Assembly (NCBI GenBank): GCA_964372395.1 | Contig: CAYJQV010000005.1 | Location: 126 to 64,125 of the forward strand | From: an uncultured Planctomycetia bacterium | Lineage (GTDB): Bacteria > Omnitrophota > Gorgyraeia > 1-14-0-20-64-10 | DNA length: 64,000 bases | Reading direction: 5' to 3' | Shown here: in pieces, positions 1-64,000 of the stretch | Position numbering within the stretch: position 1 is the first letter of the stretch | Layout: every line of letters starts with the position of its first letter | The notes under the pieces: model-generated | The model's input: the letters and a program-made list of their open reading frames with translations, nothing else | What the model was told of the DNA's origin: nothing | Databases searched by the model: none | Position numbers and translations under genes: made by a program

Positions 1-174
1 GGAGCCGTTGCTCTCCCCGGGAGGGGCGGGTGGCCGAGCCGGAGCGCCGACCGCCAGGCGAAGCCGTGGCGGGAGGCGCGCAGGCCGCCAAATCCTCTCG
101 TCCCCACTCATCTCACTGGATGGATAGGAGGGTGATGGCGACCGGTTCGAGCGAAGCGAGAACCGAGGGGTGTT

Positions 175-203
175 CACGAGGGGGCCCGCCCCTCGTGTCT
201 TCT
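175..203 (+). terminator. Terminator-like hairpin (CACGAGGGG-gcccg-CCCCTCGTG followed by TCTTCT)
   Basis: Perfect 9-bp GC-rich stem, 5-nt loop, pyrimidine-rich tail; sits at the 3' side of an unrecognised + strand ORF (30..263) and upstream of the FIST gene. Confidence 0.35.
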
Positions 204-215
204 AGGAGGGTGGAA

Positions 216-242
216 CCAGAGGGAACCTTGAGTTCCCTCTGG
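216..242. repeat. Palindromic element CCAGAGGGAAC-cttga-GTTCCCTCTGG (REP-like, family 2)
   Basis: Perfect 11-bp inverted repeat; core GAGGGAACCTTGAGTTCCCTC is nearly identical to the GAGGGAACCTGGGTTCCCTC palindrome at 37914..37943. Confidence 0.6.
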
Positions 243-267
243 GGAGCCATCCCGAGACCGTGACAGC

Positions 268-1458
268 TTGATGGCGACCTGGGTCGGTGTAGGCAGCAGC
301 CGGCAGTCGGACTCCTTCCTGGCGGGACAGGAGGCAGCCCGCAAGTCCCTTGAGAGGACAGGCCAAGACCATCCGGACCTGGTCCTGGTCTTTGGCTCCA
401 CCCGTTTTGACCAGGATACGCTGCTGGAAGGCGTCGCTTCAGTGACGAGCCAGGCCCCGCTCCTCGGCTGCTCGACGGCAGGAGAGATCCTCGGCGAGGG
501 TCCCTCCCGCCGGTCCGTGGCCGTCATGACCATCCGGTCCGACACCCTGCGCATTGCCGCCGGCCTCGGGATGGACATCAGCGACAATCCCCGGCAGGCC
601 GGCCGGGAGGCCGCCACCCAGGCGGTCCAGGCCCGGCTCGCCAACCCGCACGGGCTGGTCATGTTCCCCGACGGCCTGAGCGGGAATGTCGCGGAGGTGA
701 TCCGGGGGGTGCAGGATGTCCTGGGCCTGAGCTTCCCGATCGTCGGGGGCTCGGCGGCCGATGACTTCGCATTTCACCGGACCTGGCAATACTTCGACGG
801 CAAGACCCATGAGAACGCAGTCCCCTGTGTGCTCCTCACCGGGCCAATCGCCCTCGGAGTGGGCGCCCGGCACGGCTGGAGACCCTTGGGCAGGCCCCGC
901 CGGGTCACGCGGGCGCTGGCCAACATCGTCCAGGAGCTGGACGGCCACTCGGCGGTGAACCTCTACGAGATGTACTTCGGCAAGGCAGCCGAGGCCCTTC
1001 GGGGCGAGGTGCTCGCGGACATGTCCATCGTCTATCCGCTGGGGATGCCGATCCCGGGAGAGGAGGAGTACCTCCTGCGGAACGTCCTGCGGATCGATCC
1101 CGCAGGATCCCTCGTCTATGCCGGGGAGATCTCGGAGGGAAGCGAGGTCCGCCTGATGATGGGGTCCAAGGAGAAGGCGCTCGAGGCGGCGCGGAGGGCG
1201 GCAGAGCAGGCGGTCCTGGGAATTGCCCCGCGCCCGGCCAGCTTCGCGCTGGTCTTCAGCTCCTGCTCCCGCATGCGCCTGTTCGGTCACCGGGCCGGTG
1301 AGGAGATCTCCACCATCCAGGAGGTCCTGGGCAAGAACGTCCCGCTCATCGGCTTCTACGATTACGGCGAGCAGGCCCCGCTCAGCGCCGCCGGCTTCCG
1401 GGGCTTGAGCTACTTCCACAACGAGACGCTGGTCGTATGCGCCGTCGCCGCCAACTGA
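268..1458 (+). CDS. FIST-domain sensor protein (FIST_N/FIST_C)
   Basis: 396-aa ORF; C-terminal [10 protein letters not shown]-type motif and overall architecture typical of FIST sensory proteins; first gene of a 4-gene + strand signalling cluster. Confidence 0.55.
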
Positions 1459-1474
1459 TCCGGGGGATGGAACG

Positions 1475-3088
1475 ATGCCGCTGAGCATGAAGCTCTCGGT
1501 GGGGGCGAGTTTCCTCCTTCTGCTCCTCATTGCGCTCTCCAGCTCGATGGTCCTGCGCGTGGCGTACGGCGCCTTCATGGGGCTCATCGGGGTGTCGCTC
1601 CTGAGCACCCTGGAGACGATGCGCCGGCAGATGTCCGGATACGAGAAGGAGCTGGACCGGATCAACCGGATCTGCGAGGAGCTGGATCAGAACACGAAGA
1701 TCATCGTCCAGACCGACCTGGAGCTCACCCGGACCCAGGAGGCGCTGGACAAAAAGCTCTCCGGCCTGTACGCGCTGCACGGGCTCTCGAAGAGGATCCT
1801 CTCCGTGCGGTCGGTGGGGGAGTTGTGCCGGCTCACAGCGGAGGCCCTCGTCACCTCCCTCGGATTCGAGAAGGCCCTCCTGCTGGTCGCCCCCCAGGGC
1901 GAGGAGCTCCTCCCCGTAGTCGCCCAGGCCGGATTCGCGCCGGAGGAGCTCAAGCAGCTCAACCTCACGCAGTTCGCAGAGGACCTGCGCTTCCCCATCT
2001 ATGGACCGGGTGAGCCCCTTTTCGTCGAGGAGATCGACCCTCAGAAGAACTCGGTGACGGTCCAGCCGGCCACCGTTCCCGCGGAGACGGTCCGTGCCCT
2101 GGGCCAGGGGGTGGGGGCGCGCTCCTTCGGCGTGGTCCCCCTCACCCTGGAGGGACGGGTTCAGGGGTTCCTCCTGGTGGGCACCAATCCCCCCTACCCG
2201 CGGCTCGATTCCGGCGATGTGGAGCTCATGTCGATCCTCGTCAGCGAGGTAGGGGTGGCGATCGAGAACCTTCGCCTGTATGAGGCGCTGAAGCGCTCGC
2301 ACGATGAGTTGGAGGAGCGGGTGAAGATCCGCACGCAGGAGCTGGCCAAGGCGAACGAGGAGCTGGTGCGCCTGAACAAGATGAAGTCCGACTTCGTCTC
2401 CGCGGTCTCCCACGAGCTGCGGACCCCGCTGACCTCCATCAAGGGATACACCGCTCTGGTCCGGGGCGGCAAGCTGGGGGCCGTCACCAAGGAGCAGACC
2501 GAGCGGCTGGAGAAGATCAATCGCCACACCGACTACCTGACCAACCTCATCTCGGATCTCCTGGACATCGCCCGCATCGAGTCCGGAAGGGTGGGGATGA
2601 ATGTGCGGTCGGTGGAGCTGCCCCGGATCGTGGAAACGGTGGTGGACCTGGTCGGCCCGCAGCTCAAGGAGAAGGAGCTCAACGTCAAGGTGAAGCTCCC
2701 GACCCGGCTGCCTGCCCTGCAGGCGGACGAGAGCCAGCTCCAGCGGGTGCTCATCAATCTGCTCTCCAACGCCATCCGGTTCACGCCGCAGAACGGGATC
2801 ATCTCCATCACCGCGACACCGACCGACTCCATGCTCCGGGTGGAGGTCACCGACACCGGCTACGGGATGTCCAAGGAGGACCTGGGCCATCTCTTCACCG
2901 AGTTCTTCCGGGCCGACAACCCGGTGAACCGGGAGCGGAAGGGGACCGGCCTGGGCCTGGTCCTCGTCAAGAGAATCATCGAGGCGCACGGGGGACAGAT
3001 CGGCGTCCGGTCCGAACTGGGGAAGGGCTCCACCTTCACCTTCACCCTGCCCTGGCAGCCCACCGCGCAGCCGGCGCAGAAACCCTGA
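1475..3088 (+). CDS. Sensor histidine kinase with N-terminal TM segment and GAF domain (HisKA + HATPase_c)
   Basis: 537 aa; H-box [12 protein letters not shown]-box [10 protein letters not shown]-boxes DTGYGM and GTGLGL; hydrophobic N-terminus; GAF-like region between TM and the coiled-coil linker. Confidence 0.85.
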
Positions 3089-3117
3089 CCGATGGCCAGC
3101 CCACGGATCCCCTGAGC

Positions 3118-3498
3118 ATGGCCGGTCCCCTGATCCTCGTCGTGGATGATGAGAAGGACATCGTCGAGATCATCTGCGATCTGCTCGCCGGGGAGGGCTT
3201 TCGCAGCCGCGCCGCTTACGACGGCCGGCAGGCGCTGGAGGAAGTCTCCCGCCAGCGGCCGGATGCGGTCATCCTGGACATCAAGATGCCGGTGCTGGAC
3301 GGGCTGGAGGTGATCCGCCGGATCCGGGCCGAGCCTTCGACGGCCCCCCTTCCGATCGTGGTGCTCACCGCCACCCAGGTCATCCAGGAGCTGCAGGACC
3401 GATTCCGGGAGCTGCGCGTGGCGACCTGGATCTCGAAGCCGTTTGAGCCGGAGGCGCTCGTGGCGGCGGTCAGACGCGCCTTGAAGAGGGCTCCGTGA
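3118..3498 (+). CDS. Single-domain response regulator (CheY-like receiver)
   Basis: 126 aa; LILVVDDEKD... DAVILDIKMP... receiver-domain signature with phospho-acceptor Asp context. Confidence 0.8.
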   Translation: MAGPLILVVDDEKDIVEIICDLLAGEGFRSRAAYDGRQALEEVSRQRPDAVILDIKMPVLDGLEVIRRIRAEPSTAPLPIVVLTATQVIQELQDRFRELRVATWISKPFEPEALVAAVRRALKRAP

Positions 3499-4430
3499 TG
3501 GCCAAAGAGCGGATCCTCGTGGTGGACGACGAGCCGGACATCCGGGATGTCCTGCGCCTGACGCTGGAGTCGGAGGGATACCAGGTCTTTGAGGCGGCTG
3601 ACGGCTCCGAGGTTCTCCCGCAGGTGGAGAAGATCAACCCCCAGCTCATCCTGCTCGATTTCAAGATGCCCCGGGTGGACGGCCCGCACGTCTGCCAGAC
3701 CCTGAAGAAGGACATCCTCCTGCAGCATCTGCCGATCATCATGCTCACCTCGAAGGGGGAGGTGACCGACAAGGTGGAGGGCATCGATGCCGGCGCCGAC
3801 GACTACCTTACCAAGCCCTTCGATCCGACGGAGCTCCTGGCCCGCGTCCGGATGGTGCTGCGCCGGACCGCCCGGGCGCTGGACGCCAATCCACTCACCA
3901 AGCTGCCGGGCAACGCCTCCATCCTCGAGGAGCTGCAGGGCCGACTGGCGAAGGGAACGCCCCTGGCGGTCTGCTACGTGGACCTCGATCAGTTCAAGGC
4001 GTTCAACGACACCTACGGCTTTGAGCGGGGGGATGAGCTGATCAAGGCCACGGCCCGGATCCTGCTGCTCGCCATGCGGGATTTCGGGACCCCGCAGGAT
4101 TTCCTGGGGCACATCGGCGGGGACGACTTCGTTCTGCTGACGGAACCGTACTGTGTCGAGCGGATCTGCAACCGGATCACCCAGGAGGTCGGCCGGACAA
4201 CGCCCTCCTTCTACGACGGGCCGGACCGGAAACGGGGCTTCATCGAGGCGAAGGACAGGGACGGAAAGACCCGCCGCTTTCCCCTGCTGACCGTCTCGGT
4301 CGCCGTCGTGACCAACGAGCAGCGGGCGCTCCGGCACGTGGCCGAGGTCGCCCAGATCGGCGCGGAGCTCAAGGAGTGGGTGAAGGCCAAAGGCGGCAAC
4401 CGCTGGGTGAAAGACCGGCGCGTGGAGTAG
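3495..4430 (+). CDS. Response regulator receiver + GGDEF-domain protein (PleD-like; noncanonical GGDDF motif)
   Basis: 311 aa; ILVVDDEPD...LILLDFKMP receiver followed by a GGDEF-family domain (YVDLDQFKAFNDTYGFERGDELI ... GHIGGDDFVLL); start ATGATG overlaps the upstream stop (ATGA). Confidence 0.8.
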   Translation: MMAKERILVVDDEPDIRDVLRLTLESEGYQVFEAADGSEVLPQVEKINPQLILLDFKMPRVDGPHVCQTLKKDILLQHLPIIMLTSKGEVTDKVEGIDAGADDYLTKPFDPTELLARVRMVLRRTARALDANPLTKLPGNASILEELQGRLAKGTPLAVCYVDLDQFKAFNDTYGFERGDELIKATARILLLAMRDFGTPQDFLGHIGGDDFVLLTEPYCVERICNRITQEVGRTTPSFYDGPDRKRGFIEAKDRDGKTRRFPLLTVSVAVVTNEQRALRHVAEVAQIGAELKEWVKAKGGNRWVKDRRVE

Positions 4431-4457
4431 TTCACCCTGATGATCGTAGAACTGGTT

Positions 4458-4859
4458 CTAGAGGGAACGCCAGAAAAGCGAGGGCGGAACAATCTTGATT
4501 CCCCGGACTTCCTTAAGATCCAGGAGATCCCGATCTCCTGTCACCAGAAGATCTGCGTGGACAGCTAAGGTAAGCCAGAGAATCGGCAGGTCTTTGGGAT
4601 CCGGACAGACAAGAGCCTTCCTGGCCGGAGGATCCAGAACCTGACAGACACCTTGAAGCCAACGCTGGACGCGTTCCCGCTCCTGCTTCGTCGCTCCGAT
4701 CTTGTGGGCAAGAACCCGATCGATCTCTCCCAGGATGTAAGGGGAAATGAATACCTCGCAGGAGCCGAGGGCTTCCTCAACGACATCCTTCGACGACCCT
4801 GAGGCAACAAGCGCTGCGATCCAGACGTTGCTATCAAAGACTACCCTGAAAACCGGCAC
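4458..4859 (-). CDS. vapC: PIN-domain toxin (VapC family)
   Basis: 133 aa; N-terminal VVFDSNVWIAAL and conserved acidic residues characteristic of the PIN fold; immediately downstream of a small RHH gene. Confidence 0.7.
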   Translation of the reverse strand: MPVFRVVFDSNVWIAALVASGSSKDVVEEALGSCEVFISPYILGEIDRVLAHKIGATKQERERVQRWLQGVCQVLDPPARKALVCPDPKDLPILWLTLAVHADLLVTGDRDLLDLKEVRGIKIVPPSLFWRSL

Positions 4860-4868
4860 CCTGCCCTT

Positions 4869-5090
4869 TTAAGAGCGAACCGTCCGAAAGACATCCTCAT
4901 CCGTGAAGATTCCCTTGGCGCGAGCTTTCGGCATCAGGCTCTTTCTGAGCTCCTCCAGCTCATACCTCCTGAAAAAATCCCGTAGCGCGAGCTTCACCAC
5001 TTCAGAACGGGTCAAATGCACCTCCCGGGTGACCTGGTTCAGGGCCCGGGCCAATGCCTCAGGCAAACTCACACTCAGCAACGACCGCAT
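4869..5090 (-). CDS. vapB: Ribbon-helix-helix antitoxin (CopG/VapB-like)
   Basis: About 73 aa from an internal Met (MRSLLSVSLPEALARAL... RHH beta-strand plus helices). This start was preferred because a GAAGGAGG Shine-Dalgarno lies 6 nt upstream and a TTGACA / 15 nt / TATTAT promoter-like region lies in an unusually AT-rich stretch at 5091..5165. Confidence 0.55.
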   Translation of the reverse strand: MRSLLSVSLPEALARALNQVTREVHLTRSEVVKLALRDFFRRYELEELRKSLMPKARAKGIFTDEDVFRTVRS

Positions 5091-5165
5091 GGCAGCCTCC
5101 TTCAAGCCTCTATATGAAAATATAATACATTTATATGACTCTGTCAATACCTCCTGCGTGGGGTT
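5091..5165 (-). promoter_or_regulatory. AT-rich promoter-like region upstream of the VapBC-1 operon
   Basis: Minus-strand TTGACA(5143-5148 rc) / TATTAT(5122-5127 rc) and a GAAGGAGG RBS; a local GC trough in an otherwise GC-rich window. Confidence 0.4.
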
Positions 5166-8100
5166 CTAGAGGTTCCCGCCGAGCGTGTCGGTGTCGGCGG
5201 CGATCTCCTCGAATACCGCGGGCAGCGAGGCCTCCTCCATGCCGGCAAGAGCCATGAGGAGCTGGCCCAGGCTCTCCGGCGCGAAGATGATCTCGTTCAA
5301 GCCCCCGCCGACACTGAAATCGAACCGCGTCCGTCCCACGGTCGCCGTGCCCAGCTCCCCCGCAGCCGCCGGGACCACCTCACCGAGCATCCATTGCTCC
5401 TCGGCAACCGCCGAGGGCCGCGCCCCCAGCCGAACGGTCGGCACCCCTAATCCGAGGGCGTCGAACCGATCCCCCTGATCCTCCCAGAGCATCTGGGCGA
5501 CTGGAATTCCCCGGTCTGTGAGGGAACGGGAAACCCCCACCGCGCCGGGGAACAGCAGGATCGGCCCCGGAGCCCTCCGCGATTCTTCCTCCTCCATCCC
5601 GGCGGCGACAGGAACAGGCAAGACGTTGACCTGGGTGCGGAAGAGGTTGCCGAGAAGCTCCTTGCGGGAGGGATCGCGCCCGCGCTCCTCCTCCCTTCGC
5701 TCCCGCGAGAGGGTGTCGGCGGCTGTCCCCAGCCGCGCTGCCTCCGCGGGAGGATACCCCAGGAGGTTTCCCAGTCGGAAGGCGGCGATCGCCGCGTGAG
5801 TGGCGCCGCTGGTGTAGGTGAGCCGCAGGACCGGCGAAGGAAGGACCTGAACCCGAGCCCTGTCGTTCACCAGCACCAGCCCGCCTGCCCTCACCGGGAT
5901 CAGCCACTCGCGGATGCCGTGAGTCCGACGGAGAGTCTCGGCCTGTGCCGCCGCCTCCTCGGGCCGGTAGCGGAGGGCCCTGCCAGACGTTCCCAGGAAA
6001 TTGGCGAGGGTTTCCTGCGCGGTGATGAACAGGTCGGGCCCCACCTCCTGAAAGCGGGTCCGGGTGGATGAATCCCAGGAGGCGTTGGCCTCCACGATCG
6101 TGGGGAAGCCCCTTCCCTTCGCCCACCGGGCCTCTTCCACCTGGGCATGGTTCGAGGGCTCATCCACCAGCCGCTCACCCAACGCCAGATGTGGAACAGG
6201 CCGTCCCTCCTTTTCAGCTCGCGCCGCCTCCTCCTCCATGACGCGTCGGACTTCCTGAGCCGCTTCCCGGATTGCCTCCGGAGGAAGTGGAGTTCCTACA
6301 CCAACCAGCCGCCTCTCCGCACCGGAATCGCTGGCCACCATGAGACTGACCCGCGAGGATTGACCATCCTTTCGGAGAATAGGCTCGATGGTGACGCCCT
6401 TGCCGCGCAGGGTCTCCACAATCGCCTCACCGGTTTCACCGCCCACCACCGCCACCAGCTCCGCGGGGGCTCCCAGGGCATGGGTCGCCTGCACAAGGTT
6501 CGGGGCAAAACCGCCCGGATGGAGACGCACGGCAAGCTGCTTGGTTCCATCGGCCCGGGTCTTCACTGAAACGACAAGGTCGAGTGTCCCGTTTAAGCTC
6601 AGACCCACGAGGGTCGGAAGCCTCTCCTCCCTTTCGGCAGCTCTTTCTGGCGGAGGGGGAATTTCCTTTTCCAATCTCACCAGATGGGGGAAACGCTCCG
6701 CGTACATCCGGACCAGCCGGAAGGCCTGCTGGGTAAGCTGATCGCGGCTCTCGCCCAAGCGCCCGAAGGCCTCCACGGTACGATGGCTCCAGCGTCCGAT
6801 CCTCTCGAATAGCTCGATGAGTTGGCCCAACTGCCGGGGCTCGCGAATCTCATTGAGCGTGCGGAGGGCGCTCCGGACCTCCTCATCCGCATCGGCATTC
6901 AGCGGCCGGTCGCCGGGCTGTGCCCGAAGGCGGGCAAGGACCTGGGCGATCCCCGGGTGATCCCACGGAAGGCCGATCCGCTCGTAGGCTTTGATGAGGC
7001 GAGCCTCCAGGAAACGGTCCTCAAAGATCTCCCGCCGGGAGATGAGCAGGATCCTGCGAATCTCCATCAGCCCCATCTTCACGTCCAGGACCGGACGGCC
7101 CTGACGGACCAGGGGGCGGGACCTGTCGTAGCGGGCGCGGTGCTCCCGGGCAGGGTCGGTCTGGTTGACGAGGCCAAACCTCTCCATCTCTTCCCAGCCC
7201 ATCAGGCGGAACTGCCCCGGGGAAAGCTCCGCCACCCAGTAATCCCGGTCTGCCAGGGGCTTGGCGTAGTCGTCCGACGGCCTCCACCTTTGGTCGCCCG
7301 CGGGAGGCACCGGCTCCGCCAGGTTCCTTGGGGTGATGAAGAGCCTTCCTAAGCCATCTTCTCCCACAACTCCCCAGACGTTGTACTCGGTCAGCGCCAC
7401 CCCCGGTTCCTTCAGCCAATCCAGGATCTGGCTGGCCCGGGCGATCATCGCATCCTGCTCGGCCCGGGTGCCCTGGCCTTCCAGGACAAAGGTGGTCATG
7501 CCGGGATTCTTGAGGATCCCCACCCGGATCCCGCGCAAAAGGAAAAACCACTCGATCTCATCATCCCCGGGATTGTCCATCGGCATCCTCCAGGGGATTC
7601 CATGCAGATGCGCCCACTCGGGGAGGCTGGCCGCCGCCTTGAGGGCGATGTTGCCCCCGACCACCGTGCCGATCCCCCTCTGCAGCCACATCTCCCGCAC
7701 CGCAGCCCGGATCGGCTCGGCCCACCGGGCCTGATCCACCTGCTGAGCGACCGGCATGGTGAAGTGTCTCCAGGTATAGCCGTAGGGGCTCAAGCGGTAG
7801 TCGACGGGGTTATCCAGATCCTTCGCAAACCCCGGCAGGGTTCTCTGCCGGAGGGTCTCGATCCGGTCCCCCACGACAAACCGGATGGGATGCGCGTCAT
7901 CCAGCGGATGGGGAGCCTGCTGGCCCGGCTCGGGCGCAGGAGGTTTCGGGGTATTGGCCCGATTGGGGTTGAACATGATGTCCACCGGCCCGTCGGGCAA
8001 GACCCCCACCCTGTACTCGGTGCCGGTGAAGAAGTCCCGCTTCTGCACGTCCACCGCCTGCTGCTGGGCGACAAAGGCCTGCACCGCCTCGGCAGGGGAG

Positions 8101-9146
8101 ATCTTTCCCCGGCTGACCAGCTCATTCAAGCGGGGAGCCCGCTGATCCCGGGAGATCACCTTGCCGGTCACCACACCCTGGTTGGCCAGCGTGAGCTGCC
8201 CGGCTGCCTCGTCCAGACCCCTCTGTGCACGGGCCAGCTCTTCAGCATCTCCAACTCGGGCAGCCGCCTCAGCCCGCTCCTTTGCCTGCAAGAAGGCCTG
8301 TCGTGCATTCTGCTGCGCAAGGGCGAGCTCCTGCTCCCCATCCTCGACCCCGATGTCCCGCAGACGGCCGGTGGGCTCCGAGAGAACCTGCGAGGGATTG
8401 GGCGGCCGGATCCGAATCCGCCCCGCCGGATCCAGGCGATACCACTGGTTGTTCCAAAAGAGCTCCACCGTGAAGGAATGATCGCCAACGTACTCCGGCT
8501 TGGCCTCCAGGCGCCCCTCGAACCGGACCCAGCCGTCCGGCCAGACATTGCGCACCTTCATGCCGATCGTCTTTTCCTTCACCACAATCCTTCCTCCGTC
8601 TCCTGAAAAGATCGAAAGCTGGATCTGCACCCGTTTCGGGATGTACGGGGCGAGCTCCTGCTTGATCCTCCCGCGCAAGACGGGGCTGACCCCTTCGCCG
8701 GGCCTCACTCCCTTGAAATAGAGGTCGCCGGAGTCCAGGCTCCCGTCGCCCGGCAGTTGCCTCACCAAGTCCTGAAGAGCAGGCGGAAGCTGCGAGACCC
8801 GGATGGAGGCGAAGAAACGCTGATACTGAGGCGGCCCGCCCCGCGTCCCCATGATGGTCATGCGGGGGAGCCGCTCCCCGCCGAACGGAACCACGTCTCC
8901 CCCGTCCTTCCAGACGAGCTGTGCCGGCGGCGTATCCGGATCCTCCGGCTCCGGGAAGGTCATCTCCTCCATGCCGGAGCGGAGGAGGTTCTGCCCCTCG
9001 GTGTCCTGGATGCGGCGCAGGGTGGCTGGCTCGTCCGAAAGGGCCCAAGCCGGGATGGGATCTCCCAGAAGGAGGGAGAGGATGAGAGGGCCGCTGAGAG
9101 CCGGTTTCAGGAACCGGCCTGGCTTTTCTATCGGCTTCTGAAGCAT
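5166..9146 (-). CDS. Large secreted multidomain protein of unknown function with C-terminal degenerate PfkB/ribokinase-like domain
   Basis: About 1,329 aa from an internal Met (MLQKPIEKPGRFLKPALSGPLILSLLLGDPIPAWALS = signal-peptide-like). The C-terminal third has PfkB-family landmarks, HPGGFAPNLVQA (cf. GGKGANQA) and TYTSGATHAAIAAFRLG (cf. DTTGAGDAFxGAF), with the catalytic Asp replaced. The remainder has no recognisable motifs. Confidence 0.5.
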   Translation of the reverse strand: MLQKPIEKPGRFLKPALSGPLILSLLLGDPIPAWALSDEPATLRRIQDTEGQNLLRSGMEEMTFPEPEDPDTPPAQLVWKDGGDVVPFGGERLPRMTIMGTRGGPPQYQRFFASIRVSQLPPALQDLVRQLPGDGSLDSGDLYFKGVRPGEGVSPVLRGRIKQELAPYIPKRVQIQLSIFSGDGGRIVVKEKTIGMKVRNVWPDGWVRFEGRLEAKPEYVGDHSFTVELFWNNQWYRLDPAGRIRIRPPNPSQVLSEPTGRLRDIGVEDGEQELALAQQNARQAFLQAKERAEAAARVGDAEELARAQRGLDEAAGQLTLANQGVVTGKVISRDQRAPRLNELVSRGKISPAEAVQAFVAQQQAVDVQKRDFFTGTEYRVGVLPDGPVDIMFNPNRANTPKPPAPEPGQQAPHPLDDAHPIRFVVGDRIETLRQRTLPGFAKDLDNPVDYRLSPYGYTWRHFTMPVAQQVDQARWAEPIRAAVREMWLQRGIGTVVGGNIALKAAASLPEWAHLHGIPWRMPMDNPGDDEIEWFFLLRGIRVGILKNPGMTTFVLEGQGTRAEQDAMIARASQILDWLKEPGVALTEYNVWGVVGEDGLGRLFITPRNLAEPVPPAGDQRWRPSDDYAKPLADRDYWVAELSPGQFRLMGWEEMERFGLVNQTDPAREHRARYDRSRPLVRQGRPVLDVKMGLMEIRRILLISRREIFEDRFLEARLIKAYERIGLPWDHPGIAQVLARLRAQPGDRPLNADADEEVRSALRTLNEIREPRQLGQLIELFERIGRWSHRTVEAFGRLGESRDQLTQQAFRLVRMYAERFPHLVRLEKEIPPPPERAAEREERLPTLVGLSLNGTLDLVVSVKTRADGTKQLAVRLHPGGFAPNLVQATHALGAPAELVAVVGGETGEAIVETLRGKGVTIEPILRKDGQSSRVSLMVASDSGAERRLVGVGTPLPPEAIREAAQEVRRVMEEEAARAEKEGRPVPHLALGERLVDEPSNHAQVEEARWAKGRGFPTIVEANASWDSSTRTRFQEVGPDLFITAQETLANFLGTSGRALRYRPEEAAAQAETLRRTHGIREWLIPVRAGGLVLVNDRARVQVLPSPVLRLTYTSGATHAAIAAFRLGNLLGYPPAEAARLGTAADTLSRERREEERGRDPSRKELLGNLFRTQVNVLPVPVAAGMEEEESRRAPGPILLFPGAVGVSRSLTDRGIPVAQMLWEDQGDRFDALGLGVPTVRLGARPSAVAEEQWMLGEVVPAAAGELGTATVGRTRFDFSVGGGLNEIIFAPESLGQLLMALAGMEEASLPAVFEEIAADTDTLGGNL

Positions 9147-9260
9147 GGAGTTAGGGTGGACAAAAAAACGCCGCTCGGCGCTTGCCGGAAGTATGCCACA
9201 GGATCGCCACAGCGGCAAGGTGAAGTTGAGCTAAGTTTATTTGATTAACGCGGCCTCTGC

Positions 9261-9674
9261 CTAATCCAGCAGATCCAAGAAGCGGGCGGGATCGGCCATC
9301 TCAACGGAGCGGAATCTTCCGATGCCCAGGAGTGCCGCATCCCCCGTGATCAGATAGCGGACACCGGCGGTCACGGCGCAGGCGAGGAATTTGACGTCAT
9401 CCCGTTCAACCCCGGCGGGCGGACCGGCTCGCAGAGGAACGTCCTCAACCACCTCGGCGTAAGGCAGGACGATCTCCTCAATGACCTGCCTCACCTCGCG
9501 AGGGGAGAGCTGCAGCTTCGGATAGCTCAGGACGTGCAGGTATTCCCGGACGATTCCCCGCGAGACGACCGGGCGCATCCGATCCGCCATCCACGCCTCC
9601 ACGACCCGGCGTGTGGTCGTGCCCCGCCGGATTGCAGCCACCAGGACGTTGGTGTCAACGACGGCACGGATCAA
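9261..9674 (-). CDS. vapC: PIN-domain toxin (VapC family)
   Basis: 137 aa; MIRAVVDTNVLVAAI...; the PIN acidic-residue pattern; a 4-nt overlap with the upstream antitoxin gene. Confidence 0.7.
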   Translation of the reverse strand: MIRAVVDTNVLVAAIRRGTTTRRVVEAWMADRMRPVVSRGIVREYLHVLSYPKLQLSPREVRQVIEEIVLPYAEVVEDVPLRAGPPAGVERDDVKFLACAVTAGVRYLITGDAALLGIGRFRSVEMADPARFLDLLD

Positions 9675-9922
9675 CGTTTCCGTGCCCAGCGGACCGCCTC
9701 TTCAATCTCCTCCTCGGCGATTCCCAACCGCTCCCATTTCCGGCTGATTGCGTCCAGCACCGCCAGGCCCTTGTCCCGCGGGCTGACTTGAACCGGAGAG
9801 AGCACGATCCTTCGACCCGTCACCTCGCATTGAAGGAGGTCCCCCTGGCGGATCTTCAGCGTCGTCACCGCCTCCCTGGGCAAGGTAATCTGGTACTTGC
9901 TCAACACCTTCCGTAGCATCAT
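9671..9922 (-). CDS. AbrB/MazE/SpoVT-family antitoxin (VapB-like)
   Basis: About 83 aa from the internal MM start (MMLRKVLSKYQITLPREAVTTLKIRQGDLLQCEV... swapped-hairpin AbrB-like fold); stop overlaps the vapC start. Confidence 0.6.
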   Translation of the reverse strand: MMLRKVLSKYQITLPREAVTTLKIRQGDLLQCEVTGRRIVLSPVQVSPRDKGLAVLDAISRKWERLGIAEEEIEEAVRWARKR

Positions 9923-9956
9923 GGCCTCATCCCCCTCAACTCCCAGTATATCTGAA

Positions 9957-9981
9957 AGTAGGAAAGTAGTCAATACCTACT
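9957..9981. promoter_or_regulatory. Inverted repeat AGTAGG-N13-CCTACT upstream of the VapBC-2 operon (candidate operator)
   Basis: AGTAGGaaagtagtcaataCCTACT lies 35-60 nt upstream of the antitoxin start in a relatively AT-rich spacer. Confidence 0.35.
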
Positions 9982-10055
9982 AAGCATGCCGGCGGAAACC
10001 TTGAAGAATCGGTTATTCAACCGATATTTCAATGCAGATCTGAAGGGGCGGTGCC

Positions 10056-13000
10056 TCAGCGTGCCGGCAGGCCGGCCTTGGCCTGGGGGGCGCCGGCGGC
10101 CGCCTCGAGCTGGACCACCTCCTTCTTCGGAGAGACCTTCCAGAAGAGGGGCAGAGCGTTTCCCCAGTCGGACAGAAGCTCCTCCGCCCGACGGCTTCCG
10201 GTGAGCTCCCGGTGCCGGAGGATCATCGATTTGAGCAGGTTCTGGTCCTCCGGATCCTCCACCCGGTGAAGCTCGACGAGGGCCGGGTTGAGCTGTTTGG
10301 GGAAGAGCTCCTCCGGATCGAGAACGAAGGCCTCCCCGCCGGTCATCCCGGCGCCGAAGTTCCGGCCGGTGGGGCCCAGGACGACCACGAGGCCGCCGGT
10401 CATGTACTCGCAGCCGTGATCCCCCAGCCCCTCGACCACCGCACGGGCACCGGAGTTGCGCACGCAGAACCGCTCGCCGGCCCGGCCGGCCACGCAGAGG
10501 GTTCCGCCGGTGGCGCCGTAGAGGACGGTGTTGCCCGCCAGCACAAGCTCCTCGGAATGAGCCGGGATCTTCGGATTCGGACGGATTCCGATCTCCCCGC
10601 CGTGCATCCCCTTGCCCACGTAGTCGTTGGCGTCTCCGGTGAGCAGCAGGCGAATCCCGGAGATGAGAAAGGCGCCGAAGGACTGCCCCGCTGAGCCGGA
10701 AAGCTGCACCTCGATCGAAGCGCCGGCGGGGAGCCCCTGGTCGCCATAGCGGAGGGCGATCCCGTGCGACAGCCGCGTCCCGATGGAACGCTGGTGGTTC
10801 TTCACCGGATAGCGGAGCGTGACCCGCGCCCTGCCCTCGAGGGCGGGCCGCGCCTCGGCCAGGATCTCTTCATCGAGCGGGGTATCCCCCTCCCGGTCGT
10901 TGCGGGAGACGATCCGGCGCCGCGGGCGTTGCCGGCTGGGATCCGGGTCGGCCAGAAGCGGGGACCAGTCGATCGTCGCCCACTTGGGGTTCTCCTTGGC
11001 CTTCGGCCTGACGGCCAGGAGATCCACCCGGCCGATCACCTCGTCCAGCGAGCGGTACCCGAGCTGCGCCAGGATCCGGCGCACCTCCGTCGCCACGAAG
11101 GTGAAGAAATTCACCACGAAGTCCGGCGGGCTCTTGAACTTGGCGCGCAGCTTCGGATCCTGGGTCGCCACGCCGACCGGGCAGGTGTTGAGGTGGCACT
11201 GCCGCACCATGCAGCAGCCGGCCGCCACGAGGGCCGCGGTCCCGAAGTTGAACGACTCGGCACCCAAAAGAGCCGCCACGACCAGGTCCCGCCCGGTCTT
11301 CATCCCCCCGTCGGTGCGGACCGCGATCCGGCCGCGCAGGTCGTTCATCACGAGCACCTGTTGGGTCTCCGCCACCCCCATCTCCCAGGGGGCGCCGGCG
11401 TTCTTGATGGAAGAGAGGGGGCTGGCTCCGGTTCCGCCGTCGTGGCCGGCGATGTGCACGACGTCGGCATAGCCCTTCGCCACCCCGGCGGCGATCGTCC
11501 CCACGCCGGCCTCGGCCACGAGCTTCACGCAGACCTCCGCCTGGGCGTTGGATGCCTTCAGGTCATAGATAAGCTGCGCCAGGTCCTCGATCGAGTAGAT
11601 GTCGTGGTGCGGCGGCGGGGAGATCAAGGTGACGCCGGGAATGGAGTGGCGGATCCTGGCAATCTCCTCCGAGACCTTGTGGCCGGGGAGCTGGCCGCCC
11701 TCGCCCGGCTTGGATCCTTGCGCGATCTTGATCTCCAGCTCCCGCGCCGAGGAAAGATACGCGGGCGTGACCCCGAACCGGCCCGAGGCCACCTGCTTGA
11801 TGGCGCTGTTGGCGGAGTCGCCGTTGGGCAGCGGCTTGAATCGGACCGGATCCTCGCCCCCCTCGCCGGAGTTGGACTTGCCGCCGATCCGGTTCAGGGC
11901 GATGGCCAGGCACTCGTGGGTCTCGCGTGAGAGGGCCCCGTGAGACATGCCAGCGGTGCAGAAGCGCCGGCGGATCGACTCCACCGGCTCCACCTGATCG
12001 AGCGGGACCGGACCGCGGTCCGACTTGAAATCCAACAGGTCCCTCAGGCAGATCGGCTCCCGCCCGTTGACGGCCGCAGCGTACTTCTCGTAGTCGGCCC
12101 ATTCGCCGGAGTGGACCGCCGTGTGCAGGGCATCCAGCACCACGGGATTGAAGGCGTGGCTCTCCCCGTCCCTCCGGAACCGGTAGAAGCCGCCCGGCTC
12201 CAGCGCCGCGGCGGCCGGTTCCGCTCCGGTCCCTGCCGCCTGCGGCCCGTACCCCGATGCGTGCAGCGCCAGGACGTCCCTGGCGAGCAGATCGAAGCCG
12301 ATCCCGCCGATCCGGGAGACGGTGCCGGTGAAGCAGGCTTCGATCACCTCGTTTCCCAACCCGATCGCCTCGAAGATCTGCGCACCCCGGTAGCTCGAGA
12401 CGCAGGAGATCCCCATCTTGGACATGATCTTGAGGATCCCATCCTCGACCGATTTCTCGTAGTTGGCGTAAGATTGCTCCAGCGTCACCCCCTTGATCGT
12501 GCCCTTGGCGTGCGCCCAGGCGATCGCCTGCAGCGCGCCGTAGGGATGGATGGCCGCGGCGCCGTACCCGATCGCCAGCGCGTAATGGTGGATGTCCCAC
12601 GCCTGCGCGGTCTCGCAGACCAGGGAGGCCCTCATCCGCTTGCCGCGCCGGATGAGGTTGTGGTGCACCGCCCCCACCGCCATCTGCAACGGCATCGCCG
12701 CTTGTTCGGCGCTCATCCCGCGGTCGGTGAGGATGAGGATCGTGTGCCCGGCGTCCACCGCGGCGGCCGCCGTTTCACAGAGCCGCCCCAGCGCCTTCTC
12801 CAACCCCGCCGGCCCGTCCGAAACCGGAAAGAGGATCGGGATCCGGATCGATCGGAAGGCCGGGTCGCGGAGCCCCTCGATCCAGGCGAGCTCCGGCTCC
12901 GAGAGGGCCGGCGAGCCGAACTTGATCCACCGGGCGTGCTCGGGGCTCTCCTCCAGAATCGAGCCGCGCGCGCCGAGGGCGGTGTTGAGCGACATGACGA

Positions 13001-14663
13001 GCCTCTCCCGCAGCGGGTCGATCGCGGGATTGGTGACCTGCGCGAAGAGCTGCTTGAAGTAGGCGGCCAGGATCCGCGGACGGGTGGAGAGGATGGCCAG
13101 CGGCGCGTCATCCCCCATGGAGCCCACCGGCTCCTTGCCGGTCTCGGCCATCGCCTTGACGATGAACTGCAGATCCTCCTGGGTGAGGCCGACGGCCCTC
13201 AGGCGCCTCAGAAGCTCCGCCTCGGCGCCGGGCGCGGCTGCGGCATCCGGCGCCGTCACCGGGGGCTTGCCCTCGTTGAGCTTCAGGAGATCCGGCCGGA
13301 GCATGTTGGAATGAACCCAGGCGGCGTACGGCTTTCGCTCGGCCAGCTCCTGTTTGATCTGGTCGTTCCGCAGCACCCGCTTGCGCGCGGTGTCCACCGC
13401 CAGCATCTGGCCGGGCCCCAGCCGGCCCGACTCGATCACCTGCGCCTCGTCGATATCCACGATCCCGACCTCCGATCCGAGGACCACGAGCCCGTCCCGC
13501 GTGATCTTGTACCGCGCCGGCCGCAGGCCGTTCCGGTCGAGGGCCGCCGCCGCGATCACCCCGTCGGTGATGGCCAGCGCCGCCGGGCCGTCCCACGGCT
13601 CCGACAGGCACGCCTGGAATTCAAAGAAGGCCTTCGTCTTCTGGTCCATGCCCGGCATGTTCTGCCACGCCTCGGGAACCAGGATTGTCATCGCATGGAG
13701 CAGCCCATAGCCGGACGAGACCAGCAGCTCCAGCGCGTTGTCCAGCATGGCCGAGTCGGATCCGCCCGCCTGGATCACAGGAACCAGGTCCTGGATCCGG
13801 CCTCCCCAAACCGGGGACTTGAGCTCCGGCTCGCGCGCCCGCATCCAGTTCCGGTTGCCCAGGAGGGTGTTGATCTCCCCGTTGTGGCCCAGGTACCTGA
13901 ACGGCTGGGCCAGGATCCAGTTGGGGAAGGTGTTCGTGGAATAGCGCTGATGGAAAAGCGCGATCGCCGTCTCGAAGGCCGGGTCGGTGAGATCCTCGTA
14001 GAAGTGGTTGAGCTGCGGGGCGACGAGGAGCCCCTTGTAGACGATCGTCCGCGAGGAGAAGGAGGGGATGTAGCACTCCTCCAGGCGCGCCTGGGCAAAG
14101 GCCTTCTCGATGAGCCGCCGCGTGTAGTAGAGGTGCCGCTCGTAATCAAAACCGTAACCGGGGTCTGACCCCGCGGGGTCAGACCCCCTCAGGTTTTCGC
14201 CTTTTCGATTTGGCTTCCCGACCAGCAGGTGCTGGATCGTCGGCATGGTGGCCAGCGCCCGCTCTCCGAGCGCGTCCGGGTTGACCGGCACCTCGCGCCA
14301 GCCGTACAGGGTCAGGCCCTGTTCGCGCATGATCCGCTCGGCGATCCCCTTCGCGGAGAGCCGGGCACTCGGGCTCTGCGGGAAGAAGAAGACGCCGACG
14401 GCCAGATCCTGGACGTTGGCCTTGCCGTTGCCGCAGCCCAGCCGGGCCAGCTCGCGGGCAAACAGCTTCCGGGGGATCTGCGTCAACACCCCCGCCCCGT
14501 CGCCGGACTTGCCGTCTGCCGAGACCGCACCCCGGTGGGTGACACAGCAGACCCCCTGGATCGCCATCCGCAGGATCCGGTGGCTGGGCTTGCCCGAGAC
14601 ATCGGCCACAAAGCCGACCCCGCAGGAGTCCCGTTCGAATTCAGGTTGCCAAAGTGTCTTCAT
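10056..14663 (-). CDS. gltB: Glutamate synthase large subunit
   Basis: 1,535 aa; N-terminal amidotransferase CGVGFVA..., the FMN/Fe-S central domain and the C-terminal GXGXG beta-helix domain are all recognisable; contains an in-frame GSDPAGSDP insertion from a palindromic repeat (14160..14187). Confidence 0.95.
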   Translation of the reverse strand: MKTLWQPEFERDSCGVGFVADVSGKPSHRILRMAIQGVCCVTHRGAVSADGKSGDGAGVLTQIPRKLFARELARLGCGNGKANVQDLAVGVFFFPQSPSARLSAKGIAERIMREQGLTLYGWREVPVNPDALGERALATMPTIQHLLVGKPNRKGENLRGSDPAGSDPGYGFDYERHLYYTRRLIEKAFAQARLEECYIPSFSSRTIVYKGLLVAPQLNHFYEDLTDPAFETAIALFHQRYSTNTFPNWILAQPFRYLGHNGEINTLLGNRNWMRAREPELKSPVWGGRIQDLVPVIQAGGSDSAMLDNALELLVSSGYGLLHAMTILVPEAWQNMPGMDQKTKAFFEFQACLSEPWDGPAALAITDGVIAAAALDRNGLRPARYKITRDGLVVLGSEVGIVDIDEAQVIESGRLGPGQMLAVDTARKRVLRNDQIKQELAERKPYAAWVHSNMLRPDLLKLNEGKPPVTAPDAAAAPGAEAELLRRLRAVGLTQEDLQFIVKAMAETGKEPVGSMGDDAPLAILSTRPRILAAYFKQLFAQVTNPAIDPLRERLVMSLNTALGARGSILEESPEHARWIKFGSPALSEPELAWIEGLRDPAFRSIRIPILFPVSDGPAGLEKALGRLCETAAAAVDAGHTILILTDRGMSAEQAAMPLQMAVGAVHHNLIRRGKRMRASLVCETAQAWDIHHYALAIGYGAAAIHPYGALQAIAWAHAKGTIKGVTLEQSYANYEKSVEDGILKIMSKMGISCVSSYRGAQIFEAIGLGNEVIEACFTGTVSRIGGIGFDLLARDVLALHASGYGPQAAGTGAEPAAAALEPGGFYRFRRDGESHAFNPVVLDALHTAVHSGEWADYEKYAAAVNGREPICLRDLLDFKSDRGPVPLDQVEPVESIRRRFCTAGMSHGALSRETHECLAIALNRIGGKSNSGEGGEDPVRFKPLPNGDSANSAIKQVASGRFGVTPAYLSSARELEIKIAQGSKPGEGGQLPGHKVSEEIARIRHSIPGVTLISPPPHHDIYSIEDLAQLIYDLKASNAQAEVCVKLVAEAGVGTIAAGVAKGYADVVHIAGHDGGTGASPLSSIKNAGAPWEMGVAETQQVLVMNDLRGRIAVRTDGGMKTGRDLVVAALLGAESFNFGTAALVAAGCCMVRQCHLNTCPVGVATQDPKLRAKFKSPPDFVVNFFTFVATEVRRILAQLGYRSLDEVIGRVDLLAVRPKAKENPKWATIDWSPLLADPDPSRQRPRRRIVSRNDREGDTPLDEEILAEARPALEGRARVTLRYPVKNHQRSIGTRLSHGIALRYGDQGLPAGASIEVQLSGSAGQSFGAFLISGIRLLLTGDANDYVGKGMHGGEIGIRPNPKIPAHSEELVLAGNTVLYGATGGTLCVAGRAGERFCVRNSGARAVVEGLGDHGCEYMTGGLVVVLGPTGRNFGAGMTGGEAFVLDPEELFPKQLNPALVELHRVEDPEDQNLLKSMILRHRELTGSRRAEELLSDWGNALPLFWKVSPKKEVVQLEAAAGAPQAKAGLPAR
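14160..14187. repeat. Family-1 palindromic element pair GGGGTCTGACCCC-GC-GGGGTCAGACCCC (perfect 28-bp palindrome) inside gltB
   Basis: Read directly; translated in frame as ...RGSDPAGSDPG... within GltB. Confidence 0.85.
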
Positions 14664-14714
14664 GGTATCGATCTATCCTTACTGTAGATTGTAGCACGGC
14701 CGGGTGGACCCGGT

Positions 14715-15560
14715 TCAGGCGGAGCGGCGGACCAGCACCACGGTCACCGGCCCGATCCGGGATCGGATCTTGACCAGGAGCGGGATGCGATCCTCGTCGG
14801 CGCTGAGCCAGACGCGGGCCTGCGCCCCGTGGAAGAAGGGAACCGGATAGGCCAGCTCCACCCGCCCCTCCACCGCCGGCCGCTCGCCCAGCCGGCCGAC
14901 CCGGACCATGTGGGCCCGGATCACCTGCCCCTTCAGGGCCCAGTTCTTCCCATCGGCGGAGATCTCCAGCGGCACCGTCTTTCCCAGCTCCAGGGGGATC
15001 GTCCGCACGTAGTAGAGCATGCTGAGGCCGTCTTGCGTGGCGGGCTGGATGCTGACGGTGACCTTCCTGTCCTCGGGCAGCTCGTGCAGGGCTGTCGCCA
15101 TGGAGCGATCGAAGGTGATGATGCTCTCGTGCTCCCGCCAGTGCCGTCTCACATACGACTCGAATCGGTGGGGCGCGGCGGTGCTCGGATCCACCCAGCT
15201 CGTCAGCCGGACCCGGACCGGATAGAGGGCCTGAAGGTACCAGTTGGATCGCGCCTGGAAACTCAGCTCAAGAAGATCCCTGCGCTCCTTGTCCGATGGC
15301 CTCGAGGTCTGAAGCGTGGCCGTTCCGACCGGAATCCCCCACCAGGAAACCTCATAGACCAGCTCCTCGCCCACCGGCAGGCTGGTCAGCGGCGGGGTGA
15401 TGGAGCCCGGCGCCTTGCCCGCAGCCGTCGCCGCAGACGGGCTGGGCGGGCTGGGCAGGATGCTGGCCCTCGCGCAGCCGGCCACGAGCGCAAGACCCAG
15501 CAACAGCCGCCACGCTTTGTCAGCTCGCACAGAGTCCCCCCGCGCATTCCGCGGCAGCAA
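14715..15560 (-). CDS. Lipoprotein, DUF3108-like
   Basis: 281 aa; lipobox LALVAGC; YEVSWWGIPVGTATLQT-type beta-rich pattern resembling DUF3108 proteins, which are commonly encoded next to LPS core genes. Confidence 0.4.
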   Translation of the reverse strand: MLPRNARGDSVRADKAWRLLLGLALVAGCARASILPSPPSPSAATAAGKAPGSITPPLTSLPVGEELVYEVSWWGIPVGTATLQTSRPSDKERRDLLELSFQARSNWYLQALYPVRVRLTSWVDPSTAAPHRFESYVRRHWREHESIITFDRSMATALHELPEDRKVTVSIQPATQDGLSMLYYVRTIPLELGKTVPLEISADGKNWALKGQVIRAHMVRVGRLGERPAVEGRVELAYPVPFFHGAQARVWLSADEDRIPLLVKIRSRIGPVTVVLVRRSA

Positions 15561-16560
15561 CCACCTCGTCCACCGTCACCGCCTGCAGGCAAACGAAGCC
15601 GATCGGGCACCGGTGCGCCAGACACGGCCGGCAGCCCACATCCTGATGAAGCACCAAGCTCCGCGGCCCCGTCGGGCCCCAGCGCGTGGGGCTCAATCCC
15701 CCGCCCCACCGGCCGAAGATCGCCACCACCGGTGTGCCCACGGCACAAGCCAGATGAACCGGCCCGCTGTCGTTGGAGATGAGGCACCGGGCCCGGCGCA
15801 GGAGGCAGGCCAGCTCGCCCAAGCCAAATATCCCCAGCGCCGGTGTGACCTGCGCCCACATGCGGCTGACCACCTCCCGGCCGGCGGAAGGATCGTCCGG
15901 GCCGGTCACCACGACCACGCGGGCTCCGTGCCGGGTTGAGAGCAAGTCCCCCACCTCTGCGAAACGCTCCGCCGGCCAGCGCTTGGAAGGGCAGCTCGCG
16001 CCCGGGTGCAGGACAATCAAGGGAAGCTCTCCGACGACCCCGTGCCCTCGGAGGAAGGCGTCGACCTTCGCCTCCTGCTCCGGCCGGATCGGGACAAGGA
16101 GATCCCGCCGTGTGCCCTCCGCGCCGATCAACCGCAGGAGATCGAGATTATACTCCAGCTCGTGGCGGTTGCCCTCCCTTTTCACGTAGGGCAGCCGATG
16201 GGTGAGCAGCCAGGGCAGCCGGCGCGCGTACCCCACCCTTCGCCGGATCCCCGCCAGCCACGTGACAAGGATCACCCGGTTGGTGGAGTGGAGGATGACG
16301 GCCGTGTCGAACCGATCCGCCCTCAGGGCGGAGGCGAATCTCCAGCTCCCCATCCAGCTCTTCTCGCTCCCCTCCTTATCGTACAGGAGGACGGCGTCGA
16401 GATCCGGATGGCCCTCCACCAGCTCACGGTTCTCGGGACGGACCATCATCCCCAGGTAGGCATCCGGGAACGCCTCCCGCAGCGAGCGGATGACCGGGGT
16501 GGAGAGGACGACATCCCCGATCCGGTCGGTGCGGACGATAAGGACGCGAGGAGCGGTCAT
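15520..16560 (-). CDS. Glycosyltransferase family 9 (ADP-heptose:LPS heptosyltransferase-like)
   Basis: About 346 aa from the internal Met (MTAPRVLIVRTDRIGDVVLSTPVIRSL...); C-terminal ...ISNDSGPVHLACAVGTPVVAIFG GT9 signature; the 131-aa Arg/Pro-rich upstream extension in the ORF track is rejected. Confidence 0.7.
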   Translation of the reverse strand: MTAPRVLIVRTDRIGDVVLSTPVIRSLREAFPDAYLGMMVRPENRELVEGHPDLDAVLLYDKEGSEKSWMGSWRFASALRADRFDTAVILHSTNRVILVTWLAGIRRRVGYARRLPWLLTHRLPYVKREGNRHELEYNLDLLRLIGAEGTRRDLLVPIRPEQEAKVDAFLRGHGVVGELPLIVLHPGASCPSKRWPAERFAEVGDLLSTRHGARVVVVTGPDDPSAGREVVSRMWAQVTPALGIFGLGELACLLRRARCLISNDSGPVHLACAVGTPVVAIFGRWGGGLSPTRWGPTGPRSLVLHQDVGCRPCLAHRCPIGFVCLQAVTVDEVVAAAECAGGLCAS

Positions 16561-16780
16561 GCCATCCCTAGCGGCGAGCCCCGCGTCGGGGATGCCCGGC
16601 GGTGCGGCGTCGGAAGGCCGAGCGGGCATGGATCCCGAGGACCTTGGTCCGAGGGAGAGCGAGGCCGGACGCCGCAGTGAGGCCCGGCACGCTGGGCCGG
16701 GCCGAACGGCGCGAGCCGGGCGACCCGGCGGGGGGCTCGCCGCCAGCGAGGTTACTTCGCACCGCTCGCAGGGACATCGG

Positions 16781-17719
16781 CTAGCTCTCCAGGATCTTCG
16801 CGGCAGCCTGGTACACCTCCTCGGCCGGCAGCCACCGCATGCACTCGTGGCCGTACGGGCAGAGGGCCCGCTCGCAGGGTGCGCAGACCAGGGGCAAACG
16901 GACCACGCGTGAGCGGGGGCCGCGCGGCCCGTACTTCCTCTCGTCCGTCGGGCCAAAGATCGCCACCGTCGGGACCCCCATGAGATCCGCCGCGTGCAGG
17001 CCGGCGCTGTCGTTCGTGATGACCAGCGCCGTCCGCGCCAGAAGCGCCGCCAGCTGCCGCAGCGAGGTCTGCCCGACGAGATCGGTGGCCCGCCCGCGCA
17101 TCGCTGAAGCGACCTCCTGCGCGATCGGCCGCTCCGATTCCTCGCCGACGAGGAGGATCTGCGCGGAGATCTCGCGGATGAGCCGGTCCGCCACCTCGGC
17201 GAAGCGCGGAGCGGGCCAGCGCTTCAGGTGGCTGCGCGCACCGGGAACCATCACCACGGGACGGAGCCCGGCCGAGAGCTGCGCCTGAACCCACGCCTCC
17301 TCCTCGGGCCCGAAGGGCAGACGAACGGCATCCCCGCCCGCGCCGATCCCCAGCGACCGGACCAGCGCCAGGTGACTCTCTGTACGGTGCATGCCGGATC
17401 GGTCCTGCCCGCGCCAGAGCGGCGTCCGGCGCCCGGCCGGAATGAGAAAGGGGATCAGGGAATGCCTGAAGTCCACCACCCAGTCGAATCGGACGCGCGC
17501 CAGACGGAAGATCAAAGCGGCCTGGCGGATCAAAGAGGCCCGCTTCTCCCAGATCCAGACCCGGTGCACGCGCGGGTCCGCCTCGAACAGCTCCCGGGTC
17601 CTGGGGGAAGCCAGCAGATGAAACTCGGCGGAGGGCCGCGCCCGCCACAGTGCCCCGATGGCCGGGTAGGTCAGGAGGGCATCGCCCAGATTGCTCAGAC
17701 TGATGATCAGAAACCTCAT
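16781..17719 (-). CDS. Glycosyltransferase family 9 (heptosyltransferase)
   Basis: 312 aa; MRFLIISLSNLGDALLTYPAIGAL..., ...ITNDSAGLHAADLMGVPTVAIFGPTD; ATG overlaps the stop of the upstream GT9 gene (ATGA). Confidence 0.75.
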   Translation of the reverse strand: MRFLIISLSNLGDALLTYPAIGALWRARPSAEFHLLASPRTRELFEADPRVHRVWIWEKRASLIRQAALIFRLARVRFDWVVDFRHSLIPFLIPAGRRTPLWRGQDRSGMHRTESHLALVRSLGIGAGGDAVRLPFGPEEEAWVQAQLSAGLRPVVMVPGARSHLKRWPAPRFAEVADRLIREISAQILLVGEESERPIAQEVASAMRGRATDLVGQTSLRQLAALLARTALVITNDSAGLHAADLMGVPTVAIFGPTDERKYGPRGPRSRVVRLPLVCAPCERALCPYGHECMRWLPAEEVYQAAAKILES

Positions 17720-18834
17720 GGGGTCTGACCCTCCGGGGTCTGACCCTCCGGGGTCTGACCCTCCGGGGTCTGACCCTCTGGGGTCTGACCCTCTGGGGTC
17801 TGACCCCGGTTCAAAAGCCGTGCGGCCTGCTCCAACACCTCCTCCACCGCGATCTGATGCATGCAGAGGTTCACCGGGCAGTGCAGGCGGTAGCAGGGAA
17901 CCGGACAGCCGATGGAGCCGAAGAGGACCGCCGTGCCCTGCCCAGCCGGTGGTCCGGTCAGCTCCGGCTTCGTGGGCCCGAACAGCCCGATGACCGGGAT
18001 GCCGACGGCTGCACCCAGGTGCAGCGGCCCGGAATCGTTGGAGAGGAGCAGCCGCGCGTGCGCGAGAAGCGCCCCCAGCTCGCGAAAGCTCGTCCGGCCG
18101 GCGGCCGCGAGCGCCGGCCCGCGCATCCTGCCCCGGATCTCCTCAACCAGAGCCCGATCCCCTTCCCCTCCGACAAAGAGCACGCGCGCGCGGAATCGGT
18201 CCCTCAAGTCATCCGCCAGGCGGGCGAAGTTTCCCGCCGGCCACCGCTTGAGCCGCCAGTTGGCGCCGGCGTGCAGGGCGACCAGCGGCTCCCCTTCTTC
18301 CACCCCGAGCTCCCGCAGGAGGCGCTCCGCCGCGTCCCGGTCCTCCCGGCGGATCCCGATCTCGTACTGCATGCCGTCACGCCGGATTCCGTCCGCCTCC
18401 ACCATCCGCAGAAACCATTCCGCCTTGTGGATCGAATCGGGCGCAGGAGGATCGGCCGCCGTGGTGAGCAGCCATCCCCGCTTCCACGTCCGGTAGCCGA
18501 CCCGGTGCGGAATACCGGCGGCCCGGACCCAGAGCGCCCGGGTGAGGGAACGGTGGAAGAGATACGCGGCATCGAACCGCTCCTCCCGCAGCCGGCGGAT
18601 GATCCTCCCCCAGCGGAAAAGGTTCGGCAGGCCCCGGACCTCCTCCAGCAGGATCACCTCATCCAGGTTCGGATTGCCCTCCAGGAGATCCAGCCCCCGC
18701 GGGGGAACCAGGCAGGCGATGAAGCTGTCCGGGTGCGCCCGGCGGATCGCCCGGATCGCCGGGGTCATGAAGAGGAGGTCCCCCAGCCAGTTCACTGCCA
18801 CGATCAGGATCCGTTTACGAGAGGGCGCCGGCAT
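17716..18834 (-). CDS. Glycosyltransferase family 9 (heptosyltransferase II-like) with C-terminal (GQTPE)n repeat tail
   Basis: 372 aa; ILIVAVNWLGDLLFMTPAIRAI..., ...LSNDSGPLHLGAAVGIPVIGLFGPT; the last 30 aa are GQTPE x6 encoded by the 15-bp tandem repeat at 17720..17807. Confidence 0.75.
   Translation of the reverse strand: MPAPSRKRILIVAVNWLGDLLFMTPAIRAIRRAHPDSFIACLVPPRGLDLLEGNPNLDEVILLEEVRGLPNLFRWGRIIRRLREERFDAAYLFHRSLTRALWVRAAGIPHRVGYRTWKRGWLLTTAADPPAPDSIHKAEWFLRMVEADGIRRDGMQYEIGIRREDRDAAERLLRELGVEEGEPLVALHAGANWRLKRWPAGNFARLADDLRDRFRARVLFVGGEGDRALVEEIRGRMRGPALAAAGRTSFRELGALLAHARLLLSNDSGPLHLGAAVGIPVIGLFGPTKPELTGPPAGQGTAVLFGSIGCPVPCYRLHCPVNLCMHQIAVEEVLEQAARLLNRGQTPEGQTPEGQTPEGQTPEGQTPEGQTP
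17720..17807. repeat. Tandem array, about 6 copies of the 15-bp unit GGGGTCTGACCCTCC (family-1 repeat core)
   Basis: Direct repeats 17720-17734, 17735-17749, 17750-17764, 17765-17779, 17780-17794, 17795-17807; they encode the C-terminal tail of the GT9 gene and abut the start of the next GT9 gene. Confidence 0.9.
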
Positions 18835-19907
18835 AGACCTCTTCCACCTCCTGAACCACCCGCCTCAGGTCAAATCGCTCCTGCGCCTCACGGCGAGCCG
18901 CCTCGGCCATCCTCTTTCTCGTGCCCTCATCCCGCAGGAGAGACCGGATCGCCTGCTCCAGGGCCTGCGCGTCCTGCGGAGGAATCAGGAGCCCGCTCCT
19001 GCCGGACTCGATCATCTTGGCAGGCCCTCCCGCCCAGGAGGAGATCACCGGAACCCCCGCCACCATCGCCTCCGCCAGGGAAAGCCCGAATCCCTCCCGA
19101 TCGGATGGCGAGACGAAGAGCTGCATCACTGCGAGGGGGATCCGCGCATCCTCCACCGGCGGCGAGAGGATGACCCGGTCGGCGATTCCCAGCTCATACG
19201 CCAGCCGGACGAGCTCTTCACGGCTCGGGCCATCCCCGACGAGCAGAACCTGCAGGCGGGGGAACTCGCCGAGCAGACCGCGCGCGGCCCTGAGGACAAG
19301 ATCCAGCCCTTTCACCGGGCTGAGGCGGGCGACGGCGCCCACGACCGGCTCCCCCCAAAGACCGTGGCATTCCCGGAACCGGCGGGCCTCTTCGGGCGGA
19401 GGCGGCACCAGGAAGTGCTCGACGTCCACGCCGTTCCAGATCAGCTTCACCTGATGGGGCGGAACCAACCGGTACTCCTTGACCAGGCGATCCCTCGAGG
19501 GCTCGGAGATCGCCATCACCGTCTTGCCCCAGCACCGGAGCAGCCGGCGCCCGATCCGCCGGCGGTAGAGCCCGTGGCACGTTGAAACGTAGGGGACGCC
19601 GGTCAGCGCACCGGCCATCCCGCAGAGAATCTGGGTGACGCGGGTGTGGGCGTGGAGGATCTCCGGCCTCTCCGCGCGGATGATCCGCAGCAGGCGAGGC
19701 AGGGCACTCAGCCAGATCTTCGGGTTGAACTCACTCGAAGTCCGGCACCGGATCCGGTGATGGGAAATCCCTTCGCGCGCGAGGCGCCGCTCCAGCCAGC
19801 CGCCGCCGGAGACGACGATCGGCTGATGGCCGCGCCGCTTCAGCCCCCGCGCCAGGCCGGTCACGTAGACCGGGATGCCGCCCATCTCGAGGTGGGTGGT
19901 GGCCATC
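18815..19907 (-). CDS. Glycosyltransferase family 4 (GT-B, RfaG/WaaG-like)
   Basis: About 364 aa from the internal ATG (MATTHLEMGGIPVYVTGLARGLKRRGH...; a possible GTG 4 codons upstream); C-terminal EGFGLSLAEAMVAGVPVISS GT4 motif; the 132-aa upstream extension is rejected. Confidence 0.7.
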
Positions 19908-20081
19908 AGGATCTTCACCCCACCCCCTCCCTGGCCGGCGATGCCCAGGTCCGAACCATCCCCGCTTCGGGGAGCGCCCCGCCCGCGCGCCGCCCGCGAT
20001 CCCCTCCCCATTCCCCAACCTCCGGCGGCGGAACGGGGGTGGCCGGGAAGAGAGGCCTGCGCCAGGATCCCGCGGGCAGGG

Positions 20082-22220
20082 TCACAGGAAGCTCCGCACC
20101 GCTTCCAGCACGTCGTCCACCCCGATCCGGCGCATGCACTCCATGCGGCCCTCCCCGCCGCGGTAGCAGCTCCGCCGATAGCAGGGGCTGCAGGGAAGAT
20201 CCACGCGGAACAGCTTGAGCTGCGGGCTGGGCGGCAGGTGCCGCACCGGATCGGTGGGCCCGAAGAGGGCAACAAGCGGAGTCCCCGCGGCCGCCGCCAC
20301 ATGAAGCGGCGCGGAGTCTCCTCCGATGAAGACGCGGCAGCGGCCGAGCAGCACGGCCAGCTCGTTCAGGGAAGTGGCCCCCACCGCCATCACCGGCTTG
20401 GCCTGCGCCGCGCGGTGAATCTCCTCGCAGAGGGCCCGCTCCCCCTCCGAGCCCACGAGAACAACGCGCGCCTTGGCCTGATGAGCCAGGCGATCGATGA
20501 GCTCAACGTAGCGTTCGGCCGGCCAGCGTTTGGAGGCCCACCGCGCACCCGGATGCACGCCGATGAGCGGCTGATTCTGGGCGACCCACGATTCCCCCAG
20601 CAGCTCCCGCACCCGCTCCTCATCCACCGGCCCGGGCCACAGCTCCAGGTGCTGGGCGGCCGCCTGGATCCCCAGCCACTGGAGGAGCCGCAGCTGCTGT
20701 TCCACCGGCGGGGTCGGCCCCTCCGGCGGAGGCACCTTGTGGGTCAGGAGCCAGCTCCAGCGCCGGCCCGCGAAGCCGTAGCGCTGCGGGGCGCCGCTCA
20801 AGCATCCCAGCCAGTGGCTGACCCGATTGTTCTGAAAATCGACCACGAGATCCACCTGGAGGTCCCGCAGGCGGGCCCCCAACCGCAGCAGCCCGGATAA
20901 CGAACCGTCGCGAAGGGAATCGTAGACGATCAGGTCATCCAGGTAGGGACAGCGGTGGAGCAGCTCCCGCTGGTCCCTGCCCACAACGACCGAGAGAAAC
21001 GCCTTCGGAAACCGCTCCCGCAGGGCGCGCAGCGATGGGGTGGCCAGGACCACATCGCCGGCGGCGCTGAGCTTCATGACGAGGAGCCGGAGCCGCTCGG
21101 CGCTCTGACGGTACACCTCCAGCGTATCGCTCACCATCCTCGAAAGCGGGTAAACCGTCTCGACCCGCCGGCGGTTCTCATGGGCCAGCTCCGCAGCAAG
21201 CTTCCGGTCCCTGAGCAGGGTCGACATCGCCGTCGCCAAGGCGACCGGATCTCCGGGGGGAACCAAAAGCCCGGTCCTGCGATCCAGGATCACCTCGGGG
21301 ACTCCCCCGACCCGGGTCGCCGCCACCGGAACGCCGGCCGACCCGGCCTCGATCAGGACCCGGCCGAACGCCTCCTGCCCCGTGGAAGACAGGACGATCA
21401 GGTCGGTCTCCTGAAGGAGCCGCGGGACATCCGACTCGTGGCCGGTGAACTCCACCCTGTCCTGCAGGTCCAGGTGAGAAACGAGCGACTTGAGCTGCGC
21501 CAGATACCTGGCATGCCGGGGGTCCGCATCCCCGACGATCTTCAGGCGGGCGCGCGGGAAGCTCCTGGAAAGGATCCCGAAGGCCCGGAGGAGCTCCCGA
21601 TGACCCTTGAACGGCGTCACCCTCCCGATGGCGGCGATCCTCCATTCCCCCTTCGGCGCCTCCAGCCGGAGCTCCCTCCACGGAAAGCGGCCCAGATCCA
21701 CCCCGCGGGGGATCACGCGGATCCGCTCCGGCGGGACATGGAAAAGATCGATCATGTGCCGGGCGATCCGCTCGGAGTTGGCGATCACCATCCGGCCCCA
21801 GCCCATCACCCGGCTGAAGGGATGATTCGCATAGTAGCCGTGCGCGGTGGTCACAAAGCAGGGGATCCGCTGGCGCGACCCCACCCGGAAGCCGGCCCGC
21901 GCCGCGACCCGGCGCCAGGCCAGATACCCGATGAGGGCCGGAACGCGGCTGCGGGCATGCACGACATCCACGCCGTGCGATTCCAGGATCTCGGCCACCC
22001 GCGGAACCAGGCGCAGCGCCGTCCAGGGATTCTTCCGGTGGATCGGCAGCGCATAGTGGATGGCACCTGCCGCCTCCAGCTCCCGGACCAGCGGGCCGCC
22101 GGAAGAGATCACGATCGCCCGGTGCCCGCCGGCGGCGAGGGACCGGGCCAGATCCACCGTGCCGGTTTCCACCCCGCCGCCCTTGAGCGAGGGGACCATC
22201 TGCAGAACGGTCAGGACCAT
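20082..22220 (-). CDS. Bifunctional glycosyltransferase: N-terminal GT4 fused to C-terminal GT9 heptosyltransferase
   Basis: 712 aa; residues about 1-370 are GT4-like (MVPSLKGGGVETGTVDLARSLAAGGH..., EAFGRVLIEAGSAGVPVAATRVGG); residues about 375-712 are GT9-like (LLVMKLSAAGDVVLATPSLRAL..., FIGGDSAPLHVAAAAGTPLVALFGPTD). Confidence 0.7.
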   Translation of the reverse strand: MVLTVLQMVPSLKGGGVETGTVDLARSLAAGGHRAIVISSGGPLVRELEAAGAIHYALPIHRKNPWTALRLVPRVAEILESHGVDVVHARSRVPALIGYLAWRRVAARAGFRVGSRQRIPCFVTTAHGYYANHPFSRVMGWGRMVIANSERIARHMIDLFHVPPERIRVIPRGVDLGRFPWRELRLEAPKGEWRIAAIGRVTPFKGHRELLRAFGILSRSFPRARLKIVGDADPRHARYLAQLKSLVSHLDLQDRVEFTGHESDVPRLLQETDLIVLSSTGQEAFGRVLIEAGSAGVPVAATRVGGVPEVILDRRTGLLVPPGDPVALATAMSTLLRDRKLAAELAHENRRRVETVYPLSRMVSDTLEVYRQSAERLRLLVMKLSAAGDVVLATPSLRALRERFPKAFLSVVVGRDQRELLHRCPYLDDLIVYDSLRDGSLSGLLRLGARLRDLQVDLVVDFQNNRVSHWLGCLSGAPQRYGFAGRRWSWLLTHKVPPPEGPTPPVEQQLRLLQWLGIQAAAQHLELWPGPVDEERVRELLGESWVAQNQPLIGVHPGARWASKRWPAERYVELIDRLAHQAKARVVLVGSEGERALCEEIHRAAQAKPVMAVGATSLNELAVLLGRCRVFIGGDSAPLHVAAAAGTPLVALFGPTDPVRHLPPSPQLKLFRVDLPCSPCYRRSCYRGGEGRMECMRRIGVDDVLEAVRSFL

Positions 22221-22227
22221 CGGGCCG

Positions 22228-24249
22228 TCAGAACCACCGCTTCAAGAACTCCACCGCGGGATCGGCCTGCGGGGCCTCTCCTTCGCCGGGCCGCCCTGCG
22301 ATCTCCGCGACCGCTCGGCCGACCTCTTCCGCCTGCACCAGGGCCACCTTGCCCCGGGAGTGCATTCCTTCCAGGAACCGCCGGTACTTCGACGCCCGGG
22401 AGAAAAGCCCGTCTCCCCTCGGAGGGAAAACCACCACCGGCTTCGCCGCCTCGGCCGCCTCCGAAACCATGGAGATCGAATCGCCGGAAACCACCATGGC
22501 ATCGGCCAGGCCGAGGATGCAGGGGACCGCCTCGGAGGGATCGGCGAGCCCTTCCGCCTGCGCGTGATTGACCAGGGCGAGAAGCCGGCAGCGGGGGTTG
22601 CCGGCCAAGGCCCGCTGGAGCCAGCTCTCCAGCTCAACCGGGGTCCTGCGGGAAGTGGTCACCAGGAGCTCCGCGTCCTCCTTCTCGGCAGCCGAGAGAA
22701 GCCCCTGCACCACCTGCTCCACATCCCGCGGCTCCAGCCGGACCCCGCGCGTGGGTCCGCCCAGCAGCAGCCCCCACCGGCGCCGGGAAGAGAGGTTCAG
22801 CCGTCTGCGCCAGTCTTCCAGCTGCCTCTCCTCACAGGAGCGCTCCGGGCCGAGCGCCCCGTCCATCACCAGGAGGTTTCCCCCGGTGGATGCGTGGGGT
22901 CGGTCATGCCGCGGGATCACCGCCAGGTCAAAACGGCGCCGGGAGGGAATCCGAGGGTCTGTCACATGAATCGGCCGGGCCCGGATCGCCCAGGAGAAGA
23001 GCAGATTCACCGCCGCGGTCGAACCGCCGCAGGAGATGCAGAAATCAGCGAACGCCCCGCCCAGCTCCCGCGCCGTCTCCGGCGTCAGGGCCCAGCGCAA
23101 CAGGCGTTCCCCCCCGCGGAATTTCCGGGGCACAACGGAAGCGACCGCCGCCAGAAGGTTTCTCCGCAGGGGCGACCGGAAGGCCACCTCCACCGTTTTC
23201 AGCGAAACGAGCGAGCGATTGCCGGCTCCCATCCGGTGATCGCTCGACATCCGCTGGCCCCAAGCCGCCTCGATCCGCTGCGCCAAACCCCTGGACTGAT
23301 TCAGGTGGCCCGCTTTTCCGTCGCTGAGGATCAGGATCCGGCGCTCCGGCGTCGATTTCCAGCGGCGGTGGAGCCAGAGCCACTGCTCCGGGTGCCTGCG
23401 GACGAAGCGCTCCAGCACCGCCAGATAGGCCGCCACCCCTGCATGGATCCGCTCATCCATCGTCCCCTCTTCCGGGATCGCCAGCGGCTCCTCCACCACC
23501 AGGAGATGGGACGGCCCTCGCTGGCGGACCATGAAAACCGGCAGGATCGGTGCTCCCGTCGACAGGGACAGGCCGATGGGGCCCGGCGCTGTCGAGGCGG
23601 TTCGGCCGAGGAAGGGGCAGAGCACCCCATGCGAACCGCCGTCCTGGTCGGCCAGGATCCCGATGATGCCGCCCTTTTGAAGGCCCTGGACGAGCTGCCG
23701 GACCGCGAAGCCCTTGGTCACGACCTGACACCCCTTCGATTCCCGGTAACGGGTGAGCAGCCGATTCAGCCGAGGCCACCCCTGTTCGCGGGCAAGCACC
23801 TGCGTGGGATAACCGTGCAGGGCCCCGGTGATGCTGATGAGCTCCCAGTTCCCGAAGTGGCCGGTGAGGAAGATGACCCCCTTGCCCTGCGCCAGGGCCG
23901 CCTCCAGTCTCTCCCGGCAGCCGGGGGCGACCTTGACCCAGCGATCCACATAGGCCCGGTCGATCCGCGGGATCGCGGCAATCTCCATCAAGGTAACCCC
24001 GAGGTTCTCGAACAGCACCCGGACGATCCGGTGCAGTTCCTCCGGCCGGCGGCTGGATCCGAATGCCGCGCGCAAGTTTGCCAGCGCCACCACCCGCCGC
24101 GAGGGGAACAGGCGATAGAAGAGGCGTCCGGCCGCCGCCCCGGCAGCCGCATTCCAGTGAGGAGGCAGCCGCTGGGCGAGGGCGCTAACGCCCCTGGCCA
24201 GCCAGTACAGAACGGATTCGGTGTAGAAGCTCGTCTTCATCGGGTTCAA
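22228..24249 (-). CDS. Fusion of lipid A secondary acyltransferase (LpxL/HtrB family) with an ELM1-like (DUF1022) domain
   Basis: 673 aa; the N-terminal roughly 300 aa have the LpxL-type HFGNWE motif (FLTGHFGNWELIS) and LADQD; the C-terminal roughly 350 aa (RRILILSDGKAGHLNQSRGLAQ...) resemble ELM1-family proteins commonly found beside waaA. Confidence 0.6.
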   Translation of the reverse strand: MNPMKTSFYTESVLYWLARGVSALAQRLPPHWNAAAGAAAGRLFYRLFPSRRVVALANLRAAFGSSRRPEELHRIVRVLFENLGVTLMEIAAIPRIDRAYVDRWVKVAPGCRERLEAALAQGKGVIFLTGHFGNWELISITGALHGYPTQVLAREQGWPRLNRLLTRYRESKGCQVVTKGFAVRQLVQGLQKGGIIGILADQDGGSHGVLCPFLGRTASTAPGPIGLSLSTGAPILPVFMVRQRGPSHLLVVEEPLAIPEEGTMDERIHAGVAAYLAVLERFVRRHPEQWLWLHRRWKSTPERRILILSDGKAGHLNQSRGLAQRIEAAWGQRMSSDHRMGAGNRSLVSLKTVEVAFRSPLRRNLLAAVASVVPRKFRGGERLLRWALTPETARELGGAFADFCISCGGSTAAVNLLFSWAIRARPIHVTDPRIPSRRRFDLAVIPRHDRPHASTGGNLLVMDGALGPERSCEERQLEDWRRRLNLSSRRRWGLLLGGPTRGVRLEPRDVEQVVQGLLSAAEKEDAELLVTTSRRTPVELESWLQRALAGNPRCRLLALVNHAQAEGLADPSEAVPCILGLADAMVVSGDSISMVSEAAEAAKPVVVFPPRGDGLFSRASKYRRFLEGMHSRGKVALVQAEEVGRAVAEIAGRPGEGEAPQADPAVEFLKRWF

Positions 24250-25210
24250 ATCGGGGGGCTACCTCAAGGACCAGGAGATCACAGCCCTTGAGATCAGCCC
24301 CCACCGCCTCCAGGAGCCGCCTGGGGATGCGGATCGCATCCTTGGCGGTTGTCACGAGGGTGCGCACGTCATGCCCCCGGCATCGGGCCATGATCTTCAC
24401 CAGCTCTCCGACCGTGTACGGGTGATGGTCCCGGAACCGGAACCGCAGGACCGCGCGCCCGCCGAGCGCGGCGACGGTGGATTCAAACAGGCCCGGAGCG
24501 GCGATAGCGGCCAGCGTGCAGAGCTTCCGGCCCTTCAGGGTGTCGAGTGGCAGCGCACGGCGCGAGGGCCACCTCCACAGCCCGGCGGGCTCCAATCCCA
24601 TCCGGAAGATCGGAGCCCGGGGATTCACCTGCCGGAGCTGGTCCTCCACCGCGGCGAGCCCCCCGGCCTTCGCATTCCCCTTCTTGATCACAAGCAGATC
24701 CGCGCGGGCCGCGGCGGAGGCCGGCTCCCTCAAGCTGCCGCGGGGGATCAGATGGCCGTTGCCGAAAGGGGCCGAGGAATCGACCGCCAGGATCTCGAAA
24801 TCCTTGATCACTCTCCACTGCTGATAGCCGTCGTCCAGGAGCAGCAGGTCCGCTCCGAGCTCCCCGACGGCGCGCCGGCCGCTCCGGATCCGGTCGGGCC
24901 CCACGAGGACCGGGATCGGACGCAGCCGGTCGGTCATGAGCGCGGACTCATCCCTGCCGTAGCCGCGGGTGAGCACCGCCACGCGCCGGCCCATCTTCTC
25001 GAAGGCCCGCGCCAGGTAGATAACCAGCGGGGTTTTGCCGGTTCCCCCCCACGTGAGATTCCCCACGCTCACCACCGGGACACCGAGGCGGTGCCTCTTC
25101 AGGATCCCCTTCCGGTAGGCGAGTCCAACCGCCTGCAGCCCCAGCCGGTAGATCCCCTCTCCCAGCGAAAGAAGCACCCGTGTCACTTTCTCGCCAGCGC
25201 CGGTCCCCAC
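24185..25210 (-). CDS. lpxK: Tetraacyldisaccharide 4'-kinase
   Basis: 341 aa; P-loop VVSVGNLTWGGTGKTPLVIYLA and LTRGYGRDE are characteristic of LpxK. Confidence 0.8.
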   Translation of the reverse strand: MGTGAGEKVTRVLLSLGEGIYRLGLQAVGLAYRKGILKRHRLGVPVVSVGNLTWGGTGKTPLVIYLARAFEKMGRRVAVLTRGYGRDESALMTDRLRPIPVLVGPDRIRSGRRAVGELGADLLLLDDGYQQWRVIKDFEILAVDSSAPFGNGHLIPRGSLREPASAAARADLLVIKKGNAKAGGLAAVEDQLRQVNPRAPIFRMGLEPAGLWRWPSRRALPLDTLKGRKLCTLAAIAAPGLFESTVAALGGRAVLRFRFRDHHPYTVGELVKIMARCRGHDVRTLVTTAKDAIRIPRRLLEAVGADLKGCDLLVLEVAPRFEPDEDELLHRIRSVLAGQGR

Positions 25211-26523
25211 CGGCGGAACAGGAACTCGGCCGTCCGGTCGGCTGCCCCCTGATGCTGACCCACCACGGCCCGCGCACGCGCCCCCAACTCCGCAGCCGCC
25301 CGGGGATCCTGCAGGAGCCGCCGGATCGCCTCCTCCAGCTCCTGGGCGGTGCGGGTGATCACCATGGCCTTGGCCTGCTCAAGCTCCTCGGCGATTGCGC
25401 TGAAGTTGTGCAGGTGCGGTCCGGTCAGGATTGGCCGGCCGGCCGCTGCCGGCTCCACCAGATTGTGCCCGCCGTGCGGGATCAAGGAGCCGCCGATGAA
25501 GACCAGATCGCTGGCCCGGTACAGATCGGCCAGCTCCCCCAGGGTATCCAGGACAATGATCGGATCTTCTCCCTGTCCCGGCCGCGAAGCCGCGTTCCCC
25601 TGTCCCGGCTGGCCCAGTTTGGACCGCCGGACGGAGATCAGGCCGGCCGCCCGGATCTCCTGCTCCACCTCCGCCACCCGCTCCGGGTGCCGCGGCGCCA
25701 CCAGCAGGCGCAGATGCGGGAACTCCGACTTGAGAAACGAATAGGCCTGCAGGATCGGCAGATCCTCGCCGGAGTGCGTTGATCCTGCGGTCCACAGGAC
25801 CGAGCGGGAGGAGAGGCCCAGCCGCTGCCGCCACGCCGCCGGTGCACCGCCATCCGACGCCTGCGAAGCCGGCTGGTCCCACTTGACGTTGCCGGTCACG
25901 GCGATCCGGTCCTTGGCGGCGCCGATCGCCGCCAGCCGGCGCGCATCCTGCGGGCTCTGCGCGAGGAAAAAGCCCACGGGCGCCAAGGCCCACTGCATGA
26001 AGGGCCGGATCCAGAGATACCGGCGGTACGCCCGCGGTGAGATCCGTCCGTTGACCACCGCGATCGGAACCTTCGCCCGATCCAGCTCCCGCAGGAGGAC
26101 CGGCCACAGCTCGGTCTCCAGGCAAAGGAACAGCGTGGGGCGAATCGCCCGGATCGCCCGGCGGACGGCCGGCGCCAGATCCCACGGCAGGTAAAGGAGC
26201 TGGTCCTGGCCGGGCCGGATCGCCCGCTCAGCCACCTGGCGGCCGGTCGGGGTCACTGTCGTCATCACCCATCCCCTTCCCGGAATCTCCCGCCGGATCC
26301 GCTCGAGGAGCGGCCGGGCGGCCAGAACCTCGCCCACGCTGACCGCATGAATCCAGACCGGCCCATCCAGATTCGCCAGTGCCCGGCGGCGCTCCAAGGG
26401 GTACAGCCCAAGCCGCTCCCGCAGGCCCGGCAGCCCCCGGCCCCGCGCGAGGCGCGCGAGCAGGTATCCCGCCCCAAAGAGAATCAATCCCGCCTGATAG
26501 ATCCAGAGGAGGAGCGCCGTCAT
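25183..26523 (-). CDS. waaA: 3-deoxy-D-manno-octulosonic acid (Kdo) transferase
   Basis: 446 aa; N-terminal TM, VWIHAVSVGEVLAARPLLERIR... and C-terminal GGSLIPHGGHNLVEPAAAGRPILTGPH motifs of KdtA/WaaA. Confidence 0.85.
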   Translation of the reverse strand: MTALLLWIYQAGLILFGAGYLLARLARGRGLPGLRERLGLYPLERRRALANLDGPVWIHAVSVGEVLAARPLLERIRREIPGRGWVMTTVTPTGRQVAERAIRPGQDQLLYLPWDLAPAVRRAIRAIRPTLFLCLETELWPVLLRELDRAKVPIAVVNGRISPRAYRRYLWIRPFMQWALAPVGFFLAQSPQDARRLAAIGAAKDRIAVTGNVKWDQPASQASDGGAPAAWRQRLGLSSRSVLWTAGSTHSGEDLPILQAYSFLKSEFPHLRLLVAPRHPERVAEVEQEIRAAGLISVRRSKLGQPGQGNAASRPGQGEDPIIVLDTLGELADLYRASDLVFIGGSLIPHGGHNLVEPAAAGRPILTGPHLHNFSAIAEELEQAKAMVITRTAQELEEAIRRLLQDPRAAAELGARARAVVGQHQGAADRTAEFLFRRWGPALARK

Positions 26524-26533
26524 GCCCGGGTCC

Positions 26534-27406
26534 CTATGCCCTCGGGTGCGCCGAGTCGTACACCCGCTTGAGCCGCTCCGTGGTCACGTGCGTGTAAACC
26601 TGAGTGGTGGTGAGGGAGCTGTGCCCCAGAAGCTCCTGAACCGCTCGCAGGTCCGCTCCCCGGTCGAGCAGGTGTGTGGCGAAGGAATGCCGCAGCGCGT
26701 GCGGGGAAACCTTCAGCGCGGCTCCCGCCTGGGCGAGGTAGCGGTTGAGGATCCGCCTCACCGATCGGTCCGTGAGCCCGCCGCGCCGGAAGTTCTGAAA
26801 GAGCGGCCGATCCGGCAGATCGTGGCGCGGTTCCAGGGTTTTCAGATAGCGGCGGATCGCCTGCACGCTGTAGGAGCCCACCGGAACCAGGCGCTCCTTC
26901 CGGCCCTTGCCGACCACCCGCAAGCTCCCGCCGATCAGGTCCACATCGTGGATCTTCAGGCCCACCAGCTCGCTCACCCGCAGGCCGGTCGAGTAAAGGG
27001 TCTCCAGAATGGCCCTGTCCCGGCAGGCAGAGAAATCCTCCCCCTGGGGGGCTTCCACCAGCCGCGCGGCCTGCTCGACGCTGAGAAACGCCGGGAGGTG
27101 CCGGTCCTGCTTGGGCCGGACCAGCCCCAGCGCCGGGTTGGATGCCAGATGCCCCTCCCGGTGAAGGAACCGGAAGAAGGACCGGACGGCGGCAATCCGC
27201 CTGGCCACCGTCGCCTTGGAGAGCCCGCGGCTGCGCTCCTCCGCGGCGAACTGGCGCAGCGCCAGGAGGTCCACCTCCTCCCAGGGCCGCTCCCCCAGCG
27301 CCCGCCTGAGGAGGGAAAGGTCCTTGGCGTAGTTGCGCAGGGTATGAGCGGAGGCGTTCCGCTCGATCTTGAGAAAATCCAGGAATTTCCCGATGGCACG
27401 ATCCAC
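26534..27406 (-). CDS. xerC: Tyrosine recombinase XerC/XerD
   Basis: 290 aa; RNASAHTLRNY core-binding domain and catalytic HALRHSFATHLL...LLGHSSLTTTQVYTHV. Confidence 0.85.
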   Translation of the reverse strand: MDRAIGKFLDFLKIERNASAHTLRNYAKDLSLLRRALGERPWEEVDLLALRQFAAEERSRGLSKATVARRIAAVRSFFRFLHREGHLASNPALGLVRPKQDRHLPAFLSVEQAARLVEAPQGEDFSACRDRAILETLYSTGLRVSELVGLKIHDVDLIGGSLRVVGKGRKERLVPVGSYSVQAIRRYLKTLEPRHDLPDRPLFQNFRRGGLTDRSVRRILNRYLAQAGAALKVSPHALRHSFATHLLDRGADLRAVQELLGHSSLTTTQVYTHVTTERLKRVYDSAHPRA

Positions 27407-27428
27407 GGCGAACCCTCCGAGCCGGCTC

Positions 27429-29423
27429 CTAGGAGGCCGCCCTGGGCAACTCCCTTTCGATGTGGCGGCAGGCGGGAAACCGGGAGCAGCCGTAGAAGAG
27501 CCCGCGGCGGGAGCGTCGCTGCACCAGCTCCCCGTCGCAGTCCGGTTCAGGGCACTTCACCCCGGTCGTGATCGGCTTGGCGAACTTGCACTCGGGAAAG
27601 CCGGAGCAGCTCAGGAACTTCCCGCGCCGGCCCCACTTGATGACGATCACCCGGCCGCACTGGGGGCATTTCTCGTCGGTGGGCACCGGCTCCTGCTTCA
27701 CCGACTTCATCTGCTCCGCCGCCGTCTCCAGCGCCTGGGCGAACGGCCCGTAGAACTCCCGCACGCACTCCACCCACGCCTGCTGCCCATCCTCGATCTC
27801 GTCCAGCTCCTTCTCCATGTGGGCGGTGAACCGGACATCCAGCACCTTGGGAAAATGCCGGGACAAGAGGTCCGTCACCGTCTCCCCCAGATCCGTCGGA
27901 ACCAGCGCCCTGCCCTCGCGATGGACGTATCCGCGCGTGGAGATCGTCAGCACCGTCGGCGCGTAGGTGGAGGGCCGGCCGATGCCGAGCTCCTCCATCG
28001 TCTTCACCAGCGAGGCCTCGGTGTAGCGGGCCGGCGGCTTCGTGAAGTGCTGGCTGGGCTCGATCTTCAGGGCCTTCAGCCGCTCCCCCTTGGCCAGGGG
28101 CGGGAGGATCTGGCCTTGGCCCTCCTCCTCATCCTGGCGGAAGAGCTGAAGGAAACCCTGGAAGAGGATGCGGCTGCCCGTGGCCCGGAAGCCGCATCGG
28201 CCGGCGGTGATCTCGACGCTGGTCACCTCCACGCGGGCCGATGCCATCTGGCTTGCCACGAACCGGTTCCAGATCAGGGTGTACAGCTTGAGCTGATCCG
28301 GCGTCAGATGCCCCTTCACCGACTCCGGCATCCGGAAGGCCGAGGTGGGACGGATCGCCTCGTGCGCCTCCTGCGCGCCGCGCCGCGAGCGGTACCGGCG
28401 GACCGACTCGGGAAGGAACGGCTTGCCGTATCGCTCCTGGATGAACCGGCGCGCCTCCGCCTGGGCCTCCTGCGCCACCTGAACCGAGTCGGTCCGCATG
28501 TAGGTGATGAGGCCGACGGGGCCCTCCGGCCCCAGCTCGATTCCCTCGTAGAGCTGCTGCGCCACGCGCATCGTGCGGGCTGTGCTGAAGCCCAGCTTGT
28601 TGAAGGCCGCCTGCTGGAGCGTGCTGGTGGTGAAGGGCGGCGCCGGGTGCCTCTGGATCTCCTTCTGTGAAACCGAGGCCACCGTGAACGGCTGACCCTC
28701 CAGCTCCCGGACCAGCGCCTGCGTCTGCTCGCCTGTCCGAAGCTCCGCCTTCTTTCCGTCAACGGTCTCGAGGGTTGCCGTGAAGGCGGCCGGCAGCTTG
28801 CCCGCTTCCTTCGCCGCCTGCTTCAGCTTCTCGAGCGTGGCCGTGATCTCCCAGTATTCCTGCGGGATGAAAGCGCGGATCTCCCTCTCCCGATCCACGA
28901 TGAGCTTCAGCGCCACCGACTGGACCCGGCCGGCGCTCAAGCCCCGTCCCACATTTTTCCACAGGAGCGGCGACAGCGTGTAGCCGAGGATCCGGTCCAG
29001 GATCCGGCGCGCCTGCTGGGCCTGCACCTTGTTCTCGTCGATCTTGCGCGGATGCTCGAAGGCGGCGCGAACCGCGGCCGGGGTGATCTCATGGAAGACG
29101 GCCCGGTGGACCTTCTTGCCTTTGCCGAGCAGGGCCGCCAGATGCGCGGAGATCGCCTCACCCTCCCGGTCCGGATCGGTGGCCAGGTAAAGCTCCCGGT
29201 AATCGGCCGCCGTCCCCTTCAGCTCCTTGACGATCTTCCGCTTCTTGAAGATCACGATGTACTTGGGCGTGAAATCGTTCTTCAGATCCACGCCGAACTG
29301 GCTGGAGGGAAGATCCATCACGTGCCCCTGGGACGCGATGACCTTGTAGCCGCCGCCCAGGAAACGGTCCAGCGTCCTCGCCTTGGTGGGCGACTCGACG
29401 ATGACCAGCGCCGCCTTCTTCAT
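27429..29423 (-). CDS. topA: DNA topoisomerase I
   Basis: 664 aa; TOPRIM LVIVESPTKARTL, catalytic Tyr region and three C-terminal Cys4 zinc ribbons (CPQCG..., CSGFPEC..., CPEPDC...). Confidence 0.95.
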   Translation of the reverse strand: MKKAALVIVESPTKARTLDRFLGGGYKVIASQGHVMDLPSSQFGVDLKNDFTPKYIVIFKKRKIVKELKGTAADYRELYLATDPDREGEAISAHLAALLGKGKKVHRAVFHEITPAAVRAAFEHPRKIDENKVQAQQARRILDRILGYTLSPLLWKNVGRGLSAGRVQSVALKLIVDREREIRAFIPQEYWEITATLEKLKQAAKEAGKLPAAFTATLETVDGKKAELRTGEQTQALVRELEGQPFTVASVSQKEIQRHPAPPFTTSTLQQAAFNKLGFSTARTMRVAQQLYEGIELGPEGPVGLITYMRTDSVQVAQEAQAEARRFIQERYGKPFLPESVRRYRSRRGAQEAHEAIRPTSAFRMPESVKGHLTPDQLKLYTLIWNRFVASQMASARVEVTSVEITAGRCGFRATGSRILFQGFLQLFRQDEEEGQGQILPPLAKGERLKALKIEPSQHFTKPPARYTEASLVKTMEELGIGRPSTYAPTVLTISTRGYVHREGRALVPTDLGETVTDLLSRHFPKVLDVRFTAHMEKELDEIEDGQQAWVECVREFYGPFAQALETAAEQMKSVKQEPVPTDEKCPQCGRVIVIKWGRRGKFLSCSGFPECKFAKPITTGVKCPEPDCDGELVQRRSRRGLFYGCSRFPACRHIERELPRAAS

Positions 29424-29600
29424 TAACGGAGGACCCAGGGACGACGTTTCACGCCGAGGGGCCTTGACCCCAGACCCATTGCCATCCTCTGCATGGAAAC
29501 GAGGATGCGGATCTTTCTTTCGATGGGGAGCCCGCCCAGCTCCCGCCGCCTGAGCCGCTTGGCCAGGAAGAGAGCCTGGATCTTTGGTGGTGCTCGACGC

Positions 29601-30113
29601 CTACTCTCCATAGAACCGCCTCTTGAATCCGCCCCACTTGCGCCGAAGCCCATGTCGCTTCAGGACTCCGGCCAAACGACTCTTGTCCACGGTCGCCTCC
29701 TCCAGAAGCTGAACCATTCGAGCTCTGTCTTTGGGCCGATCCGTCTGGAGCATGATCGCCAGAAGATGTTCCACGCGAAGGACCCGCGTTTCCGTCTTCC
29801 GACACAGCCGTTGCACCGACTCTCTTACCGCTTCCTCCACCAGATCGTTGTAGGCGGGGATGAACTGGACCGGGACGCCTTCAATCACGACGTGCTCCCG
29901 CTGGGCCGGATACCCTTTCCTCCGCAGGGACCCGTAGAGGGAAGACAGGTCGATCAGCTTTCCTGCCGGCTTTGGGAGAAAAACGAAGACGTCCAGATCG
30001 TAAGTCAGAAGGGGCTCCATGTAAAAAAGGCCCGCGATGCCGCCCCCGATGGCGTACCGGGCGATCACCCCCTCTTTCTCCAATTCATTCAGCACCCTGA
30101 GCGCCTTTTCCAT
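29601..30113 (-). CDS. Hypothetical protein with a nucleotidyltransferase-fold-like motif
   Basis: 170 aa; YAIGGGIAGLFYMEPLLTYDLDVFVF fits a loose G[GS]-x(n)-DxD minimal-NTase pattern; its ATG lies 2 nt after the thiS-like stop (translational coupling). Confidence 0.35.
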   Translation of the reverse strand: MEKALRVLNELEKEGVIARYAIGGGIAGLFYMEPLLTYDLDVFVFLPKPAGKLIDLSSLYGSLRRKGYPAQREHVVIEGVPVQFIPAYNDLVEEAVRESVQRLCRKTETRVLRVEHLLAIMLQTDRPKDRARMVQLLEEATVDKSRLAGVLKRHGLRRKWGGFKRRFYGE

Positions 30114-30115
30114 CT

Positions 30116-30319
30116 CTACGATCCGCCGCCCACGAAATGGACGATCTCCACCTGATCTCCCTCCCGCAGGATCGCTTGGGGAAGCTCCTCCCGCTTCAGG
30201 ATGTTGAGGTTCAGCTCCACCACCACCAGCTCCGGCCGGAGCCTGAGCTGTTCGAGCAGCGCGGTGAGCGCCGTCCCCTCCGGCAGATTCATCGGATCCC
30301 CGTTCACGGTCAGCTTCAT
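30116..30319 (-). CDS. thiS: ThiS/MoaD-family sulfur-carrier (ubiquitin-like) protein, C-terminus ...VGGGS
   Basis: 67 aa; MKLTVNGDPMNLPEGTALTALLEQL...GDQVEIVHFVGGGS is a typical ThiS beta-grasp sequence but carries one residue after the Gly-Gly. Confidence 0.6.
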   Translation of the reverse strand: MKLTVNGDPMNLPEGTALTALLEQLRLRPELVVVELNLNILKREELPQAILREGDQVEIVHFVGGGS

Positions 30320-30338
30320 TTCAGTCCCTGCGCCTGCC

Positions 30339-31265
30339 TCATCGCGCCCGGCTGAATCCGCGGCCGGCCACCTGCCGGACCGCCCCCTTGAGCTCCAGGC
30401 CGGTCAGCACCGCCAGGAGCTGGGTCGGCGGCAGGGTGGTCGTGCGGGCGATCTCCTCCAGATTCGCGGCGGACCCCACCGGCACCGCCTCAAACACCCG
30501 CCTCTCCTCCTTGGAAAAGGTGGGGTCAGACCCCGTAGGGTCAGACCCCGTAGGGTCAGACCCCACCGGGTTGCGGCGTACCTGGTACCGGAGTTGAGGG
30601 GCGAGCTCTTCCAGAACATCCGCGACGCTCTCCACGAGGCGGGCTCCGTCTCTGATCAGGGCGTGCGTGCCCCTGCTTCTTTCCGAGGAGACCGGGCCGG
30701 GCACCGCGAACACCTCGCGGCCCTGCTCCAGGGCGTGGCGGGCCGTGATCAGCGCCCCGCTCTTCAAGGGGGCCTCCACCACGATGACGCCCAGGCTGAT
30801 GCCGGCGATCACCCGGTTGCGCTGGGGGAAATGCCAGGGCCGCGGCTCTGCCTCCATGGGAAACTCGGAGAGGAGACAGCCGTTTCCCGCGATCCGCTGC
30901 GCGAGCTTGCGGTGCTGGGGCGGGTAAAGATGGGCGAGCCCATGACCGACCACCGCAACGGTCCGGCCCCCGGCCTCCAGCGCCCCCTCGTGGCCGGCTG
31001 CGTCAATCCCCTCCGCCAGGCCGGAGACCACCGTGATCCCGCACCCGGCCAGATCCATCGCCAGCCGCCGGGCGGTCTCCAGGCCGTACGGGCTGGCTGA
31101 GCGGGTTCCCACGATGGCCACGGCGGCCGCATCCTCCGGAAGCAGCGTCCCCTTGACGTACAGGATCGCCGGGGGATCATGGATCTTCCGCAGCAGATCC
31201 GGGTAATCCGGATCCTTCAGGGTCAGCTCCCTCACCTCCGCAGAGAAGGCCTTCGGCCTATCCAT
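30339..31265 (-). CDS. dprA: DNA processing protein A (Smf)
   Basis: About 308 aa from the internal Met; Rossmann-like AIVGTRSASPYGLETARRLAMDLAGCGITVVSGLAEGIDAAGH and a C-terminal winged-helix region; contains an in-frame (GSDPT)3 insertion from the repeat at 30532..30574. Confidence 0.85.
   Translation of the reverse strand: MDRPKAFSAEVRELTLKDPDYPDLLRKIHDPPAILYVKGTLLPEDAAAVAIVGTRSASPYGLETARRLAMDLAGCGITVVSGLAEGIDAAGHEGALEAGGRTVAVVGHGLAHLYPPQHRKLAQRIAGNGCLLSEFPMEAEPRPWHFPQRNRVIAGISLGVIVVEAPLKSGALITARHALEQGREVFAVPGPVSSERSRGTHALIRDGARLVESVADVLEELAPQLRYQVRRNPVGSDPTGSDPTGSDPTFSKEERRVFEAVPVGSAANLEEIARTTTLPPTQLLAVLTGLELKGAVRQVAGRGFSRAR
30532..30574. repeat. Family-1 repeat: GGGGTCAGACCCC followed by two GTAGGGTCAGACCCC units, inside dprA
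   Basis: Direct repeats read from the sequence; flanked by an 11-bp direct repeat GACCCCACCGG (30482-30492 and 30569-30579). Confidence 0.85.
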
Positions 31266-31767
31266 TTCCGGTCCTTTCCATGATCTCCTGCACAATCTCC
31301 TCCACGCTCCGATCGGTCGTGTCCACGGTGAAGTCGGCCTTCGCGTAGAAAGGGGCCCGCAGCTGAAGCAGCTCCTCGATCCGCCGGCGGGGGTCTCCGC
31401 CGGCCAGCATCGGCCGCGATGCGGCGGTCAGCGCGGTCCGCTTGAGGATCACATCGGGGCTGGCCGTCAGGCAAACCACCGCCCCCGCGGATTTGAGCGC
31501 GCGGACATTCTCTTCGTCCGTCATGATCCCGCCTCCGGTGGCGATCACGTGCCGGCGCAGGGCGGCGGCCTTCCGGGCCGCCTCGGCCTCCATTCGGCGG
31601 AAGGCCGCTTCCCCATCCTCCGCAAAGATCCGCGGGATCGGCTTGCCGCACTCCTTCTCGATCTGGCGGTCCAGATCGAGGAACGGCCGCTTCAGGCGCT
31701 GCGCCAGGAGCCGGCCCACCACCGACTTCCCTGTGCCCATGAAACCGACGAGGATGATGCTGCTCAA
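31258..31767 (-). CDS. aroK: Shikimate kinase
   Basis: 169 aa; P-loop [18 protein letters not shown] and the shikimate-kinase LID region. Confidence 0.85.
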
Positions 31768-32894
31768 AACCTCGCGACCTGCCTTCTGTAACCCTCGAAA
31801 TTTCGCCGGATTTCCGCGAGGCTGTCGCCGCCGAATTTCTCGAGGAACGCCCTGGCCAGCTCGAAGGCCACCACGGCCTCTCCCACCACGCCGGCCGCCG
31901 GCACGGCGCTCACATCGGAGCGCTCCACCGTGGCGGCGAACGGCTTCTTCGTCCGGAGGTCCACGCTCATCATGGGCTTGCGCAGGGTGGAGAGCGGCTT
32001 CATGTGGATCCGCACGAGGATCGGGCCCCCCACCGACATCCCTCCCTCGAGCCCCCCTGCCCGCACGCTCTTCCGGTAGAAGCCGCGGGCGCGGGAGTGA
32101 TAGATCTGGTCGTGCAGCTGCGAGCCGAACACGCGGGAGACCTCCGTCCCGGCGCCGATCTCCACCGCCTTGATCGCCTGGATGGACATGAGCGCCCCGG
32201 CCAGGCGGCCGTCGAGCTTCCGATCGTAATGCACGTGCGACCCGAGCCCCACGGGGACGTCCAGCGCCACGATCTCCACCGCGCCGCCCACCGTATCGCC
32301 GTTCTTCTTGGCCAGATCGATCCGGCGGATCATCTTCGCCTCCGCCCTCGGATCCGCGCAGCGCAGAGGCGAACCTTCCGCCCGCTTCCGGATCTGAGCA
32401 TGGCTGAGCTTCCCCACATCCGCATCCATCCCGCCCAGCCGGACGACATGGCTGAAGACCGTGATGTCGAACTCCTGCAGGAGCTGCTTCGCCACGGCCC
32501 CCACGGCCACCCGCGCGACCGTCTCCCGGGCCGAGGCGCGCTCCAGGACGTTGCGCAGATCCTCATGGCCGTACTTGAGCGCGCCGGCGAGGTCCGCATG
32601 CCCCGGGCGGGGCCTTGTCACCTTCGGCAGCTTCTCAATTGAGAAGTCCTTGTTGAACACCTGCAGGGCAATCGGGGATCCCAGCGTCCTTCCGAAGCGA
32701 AGGCCGGAGAGGATCTGCACCTTGTCCACCTCGATCGAGGTCATCCGCGCCCCCCGGCCGTAGCCGAGCTGGCGCCGCCTCAGCTCTTCGTCGATGAACC
32801 GGGCGGACAGCTCCAGCCCCGCCGGCATCCCCTCCAGGATCGCCAGCAAGCAGATGCCGTGCGATTCACCTGCCGTCAGATAACGAAGCATCAA
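31764..32894 (-). CDS. aroC: Chorismate synthase
   Basis: 376 aa; [19 protein letters not shown], and GGMSVGGPI-type chorismate synthase signatures. Confidence 0.95.
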
Positions 32895-32901
32895 ACCTCC
32901 C

Positions 32902-33708
32902 TCAGCGCGCTCCCAAGCCCAACAGCCCCAGGTACCATCGGATCATCTCGTTCCCCCAGAAGACCGCCGCCAGGGTCCCCAGCGCCAGGAACGGACCGTA
33001 GGGGATGAGATCCTTCCGATACCGCACCTTGAGGATCACCCCCACCACCGCCCCGACGACCGGCGCCAGGATGAAGTTCACGAGGAGCACCTTCCCGGTT
33101 CCGATCAGGGATCCCACCATCGCCATGAGCTTCACATCCCCGAAGCCCATTGCCTCCTTCCGGAAGATCCATTTTCCGATGACACCAATCCCCCACACCG
33201 TCCCCGCCCCCGCCAGGGCCCCTGCCACGGAAGCGATCAGCCCCTCCCATCGGCCGGCGGCGCCGTGCAGCTCCGGCACGTAGAAGCTCAGGATGACGCC
33301 GATCGAGATCCCCGGCAGCGTGATCTCATCCGGCAGGATCATCTCCCTCAGATCCACCATCGCCAGCACGATGAGCGCCGCCCCGAAGAGGGCATAGACC
33401 AGCGCCAGCGCCGTGAGCTGAAACCGCCAGGCCACCCCCGCCAGCAGGATCCCCGTGGCCAGCTCAACAAACGGATAGCTCCAGGAGATCCCGGCCCCGC
33501 AGTGCCGGCAGCGCCCCTTGAGCAGCGCAAAGCTCACCAGCGGGATGTTGTCGTACCAGCGAATCGTCCCGCCGCAGCTTCGGCAATGGGAGCGGCCCTT
33601 GACGATCTGCTCCTGCGCCGGCAGGCGCCAGATGCAGACGTTGAGGAACGACCCGACCGCCAGCCCGAACAGAAAAACTGCGCTAATCGCGAGCGGCGAA
33701 ATCCCCAT
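32902..33708 (-). CDS. pilD: Prepilin peptidase (A24 family, type IV pilus / T2SS leader peptidase)
   Basis: 268 aa; N-terminal zinc-binding [30 protein letters not shown] and a polytopic membrane domain with the conserved Asp pair. Confidence 0.85.
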
Positions 33709-34596
33709 CTAACCCCTTTTGAGGTTCTCCTCCAGCGCTTGTTTCATGACCGGAAGCACCTTCGCCGCCGGCGCACCGGTCCAGATCTCAAACGAGGCCG
33801 CCCCCTGGCCTGCCAGCATCTCCTCGCCGGTCACCACCGCACAGCCGGCCTGCCGAGCCGCCCGGATGAGCTGCGTCTCGCGCGGCTCGTAGACAATGTC
33901 GTACACGAGCATGCCGTGGTGAAGGCGCGGGAGGATCCCCTCAGGCACCTCCCCTTCCCCCTTCATCCCCATCGGGGTGGCATTCACGAGCAGGTGGCTC
34001 TCCTCCATGGGCAGCCGGTCGCTGTCAGAGCTGGCCGACGCAAAGGTCTCCGATCCGCGAAGCCGGTTGAGCCGCCGGGCCAGCTCCTCTGCCCGACCCG
34101 CCCCCGCCGGACGATTCCAGACGGTGAGCGCATGCACCTTGCTCTTCAGCGCAAGCGCCGTCGCAATCGCCTTGGCGGACCCGCCCGACCCCAGGAGGAT
34201 CACCCTCCAGCCGGACAGGGTGAGCCGCCGGGGCGGCTCCGTGAGGGGCGTTAAAAAACCCTCCCCGTCGGTGCTGGTGCCGACCGGCACACCCTCCTGC
34301 ATCGCCACCGTGTTGACCGCATCCAGCCCCGTCTCGAGAAGGAACGGATCCAGCCGCGCCGCCTCGCCGCGCGACTTCAACCATCTCCAGACCGCGCTCT
34401 TGTGCGGCATGGTCACATTGAATCCATCGAGCCGGGCCCCGTCGGACCTCAGCCAGCCCTCCAGCTTGTCCGGCGGGACCGGGTACTCCCGGTACTCCCC
34501 CTTCAGCCCAGCGGCCTCCAACGCCGCCCGGTGCATCCCCGGGGAAAGGGAGTAACCCAGCGGCCATCCGATGATCCCCAGCTTGTAGAATCTCAT
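33709..34596 (-). CDS. aroE: Shikimate dehydrogenase
   Basis: About 296 aa from the internal Met (MRFYKLGIIGWPLGYSLSPGMHRAALEAAGL...); SxS substrate motif, NVTMPHK and the Rossmann GSGGSAKA motif. Confidence 0.8.
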   Translation of the reverse strand: MRFYKLGIIGWPLGYSLSPGMHRAALEAAGLKGEYREYPVPPDKLEGWLRSDGARLDGFNVTMPHKSAVWRWLKSRGEAARLDPFLLETGLDAVNTVAMQEGVPVGTSTDGEGFLTPLTEPPRRLTLSGWRVILLGSGGSAKAIATALALKSKVHALTVWNRPAGAGRAEELARRLNRLRGSETFASASSDSDRLPMEESHLLVNATPMGMKGEGEVPEGILPRLHHGMLVYDIVYEPRETQLIRAARQAGCAVVTGEEMLAGQGAASFEIWTGAPAAKVLPVMKQALEENLKRG

Positions 34597-34662
34597 AGGG
34601 GACGCTCCATAAAGGGACACACCTCCTCGCTGCGGACGCCGCAGCCATCCACCCCACCAGAC

Positions 34663-34706
34663 TGTCCCAAAGTGGAGCGTCCCCAATTCACAAAGTGGAG
34701 CGTCCC
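34663..34706. repeat. Tandem direct repeat, 2 x 22 bp (AAAGTGGAGCGTCCCCAATTCA)
   Basis: Two perfect adjacent copies in the leuA-aroE intergenic spacer; an inverted partner GGACGCTCCA lies at 34601-34610. Confidence 0.8.
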
Positions 34707-34710
34707 CAAT

Positions 34711-36249
34711 TCAAGGGTTCGGGTGCGCCCGCCGCCTTTCCTTCCGGGCGTGCAGGTGCCGGTTGATCGCCGCCAGGTACGCCCTGGCCGAGGCCTCCAG
34801 GATGTCGGTGGCCGCCGACCGGCCGTGCTCGACCCTCCCGTTGGCGGACAGCTTCACCGCCACCTCCCCCAGCGCATCCTTCCCGGAGGTGACCGATTGA
34901 ATCCCGTAATCCTCCAGCCTCCCCCGGAAACGGGTCAGGCGGTCAATGGCGTTGTAGATCGAGTCCACGGGGCCGTCCCCGCTGGCCGCCCCCTCGAGCC
35001 GCTTCCCATCGGAGCTCTTCAGCCGGACCGTGGCCGTTGGGATGAGGCCGGTTCCGCTGGAGACGTGGAGGTACTCGAGGGCATAGCGCTGCGGCACCTC
35101 GGAGATCTCATCCTCCACCAGCGCCGAGAGATCGTCATCGAAGACCTCCTTCTTCTTGTCCGCCAGCGCCTTGAACCGCGCGAACGACTGCTCCAGCTGG
35201 CGCGGGGTCAGCGAGAAGCCGAGCTGCCTGAGCCGCTCGACAAAGGCATGCCGGCCCGAGTGCTTGCCCAGCACCAGCCTCGACTCGCCGTAGCCGACCT
35301 CCTCCGGCCGCATGATCTCGTACGTCTTGCGGTGCGCCAGAACCCCGTGCTGGTGGATCCCCGATTCGTGGGCGAAGGCGTTGCCGCCCACGATCGCCTT
35401 GTTCGGCTGGACCAGGAACCCGGTCAGCTTCGAGACCAGGCGGCTCGCCCGGTAGATCTCCGGGGTGTTGATGCGGGTCTCCACCTTGAAGAGATCCTTC
35501 CGGACCTTGAGCGCCATCACCACCTCTTCGAGACTGGCGTTCCCTGCCCGCTCCCCGATGCCGTTCACCGTGCACTCCACCTGCCGGGCGCCGTTCTTCA
35601 CCGCCGCCAGGGAGTTCGCCGTGGAGAGCCCCAGGTCGTTGTGGCAGTGGACGGAGATCACCGCGCGGCCCACGTTCGGGACCTTCTCGCGGATCGAGCG
35701 GATGAGCTCCCCGAAATGGCTGGGGATCGCCCACCCCACCGTGTCGGGGATGTTGACCGTGGTGGCGCCCACCTCGATCACCGCCTCCAGCACCCGGTAC
35801 AGGAAGTCCGGCCGGGTCCGGGCCGCGTCCTCCGGCGAGAACTCCACGTCGTCGGTGTACCGGCGCGCCAGCTTCACCCCCGCCACCGCCAGCCGGAGGA
35901 TCTCATCCTCCGCCTTCCTCAGCTTGTACTTCATGTGGATCTCGGAGGTGGCCACGAAGGTGTGGATCCGCTTCCTCCGCGCGGATTTCAGCGCCCTCCC
36001 CGCCGCCTCGATGTCCTTCGGGACCGCGCGGGCGAGGCTGGCGATGACCGGCCGCCGGACCTCGCGCGCGATGAGACCCACCGCCTGGAAATCGCCGGGC
36101 GAGGAGACGGCGAATCCGGCCTCGATCACGTCCACCCCCAGCCGGTCCAGCTGCCGGGCGATCTCCAGCTTCTGCTGCGGGTTGAGCGACGCGCCCGGGC
36201 ACTGCTCCCCGTCCCTCAGCGTCGTATCGAAGATGATCACCCGATCCAT
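34711..36249 (-). CDS. leuA: 2-isopropylmalate synthase (or (R)-citramalate synthase)
   Basis: 512 aa; [39 protein letters not shown] and a C-terminal LeuA-dimer regulatory domain. Confidence 0.85.
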
Positions 36250-36262
36250 CGTCAGCTCCGAC

Positions 36263-37378
36263 TCAGCGTCTGGCCGTCACGCGCCGGCCCGCCCTTGCTC
36301 GTCCGGCCCGAGCGGCCTTCCGGACCGCAGGCCGGGCGCCCCTCCGTCCAACCGGCGCGGTGCGCGCCTGCGTGGGAGTGGCGGGCTGCTGTGTGATCCA
36401 CGGCATCATGGAACGCAGGCGAGCCCCCACCAGCTCGATCAGGTGCCGGTCCCCTGCCTGCATGAGCGCCTTGAAGACCGGCCGTCCCGCCTGGCACTCG
36501 TTGATCCACTCCCTCGCGAACCGGCCGGAGCGCACCTCCTCCAGGATCCGCTGCATCTCAGCGCGGGTCTCCTCCGTGATGACGCGCGACCCGCGCGTGA
36601 GCCCCCCGTAGCGGGCCGTCTCCGACACGCGGGCCCACATCCCCTGGATCCCCTGCGCGTAGATCATGTCCACGATGAGCTTCAGCTCATGCAGGCACTC
36701 AAAGTAGGCCAGCTCCGGCTGATAGCCGTTCTTCACCAGCGTATCGAACCCGGCCTTGATGAGCTCGGTCACCCCGCCGCAGAGGACCGTCTGCTCGCCG
36801 AAAAGATCGGTCTCGGTCTCCTCGGCGAAGGTGGTCTCCAGCACCCCGGCTCGGGTCGAGCCCAAGCCCTTGGCATACGCCAGGGCGATCGCCTTCGCCT
36901 TGCCGGACGGATCCTGGTGGACCGCCAGAAGAGACGGCACACCGCCGCCCTGCGTGAAGAGCTGGCGGACCAGCGATCCCGGCCCCTTCGGGGCGACCAG
37001 GAAGACATCCACCTCGCGGGGCGGTTCGATCTGGTGGAAGTGGATGTTGAATCCGTGCGCGAAGCCGAGCGCCTTGCCGGATTTCAGATGCTGAACGACG
37101 GAGGTGCGGTACACCTCCGGCTGCAGGGTGTCCTGCAGGAGCACCATGATCACCTGCGCCTGCGCGCAGGCCTCGGCCACCGAGGTGGGGGCCAAGCCGT
37201 CCTCCACCGCCTGCGCATGGTGCGGCCCGCCGGGGCGCTGGGCGACGACGACGTCCAGCCCGGAGTCGCGCAGGTTCAGCGCATGCCCCCGCCCCTGGAT
37301 GCCGTAGCCCAGGATGGCAATCCTCCTGCCCTTCAGGAAACTCAAATCCGCGTCCTTGTCGTAATAGATCCTGGCCAC
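36263..37378 (-). CDS. ilvC: Ketol-acid reductoisomerase (class I) with Arg/Ala-rich C-terminal tail
   Basis: 371 aa; [21 protein letters not shown] Rossmann motif, the IlvC catalytic domain through ...MMPWI, then about 40 aa of a basic tail ([33 protein letters not shown]). Confidence 0.95.
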
Positions 37379-37389
37379 TTCGCCTCCTC

Positions 37390-37869
37390 CTATGAGTCCC
37401 GGCCCAGGGCGACCCGCCCTGTCCGCACGATCTCCTTGATCCCGTAGGGCTTGACCAGCTCCAGCAGGGTCTTCACCTTCGCGGGATCCCCCACCAACAG
37501 CAGGGTCAGCGACTTCACCCCCACATCGGCGACCTCCGCCTTCAGGGTCTCCGCAATCTCCACCACCTCCGGCCGCGTCCGGGGCGTCACCGAGACCTTC
37601 ACCAGGATGAGCTCCCGGTCCAGATGCTCCTCCTTCGTGAGATCCTGGATGGAGATGACGTCCACCAGGCGGTTGAGCTGCTTCTTCACCTGCTCGATCG
37701 TCTTCTCGTCCCCGTCAAAGACGATCGTCATCCGCGAGGCCGTCGGATCCTCCGTCTCCCCCACCGCCAGGGAATCGATGTTGAATCCCCGGCCGGCGAT
37801 GAGGGTGGAGATCCTCGCCAAGACGCCGAACTTGTTCTCCACCAAAACCGAAAGGACATGCTTAGCCAT
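37390..37869 (-). CDS. ilvH: Acetolactate synthase small (regulatory) subunit
   Basis: 159 aa; ACT domain [34 protein letters not shown]; an AAGGAG RBS lies upstream. Confidence 0.9.
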
Positions 37870-37892
37870 CCATCAACTCCTTTGCCTTCTCA

Positions 37893-38038
37893 TCCCTCCA
37901 GGAGGGAGGAATCCTAGGGAGGGAACCTGGGTTCCCTCCCTAGAACGCAGGCGAGGCGACCGCTGGTCCAGGCACGGCCACGAAGCCGAGAGGCACACAA
38001 CCACCGCTGGTCCGAGCACCGGAGCCTCGCCTGCGTTC
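37893..38038. repeat. Structured ilvB-ilvH spacer with nested palindromes
   Basis: TCCCTCC-A-GGAGGGA (37893-37907); a 30-bp palindrome CTAGGGAGGGAACC-TG-GGTTCCCTCCCTAG (37914-37943); a 15-bp inverted repeat GAACGCAGGCGAGGC (37943-37957) / GCCTCGCCTGCGTTC (38024-38038) enclosing two CCGCTGGTCC copies, the right arm overlapping the ilvB stop codon. Confidence 0.7.
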
Positions 38039-39728
38039 AAGCCATGTCCAGGATCATCTCGTCGATCGCCTTGCCCGGCGGGATGATCGGGAAGACCTTC
38101 TCCTCCTCGTCACAGAGGCAGTCCACCACCCAGCACTCCTTGTCGCTGAGCACCTTCTCCAGCGTGGGCCTGACCTCCTCCGGCTTGGAGATCGTCACCC
38201 CGCGCGCGCCGAATCCCTCGGCCACCTTGGCGAAGTCCGGCGGGCGGATGGCGCTGTGGGAGAAGCGCCTCCTGTAGAACATCTCCTGCCACTGCCGCAC
38301 CATCCCCAGGTAGAAGTTGTTGATGATGATCGATTTGATCGGGAGCTTGTGGTCCACCGCCGTCGCCAGCTCCTGGATGTTCATCACGAAGGAGCCGTCG
38401 CCGGTGAGGCAGATGACCCGCTCGTTCGGTCGGCCGAACTGCGCGCCGATCGCCGCCGGCAGGCCGTAGCCCATGGTGCCCAGCCCTCCGGAGGTGATGT
38501 AGGTGCGCGGGCGGGTCCACCGGTAAAACTGGCAGGCCCACATCTGATGCTGGCCGACGTCGGTGGTCATGAGGCAGTCGCCCCTCGTCAGCTCCGAGAG
38601 CGCCTCCAGCACGTACTGGGGCTTGAGCTTCCCGTTCTTCTCCTGCGTGTAGGTGAGCGGATGCTTCTTCTGCCACTCGTGGATCTGATCCCACCAGCCG
38701 CTGTAATCCGGCTTCTTCCTGAGCGCCTGGATCTGGCGGATGAGCTCCTTCAAGACGCGCTTCACGTCCCCCACGATCGGAACGTCCACCCGGACGCTCT
38801 TCCCGATGCAGGCCGGATCGATGTCGATGTGGATCTTCTTCGACTTGGGCGAGAAGGTGTCCACCTTGCCGGTCACACGGTCGTCGAAGCGGGCGCCGAT
38901 GTTCACCAGGAGGTCGCAGTACTGGACCGCGTAGTTCGTGGAGGCCGCCCCGTGCATCCCCAGCATCCGAAGCGACAGCGGCTTGTCCTCGGGATAGATC
39001 CCCAGCGCCATGCAGGTCGTGGTGACCGGGGCGCCGACCAGGTCCACCAGCTCCCGCACCTCCCCGGCTGCTTCGGACATGACCGCCCCGCCGCCCACGT
39101 AGATGACCGGCTTCTGAGCCTCGAGGATGAGCTTGGCCGCCTTGTCGATCTGCCCGCGGTGCCCCTCTATGAAGCGCTCCGGCTTGTAGCCGCGGATCTC
39201 AATCTTCTCCGGCCACGCGAACTCGATCTCGGCCTGCGAGACATCCACCGGGACGTCCACCAGCACCGGGCCCGGCTTGCCGGTCCCGGCGATGAAGAAC
39301 GCCTCCCGGATCGTCCGGGCCAGGTCGGCGACATCCTTCACGAGATAATTGTGCTTCGTGATCGGGCGGGTGATCCCGCAGGTGTCGGCCTCCTGAAAGG
39401 CGTCGTTGCCGATGAGGTAGGTCCGCACCTGCCCGGTGATCGCCACGATGGGGACCGAGTCCATGAAGGCGGTGGCCAGGCCGGTCACCAGGTTCGTCGC
39501 CCCCGGCCCGGAGGTCGCCATGCAGACCCCCACGCGCCCCGTGGCGCGGGCGTAGCCGTCGGCCATGTGGGCCGCCCCCTGCTCGTGCCGCACCAGCACA
39601 TGCTTCAGGGGGGCATCGTACAGCGCGTCATAGATCGGCAGGTTCGCCCCGCCGGGGTAGCCGAAGAGAATCTCCACCCCCTCCCGCTTGAGGCATTCCA
39701 CCAGGATCTGCGCACCCTTCATCTTCAT
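38037..39728 (-). CDS. ilvB: Acetolactate synthase large subunit
   Basis: 563 aa; ThDP-binding GDGSFVMNIQELATA, an FAD-binding domain, and a full-length AHAS fold. Confidence 0.95.
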   Translation of the reverse strand: MKMKGAQILVECLKREGVEILFGYPGGANLPIYDALYDAPLKHVLVRHEQGAAHMADGYARATGRVGVCMATSGPGATNLVTGLATAFMDSVPIVAITGQVRTYLIGNDAFQEADTCGITRPITKHNYLVKDVADLARTIREAFFIAGTGKPGPVLVDVPVDVSQAEIEFAWPEKIEIRGYKPERFIEGHRGQIDKAAKLILEAQKPVIYVGGGAVMSEAAGEVRELVDLVGAPVTTTCMALGIYPEDKPLSLRMLGMHGAASTNYAVQYCDLLVNIGARFDDRVTGKVDTFSPKSKKIHIDIDPACIGKSVRVDVPIVGDVKRVLKELIRQIQALRKKPDYSGWWDQIHEWQKKHPLTYTQEKNGKLKPQYVLEALSELTRGDCLMTTDVGQHQMWACQFYRWTRPRTYITSGGLGTMGYGLPAAIGAQFGRPNERVICLTGDGSFVMNIQELATAVDHKLPIKSIIINNFYLGMVRQWQEMFYRRRFSHSAIRPPDFAKVAEGFGARGVTISKPEEVRPTLEKVLSDKECWVVDCLCDEEEKVFPIIPPGKAIDEMILDMA

Positions 39729-39794
39729 CGCATCTTCTCCTTTCCCGTCAGCCGTCCGCGGCCCAACCGTAGGCCGTGTGGCTGAACCTTGGAT

Positions 39795-39821
39795 GGGGTC
39801 TGACCCCGCCGGGGTCAGACC
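39795..39821. repeat. Family-1 palindromic element pair GGGGTCTGACCCCG-C-CGGGGTCAGACC at the ilvD stop codon
   Basis: The ilvD TGA stop (39815-39817 rc) lies inside the right arm of the element. Confidence 0.8.
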
Positions 39822-41479
39822 TCAAGCACCGCTCCCTCGCTGGCCGAGCCAACGAGTCTCGCGTAGCGCGCCATGACGCCGGTCTTGTATTTCGGCGCGG
39901 GCGCCTTCCACTTCTTCAGGCGGATCTTGAGCTCCGCCGCAGTGAGATCCACATTCAACCGGCGCTTCTTCACGTCCACGGTGATGAGGTCCCCATTCTT
40001 CACCGCGGCGATCGGGCCGCCCACCGCGGCCTCCGGCGCCACATGCCCTGCCATCAGCCCGTGCGTCGCCCCGGAGAACCGCCCGTCGGTCAGCAGGGCC
40101 ACGGAGCTGCCCAGGCCCTCCCCCACCATCGCGCCGGTGACCGCGAGCATCTCCCGCATGCCGGGGCCTCCCTTCGGCCCCTCGTAGCGGATCACCACCA
40201 CGTCCCCCTTCCTGATCCTGCGGGCCTTGACCGCGGCGAAGGCATCCTCTTCACAGTCGAACACCCGCGCCGGGCCCCGGAAGAGCAGCTTCTGTTCTCC
40301 CGCCACCTTCAGCACGCATCCCTCAGGAGCCAGGTTCCCCCGCAGGATCGCCAGCCCCCCGCTCTTCTTCAAAGGGCTCGCCAGCGGGCAGACCACCTTC
40401 TGGCCTGAGGTCTCCCTGGCCAGGGCCGCCTCCTCGCCGATCGTGCGGCCGGTGACGGTGAGAGCCTTCTTCCTCAAGAGCCCCGCATCCAGCAAGCGCT
40501 TGGCCACCAGGCGGATCCCGCCCGCTCGGTGCATGTCCGGCGCGGTGAAACGCCCCCACGGCTTCATGTCCGCCCAGATCGGAGTGCGTCGGCTCACCCT
40601 GTCAAAATCACCGATCGAAAGCGTCACCCCCGCTTCCCTCGCCAGCGCCAGAAGGTGCAGCACCCCGTTCGTCGATCCGCCGGTGGCAACAATGCTAGCG
40701 ATCGCATTCTCAAAGGCCCCCCGGGTCAGGATCCGGCGCGGGGTCGGTCCCTTCCGGACCAGCTCCATCGCCAGCCGGCCCGCCTCGTAGGCGGCCCGGT
40801 CCTTCTCCGGGTCCATCGCCGGGATGGAGTTTGTCCCCATCGGAGAAATCCCCGAGAGCTCCATCGCTGTGGCCATGGTGTTGGCGGTAAACTGCCCGCC
40901 GCAGGCCCCCGGCCCCGGACAGGCGCTCTTCTCCAGCTCCAGAAGCTGCTTCTGGCTCATCCGTCCCGCCGCGCAGGCCCCCACCCCCTCGAACACGTCC
41001 TGGATCGTTACATCCCGTCCCTCGAACCGGCCCGGGGCGATCGAGCCGCCGTAGATCATCAGCCCCGGCAGATTCACCCGGGCCAGCGCCATCACGGTCC
41101 CCGGAATCGTCTTGTCGCAGCCGGAGATCGCCACCAGTCCGTCGAACAGGTGCCCTCGCGCCACGAGCTCAATCGAGTCGGCCACCACCTCGCGGCTCAC
41201 CAGCGAGCACTTCATCCCCTCCGTGCCCATCGAGATCCCGTCCGAGACTGAAACGGTGTTGAACTCGATCGGCACCCCGCCCGCGTCGCGGACCCCCCGC
41301 TTCACCTGCTCCGAGAGCCGCCGCAGATGGAAATTGCACGGCATCACCTCGGTCCAGGTGTTGGCCACCCCGATCAGCGGCTTGTCGAAGTCCGCATCGG
41401 ACAACCCAACCGCCCGAAGCATGGCCCGCGCGGGGGCGCGGCTCAGCCCCTTCTTCAGCGCGTCGCTGCGGAGCTTCAT
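39815..41479 (-). CDS. ilvD: Dihydroxy-acid dehydratase
   Basis: 554 aa; CDKTIPG (Fe-S cysteine), [11 protein letters not shown] and the [10 protein letters not shown] signatures of IlvD/EDD. Confidence 0.95.
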
Positions 41480-41517
41480 CTAATTTTTCATCCAGGGAAG
41501 TCCCGCAAAGCGGGGTT

Positions 41518-41724
41518 TCATCGCACTGTCGATACGATCTGGCTCGGCTGCCTGTCCGGCAGAGAGGAGCGGAGCCACTCTTCCAGCTCCGACCGCCGGA
41601 ACCGGATCGCCCGGCCAATCCGAACGGCAGGCAGCTCTCCGGCCTTGGCCTTCCGGTAAACCGTTTGAGGGTTTACCCTTAGGTACTCCGCCACTTCGGA
41701 AACCGTCATGACATCTTTGGGCAT
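41518..41724 (-). CDS. Excisionase-family helix-turn-helix DNA-binding protein (AlpA/Xis/MerR-like HTH_17)
   Basis: 68 aa; MTVSEVAEYLRVNPQTVYRKAKAGELPAVRIGRAIRFRRSELEEWL matches the excisionase-family HTH pattern (LTVxEAAEYLGVSxxTVYRLxxxGxLPAxKIGRxWRFxxxxLxxWL). Confidence 0.6.
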   Translation of the reverse strand: MPKDVMTVSEVAEYLRVNPQTVYRKAKAGELPAVRIGRAIRFRRSELEEWLRSSLPDRQPSQIVSTVR

Positions 41725-41911
41725 GGGCTTCTACTCCAGAAAGTCCAGAAACAAGCTCCAGAAACAACACGCCAGGCACCTTCCTCTATATGGGTGCCTG
41801 GCACCTTGGAGGAAATAATTATATTACAGGCAGGTGAAACCGCTGTCAACCGCTTTTATACTGGCTTATACTGGCGTGGATGAAGCGGCGGGGCATCGAG
41901 GATACCCGGAC
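41725..41911. promoter_or_regulatory. AT-rich structured spacer with direct repeats, upstream of the HTH gene
   Basis: Three TCCAGAAA(G/C) repeats (41736-41770), inverted repeat CCAGGCACC-N14-GGTGCCTGG, AT-rich GGAAATAATTATATTACAGG, and duplicated TTATACTGGC; a local GC trough. Confidence 0.45.
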
Positions 41912-44900
41912 TTACGCCGCGATCAGCAGGCCCAGCTCCTTATCAAGCTGCTGCCGGAGCTGAGTGCCGGTATCGGGAAGAGGGACACCGAGGAATTTCA
42001 GCAGATCCACCACAAACCGGACCGGATCGGCCAGGGAAAGATCGCGGGCCGGCTCTACGGAAATGCCGGCATGCCGCGCAAAGGGCTGGAAGTCCGAAAA
42101 CTCCGCATCGGAACCCAAGAAGGTGGCCGAAGCAATCTCCCTTCCGTACAGCCCCGCGGCCCAGCCGGCCCTGGCCTCCAACAGCTCCCCGCGGGCCATT
42201 CCCTGAATCTGCGGATCAAAGAAGATGAGCGGATGCAGCTCCCCCAGCGCCCCTTCCACCAGAGCCGGGAGGAACGGCATCGCGTCCCGGTAGATGGTGG
42301 GCCCCACCACCACCGCCTGCTTCCCCACCCGGCTGGCTGGCTGGCTCACCAACCGATGCAGGGTTGCCCTCACCCTCTCCTCAGCCGCCCGGACCTCCTC
42401 CATACCGGCGGTGTCCCCGACGGCGGCGTTGTAGATCTCCATCGACTGATAGGCCATCAGGAGGAGCTTCGCCAGGTTGGTGGTGACCGCAAAGACCGGC
42501 TCCCCCGACTCCGGGTCGGTCCCCTCATATCGGAAAGGCCAGTGGAGGTCATGGAACGGCTCTCCCACCACCTGCTCGACCTCGTCCGCCAATTCAGGAA
42601 TCCCGACTGATTTCCGCCGCGCCCAACCCAGCAGGACCTCTGGGGTATGGCGGCGACCCTCCTCCGCCGCCTTTCGCTGGATGACGGATGCGACAAAGAG
42701 CGCCGTCCTGCCGTAGGCATTGGTGTCCACAACGAGCAGCGGCGCCCCATCGGGAAGATTGGCGCTTGCGAACTGCCGGTACAGATGCGAGGCCTGCACC
42801 GCCACCGTGGGATCCTCCCTGAGAAGCCGTTCCACCCCTTCGTCAAACCGGCCTCTGAACTCCCGGTAGATCTGATCCCGCCGGGCCGGATCCCCCGCCG
42901 CCTCCTCCGGAAGGATCCCTCTCTGCCTGAGCAGATCCACGACGTCCGTCCATATTGCGGACGTTTTCTTGAGGGTGTGGTCCAGCACCGGGTCTCTTGC
43001 CCGGACCGATACGGACTCCCTCGGCGCACCCGGCTGGTAGATGAGATGCGCCTGGAAGGGCTCGCCCCGCACCGCCGCCTGGTACGCTCCGAACTCGTAC
43101 ACCGTCAGGGAGTCCCTCGCCAGAAGGATCGGCACACTGTGACGGCCCCGGATCGCATCCCAGAGGGCCGGAAGGTGGCGGACGTGGCTGCGGATGAACT
43201 CCACATCGGGAATCACCCGCCGGTTGCTCTCCAGAACCGCGGGGATTGCCTGCATCGCCTGCATTTCTCCGCGCCCCCGGAAACGTCCCGGCAGGAACTC
43301 ATACGAAGCGATGAAGCCCTCTGACAGCTCACGAAGGATCCGGCGGATCTCGGACTCGGTGAAGGCCCGCGGCCGGCCCTGCTCATCGCGCGGGAAGGCC
43401 TCCGGCGGCAGCAGCCAGAAGGGGCGGCGGACCTCCTCCATGGAGAGCATGCTTCGATAGATGAAAGACGTCATGCTGCGGATGAAGGCACTGACTGCAT
43501 CTCGTGCCGGGCTTCGAAGCACCAAACGCCGGCTGCTCTGGTAGAAATCCTCGATGCTGCCGGGCTCCCACCAGCCGCTCAGCGCCGGCTGCAGGATAAG
43601 CTCCGGCCTGTGGAAAGGGACCTTCCCGGGATTCCATCGAAATCCGGCCGATCGGGGTCCGCGGATCCGCAGCGGCTCCGGCCCCTGAAACCTGCGGCCC
43701 AGGCGCTGGATGACGCGCCGGATCGCGATATCCTGCAGATGCTCGGCCGCCGTCTCCTGCCTCGCGTAATCGGTCCCGCTGTCCCTGTTGCTGAGGGCGG
43801 TATCGTAGACATCCGAGGCCGACCGGATCAGCTCCTCCAGCTCCTCGGGGTGATCCCTGAAATAGACGTAGTACGCCTCCTCGTACAGGCCAAGCGCCTC
43901 CTCCTTGGAAAGGGGCCGGCCTTCCACCAGGTGAACCAGCTCCCATCCGTCGGGCCCGAACCATTCATTCAGCAAGCGTTCGATCGCCGGCCGGTTCCAA
44001 CCGAATGGCCCGGGACGGAGCGCCCCACCCTCCCTCCAGTAGTGGAGGAGCACCTCCGCCTTGGTTCGACCGAGTATGGCGCCCGGGTCGCGCCGAATCG
44101 GCCCGGCGGAACGGACCTGGAAGCGAAGCGGCCGGGATCTCCCCCGCGCCATCGTTTCCACGGCATCCACATGCCCGCGCAGATGCTGAAGCCGCCCGCC
44201 CGGCCCCCGCAGGCGGACAGGGGACTGGACCGCCCCCTTGCTGCCCAGGGGCGGGATATTCAGACGGAGCGTCCTGGGATCGAGAAGCCAGACCAGCTCC
44301 CGCCAGGCATCCCCATCCGGCAGGGGGACCGAAAGGAGAAGCTCCAGCTTCCGGTCGCTGAGAAACAGCCAGGTTCCGCGAGGCAGGAAGAGTGCAGGAA
44401 GGAGCTGCCAATCCTGATTCTCCGCCGTCCGGTACCAGACGCCGTTTTCGTCCAGGCGGAGTTCCGTCGCCTGCACGCTCCGGGCACCGGCCCACAGCTC
44501 CTCCAAGACCCATCCCTGCAGGGGAGCGTAAGGATTTTCCTTGCCAGCCTTCAGAGGAACCAGCTCGAATCTCGGTTCGCCATGAAACGTTTCCAGCTCG
44601 AGCTGCAGGCCCCAGCCGATCTGGACCGCCCCCTTGCCGGCGGCAACCTCCTCCAGGACCACCGGCCTCTGCTGCAGAAGCCTTGGAATTTCGCGCACAC
44701 CGTCTCGCCAAAGCGCCGGGTCCCTCAGCACGTCTGCCGCGATCTCGACGTCGGGAAGACCGGCCGCTTCAAAGATCCGATGGAGCTCGGCCGCCGAAGA
44801 TTCCTCCATCCCGGCGGCCGGGTTTCCTTCGGGCCTGAGCGCCTCCTCCAGGCCAGTTCTGCTTTTGCCCTCCGAGGCTGGCTGCGGGCGAAGCGTGTCC

Positions 44901-45025
44901 GACGCAAGAACAAGAGCCGGACAGAGGAATGGCGTGACTGGGCAGAGGAGCTGCGTCAGCAGAAAACCAACGAGCGTCAGCCGGGCGATCCGGTGGTCGC
45001 GGCTGACTCTGCGGAACTTGGTCAT
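41912..45025 (-). CDS. Large secreted/membrane-anchored hypothetical protein (about 1,037 aa), no recognisable domains
   Basis: A long ORF with uniform coding character. Taking the internal Met gives a signal-peptide-like N-terminus (MTKFRRVSRDHRIARLTLVGFLLTQLLCPVTPFLCPALVLASD) with an AGGA 4 nt upstream; alternative ATGs lie at 45052 and 45076. An AT-rich promoter-like region follows at 45077..45151. Confidence 0.5.
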   Translation of the reverse strand: MTKFRRVSRDHRIARLTLVGFLLTQLLCPVTPFLCPALVLASDTLRPQPASEGKSRTGLEEALRPEGNPAAGMEESSAAELHRIFEAAGLPDVEIAADVLRDPALWRDGVREIPRLLQQRPVVLEEVAAGKGAVQIGWGLQLELETFHGEPRFELVPLKAGKENPYAPLQGWVLEELWAGARSVQATELRLDENGVWYRTAENQDWQLLPALFLPRGTWLFLSDRKLELLLSVPLPDGDAWRELVWLLDPRTLRLNIPPLGSKGAVQSPVRLRGPGGRLQHLRGHVDAVETMARGRSRPLRFQVRSAGPIRRDPGAILGRTKAEVLLHYWREGGALRPGPFGWNRPAIERLLNEWFGPDGWELVHLVEGRPLSKEEALGLYEEAYYVYFRDHPEELEELIRSASDVYDTALSNRDSGTDYARQETAAEHLQDIAIRRVIQRLGRRFQGPEPLRIRGPRSAGFRWNPGKVPFHRPELILQPALSGWWEPGSIEDFYQSSRRLVLRSPARDAVSAFIRSMTSFIYRSMLSMEEVRRPFWLLPPEAFPRDEQGRPRAFTESEIRRILRELSEGFIASYEFLPGRFRGRGEMQAMQAIPAVLESNRRVIPDVEFIRSHVRHLPALWDAIRGRHSVPILLARDSLTVYEFGAYQAAVRGEPFQAHLIYQPGAPRESVSVRARDPVLDHTLKKTSAIWTDVVDLLRQRGILPEEAAGDPARRDQIYREFRGRFDEGVERLLREDPTVAVQASHLYRQFASANLPDGAPLLVVDTNAYGRTALFVASVIQRKAAEEGRRHTPEVLLGWARRKSVGIPELADEVEQVVGEPFHDLHWPFRYEGTDPESGEPVFAVTTNLAKLLLMAYQSMEIYNAAVGDTAGMEEVRAAEERVRATLHRLVSQPASRVGKQAVVVGPTIYRDAMPFLPALVEGALGELHPLIFFDPQIQGMARGELLEARAGWAAGLYGREIASATFLGSDAEFSDFQPFARHAGISVEPARDLSLADPVRFVVDLLKFLGVPLPDTGTQLRQQLDKELGLLIAA

Positions 45026-45151
45026 CCTATCGTCGGGCTCCGGACAATCCATGGAGGAAAAGCCGATGGTGCGCATCGGGTCCCGTATTAAAAGTTACTC
45101 GACAGCGGGCAGACTTTCAAGGAGAAATATCTTCCTATTTATTTCTGCTAA

Positions 45152-45589
45152 CTATTGGGCCAGGATCAGCGTGACGGGGCCGTCGTTGATGAGGCCGACC
45201 TGCATGCGGGCGGCAAACTGGCCTTCTCGGACCGGAAGGCCCGCCGCCTGAAGCTGCCGGACGAAAAGCTCGAGGAGCCGGCGGGCCTTCCCCGGTTCCT
45301 CGGCAGGATCAAAGCTGGGCCTTGTCCCCTTCGCGAGATCGGCAGCCAGCGTGAACTGGGAAACCACCAGCAGCTCTCCTCCCACTGCCTGGACGGAGAG
45401 ATTCATCTTGCCCTGATCGTCCTCGAAGATCCGAAGCTGCACCACCTTTCCGGCGAGATCCGTGGCCGCGGCCTCGGCATCCCCTTTCTCCACACCGACC
45501 AGCACCAGGAGTCCCTTGCCGATCCGGGAGATCTCCCGCCCATCCACGGAGACCCAGGCCTCCCGGACCCGTTGCAGAACGGCCTTCAA
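45152..45589 (-). CDS. dtd: D-aminoacyl-tRNA deacylase
   Basis: 145 aa; MKAVLQRV..., SQFTL motif, C-terminal NDGPVT. Confidence 0.9.
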   Translation of the reverse strand: MKAVLQRVREAWVSVDGREISRIGKGLLVLVGVEKGDAEAAATDLAGKVVQLRIFEDDQGKMNLSVQAVGGELLVVSQFTLAADLAKGTRPSFDPAEEPGKARRLLELFVRQLQAAGLPVREGQFAARMQVGLINDGPVTLILAQ

Positions 45590-45629
45590 GAATCGGTCCC
45601 TCCCGCTTGCGCCGGCGGCGCTGAGGGCA

Positions 45630-46193
45630 TCAGCGCTCGATCACCCCGCAGGCGATGCGGGCGCCCGCGTTGCCGGCTGGATCGGTCACATCGTCGTCGG
45701 CGCCGGCGTGGATCACCAGGCTCGTCCCGCCCGGCTTGAACAGAGAATGCTCTCCCGTGCCCAGTGTGACCCCCCGCGCCAGCAGCTCCACCGAAGCAGC
45801 CCCGTCGGGACCCACCAGGATGTTCGGGAGATCTCCGGCGTGCGGGCCTTGCGGATTCTTTCGGCCGTGCTTGCGGCCCTCCGGGTTGAAATGGCCGCCG
45901 GCCGACTTGAAGTCGGGCGGGTCGCATCGGCCGGCTTCGTGGATGTGAAAGGCATGGACACCTGGCGGAAGACCGCGCAGATCCATCTGAATCCGGATCC
46001 CACCCGGCCTCTCGGTGAGCGTTGCCTGGCCGACCTCCCGGCCGCCGGCGTCCCTCAGGGTCGCTCTCGCCTGCTGCGCCGAGGCGCGAGGCGGGGCTTC
46101 CGCTAGCGCCAGCCGCTCCCCCTGCCCCGCGCCGGCGGCCGAGGCCCAGAACGTCCAGAGGATCGCCGCCGCGATCGCTTGCATTCTCCTCAT
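45630..46193 (-). CDS. sodC: Cu/Zn superoxide dismutase (periplasmic)
   Basis: 187 aa; signal peptide, HAFHIHEAGRC, GGHFNP, GDLPN and HAGADD...GNAGARIACGVI metal-binding motifs. Confidence 0.9.
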   Translation of the reverse strand: MRRMQAIAAAILWTFWASAAGAGQGERLALAEAPPRASAQQARATLRDAGGREVGQATLTERPGGIRIQMDLRGLPPGVHAFHIHEAGRCDPPDFKSAGGHFNPEGRKHGRKNPQGPHAGDLPNILVGPDGAASVELLARGVTLGTGEHSLFKPGGTSLVIHAGADDDVTDPAGNAGARIACGVIER

Positions 46194-46981
46194 CTCAAAC
46201 CCTCCCTTGAATCAATGCGGCCACCGCGAATGAATCCGGCCACCGCCTGCTGAAACGGATCCGGCTGCTCCAGATTGACCAGGTGGCCTGCCCTTGGGAT
46301 CACCTCCAGCTTAGCCCCCGGGATGGCCCGCGCCAGCGCCCCTGCTTCGGAAACCGGGATGAAGGCATCCTCGTCTCCGGCGATGACGAGGACCGGGTGG
46401 GAGAGGCCTGCCAGCAGATCGCCGGAGTCGCGCCTGCCGGCCATCGCCACCAGCGCATCGGCCACTCCCTCCGGCCCGTTGCCAAGGATAAGCCGGGTCA
46501 CCCGCTCGATCACTGCTGGCCGGCTCGCAAGCGTAGTCTTGCCGACAAGCCGCGGCATCACGGTCTGAGGAAAAGAGCCCAACCCCTCGGCGCGGATCTT
46601 CTGCGCAGTCTTGAGGCGAATCCGGCGCCCCTCCGGCGTGTCCGGCGCGGCCCGCGTCGAGAAAAGCCCGAGGGCCCTCACGCGGGCAGGAAACTTCCGC
46701 ACGAACTCGAAGGCAACGTAGCCCCCCATGGAAAGCCCCCCGACGAACGCCGGCTCCTTCACATGGAGATGATCGAGAAGCTGCGCGACCGCGCGCGCCA
46801 TCTCCGGGATGGCTGGGGCCGCCTGCCGGGGCGATTTCCCGAACCCGGGCAGGTCGGGTGCGATCACCCGCGCACGTCCCGAGAGCAGCTGAATCTCGGC
46901 CTCCCACATCGCGGAAGAGAGAGGGAACGCGTGAAGCAGAACGATCGGAGGCCCGGAGCCGGCGGTTCGGGCAAAGAGCAT
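46190..46981 (-). CDS. Alpha/beta-fold hydrolase
   Basis: 263 aa; IVLLHAFP..., nucleophile elbow GGLSMGG, C-terminal His (AGHLVNLEQP). Confidence 0.7.
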   Translation of the reverse strand: MLFARTAGSGPPIVLLHAFPLSSAMWEAEIQLLSGRARVIAPDLPGFGKSPRQAAPAIPEMARAVAQLLDHLHVKEPAFVGGLSMGGYVAFEFVRKFPARVRALGLFSTRAAPDTPEGRRIRLKTAQKIRAEGLGSFPQTVMPRLVGKTTLASRPAVIERVTRLILGNGPEGVADALVAMAGRRDSGDLLAGLSHPVLVIAGDEDAFIPVSEAGALARAIPGAKLEVIPRAGHLVNLEQPDPFQQAVAGFIRGGRIDSREGLR

Positions 46982-46997
46982 GGCGACCGACGGAACC

Positions 46998-48074
46998 CTA
47001 CGCCAGCCCGACGAGCGGCTTGAAGAGCTCCACGTTGATCGCCTTGGTCATCGCCTGCCGCGCGCTGACCTTGCCGGCCTTGACGAGAGCCAGCAGGGAG
47101 GCATCCAGGGTCGTCATGCCGAAGGGCCCGCCGGTTTGGATCATGCTGGGGATCTGGTGCGTCTTCCCTTCCCGGATCATGGAGCGGATCGCGGGTGTCC
47201 CGACCATGATCTCCATGGCACACACCCGGCCCTTCCCGTCGGCCGTTGGCAAGAGCGCCTGCGAGATCACCCCCTCCAGGGTCTCGCCAAGCTGGGTCCG
47301 GATCTGCGCCTGCTGATGCGGAGGGAAGACATCCACGATCCGGTCCACAGTGGCAGCAGCACCCGTCGTGTGAAGGGTGCCGAAGACCAGGTGCCCGGTT
47401 TCCGCCGCGGTGACCGCCAGGGAGATCGTCTCGAGGTCCCGCATCTCTCCCACCAGGATCACCTCCGGGTCCTGGCGGAGGACGTGCCGCAGCGCCTCGG
47501 CGAAGGAGAGGGTGTCCGACCCCATCTCCCGCTGGCGGATGAGCGCCTTCTTGCTTTTGTAGACAAACTCGATCGGGTCCTCGATGGTCACCACGTGGAC
47601 CGCCTCCGTCTCGTTGATGTGGTCCACCATGGCGGCGAGCGTCGTGGATTTCCCGGAGCCGGTGGGACCCGTCACCAGGATGAGGCCCCGGCGCCTCCTG
47701 CAGAGCTGTTTGAGCACCGGAGGATGGCCAAGCTCGTCCAGCGACGGGGGCTCGGCCGGGATCGCCCGGAAGACCGCTCCCATCGCCTGGCCGTGGTAGA
47801 GAAGGTTCCCTCGAAAACGAGCCCCTGTCGCAAGCGAGGTGGAGAAGTCCAGCTCCCTCTCGGCTTGAAACTTCTGCCACTGCTGCCCGGTGAGGATCGA
47901 GTGGAGCATCTCCTCCAGGTCACTCGCCGAAAGGGCCTCCCCGTCCATTGAGACGAGAACCCCATGGATCCGATAGATGGGAGGGGTCCCTGCCGCCAGG
48001 TGAAGGTCGGAGGCCTTCTTCTCCTCCATCGCCTTGAGAAGCGCCTGGATCCGTGAAGCCGACGGTGCAGCCAT
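46998..48074 (-). CDS. pilT: Type IV pilus retraction ATPase
   Basis: 358 aa; Walker A GPTGSGKSTTLAAM, Asp box, Walker B VILVGEMRD, His box HLVFGTLHT, and the PilT-specific C-terminus. Confidence 0.9.
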   Translation of the reverse strand: MAAPSASRIQALLKAMEEKKASDLHLAAGTPPIYRIHGVLVSMDGEALSASDLEEMLHSILTGQQWQKFQAERELDFSTSLATGARFRGNLLYHGQAMGAVFRAIPAEPPSLDELGHPPVLKQLCRRRRGLILVTGPTGSGKSTTLAAMVDHINETEAVHVVTIEDPIEFVYKSKKALIRQREMGSDTLSFAEALRHVLRQDPEVILVGEMRDLETISLAVTAAETGHLVFGTLHTTGAAATVDRIVDVFPPHQQAQIRTQLGETLEGVISQALLPTADGKGRVCAMEIMVGTPAIRSMIREGKTHQIPSMIQTGGPFGMTTLDASLLALVKAGKVSARQAMTKAINVELFKPLVGLA

Positions 48075-48085
48075 CGTTCACCCTC

Positions 48086-49264
48086 CTAATCGGTGATTCG
48101 TGGAATCGCCGGCGAAAGCCCCACGAGGATCTCGTACGGGATCGTCCGGGCATGCCGGGCCAGCTCCTCCGCCGAGACCGAGCCGCCGCCCTGACGCCCA
48201 ATCAGGACCACTTCGTCCCCCACCGCCACTCCCGGAATCTCCGTCACATCCACCATGAGGTCTTCCATGGTGACGAGGCCGATCACCCGGGCGCGCCGGC
48301 CGCGGATCAAAACGTCCGCCCGGTTGGAAAGGGCCCGGGGATAACCGTGCGCGTATCCCGCCGGGATCGTGGCCACCGCCGTCGGCTGCTCCGCCCGGAA
48401 GGTGCCGCCGTAGCTCACCGTCTGACCCGCCCTCAGCCGTTTGAGAAACCGGATGCGGCTTTTCAGGGCGAGGGCCGGCTGGAGCTGCCGCATCCTATCC
48501 CCCTTGAGGGGCGAGACGCCGTACAGGAGCAGGCCGGTCCGGACAAGGTCCCAGTGGGAATCCGGGAAGCGGATCATCCCCACCGAGTTGGCCAGATGGC
48601 GCGTTCCCGTCGGCAGCCGCTCCCGCCGGAACCGGCGCAGGACCCCGGAAAAGCGGCCGATCTGCTCCTGCGTCACCTGGACGCTCTGAGCGGCCATCGC
48701 CAGGTGGCTCATGACCCCTTCGGCCTTAAGCCCTGGAAGCTGCAGGATCTTCCGATGGAGCTCCGGCGCTTCCTCGTGCCAGACGCCGTACCGGCCCATC
48801 CCGGTGTCCACCTTCAGGTGGAATGCCACCTGCGTATCGCGGCTGCAGGCGGCCCGCGAGAGGGCGCGGGCGCTGGCCAGGTCTCCGACCGCCTGAGTGA
48901 GCTGGTGCTGAACAACGAGCGGGGCTTCTTCCGGCAGGCATTGGCCCATGATCAGGATGGGGACATTCAGCCCCGCCTGCCGGAGCGCCACCCCCTCCAC
49001 CACCGAGGCAACCCCCAAAAGATCGGCGCCGGCCTGAGCCACGGCGCGGGCCGCCGGCAGCAGGCCATGCCCGTAGGCGTTGGCCTTGACCACGGCGAGG
49101 ATCTTTGTGCGGGACGGGATGGAAGCGCGGATCTGGCGGAAGTTGTGCCGGATGGCGCTCAGGCTCACCTCGATCCAGACCGGCGGGACCGGCAAAACGG
49201 CCGGCGCTGCCGGTTTCTCCCGGCAGGCGATCCGCTCTGCGCTGTCCGCCCCTTTCCTCACCAT
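48086..49264 (-). CDS. alr: Alanine racemase
   Basis: 392 aa; PLP-lysine motif AVVKANAYGHG and the C-terminal beta domain. Confidence 0.85.
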   Translation of the reverse strand: MVRKGADSAERIACREKPAAPAVLPVPPVWIEVSLSAIRHNFRQIRASIPSRTKILAVVKANAYGHGLLPAARAVAQAGADLLGVASVVEGVALRQAGLNVPILIMGQCLPEEAPLVVQHQLTQAVGDLASARALSRAACSRDTQVAFHLKVDTGMGRYGVWHEEAPELHRKILQLPGLKAEGVMSHLAMAAQSVQVTQEQIGRFSGVLRRFRRERLPTGTRHLANSVGMIRFPDSHWDLVRTGLLLYGVSPLKGDRMRQLQPALALKSRIRFLKRLRAGQTVSYGGTFRAEQPTAVATIPAGYAHGYPRALSNRADVLIRGRRARVIGLVTMEDLMVDVTEIPGVAVGDEVVLIGRQGGGSVSAEELARHARTIPYEILVGLSPAIPRITD

Positions 49265-49953
49265 CCGGTGACGTCGCTCTCCTTGGAGTAGAGATATTCT
49301 GGCACAAGCCGGTGGGGATCGTCCAGACGCGAATCAGGCCACCGGATCTCGGCGATGCGGCACAGCCAGTCGGCCCGGGGGGTCCAGAGGGACGGCTCGG
49401 CCGCCTCCGCTGCACCGCCCAGCACCGATCGAACGACTCCTTCGTAGCGCCGCAGGCCGTCCCCGAACAGAACGATCCCTCCACCCTCCAGCCCGCGCAG
49501 GGCCTCCTCCGGCGGGGTCAGCCGATCCGCTGTGCGCCGCTGGACCGGGAAGCTCCCGTGCGCGGAGAAGAGGGCCGAGTAAACCTTCCCCTTGCGGGCG
49601 TCCCCAAAGGCCAGGAGAGTGCCGGACCGCTCATGGAGGTTTTGAGCAGCCACCTCGAGACTGGAGACGGGAACGACCGGCTTCCTGAGCGCCCAGGCGA
49701 TGGCCTTCACGGTAACCACCCCGACACGCAGGCCGGTGAAGGAGCCGGGACCGATGGAAACCGCCAGCCCGTCGAGATCGGCCAGGGCCAGGCCCGCCTC
49801 CTCCAGCGCCTGTCGGATCTGCTCGGTGAGCCACAGGGACGGGGGCCCCTGGCCATTCGCCTGCTGAAACGAGCGAACCTCGCCTCCGGAGGAAACGGCC
49901 ACGGAGAAGATGGAGCTGGACGTCTCGATCCCCAGCAGCCTTAGAGCCGCCAT
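49258..49953 (-). CDS. tsaB: tRNA t6A37 threonylcarbamoyltransferase complex dimerisation subunit
   Basis: 231 aa; LGIETSSSIFSVAV...GPGSFTGLRVGVVTVKAIA YeaZ-type motif. Confidence 0.8.
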   Translation of the reverse strand: MAALRLLGIETSSSIFSVAVSSGGEVRSFQQANGQGPPSLWLTEQIRQALEEAGLALADLDGLAVSIGPGSFTGLRVGVVTVKAIAWALRKPVVPVSSLEVAAQNLHERSGTLLAFGDARKGKVYSALFSAHGSFPVQRRTADRLTPPEEALRGLEGGGIVLFGDGLRRYEGVVRSVLGGAAEAAEPSLWTPRADWLCRIAEIRWPDSRLDDPHRLVPEYLYSKESDVTGW

Positions 49954-50411
49954 CGGCGATCCCCGTCCCCGTATCCCTTTCCGTGTGGAATCAGGCGAAG
50001 GCGCCGTTCGGACGGGCCCGAGACCTCAAACGCCACCTCCAGATGATCCTCCGGCAGGAGCTCGGGGATGCGGTTGGCCCATTCGATCACCGTGACCCCG
50101 CCCGCCTCAAAATATTCCTCGAGGCCCACGCTCCCGGCATCGGCCAGCCCCTCGAGCCGAAAGAGGTCCGCATGGTAGAGGGGGATCCGCCCGTGGTACT
50201 CCCGCACCAGGACAAATGAGGGACTGGCCACCCTGCCCGCCGGCACTCCCAGCCCCGCGGCCAGCCCCTGGACAAAGGTGGTCTTGCCGGACCCGAGATC
50301 GCCGGTCAGCGCGACCACATCGCCGGGCCGCAATCGGCCGGCCAGCCCCTCGCCCATCCGCCGCGTCCGCTCCTCCGAATCGGACACGGCCCAGGGGTTC
50401 TCGTGCCTCAT
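49941..50411 (-). CDS. tsaE: tRNA t6A37 threonylcarbamoyladenosine biosynthesis ATPase
   Basis: About 156 aa from the internal Met (MRHENPW...); P-loop LTGDLGSGKTTFVQGL and SPSFVLVREY; the 47-aa upstream extension is rejected. Confidence 0.75.
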   Translation of the reverse strand: MRHENPWAVSDSEERTRRMGEGLAGRLRPGDVVALTGDLGSGKTTFVQGLAAGLGVPAGRVASPSFVLVREYHGRIPLYHADLFRLEGLADAGSVGLEEYFEAGGVTVIEWANRIPELLPEDHLEVAFEVSGPSERRLRLIPHGKGYGDGDRRWRL

Positions 50412-51346
50412 CTGGAAAAATGCCGGAAGCCGCCGGCCGGAAGCGGGATCGGGACTCCGCGGGGGGAGCGGACCTCCACGAGCGGCCGGCCGCGCGGCCG
50501 GACCACCTGGCCGATCCGGGTCAGCCCGCAGCGCAGATTCCCCCGCGCCCACCGGAGCAGCCGGTCGGCCTGGAGCTGCGGGACCGCCAGCAGCAGCTCA
50601 AAGTCCTCCCCGTCGGTCAGGGCCTGCGCCAGGCTGCAGCCGGGGTTTCGCGGAATCGAGCCCGACTCCACAACCGCCGCCGCGCCGCTCGCGCGGCAGA
50701 TCCGCTGCAGATCCTGAAGCAGGCCGTCCGACAGGTCAATCATCGCGTGGATCTTCGCGCGGCTGCCCAGCCGGCGTCCTTCCCTCACCCGCGGCGTGAA
50801 ACGCAGATGCCTTCCGGACCGGACCGCCCCGCCCAGCCGGCCGGTCACCAGAAGCGCATCCCCAGGGCGGGCGCTGGAGCGGGTGACCAGGCGCCGCCTC
50901 TCCACCTCCCCGAGGATCGCCACGTCCACCACGACCCTGTCGCAGCGGTTGGTGTCCCCTCCCACCAGATTCACCCCGAACCGGCTCGCACAGCGCCGCA
51001 GCCCCCGGTACAGGCCGTCGAGATAGGAGACCGGCAGCGGCGGCGGAAGCCCCAGGGAAACGACGGCATGTTTCGGGAGCCCGCCCATCGCGGCGACGTC
51101 GCTCACGTTGACCGCCAGCGCCTTCCAGCCGACCGCGGCGGCCGCAGCGCCGCGCAGGAAGTGAACTCCCTCGATCAGCATGTCGCACGCCAGGAGCTCG
51201 AGCCGCCCCGGCCCCCCGGCCAGGACCGCGCAATCATCGCCGATCCCGCGGATCACGCTCCGGCCGGTCCGGACCTGCGCGCGGATCCGCTCGACCAGCG
51301 CCTGCTCCCCCAGGTCGCGCAGACGCCGTCGGCTTCGGAATCTCAC
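50408..51346 (-). CDS. thiL: Thiamine-monophosphate kinase
   Basis: 312 aa; IGDDCAVL, the AIR-synthase-related N-terminal fold and the VGGDTN motif. Confidence 0.85.
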   Translation of the reverse strand: MRFRSRRRLRDLGEQALVERIRAQVRTGRSVIRGIGDDCAVLAGGPGRLELLACDMLIEGVHFLRGAAAAAVGWKALAVNVSDVAAMGGLPKHAVVSLGLPPPLPVSYLDGLYRGLRRCASRFGVNLVGGDTNRCDRVVVDVAILGEVERRRLVTRSSARPGDALLVTGRLGGAVRSGRHLRFTPRVREGRRLGSRAKIHAMIDLSDGLLQDLQRICRASGAAAVVESGSIPRNPGCSLAQALTDGEDFELLLAVPQLQADRLLRWARGNLRCGLTRIGQVVRPRGRPLVEVRSPRGVPIPLPAGGFRHFSR

Positions 51347-52401
51347 AGAAAATTCACCAGCGATTTCAAGGCGGAGGCCAGGGCCAGCATGCCGGCGTTG
51401 TGCAGGACATGGATCGACACGGGCGCCAGCAGCGACCCGGTGCGCTCATAGACCCAGCCGAAGAGAAGCCCCAGGCCCAGGATCGGCACAAAGGCCACGG
51501 GATCGCCGTGGAGCAGCGCGAACAAGGCCGCGGACAGTCCCAGGGCGGGCCGGATTCCCCACCGCACCCGCAGCCATCCATACAGCAGGCCCCGGAAGAA
51601 GACCTCCTCCGCAGCGGGTCCCACGAGCGTGATCATGACGATGAGCCAGGTGAGCACCGAACCCCGGCTCTCCGAGAAGTAGATGGTGAAGGCCGGCTGG
51701 GGACTCGGCTCCCGGCCGAGAAGCTGCAGCGCCCCCATCACCGCCAGGAGGAGCGCAACCAGAACCGGAAGGAACGCCAGATACGATGTGAGGCTCAACC
51801 CGATCCGGGAGAAGGCCTGTCCGCGCGCGCCGGGCGCTGCGGCCGGGGCCGAGGCCTTCGCCCGCCTCCAGATCCATGCCGCTCCCGCCAGCACCGCTGC
51901 ATCGAGGAGGAGCGTGTTCGCCAGGGCCAGCAGATTCCGATCCAGCCAGGCGGGATGGAATGCCCGGATGAGGAGCCGTTCGACGAGGAGCGCCAGCTGC
52001 GCCAGCCCCAGAACCGCCACCACGAGCCGGAAGATCTCCCGGCCTCCCCATCCCGGGACCGGCGGCTCGCCCAGCCGCGGCTGGACCGGCCGGCCCCTCA
52101 CCAGCCGAACCACGGATCGGATGAAGAACAGGACCGAAGCGGCCAGCAGAAGGAGCAACCCCTGGGCGATCCAGCCAACGCGGCGCATGAGTTCCGGATG
52201 CTCCCGGAGCCGGTCGCCGAGCTTCTGGCGGTCTACCGAGATCGCCCGCTGGATCCTCTGCTGGACGGCCTCCTCCTGCTCGGCCCAAGTCCGCTCAGCC
52301 GCCGGCGGGACCTGGGCAGGCCGCTGCTGAACCCGGAGCGCGGTCTGGCCCCCCCATGCCAGGGCGAGGAGCAGCAGGAGTAAAGCGTCCAGCCGGTTCA
52401 T
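51343..52401 (-). CDS. CPBP-family intramembrane metalloprotease (CAAX protease / Abi-like)
   Basis: 352 aa; a polytopic C-terminal domain with EEVFFRGLL, FALLHG and HVLHNAG motifs of the CPBP family. Confidence 0.65.
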   Translation of the reverse strand: MNRLDALLLLLLALAWGGQTALRVQQRPAQVPPAAERTWAEQEEAVQQRIQRAISVDRQKLGDRLREHPELMRRVGWIAQGLLLLLAASVLFFIRSVVRLVRGRPVQPRLGEPPVPGWGGREIFRLVVAVLGLAQLALLVERLLIRAFHPAWLDRNLLALANTLLLDAAVLAGAAWIWRRAKASAPAAAPGARGQAFSRIGLSLTSYLAFLPVLVALLLAVMGALQLLGREPSPQPAFTIYFSESRGSVLTWLIVMITLVGPAAEEVFFRGLLYGWLRVRWGIRPALGLSAALFALLHGDPVAFVPILGLGLLFGWVYERTGSLLAPVSIHVLHNAGMLALASALKSLVNFL

Positions 52402-53831
52402 CAGCCGACGTCGTCGTAGGCCCGGACGCGGTAGGCGACCTTGAGCTCATCCTCCGCGACGATCCGGCAGGCCTCCAGGTCGATCCCCGGCATGGCGACG
52501 ACGGTGGCCGTCACCTTCATGCCGGCATCCCGGCATTCCGTGATGAACCGCTTGATCGAGTCGTAGGTCGAAAGCCCGAACGCCGGCCGGCAGAGCTCGA
52601 GGTACTGCTCCGCGGTGGGCGTGTTGAGACTCACGGAAACCTCGTCCACCACACCCCGCAGCTCCTGCGCGATGGGGCGCTTGTGGATGAGATTCCCGTG
52701 GCCGTTGGTGTTGAGCCGGATCCACCGGGCCCCCTTCTCCTTCAGGCGGCGCCCGATCTCCAGAAGCTCCTGCAACCGGATCACCGGCTCCCCGTAGCCG
52801 CAGAAAACAATCTCCTCGTGCCGGGTGGGGTCTCCCGCCGCCTGAAGAACCTCCGAGACCTTCGGGTCCCGCGGCATCCGGAGGTGATGCCCCTTCACGA
52901 AGGGCGAGGGCCCCTCTCCCTTCCAGAACTGCTCATCACTGAGGGAACAGAAAACGCAGCGGTCGGTGCAGGCGTTGGTGAGGTTCACGTAGAGGGACCG
53001 GCGGATGGGATACGCGATCTTCCCGCGGATCGGAGCCGGGCCGATTCCAAAGAGGTGATACGCGTTGACGGTGGTCACCCGCGCCACATCCTCCGGGGCA
53101 AGCTCCTTCAGCTCCGCCCATGCATGGATGAGCTCCGTCAGGGAGGCCGGCTCGTTGCGCCGGCCCCGCTGGGACTGGGGGGCCATGAACGGCGCGTCGG
53201 TCTCCAGGACCACCCGCTCCAGGGGGATCTCGCGGGCCACCTCGCGCAGCGATTCCGCGTTCGGGAAAGTCAGGTTTCCGGCGAACGAGAGGTCCAGCCC
53301 CATCCCCAGCGCTTCCTCCGCAACCGCCCGGCCGCCGGAGAAGCAGTGCAGCAGCCCGCGGATCGGCGGCTTCAGGCACTCCCTTAAGATCGCGAAGAGA
53401 TCGGCGTAGGCGTGGCCGGCGCCCTGCTGCGCCGGCTCCCGGCAGTGAAGGATGACCGGCTTGTTCAGCTCATGGGCAAGCCGGAGCTGCCTGCGCAGCG
53501 CCTCCTGCTGGACCGGCCGGGGGGAGAGATCCCGGTAGTAATCCAGGCCGATCTCTCCGATGGCCACCACCTTCGGCCGGGTCGCCAGCCCGCCCAGCTC
53601 CTCCCAGGCCTCTTCCGTCAGCTCTCCGGCGTGGTGCGGGTGCACGCCGACGGCGGCGAACACCTCCGGATGGCGGCCCGCCAGCTCCACCACCCGCCGG
53701 TTCGAGGAGGAATCGGTGGCCGGATCCAGCAGGGCGGTCAGGCCGGCGGCACGCGCCCGGGCCAGCACCTCCTCGCGATCCGGATCGAACTCGATCCGGT
53801 GAAGGTGACAGTGGGTGTCTACGAACTGCAT
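52401..53831 (-). CDS. TatD-family hydrolase fused to a TatD-associated radical SAM-like domain
   Basis: About 476 aa from the internal Met (MQFVDTHCHLHRIEFD..., the TatD metal-binding HxH, ...GEIGLDYY..., ...LETDAPFMAP) followed by a C-terminal domain with CTDRCVFC (a CxxxCxxC cluster motif); the 192-aa Gly/Arg-rich upstream extension is rejected. Confidence 0.7.
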   Translation of the reverse strand: MQFVDTHCHLHRIEFDPDREEVLARARAAGLTALLDPATDSSSNRRVVELAGRHPEVFAAVGVHPHHAGELTEEAWEELGGLATRPKVVAIGEIGLDYYRDLSPRPVQQEALRRQLRLAHELNKPVILHCREPAQQGAGHAYADLFAILRECLKPPIRGLLHCFSGGRAVAEEALGMGLDLSFAGNLTFPNAESLREVAREIPLERVVLETDAPFMAPQSQRGRRNEPASLTELIHAWAELKELAPEDVARVTTVNAYHLFGIGPAPIRGKIAYPIRRSLYVNLTNACTDRCVFCSLSDEQFWKGEGPSPFVKGHHLRMPRDPKVSEVLQAAGDPTRHEEIVFCGYGEPVIRLQELLEIGRRLKEKGARWIRLNTNGHGNLIHKRPIAQELRGVVDEVSVSLNTPTAEQYLELCRPAFGLSTYDSIKRFITECRDAGMKVTATVVAMPGIDLEACRIVAEDELKVAYRVRAYDDVG

Positions 53832-54975
53832 CGGCTCAAACGGACCCTTTCCACCACCGGCGGAATCCTCTCCAGGGCCTCCTCGATCTCCTGCTCGGTC
53901 GTTCCCCAGCCCAGCGAGAACCGGATGGAGCTCTCCACCCGCTCCCGCGGCAGGCGCATCGCCAAGAGAACATGCGACGGCTCGGTCGAACCGGAGGAAC
54001 AGGCCGAGCCGGTGGAGACCGAGATCCCGGCCAGATCCAGGGCGGCCAGCAGCGCCTCCCCCTCGCACCCCAGGAAGCTCACGTTGAGCGTGCCCGGAAG
54101 CCTCTCCTCCGGATGGCCGTTGAGCTCCACCTCCCCCAGCCTCTCCCTGAGCCCCTGCTCCAGCCGGTCCCGCAACGTGCGGATCCGGGATGGGGCGCCG
54201 CCCCGCAGCTCCTCCAGGCTCTTCTCGACCGCCGCCCCGAGGGCCACGATCCCCGGCACCGACTCTGTTCCCGCTCGCAGCCCTCCCTCCTGCGGGCCGC
54301 CCCGCAGCATCGCCGAGGGCTCCAGCCCCGAGCGCAGATAGAGGGCGCCGGTCCCCTGAAGGCCGCCCAGCTTGTGGCCTGAGATCGAGACCAGATCCGC
54401 GCCGCACCGGCGCACGTCGAGGGGAACCTTCCCGAAGGACTGGACCGCGTCGGTGTGGAAGAGAATTCCGTGGGCGCGCGCGATCCGGCCGATCTCCTCG
54501 ATGGGCTGGATTGTCCCCACCTCGTTGTTCCCATGCATGACGGAGAGGAGGATCGTCTCAGGGGTGATCGCCTGCTCCAGCGCCTCCAGATCGATCCGGC
54601 CCTCGGCATCCACCGGGACGAGATCCACGTGAAATCGATCCTCCTCCAGCGCGCGCGCCGCCCCCAGAACCGCGGGATGCTCCACGCTGGAGAGGATCAC
54701 GTGGCTCCCCCTGGAACGCAGGGCGTGTGCCGTCCCGTACACGGCCAGGTTGTCTGCCTCCGTCCCGCCGGAGGTGAAGAGCAGCCGCCCCTTCGGATCT
54801 GCGAGCGACTGCAGGATCTGCGAACGGACCCTCTCGACGGCGGAGCGGGCCCGGCGTCCGTGGGCATGCAGGCTGGAGGCGTTCCCGGGTCCGGCGGCCA
54901 GGAGGGCCTGAACCGCGGCTTGAACCTCAGGACGGACCGGCGAGGTAGCGTTGTAGTCGAGATACAGGGCCTTGA
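53819..54975 (-). CDS. Cysteine desulfurase (NifS/IscS family); start unresolved (apparent +1 frameshift after the ATG at 54977..54979)
   Basis: PLP-lysine ISGHKLGG; the N-terminal IKALYLDYNATSPVRPEV...FTSGGTEADNL continues in frame upstream of the ORF-track start but reaches a stop without an in-frame ATG, while an ATG sits one nucleotide out of frame (ATGcATCAAG). Confidence 0.75.
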
Positions 54976-55022
54976 TGCATATAGTATACTACTGGCGGAT
55001 TCGTGACTTCCACGACCCGAAC

Positions 55023-55863
55023 CATGGAAAGCGCACTGCCCTGGTTATTGGCCTTGCTCGGCTGGGCCGGTCTGGCGGCTGCATTCGCCGGGCTGGAACT
55101 CCTGCGCCGTCGGCTCCGGGAGCGTTCCGGAGAGATGGAACAGCTCAAATCGCAGGTGCTGGAATGGAACCGGCGCCTGGAACAGCGGGTTCGCGAGCGC
55201 ACCGCCGAGCTGGAGAGCGCCCACCGCCAGCTTCAGGACGCCTACCTCCAGACCGTCACCTCTCTCGTCGAGGCGATGACGGCCAAGGACACCTACCTCT
55301 TCTCCCATTCGCACAGCGTGGCCACCTACGCCCGCGCCATCGCCGAGGAGCTGGGGCTGTCCCGGGAGCGGATCGATCGCCTGGTGCAGGGGTGCGAGCT
55401 GCACGATCTGGGAAAGATCGCCGTCCCCGACACCATCCTGCTCAAGCCCGGCGCGCTCACCGAACAGGAGTTTGAGATCGTCAAGCAGCATCCCCTGTGG
55501 GGAGCGCGGATCCTCTCGCCCCTCTCCTTCATGAGGGACATCACGGAGATGGTCCACCAGGAGCATGAACGCTGGGACGGCAGCGGCTACCCGCAGGGGC
55601 TCGAGGGCGAGCGGATCCGACTGGAGGCGAGGATCATCTCGGTGGCGGATGCGCTGGATGCGATGACCTCCGACCGGCCCTATCGGGCCAGGATTCCCCT
55701 CCAGCACGCTGCCGAGGAGATCCAGCGCTGCGCCGGAAGTCAGTTCGATCCGAGGGTGGCGGACGCCTGCCTGCGGGCGATCCAGAAGGGAACTCTCGAG
55801 GTGGTCGCCCTCCGATCCCGCCACGCTCACGACAGGCGGGGAAAGAGCGGCGTCCCCTTCTGA
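55023..55863 (+). CDS. HD-GYP domain protein (putative c-di-GMP phosphodiesterase) with N-terminal TM helix
   Basis: About 280 aa from the ATG at 55023; HSHSV, HDLGKIAVP, HHERWDGSGYPQGL HD-GYP signatures; the only + strand gene after 4.4 kb; its 3' end overlaps metG convergently by 37 nt. Confidence 0.75.
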
Positions 55864-57374
55864 ATCCCCTGCCCGCCGGGGATCGCCTGTTTCAGGCCCT
55901 CCGGCAGACGGATCTCCGCGATCGACCCGGGAAACCCCATCTGACTCCAGATCGACTCCGCGGTGCCCGGCATGAACGGCCAGACCCCGAGGGCGATCGC
56001 CCGCACGAGACAGGCCAGATCGTGGAGGAACCGATCGAGCTCCTCGCGGCGTCCCTCCCGGGCCAGGGTCCACGGGGCCTTTTGCTCGACGGACTCGTTG
56101 GCCCGGGTGACCAGCTCCCAGAGTGCCTTCAGGGCTTCGCCGGGTGCCATGGCGCCCATCGCCGCGGCCATCGCCTGCTCCACCTGAAGGATGCGTGAGA
56201 CCGTCCGGGAGTCCGCCGGCCGGGAGGGAATCTTCCCGCCAGCATGTTTCTCCAGCATCGTCAGGGTCCGGTAGACGAGATTCCCCAGGTCATTGGCCAG
56301 ATCCGCATTGATCCGCCGGACGAGCGATTCCTCTGAGAAGACGCCGTCGTCGCCGAGGGGGACGTCCCGCAGCAGGAAGTAGCGGAAGGCGTCGAGCCCG
56401 TACGTCCCCGCCACCGCCTCGGGATCCACGGTTTTGCCGACGGACTTGGACATCTTCTCCCCCTTGATCAGCCACCATCCGTGCGCGAACACCGTCCGGG
56501 GCGGTTCCACCCCGAGGGCGTGCAGGATGATCGGCCAGTAGAGGCCGTGATGCCGCAGGATGTCCTTCCCCACCAGGTGAATCGCTCCCGCTTGCTTCCA
56601 GTAGGTCAGGAACCTCTCCCCGTCCGGCCAGCCCAGGGCGCTCACGTAATTGAGGAGGGCGTCGAACCAGACATAGGTGACGTGCCTTTGGCTGAAGGGG
56701 ACCTCGATGCCCCACGAGACCCTCTCCCTCGGCCGGGTGATGCACAGCGGGGGCAGCTCCTTCTCCAGCAGGGCCAGGACCTCATTGCGCCGCGTGGCGG
56801 GCAGGATGAAGTCGGATCGGGAGGAGATCTGTTTCCGGAGCCAGGCGCGGTGCGGCTCCAGCTGCAGGAAGAAATCCTCTTCGGTCACCTGCTCAACGGC
56901 GCGCTTGCAGGAGGGACAGTCCTTCTGGCGAAGGACTGTCCCTGCCTTCGCATCCGGGAAATCGCCTTCGGCCCAGCCGGTCTCGCAGGGGACGCAGTAC
57001 CAGAAGGTGTAGGTTCCCGGCTGGATCGCCCCCCTCTCGAGCAGGACGGAGAGCACCCGCTGGACGATCCGCTCGTGATCCGCATCGGTCGTCCGGATGA
57101 AATGGTCGTAAGAGATGCCCAGCTTCTTCCAGAGCGCCCGAAAGGTCTGTGAGGTCCGGTCGGAAAATTCCTTTGGGGAGAGCCCCGCCTCTTTCGCGGC
57201 CCGGGCGACCTTCTCGCCATGCTCGTCCGTCCCCGTCAGGAGAAAGACCTCATCCCCGTGCTGGCGGTGCCACCGGGCGATGCAGTCGGCGACGATCGTC
57301 GTGTAGGCGTGGCCCAGATGGGGCTTCGCATTGACGTAGTAGAGCGGGGTCGTCAGATAAAACGCCTCAGGCAT
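55827..57374 (-). CDS. metG: Methionyl-tRNA synthetase (short form)
   Basis: 515 aa; HIGH motif (PHLGHAYT), zinc knuckle CPSCK...CVPC, KMSKS. Confidence 0.95.
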   Translation of the reverse strand: MPEAFYLTTPLYYVNAKPHLGHAYTTIVADCIARWHRQHGDEVFLLTGTDEHGEKVARAAKEAGLSPKEFSDRTSQTFRALWKKLGISYDHFIRTTDADHERIVQRVLSVLLERGAIQPGTYTFWYCVPCETGWAEGDFPDAKAGTVLRQKDCPSCKRAVEQVTEEDFFLQLEPHRAWLRKQISSRSDFILPATRRNEVLALLEKELPPLCITRPRERVSWGIEVPFSQRHVTYVWFDALLNYVSALGWPDGERFLTYWKQAGAIHLVGKDILRHHGLYWPIILHALGVEPPRTVFAHGWWLIKGEKMSKSVGKTVDPEAVAGTYGLDAFRYFLLRDVPLGDDGVFSEESLVRRINADLANDLGNLVYRTLTMLEKHAGGKIPSRPADSRTVSRILQVEQAMAAAMGAMAPGEALKALWELVTRANESVEQKAPWTLAREGRREELDRFLHDLACLVRAIALGVWPFMPGTAESIWSQMGFPGSIAEIRLPEGLKQAIPGGQGIQKGTPLFPRLS

Positions 57375-57386
57375 GTGGACTTTGGC

Positions 57387-57641
57387 TCAACGATAAACCT
57401 CGCGGCGGTGCGCAACCCGGTAGATCATCAATCGCCCCTCCGAGGCCTGAACCGCATACAGAACCCGGCAATCACCGCTGCGCCAGGAGCGCATTCCCAT
57501 CAACCGGCCACCGAGCGCCTTGCCTCGGAGCGGATCCGCAGCCAACCGACCCAGATCCTCCTGGATGCGCGCCAGCACGGAGGGGTCCAGCTTCTTGATC
57601 TCGTTCCGGGCGCTTGTGGTGAAAACAAGCGGCCAACTCAC
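57387..57641 (-). CDS. RelE/ParE-family toxin
   Basis: 84 aa; ...LRGKALGGRLMGMRSWRSGDCRVLYAV...RLMIYRVAHRREVY RelE/ParE pattern; overlaps the upstream antitoxin by 4 nt. Confidence 0.7.
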   Translation of the reverse strand: MSWPLVFTTSARNEIKKLDPSVLARIQEDLGRLAADPLRGKALGGRLMGMRSWRSGDCRVLYAVQASEGRLMIYRVAHRREVYR

Positions 57642-57919
57642 AAATGCCGCTTGCCTCTCACGCCCGGCTGACGCCGTCCAAAAACCTCCTGATAGGAATG
57701 GAGCTTGCCTTTCTGCGCCTCGCGGACAGCCTCCGCCATCTTTTTGAGAAATGCCGGAGAATGCTCCATCAGGTACGCCTCGAGATCGTCCTCATCCACA
57801 GCGTGGATCACCGCACGCGGCCGCCCGCGAAGCGTCACCACGACATCCCCCCGGCGGCTTCTCCGTATGACCTCGGAGGCATGGACCTTCAGCTCCCGCA
57901 TGTTGACAAACTGCACCAT
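57638..57919 (-). CDS. Phd/YefM-family antitoxin
   Basis: 93 aa; MVQFVNMRELKVHASEVIRRSRRGDVVVTLRGRPRAVI matches the YefM/Phd N-terminal fold. Confidence 0.7.
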   Translation of the reverse strand: MVQFVNMRELKVHASEVIRRSRRGDVVVTLRGRPRAVIHAVDEDDLEAYLMEHSPAFLKKMAEAVREAQKGKLHSYQEVFGRRQPGVRGKRHL

Positions 57920-58044
57920 GGCAGTGCGTCTCCCTCTATGTGACTACATTTGAGCTACATCTGGAGTATCGCACACGGGGCCCCCCGGGTCAAGAGCGCT
58001 TTGGGCCGGTGGTGCACCGCCGGGAGGATGGCCCGCGGGTGGAT

Positions 58045-59028
58045 TCAGGCATCGGCGAGGAGGGCGGCCAGGGCGGTGCGGAGGTTCACGTTGCGCTCGA
58101 CGCAGCCGTGGATCCAGTAGGTCCGATCGATCCGATCGAGAAGCTCCTCCGGCGAGGCGGGCAGCAGCCGCTGCAGATCCTTCCCGCGGTCCGGATGGAT
58201 CAGCCACCTCGAATCACCCCCAAGCTGCAGCAGCAGGAGATCCCTCCACCAGCCGGCGTACCACTCCAGCGCCTCCTGAACCTCCTCCCGGGGCGCCCGG
58301 CCCAGGGGAACCTCGAGAGCGCCGTTCCGCCGAGCGGAGAGAAGCTGGTTCAACGCATCGTTCTTCGAGGCGAGCCGCCCGCTGCGATGCAAGGCCAGCG
58401 CCCGTCCCAGCCGGCCGCCGGAGGAAATCGCCAGCCGGTGCGCTTCGGCCGGGTCGAGACGTTCCGCCTCGGTGAGGTGCCGCTGGACCCGGTCGATCCC
58501 CTGCGCCACGCAGCGGATCACGTGGCAGCGCGACACAAGGGTCGCCGGCAGGCGGTGCGGTGCCTGGCTGATGAGGATGAAAACGGTCCGCTCCGGCGGC
58601 TCCTCCAGGAGCTTGAGACAGGCGTGCGCCGCTTCCTCGGTCATCTGCTCGGCGTCGTCCGCGATCCCGATCTTCCAGCGGCCTTCAAACGGCGTCAGCG
58701 CGACCTGGCTCTCCAGCCGACGGATCTGGTCAATCCGGATCTGTTTGAGGCGGCGCTCCTCTGTCGCTTCCGGCAGCGCTTCCGGCTGAATGAGGATCAG
58801 ATCCGGATGCCTCTCCTCGCCGACCTTCCGGCACGCGGGACAGCGGTCGCAGGAATCCCCGGAATGTGCATCGCACTGCAGCGCCTTGGCCCACTCCCGC
58901 GCCAGGTGCCGCTTGCCCACTCCCTCCGGCCCGACGAGCAAGGCGGTGTGCGGGACCCTGCCCAGGCGGATCTGCGCCGCGAGCAGGCGAACCACCGGCT
59001 CATTTCCGACGACACTGGCCCAGGACAT
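58045..59028 (-). CDS. holB: DNA polymerase III delta-prime subunit
   Basis: About 328 aa from the internal Met (MSWASVVGNEP...); HALLVGPEGVGKRHLA, zinc module CDRCPACRK, and an SRC-like box. Confidence 0.75.
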   Translation of the reverse strand: MSWASVVGNEPVVRLLAAQIRLGRVPHTALLVGPEGVGKRHLAREWAKALQCDAHSGDSCDRCPACRKVGEERHPDLILIQPEALPEATEERRLKQIRIDQIRRLESQVALTPFEGRWKIGIADDAEQMTEEAAHACLKLLEEPPERTVFILISQAPHRLPATLVSRCHVIRCVAQGIDRVQRHLTEAERLDPAEAHRLAISSGGRLGRALALHRSGRLASKNDALNQLLSARRNGALEVPLGRAPREEVQEALEWYAGWWRDLLLLQLGGDSRWLIHPDRGKDLQRLLPASPEELLDRIDRTYWIHGCVERNVNLRTALAALLADA

Positions 59029-59629
59029 CCCGGATCGCCTCCCGCACCTTGCGCTGAACCTCACCGACGGGCCGATCCGCCCGGATCAACCGGATCCGCC
59101 GGCGGTCCCGCCGCGCCAGCGCCAGATACCCCCGCCGCACCCTCTCATGAAACGCCCGGGGCCTGGCCTCCATCCGGTTGGGACGGCGCACGCGCCGAAG
59201 TCCGTGCCGGACCGGAACGTCCAGCACGATCGTCCGATCGGGACGCAGTCCTGCAGTCGCCGCCCGGCCGACCTTCTCGACAAGCCCCGCCGGCACCCCG
59301 CCCGCCCAGCCCTGGTAGACCCAGGTCGAATCCTGGAATCGATCCACCACCACGATCTTTCCTGCCCGAAGCGCCGGCCGGATCACCTGTGAAACCAGCG
59401 CGCACCGCGCGGCCTCCACCAGCAGCAGCTCCACCAGCGGGGTCACCGAATCCTCCCGGGATGAAAGCAGGATCCTCCGCAGGCGGTTTCCAAGCGCGGT
59501 CCCGCCCGGTTCCCGCGTGAGCAGGACCGCGTGCCCCCGCGCCTTAAGCCAGCGGGCCAGCGCGCGGGCGTGCGTGGACTTGCCGGCCCCCTCCGGCCCT
59601 TCGAACGAGATGAGGAGACCCCTCTTCAT
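59000..59629 (-). CDS. tmk: Thymidylate kinase
   Basis: About 210 aa from the internal Met (MKRGLLISFEGPEGAGKST..., DRF, LID region); the 89-aa upstream extension is rejected. Confidence 0.85.
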   Translation of the reverse strand: MKRGLLISFEGPEGAGKSTHARALARWLKARGHAVLLTREPGGTALGNRLRRILLSSREDSVTPLVELLLVEAARCALVSQVIRPALRAGKIVVVDRFQDSTWVYQGWAGGVPAGLVEKVGRAATAGLRPDRTIVLDVPVRHGLRRVRRPNRMEARPRAFHERVRRGYLALARRDRRRIRLIRADRPVGEVQRKVREAIRDVLGQCRRK

Positions 59630-59645
59630 CGCATCCGCCTTTTTG

Positions 59646-61088
59646 TCATCTCCGAGGGCGGATGACGGTCCCGCCCGATGTATCCTCCAGGATGAATCCC
59701 TGCTCCTGGATCTCCCTGCGGTACCGGTCCGCCTCCTCGAATCGCCTCTCGCGGCGGGCGAGGTCTCTCTTCCCCGCCAGCTCCTGGATCTCCGCGGGAA
59801 TCTCCGCGCGCCCGAGGCGCAGGCCGAGGATCCCCGCGAGCTCCCGCAAGGCCCTGGCCGCTCCGACGAGCCGGCCCTTCGCGGAGGCATCCGCAAACCA
59901 CCCGCGGGCCTGCTGCGCCAGCATGAACAGGGCGCTCAGCGCCTCAGAGGTGTTCAGATCGTCCTCCAGAGCCGCCGTGAATCGAGCGCGGGATTCCCGG
60001 ATTTCGCCGCTCTCTTCCTCCTGCACCTTTCCGACCCTCTGCTCCACCTGCACCAGAAAATCATCCAGCGTCTCCAGCGCCCGGGCCGACTCTCCGAGGC
60101 GATCCCGGGTGAAGTCCATCGGGGAACGGTAATGAGCCCCAAGGAAGAAGAGCCGGAGGACATCGGCAGGGTGCCTCTCCAGCGCCTGCGGGATGGTGAT
60201 CACGTTGCCGGCCGACTTGGCCATCTTCTGGCCCGCCACCGTGAGCAGGCCATTGTGGAGCCAGACGCGCGCGAACGGCTTGCCGGCCCCGACCGCCTGC
60301 GCCAGCTCATTCTCATGATGCGGGAAGAGGAGGTCCATCCCGCCGCCGTGGATGTCAAAGGCATCTCCGAGGAGGGACGTGGCCATGGTGGAGCATTCGA
60401 TGTGCCAGCCGGGACGCCCGGCCCCCCAGGGGCTGGTCCACTGCGGCTCCTCCGGCTTGGCGTTCTTCCAGAGCGCGAAATCCAGCGGATCCCTCTTCCC
60501 CTCCCCCGTCTCCCCCCGCGCTCCCTCCAGCATCTCGTCCAGCTTCCGGTGAGAGAGGGGGCCGTACGGGTGGACCGCGCTGAACGCCCGCACGGAGAAG
60601 TAGACCCCGTCGCTTCCCCGGTACGCCATTCCCCGCCGGACGAGCTCCCCGATGAAGGCGATCATCTGCGGGATGAACTCCGTGGCCCTCGGCTCCTCCT
60701 GCGGGGGCTGGAGCCCCAGCCGGGTGAAGTCCGCCTGGAAACGCTCCGTGAAATGCTCCGCGACGGCCCGAGTCCGCCCCTTCAAATCCAAAGGGGTCTG
60801 ACCCCTTTGGGCGGCATCTCTCAGCTCGCCTGAGTCAGGGGTCAGACCCCTGGCCCGTTCGATGATCTTGTCGTCCAGATCGGTGATGTTGCGGACGTAG
60901 GTGACCTGATGGCCGGACGCCTCCAGGAAGCGCCGGAGGACATCGAACACCACCGCGCCCCGCGCGTGCCCGATGTGGCAGTCGTCGTAGACGGTCACCC
61001 CGCAGACGTAGATCGTCACCCGCGGGGGATGGAGCGGCTGGAACAGCTCCTTCTTTCCGGAGAGGGTGTTGAACAAGCGGAGGGACAT
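59646..61088 (-). CDS. cysS: Cysteinyl-tRNA synthetase
   Basis: 480 aa; HIGH (CHIGHARG), zinc-binding Cys, KMSKS (KMAKS); contains an in-frame insertion of about 29 aa (RGLTPDSGELRDAAQRGQTPLDLKGRTRA) from the repeat element at 60791..60854. Confidence 0.95.
   Translation of the reverse strand: MSLRLFNTLSGKKELFQPLHPPRVTIYVCGVTVYDDCHIGHARGAVVFDVLRRFLEASGHQVTYVRNITDLDDKIIERARGLTPDSGELRDAAQRGQTPLDLKGRTRAVAEHFTERFQADFTRLGLQPPQEEPRATEFIPQMIAFIGELVRRGMAYRGSDGVYFSVRAFSAVHPYGPLSHRKLDEMLEGARGETGEGKRDPLDFALWKNAKPEEPQWTSPWGAGRPGWHIECSTMATSLLGDAFDIHGGGMDLLFPHHENELAQAVGAGKPFARVWLHNGLLTVAGQKMAKSAGNVITIPQALERHPADVLRLFFLGAHYRSPMDFTRDRLGESARALETLDDFLVQVEQRVGKVQEEESGEIRESRARFTAALEDDLNTSEALSALFMLAQQARGWFADASAKGRLVGAARALRELAGILGLRLGRAEIPAEIQELAGKRDLARRERRFEEADRYRREIQEQGFILEDTSGGTVIRPRR
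60791..60854. repeat. Family-1 composite element inside cysS: AAAGGGGTCTGACCCCTTT ... CTCAG-ctcgc-CTGAG ... CAGGGGTCAGACCCCTG
   Basis: Two oppositely oriented GGGGTC(T/A)GACCCC cores (60794-60806, 60839-60851) flanking a small internal hairpin. Confidence 0.85.
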
Positions 61089-61091
61089 CCG

Positions 61092-61788
61092 CTAAGCCTT
61101 CTCGCGGTGTTCCTTGAGCTGGTGCTCGATGGAATCGATCTCGCGCTGGAGCTTTTCCAGGGCCTGCGCCAGCGGATCCGGCAGGTTGGTGTGGTCCAGG
61201 TTGATGCCGGGGAAATGGCGGCCCTGCTGCCGCACGATCCGGCCGGGAACTCCGACCACCACCGAATCGGCGGGGACCTCCCGGACGACGACGGCGTTGG
61301 CGCCGATCTGCACGTTGTCTCCGATCGTGAAGCTTCCCAGCACCTTCGCCCCGGTTCCGACCACCACATTGTCGCCGAGGGTGGGGTGCCGCTTCCCCTT
61401 CTGCTTTCCGGTCCCGCCCAGGGTGACTCCCTGGAAGAGGGTGACGTTATCCCCGATCACCGTCGTCTCACCGATCACCACCCCCATCCCGTGGTCGATG
61501 AAGAGCCCCCGGCCGATCGTGGCGCCCGGATGGATCTCAATGCCGGTGAGGCCCCGGGTGGTCTGCGAGAGGAGACGAGCGAGGAACCGAAGGCCCATCC
61601 CGTGCAGGAAATGGGCCGCGCGATGAGAGGCAATCGCCTGCACGCTGGGGTACAGGAGGAGAACCTCCCATGCGGACCGGGCGGCGGGATCCCGCTCCAG
61701 CGCGGCCCGGATCTCCTCCCGCATCGCCCAGCGCAGCCAGAGGACAAAGGCAACCCCTGCTCCAATCGCCCACCCGAACACGTTCATC
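61092..61788 (-). CDS. cysE: Serine O-acetyltransferase
   Basis: About 232 aa from the internal Met (MNVFGWAIG...); a SATase N-terminal domain and the hexapeptide-repeat [44 protein letters not shown]; the 96-aa upstream extension is rejected. Confidence 0.85.
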
Positions 61789-62275
61789 GCGCCTTCCGTC
61801 GGCCTCTCTCCTCCACCAGAACCACCGCGTACGCCCCGATCGCCTTCTTCGCCCCGATCGGCCCCAGACCCTCCATCGTCTTCGCCTTCAGGTTCACCCG
61901 GCCCGGCTCCAGATTCAGCGTCCGCGCTACCGATTCCCGGATCGCTTTCCGGTGCGCGGACAGCTTCGGGCTCTCCGCCAGCACCACCAGGTCCACGTTG
62001 GAGACGCGGCAGCCCTGCCTGGAAACCTGCCTCAGCGCCCGCGAGACGAAGAGCCGGCTCGGCGCGTTCTTCCATTTCGGGTCGCTGTCCGGAAAGAAGG
62101 CCCCGATGTCTCCCTCGCCCACCGCACCGAGCAGCGCGTCGCAGAGGGCATGGAGGAGCACATCCGCATCGGAGTGCCCGTCGAGGCCCTTCGGCGAGGG
62201 GATCCGGATCCCCCCCAGCACGAGCGGCCGCCTGGCCGTCAGCCGATGGATGTCAAACCCGATTCCGATTCGCAT
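61784..62275 (-). CDS. ispF: 2-C-methyl-D-erythritol 2,4-cyclodiphosphate synthase
   Basis: 163 aa; [12 protein letters not shown]...[19 protein letters not shown] signature. Confidence 0.9.
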
Positions 62276-62951
62276 GGCTCCTCAGAAGGGCTTCGGCGAT
62301 CACCAGATCCTCCGGGGTCGTCACCTTGATGTTGCGATGGGAGCCGGCCACAATCCTCACCCTCCAGCCCAGCTTCTCGACGAGGGCCGCATCATCGGTC
62401 GCCTCCGTCCCGTTGGCCCGGCCCCTCCGGTGCGCCCGCTCCAGAAGATCCCGCCGGAAAACCTGCGGGGTCTGAACCGCCCAGAGGCGGCTGCGGTCCA
62501 GGGTCCTCAAGACCCAACCGTCCCGGGCCTCCTTGATCGTTGGAACGACCGGCACTGCGGTGATGGCGGCCCCGTCGCAGGCACCGCGGATCGCCCGATG
62601 GATGAGGGCCGGCGTCACCAGCGGCCGCGCCGCATCGTGCACCAGCACCCACTCCGCCTCCCTGGGGAGCGCCCTCATCCCCTGAAAGACGGAGGCCCTG
62701 CGCGAAGCCCCGCCCGGCACCACGCATGAAACCTTGCTGAAGCGGAGCCTCCGTACCAGTCGGCGGACCGCAGGCAGGTCCTTCCGATGAGCAACCACGA
62801 CGATCTCACGCACCGCCCGGCTCGACTGCAGGGCGGCCAGGGCCCAGCAAAGCATCGGCTGACCCGCCAGCGGGACAAACGGCTTGTGCGTCCGAACCCC
62901 CATCCGCCGGCCCACCCCGCCCGCGGCCAGGATGGCAGCAACCATCCCCAT
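62253..62951 (-). CDS. ispD: 2-C-methyl-D-erythritol 4-phosphate cytidylyltransferase
   Basis: About 233 aa from the internal Met (MGMVAAILAAGGVGRRMG...KPFVPLAG...); the 91-aa upstream extension is rejected. Confidence 0.85.
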   Translation of the reverse strand: MGMVAAILAAGGVGRRMGVRTHKPFVPLAGQPMLCWALAALQSSRAVREIVVVAHRKDLPAVRRLVRRLRFSKVSCVVPGGASRRASVFQGMRALPREAEWVLVHDAARPLVTPALIHRAIRGACDGAAITAVPVVPTIKEARDGWVLRTLDRSRLWAVQTPQVFRRDLLERAHRRGRANGTEATDDAALVEKLGWRVRIVAGSHRNIKVTTPEDLVIAEALLRSHANRNRV

Positions 62952-63282
62952 CCTCAGGAGAGAGGGGCATGTTGGGGAGGGTGGGAAACTCTCCCCAACA
63001 AGACCACCGAGGGGGCGCAAGCCCCCGAGCCCCGGGAAGGGGGACTGGGCCGCCACGGCCCCTCTCCTCCCTGGCGGCCCAGGGGAGCCGTGCGCCGAGC
63101 GGAGCGAGGGAAAGCGAGGCCGTCGGGCCGAGCGACAGCACGGCGGGTGGCCGACCCGGAGGCCGCCAGGGGGCGGCCGGAGGGCGCCCCAGGGGCGTGC
63201 GGAGGAAACAATGCTTCCCCCCAACCAGCGGAGCGCGTTTCCCCCCTGGAACGGGCAGCGACCATGGACCGGCGAGCTTCGT

Positions 63283-64000
63283 TCACCTGCCCGACTTCCA
63301 GCCGGTGCGGGGCTCCCCGTTCTCCGGCTTGGCGAAGATCATCCGGCCCGCCGCCGTCTGGAGCACGCTGGTCACCTGCACGCGCACCGTCTGCCCGATG
63401 AGGTTCCTGCCCTGCTCCACCACCACCATCGTCCCGTCGTCCAGGTACGCCACCCCCTGGTTGTACTCCTTCCCCTCCTTGATCACCCGGGCCTCCATGA
63501 TCTCCCCGGGCAGCACCACCGGCTTCAGGGCGTTCGCCAGCTCATTGATGTTGAGCACCTGCACGCCCTGCAGCTCGGCGATCTTGTTGAGGTTGAAGTC
63601 GTTGGTGAGGATCTTCCCCCCCAACAGCTTCGCCAGCTTGACCAGCTTGGCGTCCACCTCCTTCACGTCCGCGAAGTCCTCCTCCTGAATCCGGACATCG
63701 ACGCTGGGGATCTTCTGGATCTTGGCCAGGACATCCAGCCCGCGGCGTCCCCGGTTGCGCTTCATGGGATCCTGGCTGTCGGCAATCTGCTGCAGCTCCT
63801 TGAGCACGAACCGGGGAACGACAAAACGGCCCTCAACGAATTTCGTCTGGCAGATGTCGGCGATCCGCCCGTCGATGACGACGCTGGTGTCGAGAATGAT
63901 CAGGTCCTCCCGCTGATCCTGCCGGGCGAACTTGACGTAGGGGATGATGATGTTGAATTCATCGCGACCCCGCAGGGCGATCGCCATTCCGAAGTAGCAG
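63283..64000 (-). CDS. PIN + TRAM domain protein (YacL-like), 5'-truncated by the window edge
   Basis: [15 protein letters not shown] (PIN) and a C-terminal TRAM-like beta-barrel ([24 protein letters not shown]); the reading frame is still open at position 64000. Confidence 0.6.

Follow-up and report, generated by a model that had tools for sequence, protein, structure and literature searches.

The Streptomyces regulator BldC assembles head-to-tail into multimers on 9-bp direct repeats, each of which combines an AT-rich tract with a G/C pair (PMC5859096). In Bcs3, the capsule polymerase of H. influenzae b, CriT carries its catalytic residue D680 in the first part of the catalytic domain (PMC10299916). 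For Omnitrophota, bioRxiv 10.64898/2026.06.07.730766 describes long 'multi-enzyme' proteins that carry either a TM anchor or a signal peptide. We compared these systems with a locus in the window (the whole 64-kb stretch of DNA analysed here) in which a large ORF, BIG, is followed by a 187-bp spacer, a 68-aa HTH gene and ilvD. A preliminary description had proposed that BIG and the HTH gene are either an island remnant or a regulator-effector pair. We consider it reasonably probable, for the explanation taken as a whole, that the locus instead holds two independent units. Specifically, the spacer would serve as control region for an HTH-ilvD-ilvB-ilvN-ilvC-leuA operon that opens with the HTH gene, and BIG would be a separate protein.

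The HTH gene (41518-41724, minus strand), the predicted first cistron, encodes a winged-HTH protein that lacks an effector domain. Its earlier assignment to an AlpA/Xis type held for the HTH_17/excisionase family (HTH_17, 9e-21; TIGR01764 'excise', 65 bits) and failed for AlpA, whose model gives 17.1 bits, under the cutoff of 21. Against NCBIfam HTH_BldC the protein scores 40.8 bits (cutoff 77). In the PDB it matches BldC bound to DNA best (6ama and 6amk, E 7e-6), and a mycobacteriophage excisionase and RdfS are among its other relatives there. When the alignment to BldC is mapped onto the published residues, Arg30 and Gly44 have conserved counterparts and the wing residue His46 is replaced by Ala. 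The DNA-binding region is almost invariant among ilvD-linked orthologs. After a gap of 38 bp that contains no terminator, ilvD follows directly (39815-41479), and then ilvB (38037-39728), ilvN (37390-37872), ilvC (36263-37390) and leuA (34711-36276), all on the minus strand, so that the downstream operon spans 34711-41479. The gene order downstream of the HTH gene is identical in the window and in the related locus L001.

The spacer (41725-41911, minus strand) was earlier thought to be a control region, and we found in it a promoter, conserved repeats and a hairpin; all sequence features first listed for it are present on the minus strand at the positions given. A sigma-70-type promoter, TTGACA-17 nt-TAATAT (41821-41849, minus strand), matches the consensus at 10/12 positions, and in the alignment of related promoters its -35 box is invariant and its -10 box conserved. 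Two tandem copies of GCCAGTATAA (41856-41875, minus strand; TTATACTGGC twice on the plus strand) sit 6 nt upstream of the -35 box with a 10-bp period, and the 19-nt double repeat had no match in 100 shuffles. The block of repeats and TTGAC is kept in 30 distinct related promoters, where the GC-containing CCAG half of the repeat is conserved as well as the AT-rich half. When 241 million metagenome records were scanned for the double repeat, 103 stretches emerged, and 80 of them were listed and examined. Among the 80 listed there are 22 instances with TTGAC within 16 nt; in 19 of these the HTH gene follows (in 18 also ilvD), in two (L084, L110) the sequence ends too early to tell, and the last, L136, is an unrelated satellite. 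No match listed carries the repeat and promoter block ahead of any other gene. Two distant HTH homologs located away from ilvD (L019, L020) each carry GTATA twice with a spacing of 10 bp, at -38/-28 and -40/-30 from the start codon, just upstream of their own HTH gene, indicating that the repeats travel with the HTH gene. Since BldC, the closest solved relative, binds direct repeats head-to-tail, the GCCAGTATAA repeats are likely the operator of the HTH protein.

Downstream of the hairpin and ahead of the start codon lie three copies of UUUCUGGA (TCCAGAAA on the plus strand) at 41735-41742, 41744-41751 and 41757-41764 (minus strand), the last of which carries the Shine-Dalgarno sequence GGAG (41734-41737, minus strand). 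These are the only three occurrences of TCCAGAAA in the entire window, all inside 30 bp. The triplet is partly present in the closest relatives only and is not conserved further, and it looks like a lineage-specific, local triplication. We therefore rejected TCCAGAAA as the operator, a role it had been given before; what stays invariant is TTATACTGGC in its duplicated form. The spacers on either side of BIG had also been called the lowest-GC stretches of the window, which is roughly right: 41684-41870 is lowest at 187-200 bp resolution (0.48) and 45085-45159 at 75 bp (0.373), although they are level with 9855-10041 and 5101-5175, respectively, and at 75 bp 41810-41884 ranks fourth.

The leader RNA is predicted to form a hairpin (41768-41805, minus strand) with arms at 41793-41805 and 41768-41780, within which lies the inverted repeat CCAGGCACC/GGTGCCTGG (41772-41780 / 41793-41801). 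It folds with an MFE of -37.5 kcal/mol (z = -3.0), its sequence occurs once in the window, and it is followed by the U-rich tract GUGUUGUUUCUGG (41755-41767, minus strand). Across 18 homologous leaders 96% of cells pair, against 31-46% in slid controls, where the choice of 3' arms by best pairing biases the figure toward structure. With the 3' arms chosen in the same way, compensatory or double changes affect 5 of 13 pairs; position 9, for example, is seen as G-C, U-A and C-G. There are 29 G-U pairs on the minus strand in 20 leaders, a sign that selection acts on this strand's RNA. L084, L109 and L129 have a second class of hairpin, with another sequence and the same stem and U7, and the leaders of L109 and L129 fold to it; in L123 and L101 the leader has no hairpin. 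The leader has no match in Rfam, no leader peptide and no evident antiterminator alternative, and the window's U-tract is weak and was not called by a terminator scan. Overall, the hairpin and the U-rich tract look like a terminator or attenuator.

Together, these elements suggest how the operon may be controlled. The strong sigma-70 promoter would start transcription, and the BldC-like HTH protein would most likely bind the two GCCAGTATAA repeats head-to-tail, upstream of the -35 box, thereby autoregulating the operon. The transcript would then fold into the conserved GC-rich hairpin, with its U-rich tract directly ahead of the ribosome-binding site, and this would most likely act as a leaky terminator or attenuator. 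The hairpin probably also terminates transcripts of the co-directional upstream gene.

A simpler reading of the spacer is possible, though we regard it as on balance unlikely: the hairpin and U-tract would simply serve the upstream gene as intrinsic terminator, the operon promoter would lie in the 3' UTR of that gene, the repeats would be an AT-rich UP-like element, and the HTH protein would regulate other targets. The upstream gene is indeed co-directional in nearly every locus and stops no more than about 40 bp short of the repeats (a few ORFs overlap them), with no terminator of its own. UP elements lie at about -40 to -60, which the repeats occupy, and the HTH protein has no sensor domain. 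However, an UP element would not need the conserved CCAG half, and similar repeats accompany distant HTH homologs in other contexts. Moreover, this reading is not exclusive of ours, as a terminator placed after a promoter necessarily acts on the transcripts of that promoter too.

BIG (41912-45025, minus strand) has 1,037 aa counted from its second ATG; the first ATG, at 45076 on the minus strand, would give 1,054 aa. It was first described as a large ORF with a signal-peptide-like start and no recognisable domain, and this description holds: searches of Pfam, NCBIfam and PDB sequences gave zero matches, and the only hydrophobic segment is N-terminal (residues ~13-41). The signal-peptide-like region (residues 1-41; 44903-45025, minus strand) runs from a positively charged n-region through a long hydrophobic stretch to VLA|SD, and the homologs P0002-P0006 have comparable N-termini with AxA at the end. 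Such a peptide would place BIG outside the cytoplasm, where PRPP is absent, an observation that counts against a PRPP enzyme. Soon after it come two copies of the motif xG[LM]EE (TGLEE and AGMEE; 44801-44857, minus strand), and a third (AGMEE; 42395-42409, minus strand) lies where the core meets the C-terminal domain. The motif was observed 15 times in the fetched family against 0.85 expected, and all six occurrences in the window fall in its two giant ORFs. We found 10 close homologs, the named ones from Omnitrophota, and the family profile matches 494 representative clusters. BIG diverges far faster than ilvD (42-55% against 76-93% identity across relatives), and its GC3 of 0.79 is typical for the genome. 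BIG is probably transcribed separately and evolves rapidly, and it belongs to a modular Omnitrophota class of signal-peptide proteins. A 2023 bioRxiv preprint reportedly described, in Omnitrophota, long 'multi-enzyme' proteins that bear a TM anchor or a signal peptide.

Structure prediction, an approach already suggested for this protein, gave a confident model with a two-part core (pLDDT 92.2, and 89.8 for module B). The conserved core of 540 aa looks, from this model, like an unknown-fold domain joined to a phosphoribosyltransferase (PRT)/CriT-like catalytic domain. Module A (residues ~320-540; 43406-44068, minus strand) is a conserved alpha/beta domain of ~200 aa with pLDDT >90, in which Y407-D408, N413, H429, D432, R436-R437, H472, W485-W486, E492 and Q496 are invariant. 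It had no match in the PDB by sequence or by structure and none to Pfam HAD, and is so far confined to Omnitrophota; its fusion partners include CTP_transf_like, PfkB, Ham1, PTH2, PHP and MBL domains. Module B (residues ~545-872; 42410-43393, minus strand) is a PRT/CriT-like alpha/beta domain with inserted helical bundles and an invariant R637-D638 after strand 1. A weak profile match aligns its PRPP-loop-like motif LLVVDTNAYGRT (residues 763-774; 42704-42739, minus strand) to the corresponding stretch VLVVDDVADTGETL of the phosphoribosyltransferase 4z1o, which, from what is known of type I PRTases, we take to be the PRPP-binding loop. In a Foldseek search against the PDB, the top 8 matches to module B are exclusively Bcs3 (8a0m/8a0c; E 8e-4, prob 0.99) and 7shg, with TM-scores of just 0.35-0.39, identities of 9-12% and prob 0.82-0.99 overall; further down the ranking come alpha/beta proteins of a generic kind, among them SIS domains and SRP GTPases. 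Module B runs from helices through a beta-alpha-beta unit and an inserted helical bundle to more strands and a terminal helix, an order that matches the CriT domain plan (PMC10299916) and supports the CriT-like reading. The pairing of the two modules suggests a substrate of phosphoribosyl or nucleotide-sugar type, and we weakly infer that BIG may be an enzyme acting on one.

BIG could instead be a non-enzymatic structural protein of the envelope or extracellular space, whose CriT/PRT likeness is generic Rossmann-like similarity. We find this unlikely. The signal-peptide-like N-terminus, the TM-scores below 0.5 and the generic lower-ranked matches are in its favour, yet homologs of 30-50% identity share ~60 invariant polar or aromatic residues, among them the clusters R-D, D..G, H..D..RR and WW..E..Q. 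Against it, too, the leading PDB matches are two known PRPP-dependent glycan ribofuranosyltransferases, and in relatives, enzymes for nucleotides and sugar phosphates recur as fusion partners. The domains found fused in relatives are cytidylyltransferase, PfkB, CofD, cytidylate kinase, APH, HAD and HD.

In 29 distinct related loci of Omnitrophota the HTH gene immediately precedes ilvD-ilvB, and neighbourhood comparison thus shows it to be a conserved ilvD-associated gene; a BIG homolog is present in 5 of the 29 and absent from 24. The closest relative, L007, has dtd immediately before the HTH promoter (dtd, HTH, ilvD) and no BIG, with the HTH protein 89% and ilvD 93% identical. The positional association of BIG-type proteins with HTH-ilvD is nonetheless real. 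All five full-architecture homologs with readable context (the window, P0006/L001, P0002/L165, P0005/L084 and L101) occupy this position and stop 7-37 bp ahead of the same repeats and promoter, and five more loci (L010, L160, L109, L129, L017) have other modular signal-peptide proteins with the xGLEE motif there. These loci would fit a single functional module, in which the HTH protein controls the secreted BIG or the two act together. We nevertheless judge such a regulator-effector pair quite improbable: besides the 24 loci without BIG, the repeats and a full promoter lie downstream of BIG, between the two genes, and face away from it, and the paralogs P0003 and P0008 are found elsewhere with no adjacent HTH gene, an HTH_17 gene ~6 kb away in L006 being unrelated. 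The divergence of BIG beside a conserved ilvD also agrees with a variable gene lodged among conserved neighbours.

The flanks of the locus are syntenic core genes: tsaB, alr, an abhydrolase and dtd (D-aminoacyl-tRNA deacylase; 45152-45589, minus strand), the upstream neighbour of BIG, and then ilvDBNC-leuA-aroE-pilD. An island remnant, with the HTH protein a domesticated or leftover excisionase, the repeats its sites in a former att site and BIG the cargo, is hardly credible, for although the 'excise' score, the excisionase and RdfS structures and the presence/absence polymorphism of BIG between close relatives speak for it, as does the fact that Xis proteins bind direct repeats cooperatively, the 64-kb window has no integrase, transposase or tRNA gene, no second repeat copy flanks BIG, its GC3 is normal, and HTH gene, repeats and promoter keep one fixed core-genome context in 29 diverged genomes.

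The locus shares parts with several known systems and differs from each. Like BldC (68 aa, MerR-like wHTH; PDB 6AMA/6AMK), the HTH protein is of the same size and consists of a wHTH only, with no effector or dimerisation domain; it retains the Arg30 and Gly44 equivalents of this best PDB sequence match, and tandem direct repeats of an AT-rich tract plus G/C adjoin the promoter here too. It differs in falling below the BldC subfamily cutoff, in the His46 to Ala change, in having just two repeats of 10-bp rather than 9-bp period as its candidate operator, and in being the first cistron of a biosynthetic operon rather than a pleiotropic developmental regulator. With the excisionases and RDFs (lambda Xis, Pukovnik Gp37, RdfS, AlpA, TorI) it shares the HTH_17/TIGR01764 superfamily, whereas its place in the core genome is fixed, with no integrase, att site or mobile element, and it is below the AlpA threshold. 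As in the classical ilv/leu attenuators (leader peptide in Proteobacteria, T-box in Firmicutes), a terminator-like hairpin and U-tract stand between a promoter and BCAA biosynthesis genes, but here there is no leader peptide ORF, T-box or Rfam match, too little sequence precedes the hairpin for an obvious antiterminator, and a DNA-binding protein gene stands between leader and ilvD.

For BIG, the only specific structural matches of module B are Bcs3 CriT (8A0C/8A0M) and the T. composti polysaccharide ribofuranosyltransferase (7SHG). Module B resembles both in its five-strand alpha/beta PRT-like core with inserted helical bundle and flanking helices and in its PRPP-loop-like motif after a later strand, and D638 after strand 1 may correspond to Bcs3 D680, the two being compared by position in the domain. 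In contrast to these proteins, the TM-scores and identities are low, the domain before module B is not HAD-like by sequence and hence no CrpP equivalent, and BIG has a signal peptide and no capsule or polysaccharide genes nearby. A search by terms of bioRxiv 10.64898/2026.06.07.730766 found neither the two-domain core nor the xG[LM]EE boundary motif. BIG resembles the multi-enzyme proteins of its phylum in joining an N-terminal signal peptide to cytoplasmic-type enzyme modules, and while BIG itself has just ~1 kaa, its core domains recur in proteins of 2-4 kaa with kinase, HAD, HD and HEAT modules.

The window has a GC content of 67 %, and every gene of the interval is on its minus strand. In transcription order, dtd (45152-45589) comes first, followed by a spacer of 75-126 bp, depending on the start chosen for the large ORF, and by the large ORF itself (41912-45025; 1,037 aa, or 1,054 aa if the ATG at 45076 is used). 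A 187-bp spacer (41725-41911) then precedes the 68-aa HTH gene (41518-41724), which is separated by 38 bp (41480-41517) from ilvD (39815-41479), with ilvB, ilvN, ilvC, leuA, aroE and a prepilin peptidase gene further downstream. A small hairpin without a U-tract (CCCGC-UUU-GCGGG) lies in these 38 bp, after the HTH stop codon and before the start codon of ilvD; it does not resemble a terminator and might influence translational coupling or the processing of the mRNA. A 99-aa ORF overlapping the HTH gene (41480-41779; GC3 0.47) was judged spurious.

Using a scan of one genome per species, we found the closest relatives of the HTH protein in Omnitrophota MAGs, part of them labelled Planctomycetia. 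ilvD lies directly downstream of the HTH gene in 12/12 close loci (L007-L018), ilvB was detected too wherever the contig was long enough, and the large ORF was not found within 6 kb in any of the twelve. In the closest relative, L007, the order is dtd, HTH gene, ilvD, with identities to the window of 89 % for HTH, 93 % for ilvD and 96 % for ilvB. When metagenome contigs are included, the HTH gene precedes ilvD in 29 distinct loci; upstream of it, a large-ORF homolog is present in five of them (the window, L001, L165, L084/L166 and L101). We found nothing in the literature on an excisionase-family gene with ilvD.

Homologs of the large ORF with full architecture and readable context all end just before the repeats of the HTH promoter. 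In five other loci, the same slot is occupied by different modular proteins of 400-1,480 aa with a signal peptide and SGLEE (L010 2374-5862; L160 1481-5923; L109 831-2393; L129 1249-2475; L017 484-2598). These proteins share modules with the N-terminus of P0005 and the C-terminus of P0006, two homologs of the large ORF, and lack its core. The gene upstream of the slot is variable (dtd, alr or an abhydrolase gene), and the wider neighbourhood is syntenic core genome. In our reading, the neighbourhood is conserved and the position within it is a hypervariable slot, subject to repeated loss or replacement of its gene. The preliminary description had proposed that the HTH gene and the large ORF form a regulator-effector pair; the HTH gene is a conserved ilvD-associated gene, and its occurrence in 29 loci, only five of them with a large-ORF homolog, argues against this proposal and is the kind of result that the description itself had named as its refutation. 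We see no evidence of a functional link between the two genes, and their association is positional. The alternative that the pair is an island remnant is contradicted by the syntenic core neighbours, by a GC3 of 0.79 in the large ORF against 0.7-0.9 in neighbouring genes, by the absence of mobility genes and tRNA from the window, and by the failure to find flanking repeat copies around the large ORF.

The promoter, repeats and hairpin of the 187-bp spacer form one conserved unit with the HTH gene and the ilv genes. The view that this spacer is a real control region is borne out, and we assign it with high confidence to the ilv operon. The motifs first noticed in it, namely three copies of TCCAGAAA, an inverted repeat and the tandem TTATACTGGC x2, were all found where they had been placed. 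The two spacers around the large ORF, described as the lowest-GC stretches of the window, are among its four lowest and not uniquely so.

Aligned upstream regions share an invariant block, (A/G)CCAGTATAA(A/G)CCAGTA(T/G)AA, followed after 4-13 nt by TTGACA and after a further 16-18 nt by TAnnAT; the window promoter, TTGACA-17-TAATAT, has 10/12 matches. The conserved 10-bp direct repeats adjoin this promoter of the HTH protein's own gene and are centred near -45 and -55, a position that suggests activation or recruitment more than occlusion. Every GCCAGTATAA unit combines a YpG step with an AT-rich tract, and the double repeat was never matched in shuffles. The double repeat was looked for in 241 million metagenome records; we kept matches with TTGAC within 16 nt downstream and examined 80 of the 103 matching stretches. 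Among the matches listed for these, there are 22 instances with TTGAC within 16 nt; the HTH gene lies downstream in 19 of the 22, and ilvD too in 18 (three being duplicate contigs). Two of the remaining contigs (L084 and L110) end too early to tell, and L136 is an unrelated satellite, so that no site of this kind was found before any other gene among the matches listed. A regulon search of the 64-kb window found no second repeat site. Two distant HTH homologs without ilvD linkage (L019 and L020), with a recognition helix that is only slightly different, carry two GTATA motifs 10 bp apart directly upstream of their own gene, with positions, counted from the start codon, of -38/-28 and -40/-30. 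The repeats thus follow the HTH gene, as an autoregulatory operator would.

The TCCAGAAA triplet behaves differently from these repeats. Its three copies are the only ones in 64 kb and all lie within 30 bp, where they read UUUCUGGA on RNA, between the hairpin and the start codon, in a stretch that overlaps both the U-tract and the ribosome-binding site GGAG. The nearest relatives (L007, L107 and L149) have one or two copies, and other loci have none. The triplet had been put forward as the binding site of the HTH protein; since it is absent from most of 30 related leaders, we rejected it as a conserved operator and read it as a local triplication.

The HTH protein matches HTH_17 (PF12728; 74.3 bits, 9e-21, residues 5-53 of 68) and passes the excisionase-family model TIGR01764 'excise' (65.3 bits, cutoff 28.8). 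Its initial classification as AlpA/Xis-type is supported for the excisionase family and not for AlpA (PF05930), whose model gave 17.1 bits, under the Pfam gathering threshold of 21. The NCBIfam HTH_BldC model (NF033787) gave 40.8 bits, under its cutoff of 77, and the MerR and MADS1 models also stayed under their cutoffs. Among solved structures, the closest are two complexes of BldC with DNA, 6AMA and 6AMK (E 7e-6). BldC is a 68-aa protein that consists of a wHTH only and forms head-to-tail multimers on 9-bp direct repeats, each made of an AT-rich tract and a G/C pair contacted by Arg30 (PMC5859096). We aligned the HTH protein to the BldC sequence and mapped it onto the DNA-contact and dimer residues named for BldC. 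Arg30 (R23 in the HTH protein), Gly44 and Arg48 are kept, and His46 and Trp31 are changed to A and K, respectively. Because BldC-DNA complexes are the best solved relatives and the equivalents of Arg30, Gly44 and Arg48 are kept, and because the repeat units combine YpG with AT-rich sequence and accompany the HTH gene even in L019 and L020, we infer that the HTH protein may bind the two direct repeats, and consider the chances for and against this about equal. Binding beside the -35 box would make the HTH protein an autoregulator of its own operon.

Downstream of the -10 box, most leaders contain a strong hairpin with a U-rich tract directly after it; that of the window folds at -37.5 kcal/mol (z = -3.0). 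The stem base comprises 13 bp, GGUGCCAG(G/U/C)CACC ... GGUG(C/A/G)CUGGCACC, in a comparison of 18 distinct leaders. Across these leaders 96 % of stem cells pair, versus 31-46 % with the partner slid, 5/13 stem pairs show double changes (position 9 is G-C, U-A or C-G), and the observed covariation score was reached by 0/500 shuffles, counts that lean toward structure since the 3' arms were chosen by best pairing. The G-U pairs, 29 across 20 leaders, correspond to A-C mismatches on the opposite strand, indicating that selection acts on the structure in RNA transcribed from the HTH strand. The leaders of L084, L109 and L129 form a second class, which is unrelated in sequence and has the same design of a stem and U7, which points to the terminator-like architecture as the conserved feature. 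The stem-loop and U-tract of an intrinsic terminator are thus present and conserved by covariation; the window's own U-tract is imperfect, and a consensus terminator scan did not call it. A REP-like repeated palindrome was ruled out by the hairpin sequence being unique in the window.

The gene upstream of the spacer is co-directional in nearly every locus, has no terminator of its own and ends ~40 bp or less before the repeats, which it overlaps in a few loci, so the hairpin probably also terminates this gene. Rfam searches of the spacer and one related leader gave only chance miRNA-like hairpin matches far below threshold. We found no leader-peptide ORF, T-box or riboswitch in the leader, where just 6-25 nt precede the stem, and neither a mutually exclusive antiterminator nor a defined sensing factor. 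An attenuator role of the hairpin, as opposed to one solely as terminator of the upstream gene, is in our view evenly balanced. As an attenuator, the hairpin and U-tract would lower or gate the transcription that reaches HTH-ilvD; the HTH protein has no sensor domain.

Several other features of the leaders were observed. A purine-rich ATAG(A)GGAAG right after the -10 hexamer is conserved in most related promoters; it lies just 3' of the -10 box in L001, L009, L010, L013, L016, L149, L160 and L165, and inside the hairpin loop (CAUAUAGAGGAAGG) in the window (41781-41792), L007 and L014. Possible roles are a discriminator, an initial-transcript element or a Shine-Dalgarno-like decoy. By inspection, UUCCUC could pair with GAGGAA in the loop as an alternative antiterminator in the window and L007; this pairing is far weaker energetically than the main stem and not general, and its role is speculation. 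Also by inspection, a sigma-54 promoter in the 3' arm of the hairpin (TGGCAC) was rejected, as the GG-N10-GC spacing is unfit and the AC is missing in most loci. In L012 (region 1200-1465), an insertion of ~230 bp lies between the hairpin/U-tract and the HTH start codon, containing a 27-nt direct duplication (GACGGAAATACCTCTCAAACCGCTAAA x2).

The description of the large ORF as a secreted-type protein without a recognisable domain stands. Its N-terminus is signal-peptide-like, as are those of P0002-P0006 with AxA sites, and it is an orphan by sequence: Pfam and NCBIfam gave nothing significant, and PDB profile searches with the entire family, with its core and with module A reached a best E of 0.7. 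We found ten close homologs, both of those with a source name being Omnitrophota, and a profile search of 1.8 billion representatives recovered 494 family members, all Omnitrophota where a source gives an organism name. The alignment shows a signal-peptide-like start, a poorly conserved N-terminal domain, a 540-aa core and a variable C-terminal domain. The conserved core (residues ~330-870) has about 60 invariant residues, is duplicated in P0003 and P0004, and is also found whole inside proteins of 2-4 kaa with CofD, cytidylate kinase, APH, HAD, HD and HEAT modules. The AlphaFold model of the core has a pLDDT of 92.2 and a pTM of 0.88, and that of module B alone a pLDDT of 89.8. In the region L003 6429-12389 (also in L004 and L005), the paralog P0003 (1,462 aa) stands divergent beside leuC-leuD; this second arrangement next to branched-chain amino-acid genes may go back to an ancestral linkage or be coincidental. 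P0008 (706 aa; in the region L006 8001-16872) consists of the core only, has no signal peptide, and is followed after a 1-bp gap by a 2,249-aa protein with DUF4922, GDP-L-galactose-phosphorylase-like and HEAT repeat domains.

Module A (residues ~320-540) is the most widespread part of the protein, and most matches to the family fall in it. Neither Pfam nor PDB gave a match for it, its sequence is not HAD-like, and it is fused in other proteins to cytidylyltransferase-like, PfkB, Ham1, PTH2, PHP and metallo-beta-lactamase domains. A HAD phosphatase, considered for the VYDT at a strand end, was discarded as the first Asp is not conserved, there are no HAD matches, and the module seems to contribute little to the alignment with Bcs3. 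For module B (residues ~545-872), the best eight Foldseek PDB matches are exclusively two PRPP-dependent ribofuranosyltransferases, the Hib capsule polymerase Bcs3 (E 8e-4, prob 0.99, TM 0.35-0.39) and the polysaccharide ribofuranosyltransferase of T. composti, 7SHG (prob 0.82-0.92), with ordinary purine PRTases ranking lower; since the TM values are below 0.5, this is a resemblance to CriT/7SHG rather than established membership. The aligned span to Bcs3 is 358-398 columns for the two-module core versus 308-389 for module B alone, which, as a comparison of lengths only, suggests that module A adds little. The predicted order of elements in module B, with helices, a beta-alpha-beta unit, an inserted three-helix bundle, further strands and a terminal helix, appears to match the published CriT plan of HB-1 / CAT / HB-2 / CAT / HB-1 (PMC10299916). 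An invariant R637-D638 follows the first strand. Further on, LLVVDTNAYGRT aligns weakly (E = 1.7) to VLVVDDVADTGETL of the PRTase 4z1o, a stretch that we take, from type I PRTases, to be the PRPP-binding loop; D767 and G772 are invariant, and the second acidic residue of this PRPP-loop-like motif is Thr in the large ORF. An enzyme handling a phosphoribosyl, nucleotide or sugar-phosphate substrate is the most likely reading of the large ORF, and PRPP chemistry fits poorly with its signal peptide. According to a 2026 preprint, this paradox is general among long Omnitrophota proteins, which have multi-enzyme architectures and of which 94 % carry a signal peptide or TM segment (bioRxiv 10.64898/2026.06.07.730766).

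The motif [ASTG]G[LM]EE occurs six times in the window (six-frame ORFs of at least 150 aa), always in one of two giant signal-peptide ORFs: at 44843-44857, 44801-44815 and 42395-42409 in the large ORF, and at 8978, 5603 and 5246 in the minus-strand ORF 5166-9143. One copy lies 15-25 aa past the predicted cleavage site and the others at module boundaries, and the fetched large-ORF family holds 15 occurrences versus 0.85 expected. The motif, for which we found no description, could act as a linker, or in processing or sorting of the proteins. ORF 5166-9143 (~1,325 aa) has a signal-peptide-like N-terminus (…PIPAWA|LSDEP) followed by RSGMEE, and contains a PfkB sugar-kinase domain (residues 864-1146, Pfam 4.4e-10); here again, an enzyme domain of cytoplasmic type comes after a signal peptide. 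In other respects, this ORF and the large ORF are unrelated.

A joint reading of the locus as an HTH/repeat/hairpin control system of ilv-leu together with a class of exported modular Omnitrophota enzymes is one that we hold tentatively, and that is doubtful as a whole. In its first part, a minimal BldC-like wHTH protein, encoded by the first ilv-leu cistron, would bind two 10-bp repeats beside the -35 box and, with the conserved leader terminator hairpin, would provide an undescribed, phylum-specific control of branched-chain amino-acid synthesis in place of leader-peptide or T-box attenuation. In its second part, undescribed exported Omnitrophota proteins would carry cytoplasmic-type enzyme modules delimited by xG[LM]EE, possibly a processing or sorting signal; among the modules would be a new domain of ~200 aa and another that is PRPP-transferase-like and diverged. 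To our knowledge, Omnitrophota have no cultured representatives, and in the literature searched we found no Omnitrophota regulatory system described. The locus offers a compact promoter-operator-leader unit with thirty natural sequence variants for an essential biosynthetic operon. Encoded in the same unit is a candidate regulator of the excisionase superfamily, from its BldC-like branch, which has been little studied. The two-domain core of the large ORF, confidently folded in prediction, may bear on why Omnitrophota put signal peptides on cytoplasmic enzymes; one domain lacks a solved analogue and the other is probably related, at a distance, to the PRPP-dependent glycosyltransferases, a recent discovery. 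The processing of these proteins might be approached through the recurring xG[LM]EE boundary motif.

Compared with known systems, the HTH protein shares its domain match with excisionases/RDFs and differs from them in its fixed position upstream of ilvD in 29 loci, in a window from which integrase, transposase and tRNA are all absent; an 'excisionase family' label beside an orphan gene should not be taken as a mobile-element remnant here. It is like BldC in being a wHTH-only protein of 68 aa without effector or coiled-coil domains. The large ORF differs from CriT/7SHG in that no CrpP-like HAD phosphatase partner was found fused or adjacent to module B (module A has no Pfam HAD match), in its signal-peptide-like N-terminus, and in its neighbours, which are dtd and the ilv operon rather than polysaccharide-biosynthesis genes. 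The locus thus combines known kinds in a new role, a BldC-like candidate regulator with a putative direct-repeat operator in an ilv operon, with varied forms of known kinds: a leader of terminator type with no known sensor, and a predicted, diverged CriT/PRT-like enzyme in the Omnitrophota class of signal-peptide multi-enzyme proteins.

Follow-up and report, generated by a model that had tools for sequence, protein, structure and literature searches.

The gene for cysteinyl-tRNA synthetase (cysS) in a 64,000-nt stretch of Omnitrophota DNA, here called the window, contains a segment in which two palindromes are read in frame with the rest of the protein. This raises the question of what the segment is, how it came to be there and how the enzyme accommodates it.

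The cysS gene and its in-frame insert

The cysS product matches the Pfam families tRNA-synt_1e (E = 2.8e-114) and DALR_2 and carries the catalytic motifs HIGH (residues 38-41) and KMAKS (residues 288-292). The invariant alignment columns comprise H38, G40, H41, K288, M289, K291 and S292 together with C29, C232, H257 and E261, the last four of which we take to be the zinc ligands, by analogy with the E. coli enzyme. The AF2 model of the protein has a pLDDT of 94.7, and its top match by fold in the PDB is the E. coli CysRS-tRNA structure 1u0b_B, with 1li5 also matched. By its catalytic domain, motifs, zinc ligands and DALR anticodon-binding domain, the window protein is a class I cysteinyl-tRNA synthetase. 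A first-pass annotation made from the sequence alone had proposed an in-frame insertion in an intact enzyme, and this is borne out by the open reading frame, the Pfam matches and the invariant motifs.

In the translation, KIIERA is followed by RGLTPDSGELRDAAQRGQTP and then by LDLKGRTRAVAEHF. The spacing from DxDDKI to EPxAT is 62 aa in the window CysS versus 42 aa in E. coli and in every one of 52 CysS of unrelated phyla (distant sequences from a genome-collection scan, the peptide patterns of which were too generic for close cysS loci), and therefore the net insertion relative to the canonical enzyme is 20 aa. A similar segment in other phyla, which had been named at the outset as the observation that would speak against an insertion, was seen in none of these 52 proteins, either as extra length or as sequence. 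The same spacing is 46-49 aa in most Omnitrophota relatives and 48 aa in the closest homologue (P0002), compared with which the insert amounts to about 14 aa. The size of about 29 aa given in the first-pass annotation covers all residues between the conserved blocks and has to be reduced to these figures; LDLKGRTRA in the window CysS aligns with the native GDLKAKVRA of relatives.

At the DNA level, the insert contains two units of the form GGGGTC(A/T)GACCCC, 45 nt apart, which read in frame as RGLTP and RGQTP; on the forward strand of the window, GGGGTCTGACCCC is located at 60793-60805 and GGGGTCAGACCCC at 60838-60850. The two arms of 15 nt each (60792-60806 and 60837-60851) are 100% complementary, and folding of the corresponding mRNA segment gives a 15-bp stem with -44.9 kcal/mol and z = -4.9. 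Each arm is itself palindromic, and therefore its orientation is marked by the central A or T only. Moreover, unit 2 is embedded in a perfect 23-nt palindrome at 60788-60810 (CCAAAGGGGTC.GACCCCTTTGG). A short helix is predicted in the spacer (residues 87-94), where CTCAG (60820-60824) and CTGAG (60830-60834) form a mini-hairpin at 60820-60834. This central hairpin, part of the original description of the insert, is indeed present in the window, but it is not conserved in P0003 or P0005, the two other CysS with the same composite of two units and a spacer.

In the AF2 model, the insert has a loop-helix-loop secondary structure with pLDDT 92-95, and its two GxTP turns stand on either side of one extra short helix. 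It is located in the first half of the Rossmann fold, where it follows the second strand and helix 73-80 and leads into the long helix 102-123; the original expectation had been a loop behind the first strand. The insertion site is probably a surface loop that tolerates change of length. The confident modelling of the extra helix could signal a selected protein feature.

Table 1. Positions in the window of cysS, the parts of its insert and the other loci of the repeat
Feature	Coordinates	Strand	Remarks
cysS, cysteinyl-tRNA synthetase, intact	59646-61088	-	480 aa; from ORF and Pfam
Net in-frame insert in cysS	60792-60851	-	60 nt; residues R80-P99 = RGLTPDSGELRDAAQRGQTP; from anchor spacing
Unit 1 (the gene's first)	60838-60850	-	coding strand GGGGTCTGACCCC; codes (R)GLTP; extended 17-nt palindrome CAGGGGTCTGACCCCTG
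Spacer between the cysS units	60807-60836	-	30 nt; codes DSGELRDAAQ
Unit 2	60793-60805	-	coding strand GGGGTCAGACCCC; codes (R)GQTP
gltB doublet	14160-14187	-	inside gltB (10056-14663); reads GSDPAGSDP
GT9 tail array	17720-17807	-	six tandem 15-nt units; C-terminal (xGQTP)x6 of GT9 glycosyltransferase (17716-18834)
DprA array	30522-30564	-	three tandem units, (GSDPx)3, in DprA (30339-31295)
ilvD/ilvB junction copy	39795-39823	-	two units 16 nt apart

A dispersed palindromic repeat family

With at most one mismatch, the 13-mer has 15 copies at five loci in the window against 0.37 expected, and none of 100 shuffles reached 15, which upholds the view that the insert is built from two palindrome copies of a dispersed repeat family. 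A search of the window with two mismatches added only four matches where about 5.4 were expected (5.73 minus 0.37), and therefore the family has no decaying tail. Each of the five loci overlaps a gene in an open frame (GltB, the GT9 tail, the DprA linker, the IlvD stop codon and CysS), and the copies are without exception in loops, linkers, tails or gene ends. The gltB doublet belongs to an insert of 15 aa within the GATase_2 domain, with an AAAACC/GGTTTT inverted repeat on its flanks, and this insert is absent in 60 of 60 homologues; GltB, rather than CysS as was first claimed, is the cleaner in-frame case. The GT9 gene with the array ends in a TGA that shares bases with the start codon ATG of the following GT9 gene (16781-17719), the DprA array is located between the DNA_processg_A and winged-helix domains, and the stop codon of ilvD (39815-39817) is a TGA inside the second unit of the junction pair (..EV*).

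Five adjacent copies at 17720 have GACCCT in common and two at 30537 have AGGGTC. Since adjacent copies carry the same variant base, the arrays arose by local tandem duplication in 15-nt steps, and since 15 nt equals five codons, the reading frame is kept. In addition, the unit can be read through in five of its six frames, which encode hydrophilic turns bounded by Gly and Pro (GQTP, GLTP, GSDP and GVRP). Doublets of opposite orientation with A and T centres are found at 14160, at 39795, in cysS and in the cysS relatives P0028 and P0009, and they are common among the metagenome matches.

Beyond the window, a unit is part of an insert in SMC in another Omnitrophota contig, an insert that the homologues of this SMC lack, and identical 13-mers are present in other Omnitrophota genes. 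The same doublets form intergenic REP-like arrays in Marinobacter contigs (L172 among them), where they separate genes in the prp operon. The doublet was found in at least 120 metagenome contigs, mostly at positions that look intergenic and with extended flanking inverted repeats; intergenic doublets followed by T-runs resemble terminators, and a terminator scan made no call at the cysS insert. No doublets were found in viral contigs, and the plasmid collection gave one weak match only. Apart from one tRNA, neither the window nor eight repeat-rich loci matched any Rfam family. In a full-text literature search, the 13-mer occurred in no paper, and the matches of an 11-mer were unrelated primers.

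The insertion site among relatives

Some Omnitrophota CysS have no unit; others, at 60-68% identity, have one unit (P0036), a doublet (P0028 and P0009) or the same composite (P0003 and P0005), always in the same loop and frame, which argues against a private or recent insert. The expectation that relatives lack it holds for the closest relative, which has no unit (bootstrap of the pair 100), and fails for the other Omnitrophota CysS with units. P0005, with the composite, is 87% identical to P0026, without units. The units of the doublets are 15 nt apart versus 45 nt in the composite. The lengths of the same loop in Omnitrophota CysS are 42, 46-49, 54-57 and 62-65 aa, P0007 having an unrelated 65-aa variant, and the copy number at the site ranges from 0 to 2 units plus the composite, in the manner of a VNTR with a 15-nt period. 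The spacers of the window and P0005 are identical at 20 of 30 nt (counted from codons by hand). In its divergence the spacer is roughly on a par with the gene, which on sequence comparison indicates that the insert is old and polymorphic within an Omnitrophota subclade.

The palindromes behave differently from the spacer. The codon GGT is used for none of the 43 other Gly codons in the window cysS versus each of the 11 units that six cysS genes contain (log10 P ~ -11.6), and every cysS unit has this rare GGT and a fixed ACC, while the bases just outside vary. Four-fold sites elsewhere in cysS are only 47% identical. The near-perfect state of the palindromes, including the rare GGT, beside a diverged spacer and diverged synonymous sites indicates that they are maintained at the nucleotide level. 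There are Thr-to-Ala changes within the units of P0003 and P0005, and therefore the peptide is not tightly constrained. In three relatives (L204, L205 and L206), the cysS units are the sole units within 5-17 kb; such isolation would be expected of a hot spot and equally of a conserved site with a possible function.

BLAST against about 1.9 Mb of DNA found no second copy of the spacer or of the composite outside cysS, so that the composite as such is at most putatively mobile. A derivation of the spacer from two decayed units was rejected (6 of 13 identities, compared by eye without a tool). The spacer may also be compared with a tandem duplicate of the start of the native helix (ELKAAAG in P0005 versus DLKAAAR/Q in the clade), a likeness that is suggestive and not significant.

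Origin of the insert and its nearest known counterparts

We assume, with a probability of about 0.68, that the cysS segment is a REP-like palindromic unit pair fixed in frame in a length-tolerant surface loop. New loci would be seeded by hairpin-dependent copying of the REP/RAYT or template-switch type, which fits with the lack of a target-site duplication: neither the cysS insert nor the gltB insert has direct repeats on its flanks. That copying process, or else gene conversion with other copies as donors, may keep the units intact, and gains and losses at the cysS site probably occur through recombination or slippage between repeated units. The peptide would be neutral or nearly so, so that the enzyme would just tolerate the segment. 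Pfam scans of the 39 ORFs in the window found no Y1_Tnp or any other transposase or RAYT, only a recombinase of the XerC/D type, and neither a GTAG/CTAC nor a CGTC/GACG tag adjoins the units at any window copy. The early label of a mobile-element-derived loop is right as to a dispersed family, whereas mobility is only inferred, as no transposase, target-site duplication or second composite was found. A resemblance of GGGGTCTGAC to the outer terminus of the inverted repeat of Tn3 was put down to coincidence, since there is no further similarity and no 5-bp duplication.

Several other explanations were weighed. The palindromes could be a cis-acting nucleic-acid element kept for a role in DNA or mRNA, with the peptide as a by-product, for example as a site bound by a protein that recognises palindromes, or as a 15-bp hairpin in the mRNA with a part in ribosome slowing, mRNA stability or transcription attenuation. 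The conservation of synonymous sites in the units far beyond the rest of cysS, the solitary units in L204, L205 and L206, the very stable hairpin and the terminator-like look of the intergenic doublets with T-runs would agree with this. However, the closest relative and many others have no unit at the site, the unit is also present in unrelated genes and positions, and its arrangement varies by lineage (single, doublet at 15 nt, composite at 45 nt) so that no one structure is conserved; together with the absence of an Rfam match and of a terminator call at the insert, this makes such an element unlikely. It is still less probable that the segment is a native, functional, lineage-specific CysRS peptide in which the palindromic DNA is incidental, perhaps seeded by the loop's canonical G-[ILV]-[ST]-P turn. 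Relatives with the 42-aa spacing do show LGISP or LGESP at the matching turn, in Omnitrophota this loop is prone to indels (the unrelated variant of P0007 included), and a short helix is modelled with confidence; but rare GGT and fixed ACC in all units with variable bases just outside, identical 13-mers in GltB, DprA, GT9, IlvD, SMC and intergenic arrays, Thr-to-Ala changes in the units of P0003 and P0005, and a sister lineage without the insert all point away from it.

Plain slippage expansion of a chance palindrome in cysS, unrelated to the other loci, is already disfavoured, and we regard it as very improbable. Although the arrays at 17720 and 30522 have plainly grown by local duplication and 45 nt equals three steps of 15 nt, the exact 13-mer recurs at five unlinked loci, in other Omnitrophota genes and in Marinobacter, the cysS units are oppositely oriented (T and A centres), which is not a product of simple slippage, and the spacer is unlike decayed units. 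The chance of a sequencing or assembly artefact at the hairpin is practically negligible: assembly errors are possible at long perfect hairpins, but the identical CysS protein is encoded on two separate NCBI contigs (54,721 and 66,161 nt), homologous composites with diverged spacers are present in independent ENA and NCBI assemblies, and the frame is preserved. A bolder reading, which is speculative and rather doubtful, takes GGGGTCWGACCCC to be the recognition element of a hairpin- or palindrome-specific enzyme common to Omnitrophota and Marinobacter; the 15-nt module would be adapted to coding sequence, always encode a Gly/Pro turn, and colonise and be actively maintained in essential genes over the long term, as a quantised pentapeptide mobile module and not a decaying fossil.

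As a REP-like unit pair, the cysS segment has its nearest known counterparts in intragenic REPs and in the Rickettsia palindromic elements (RPEs), and the settling of palindromic repeats inside genes is already known. REPs, tagged with GTAG or CGTC, are many-copy stem-loops that often form head-to-head or tail-to-tail dimers; they are mostly located between co-directional genes, some being wholly in ORFs, where dimers add 20-30 aa and the hosts include tRNA synthetase genes, and in O. terrae, a PVC bacterium, dimers have a gap of 1-2 bp between partners and intragenic copies are the most numerous (Di Nocera et al. 2013, PMC3733652). The window family is dispersed and in excess, and like REPs it has opposed doublets. 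The differences are that a stem of 20-40 bp is usual in REPs, while the window core is a 13-nt perfect palindrome (17-23 nt with flanking complementarity); that REPs have the GTAG/CGTC tag and a RAYT, while the window units are without a tag and have no RAYT nearby; and that REPs are mainly extragenic, while five of five window loci overlap coding sequence, the loci in Marinobacter L172 and apparently most of those in metagenomes being extragenic. The strict 15-nt module in coding arrays also sets the window family apart, and none of GSDP, GQTP and GLTP is in the REP-encoded peptide lists of PMC3733652. RPEs are palindromic inserts found in frame in many unrelated, functional and often essential genes, and have been proposed to be compatible with fold and function (PMC10969869, PMC3733652). 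The window family enters functional genes in frame in the same way (CysS, GltB, DprA and the GT9 tail, and SMC elsewhere). However, RPEs are about 100-150 bp long (30-50 aa; PMC10969869) and occur in Rickettsia only, while the window units are 13-15 nt, about 10 times smaller, and the composite is 60 nt; their sequence is probably unrelated to the window unit, which forms tandem arrays as well as intergenic arrays in another phylum.

In PMC3337134, PMC3116915 and the RAREFAN preprint, REPINs are described as two inverted REP units with a spacer that form a long hairpin, non-autonomous, long-lived in lineages and without target-site duplication. The cysS composite resembles the REPIN-RAYT system so described in having two inverted units, a spacer and a long hairpin, but REPINs are extragenic and accompanied by a RAYT, while the composite is intragenic and no RAYT was found in the window. 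MITEs are small, repeated and non-coding, with in-frame fusions to host ORFs being possible (PMC10969869), and have 70-300 bp, terminal inverted repeats of 15-30 bp and target-site duplications (PMC3733652); the cysS insert matches neither this size range nor the terminal inverted repeats nor the duplications. Finally, lineage-specific insertions of aminoacyl-tRNA synthetases likewise lengthen a surface loop within the catalytic domain of an otherwise canonical synthetase, but the cysS insert differs from other such peptides in its traceable origin from repeat DNA and in a presence that varies between close relatives.

Palindromes inside essential genes illustrate how conserved proteins can gain residues from selfish or structural DNA without lethality. 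The cysS case adds to this in three ways: it comes from a candidate phylum that has no cultured model; its unit is very small, and the 15-nt length of the module preserves the frame without further adjustment; and its palindromes stay intact at the DNA level while neighbouring codons drift. Such upkeep amid codon drift suggests an active maintenance process, which is open to study in Marinobacter, since it can be cultivated and has this core sequence too. In annotation, xGQTP, xGLTP and xGSDP peptides flag repeat-derived segments, and such segments provide longer loops, gene fusions (IspD-IspF in L002) and stop codons (IlvD).

The insertion in CysS

The cysS product matches tRNA-synt_1e (E = 2.8e-114) and a DALR_2 domain in Pfam, and HIGH, KMAKS, C29, C232, H257 and E261 are invariant in alignments with 37–49 homologues; the last four we take, from the E. 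coli enzyme, to be zinc ligands. The insertion was sized by the spacing between DxDDKI and EPxAT, conserved blocks flanking a variable loop. This spacing is 62 aa in the window CysS, 46–49 aa in most Omnitrophota relatives and 42 aa in 52/52 CysS of a non-Omnitrophota set (Gammaproteobacteria, Betaproteobacteria, Nitrospira, Actinobacteria, Pelagibacterales, Aquificales and others). The first-pass annotation had described an in-frame insertion of about 29 aa; the in-frame insertion stands, and its net size is 20 aa, the larger figure having counted LDLKGRTRA, which aligns with the native GDLKAKVRA of relatives. Against the closest homologue the net insert is about 14 aa. The palindromic unit was found at 0/80 unrelated loci, so the similar segment in CysS of unrelated phyla that would speak against the insertion was not seen.

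In an AlphaFold2 model (50-sequence alignment, pLDDT 94.7, pTM 0.92), whose top PDB match is E. coli CysRS with tRNACys (1u0b_B, TM 0.83/0.87), strand 61–66 and helix 73–80 precede the insert, modelled as loop 81–86 (GLTPDS), helix 87–94 (GELRDAAQ) and loop 95–101 (block pLDDT 92–95) ahead of a long helix 102–123. The model places the insert between the two helices of the crossover that connects strands 2 and 3 of the Rossmann fold, and not after the first strand as proposed earlier. Because the loop varies from 42 to 65 aa among homologues, the site is probably peripheral. This loop is an indel hot spot in Omnitrophota (homologues P0007 and P0056–P0120), with 55-aa variants in many distant relatives and, in P0007, an unrelated insert (RQEGLVVRRPIAAATRQEGTDPGG, 65-aa spacing); LGISP or LGESP at the turn of 42-aa relatives resembles GLTP.

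The two opposed palindromes around a CTCAG/CTGAG hairpin, noticed from the sequence alone, were all confirmed at 60793–60850. The units are read as RGLTP (A/GG GGT CTG ACC CC/T) and RGQTP (A/GG GGT CAG ACC CC/T), and the 30-nt spacer as DSGELRDAAQ. Folding gave a 15-bp stem in the mRNA (-44.9 kcal/mol, z = -4.9) and -23.3 kcal/mol (z = -4.3) as single-stranded DNA. A sequencing or assembly artefact was excluded by independent assemblies.

Features of the window discussed in the text
Feature	Position	Strand	Remarks
cysS, class I cysteinyl-tRNA synthetase, 480 aa	59646-61088	minus	complete ORF; ORF call and Pfam
net CysS insert, R80-P99	60792-60851		20 aa / 60 nt versus canonical enzyme, by anchor spacing
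cysS unit, GGGGTCTGACCCC	60793-60805		as read on plus strand
cysS unit, GGGGTCAGACCCC	60838-60850		as read on plus strand; reverse complement of GGGGTCTGACCCC
15-nt arms of cysS insert	60792-60806 / 60837-60851		perfect complementarity
23-nt perfect palindrome	60788-60810		encloses cysS unit 60793-60805
CTCAG/CTGAG small hairpin	60820-60834		in cysS insert
gltB doublet, GATase_2 domain	14160-14187 (gltB 10056-14663)	minus	reads GSDPAGSDP
GT9 glycosyltransferase C-terminal tail	17720-17807		six tandem 15-nt units, (xGQTP)x6
DprA, catalytic (DNA_processg_A) / winged-helix interdomain	30522-30564		three units, (GSDPx)3
ilvD end	39795-39823		two units; stop TGA (39815-39817) inside one
XerC/D-type recombinase	26534-27406		Pfam
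perfect 23-nt direct tandem duplication, CAAAGTGGAGCGTCCCCAATTCA x2	34668-34713		overlaps ends of shikimate dehydrogenase-like gene (33709-34686) and leuA (34711-36249), spanning their short spacer
GT4+GT9 fusion	20082-22220		multi-domain
lipid A acyltransferase+ELM1-like fusion	22228-24249		multi-domain
TatD+radical SAM fusion	52401-54407		multi-domain; in relative L204, too, one called gene matches both TatD_DNase and Radical_SAM
ORF, 1054 aa	41912-45076		coding-like composition, no Pfam match at E <= 1e-5
ORF, 373 aa	3216-4337	minus	coding-like composition, no Pfam match at E <= 1e-5

A dispersed palindromic unit within and beyond the window

With at most one mismatch allowed, the window contains 15 copies of the 13-mer GGGGTC(A/T)GACCCC where 0.37 would be expected, a count reached in 0/100 shuffles. 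A two-mismatch search added four hits where about 5.4 (5.73 minus 0.37) are expected by chance; lacking such a surplus, unit copies are near-perfect or absent. Outside cysS they occupy four loci, all overlapping genes. Adjacent copies have variant bases in common (GACCCT is shared by five copies at 17720 and AGGGTC by two at 30537), which shows that arrays expanded through local duplications of 15 nt at a time. Five of the six unit frames are open (GQTP, GLTP, GSDP twice, GVRP), the only stop falling in the T-centred GV-stop-P. The stop codon of ilvD lies within a unit, so that the repeat supplies the end of the gene; the other unit of this pair is in the ilvD-ilvB spacer, at a 16-nt and not a 15-nt spacing. 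The stop TGA of the GT9 gene and the start ATG of the following GT9 gene overlap as ATGA (17716–17807). CysS had been called the clearest in-frame case; that in gltB is cleaner, since its 15-aa insert is present in 0/60 aligned homologues and the doublet is flanked by an AAAACC/GGTTTT inverted repeat of its own. Pfam scans of the 39 window ORFs found no transposase, and the XerC/D-type recombinase was the only recombination-type match.

When JGI metagenome contigs were scanned for two units 15 nt apart, the doublet was found in at least 120 contigs from soil, freshwater and ocean (G+C 0.36–0.75). Among the matches listed, doublets were mostly intergenic-looking, with lineage-specific extended inverted-repeat flanks, and in-frame doublets were present in an SMC, a PHP-GT4 protein, a phosphodiesterase, a GH3 hydrolase and a CusB-like protein. 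The contig with the SMC gene belongs to Omnitrophota, and the nearest homologues of this SMC are without the insert. Exact protein matches assign three contigs (L172, L105 and L136) to Marinobacter, so that the same core exists in the Gammaproteobacteria as well and is common to two distant phyla. L172 has 15 units filling the gaps between acnD, prpC, prpB and a GntR gene, which is the classical REP/BIME pattern. In the three Marinobacter contigs the GGGGTCWGACCCC doublets form dense intergenic arrays in the acnD-prpC-prpB-gntR region, with conserved flanks, for example GAAAAAGGGGTC...GACCCCAACTTCA. No doublet was found in viral contigs and essentially none in a plasmid collection, and an Rfam search gave no match to the repeat. 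On contig L002 of a relative (GCA_964373805.1, at 8786) a single unit (KGK RGQTP FD M) lies exactly at an IspD-IspF fusion junction. Other relatives and the window have separate genes for the two proteins, and the fusion may have been created or bridged by the repeat.

Age and maintenance of the units in cysS

The top CysS homologues are from Candidatus Omnitrophota, and their loop has four states at the same position and in the same frame: no unit (P0002, P0004, P0026 and many others), a single unit (P0010, WGLTP; P0036, RGLTP), a doublet with 15-nt spacing (P0028, P0012, P0023 and P0025, RGQTP-WGLTP; P0030, P0009 and P0041) and the composite (P0003, WGQAP DLRELQEVGK RGLTP; P0005, RGLTP DSRELKAAAG RGLAP). 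The palindromes were verified in the DNA of six homologue cysS genes. Relatives were thus found to lack the insert, as P0002 does, or to carry one unit, a doublet or a composite. In a bootstrapped NJ tree the window CysS pairs with unit-less P0002 (77% identity, bootstrap 100) and P0003 with unit-less P0004 (bootstrap 72), and P0005 falls in a tight clade, 84–87% identical to unit-less P0026 and P0029 and doublet-bearing P0028. On this tree at least three gains or losses of units at the site appear to be needed.

The spacer is identical to that of P0005 at 20/30 nt (counted by hand from codons), similar to the whole gene, and was found by BLAST in cysS only, which indicates that the composite is cysS-specific and old and not a recently landed mobile one. 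The idea of a mobile-element-derived loop may apply to the units, which belong to a dispersed family; of the composite as a whole no second copy was found.

Over 11 units of six cysS genes there are 3 substitutions in 143 positions. The Gly codon is GGT in 11/11 units, compared with 0/43 other Gly codons in the window cysS and 5–24% in the other cysS genes (log10 P about -11.6), and ACC or GCC is used in all units. The bases flanking the 13-mer vary (A/C/T before, T/A/G after), and in the conserved blocks of these genes identity at four-fold degenerate sites is only 47%. Such near-invariance shows that the units are maintained as DNA, whether by selection, gene conversion from other copies or a spreading process.

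Origin of the insert and comparison with known repeats

The best supported explanation is that a REP-like palindromic repeat pair became fixed in frame in a tolerant CysS loop. If the units were a functional protein insertion in CysRS, the codon evidence and the identical units in unrelated genes would be hard to understand, and the Thr-to-Ala changes within units of P0003 and P0005 show that the unit peptide is not tightly constrained; this explanation is weakened. A selected nucleic-acid element in cysS agrees with the nucleotide-level conservation, but is weakened by the sister lineage without units and the variable architecture at the site. Pure slippage leaves the dispersal and the opposite orientations unexplained. 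On the explanation by a fixed REP-like pair, arrays alter as units slip or recombine with one another, and copies survive inside genes because the module has five codons, its open frames give Gly/Pro turns and it sits in loops, linkers or termini. We further assume that new loci would be seeded by a hairpin-dependent process and that the peptide is probably near-neutral.

Intragenic REPs are documented, with dimers adding 20–30 aa and tRNA synthetase genes among the hosts, and in the PVC bacterium O. terrae, which has the highest number of intragenic copies, dimer partners lie 1–2 bp apart (PMC3733652); for insertion in frame, the classic example is that of the Rickettsia palindromic elements (PMC10969869). 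The window family works alike, yet fails the defining features of both. Unlike REPs, it lacks a GTAG or CGTC tag and has no RAYT in reach (39 window ORFs), and its core is a 13-nt perfect palindrome, under the usual REP size; the Rickettsia elements are larger by a factor of about ten. None of the peptides of the window family is listed in the published table of intragenic REPs (PMC3733652), and a full-text literature search found the 13-mer in no paper. The cysS observation is confirmed and its interpretation partly supported. Two points are worth following, namely units maintained as DNA inside an essential gene, and a core common to Omnitrophota and Marinobacter.
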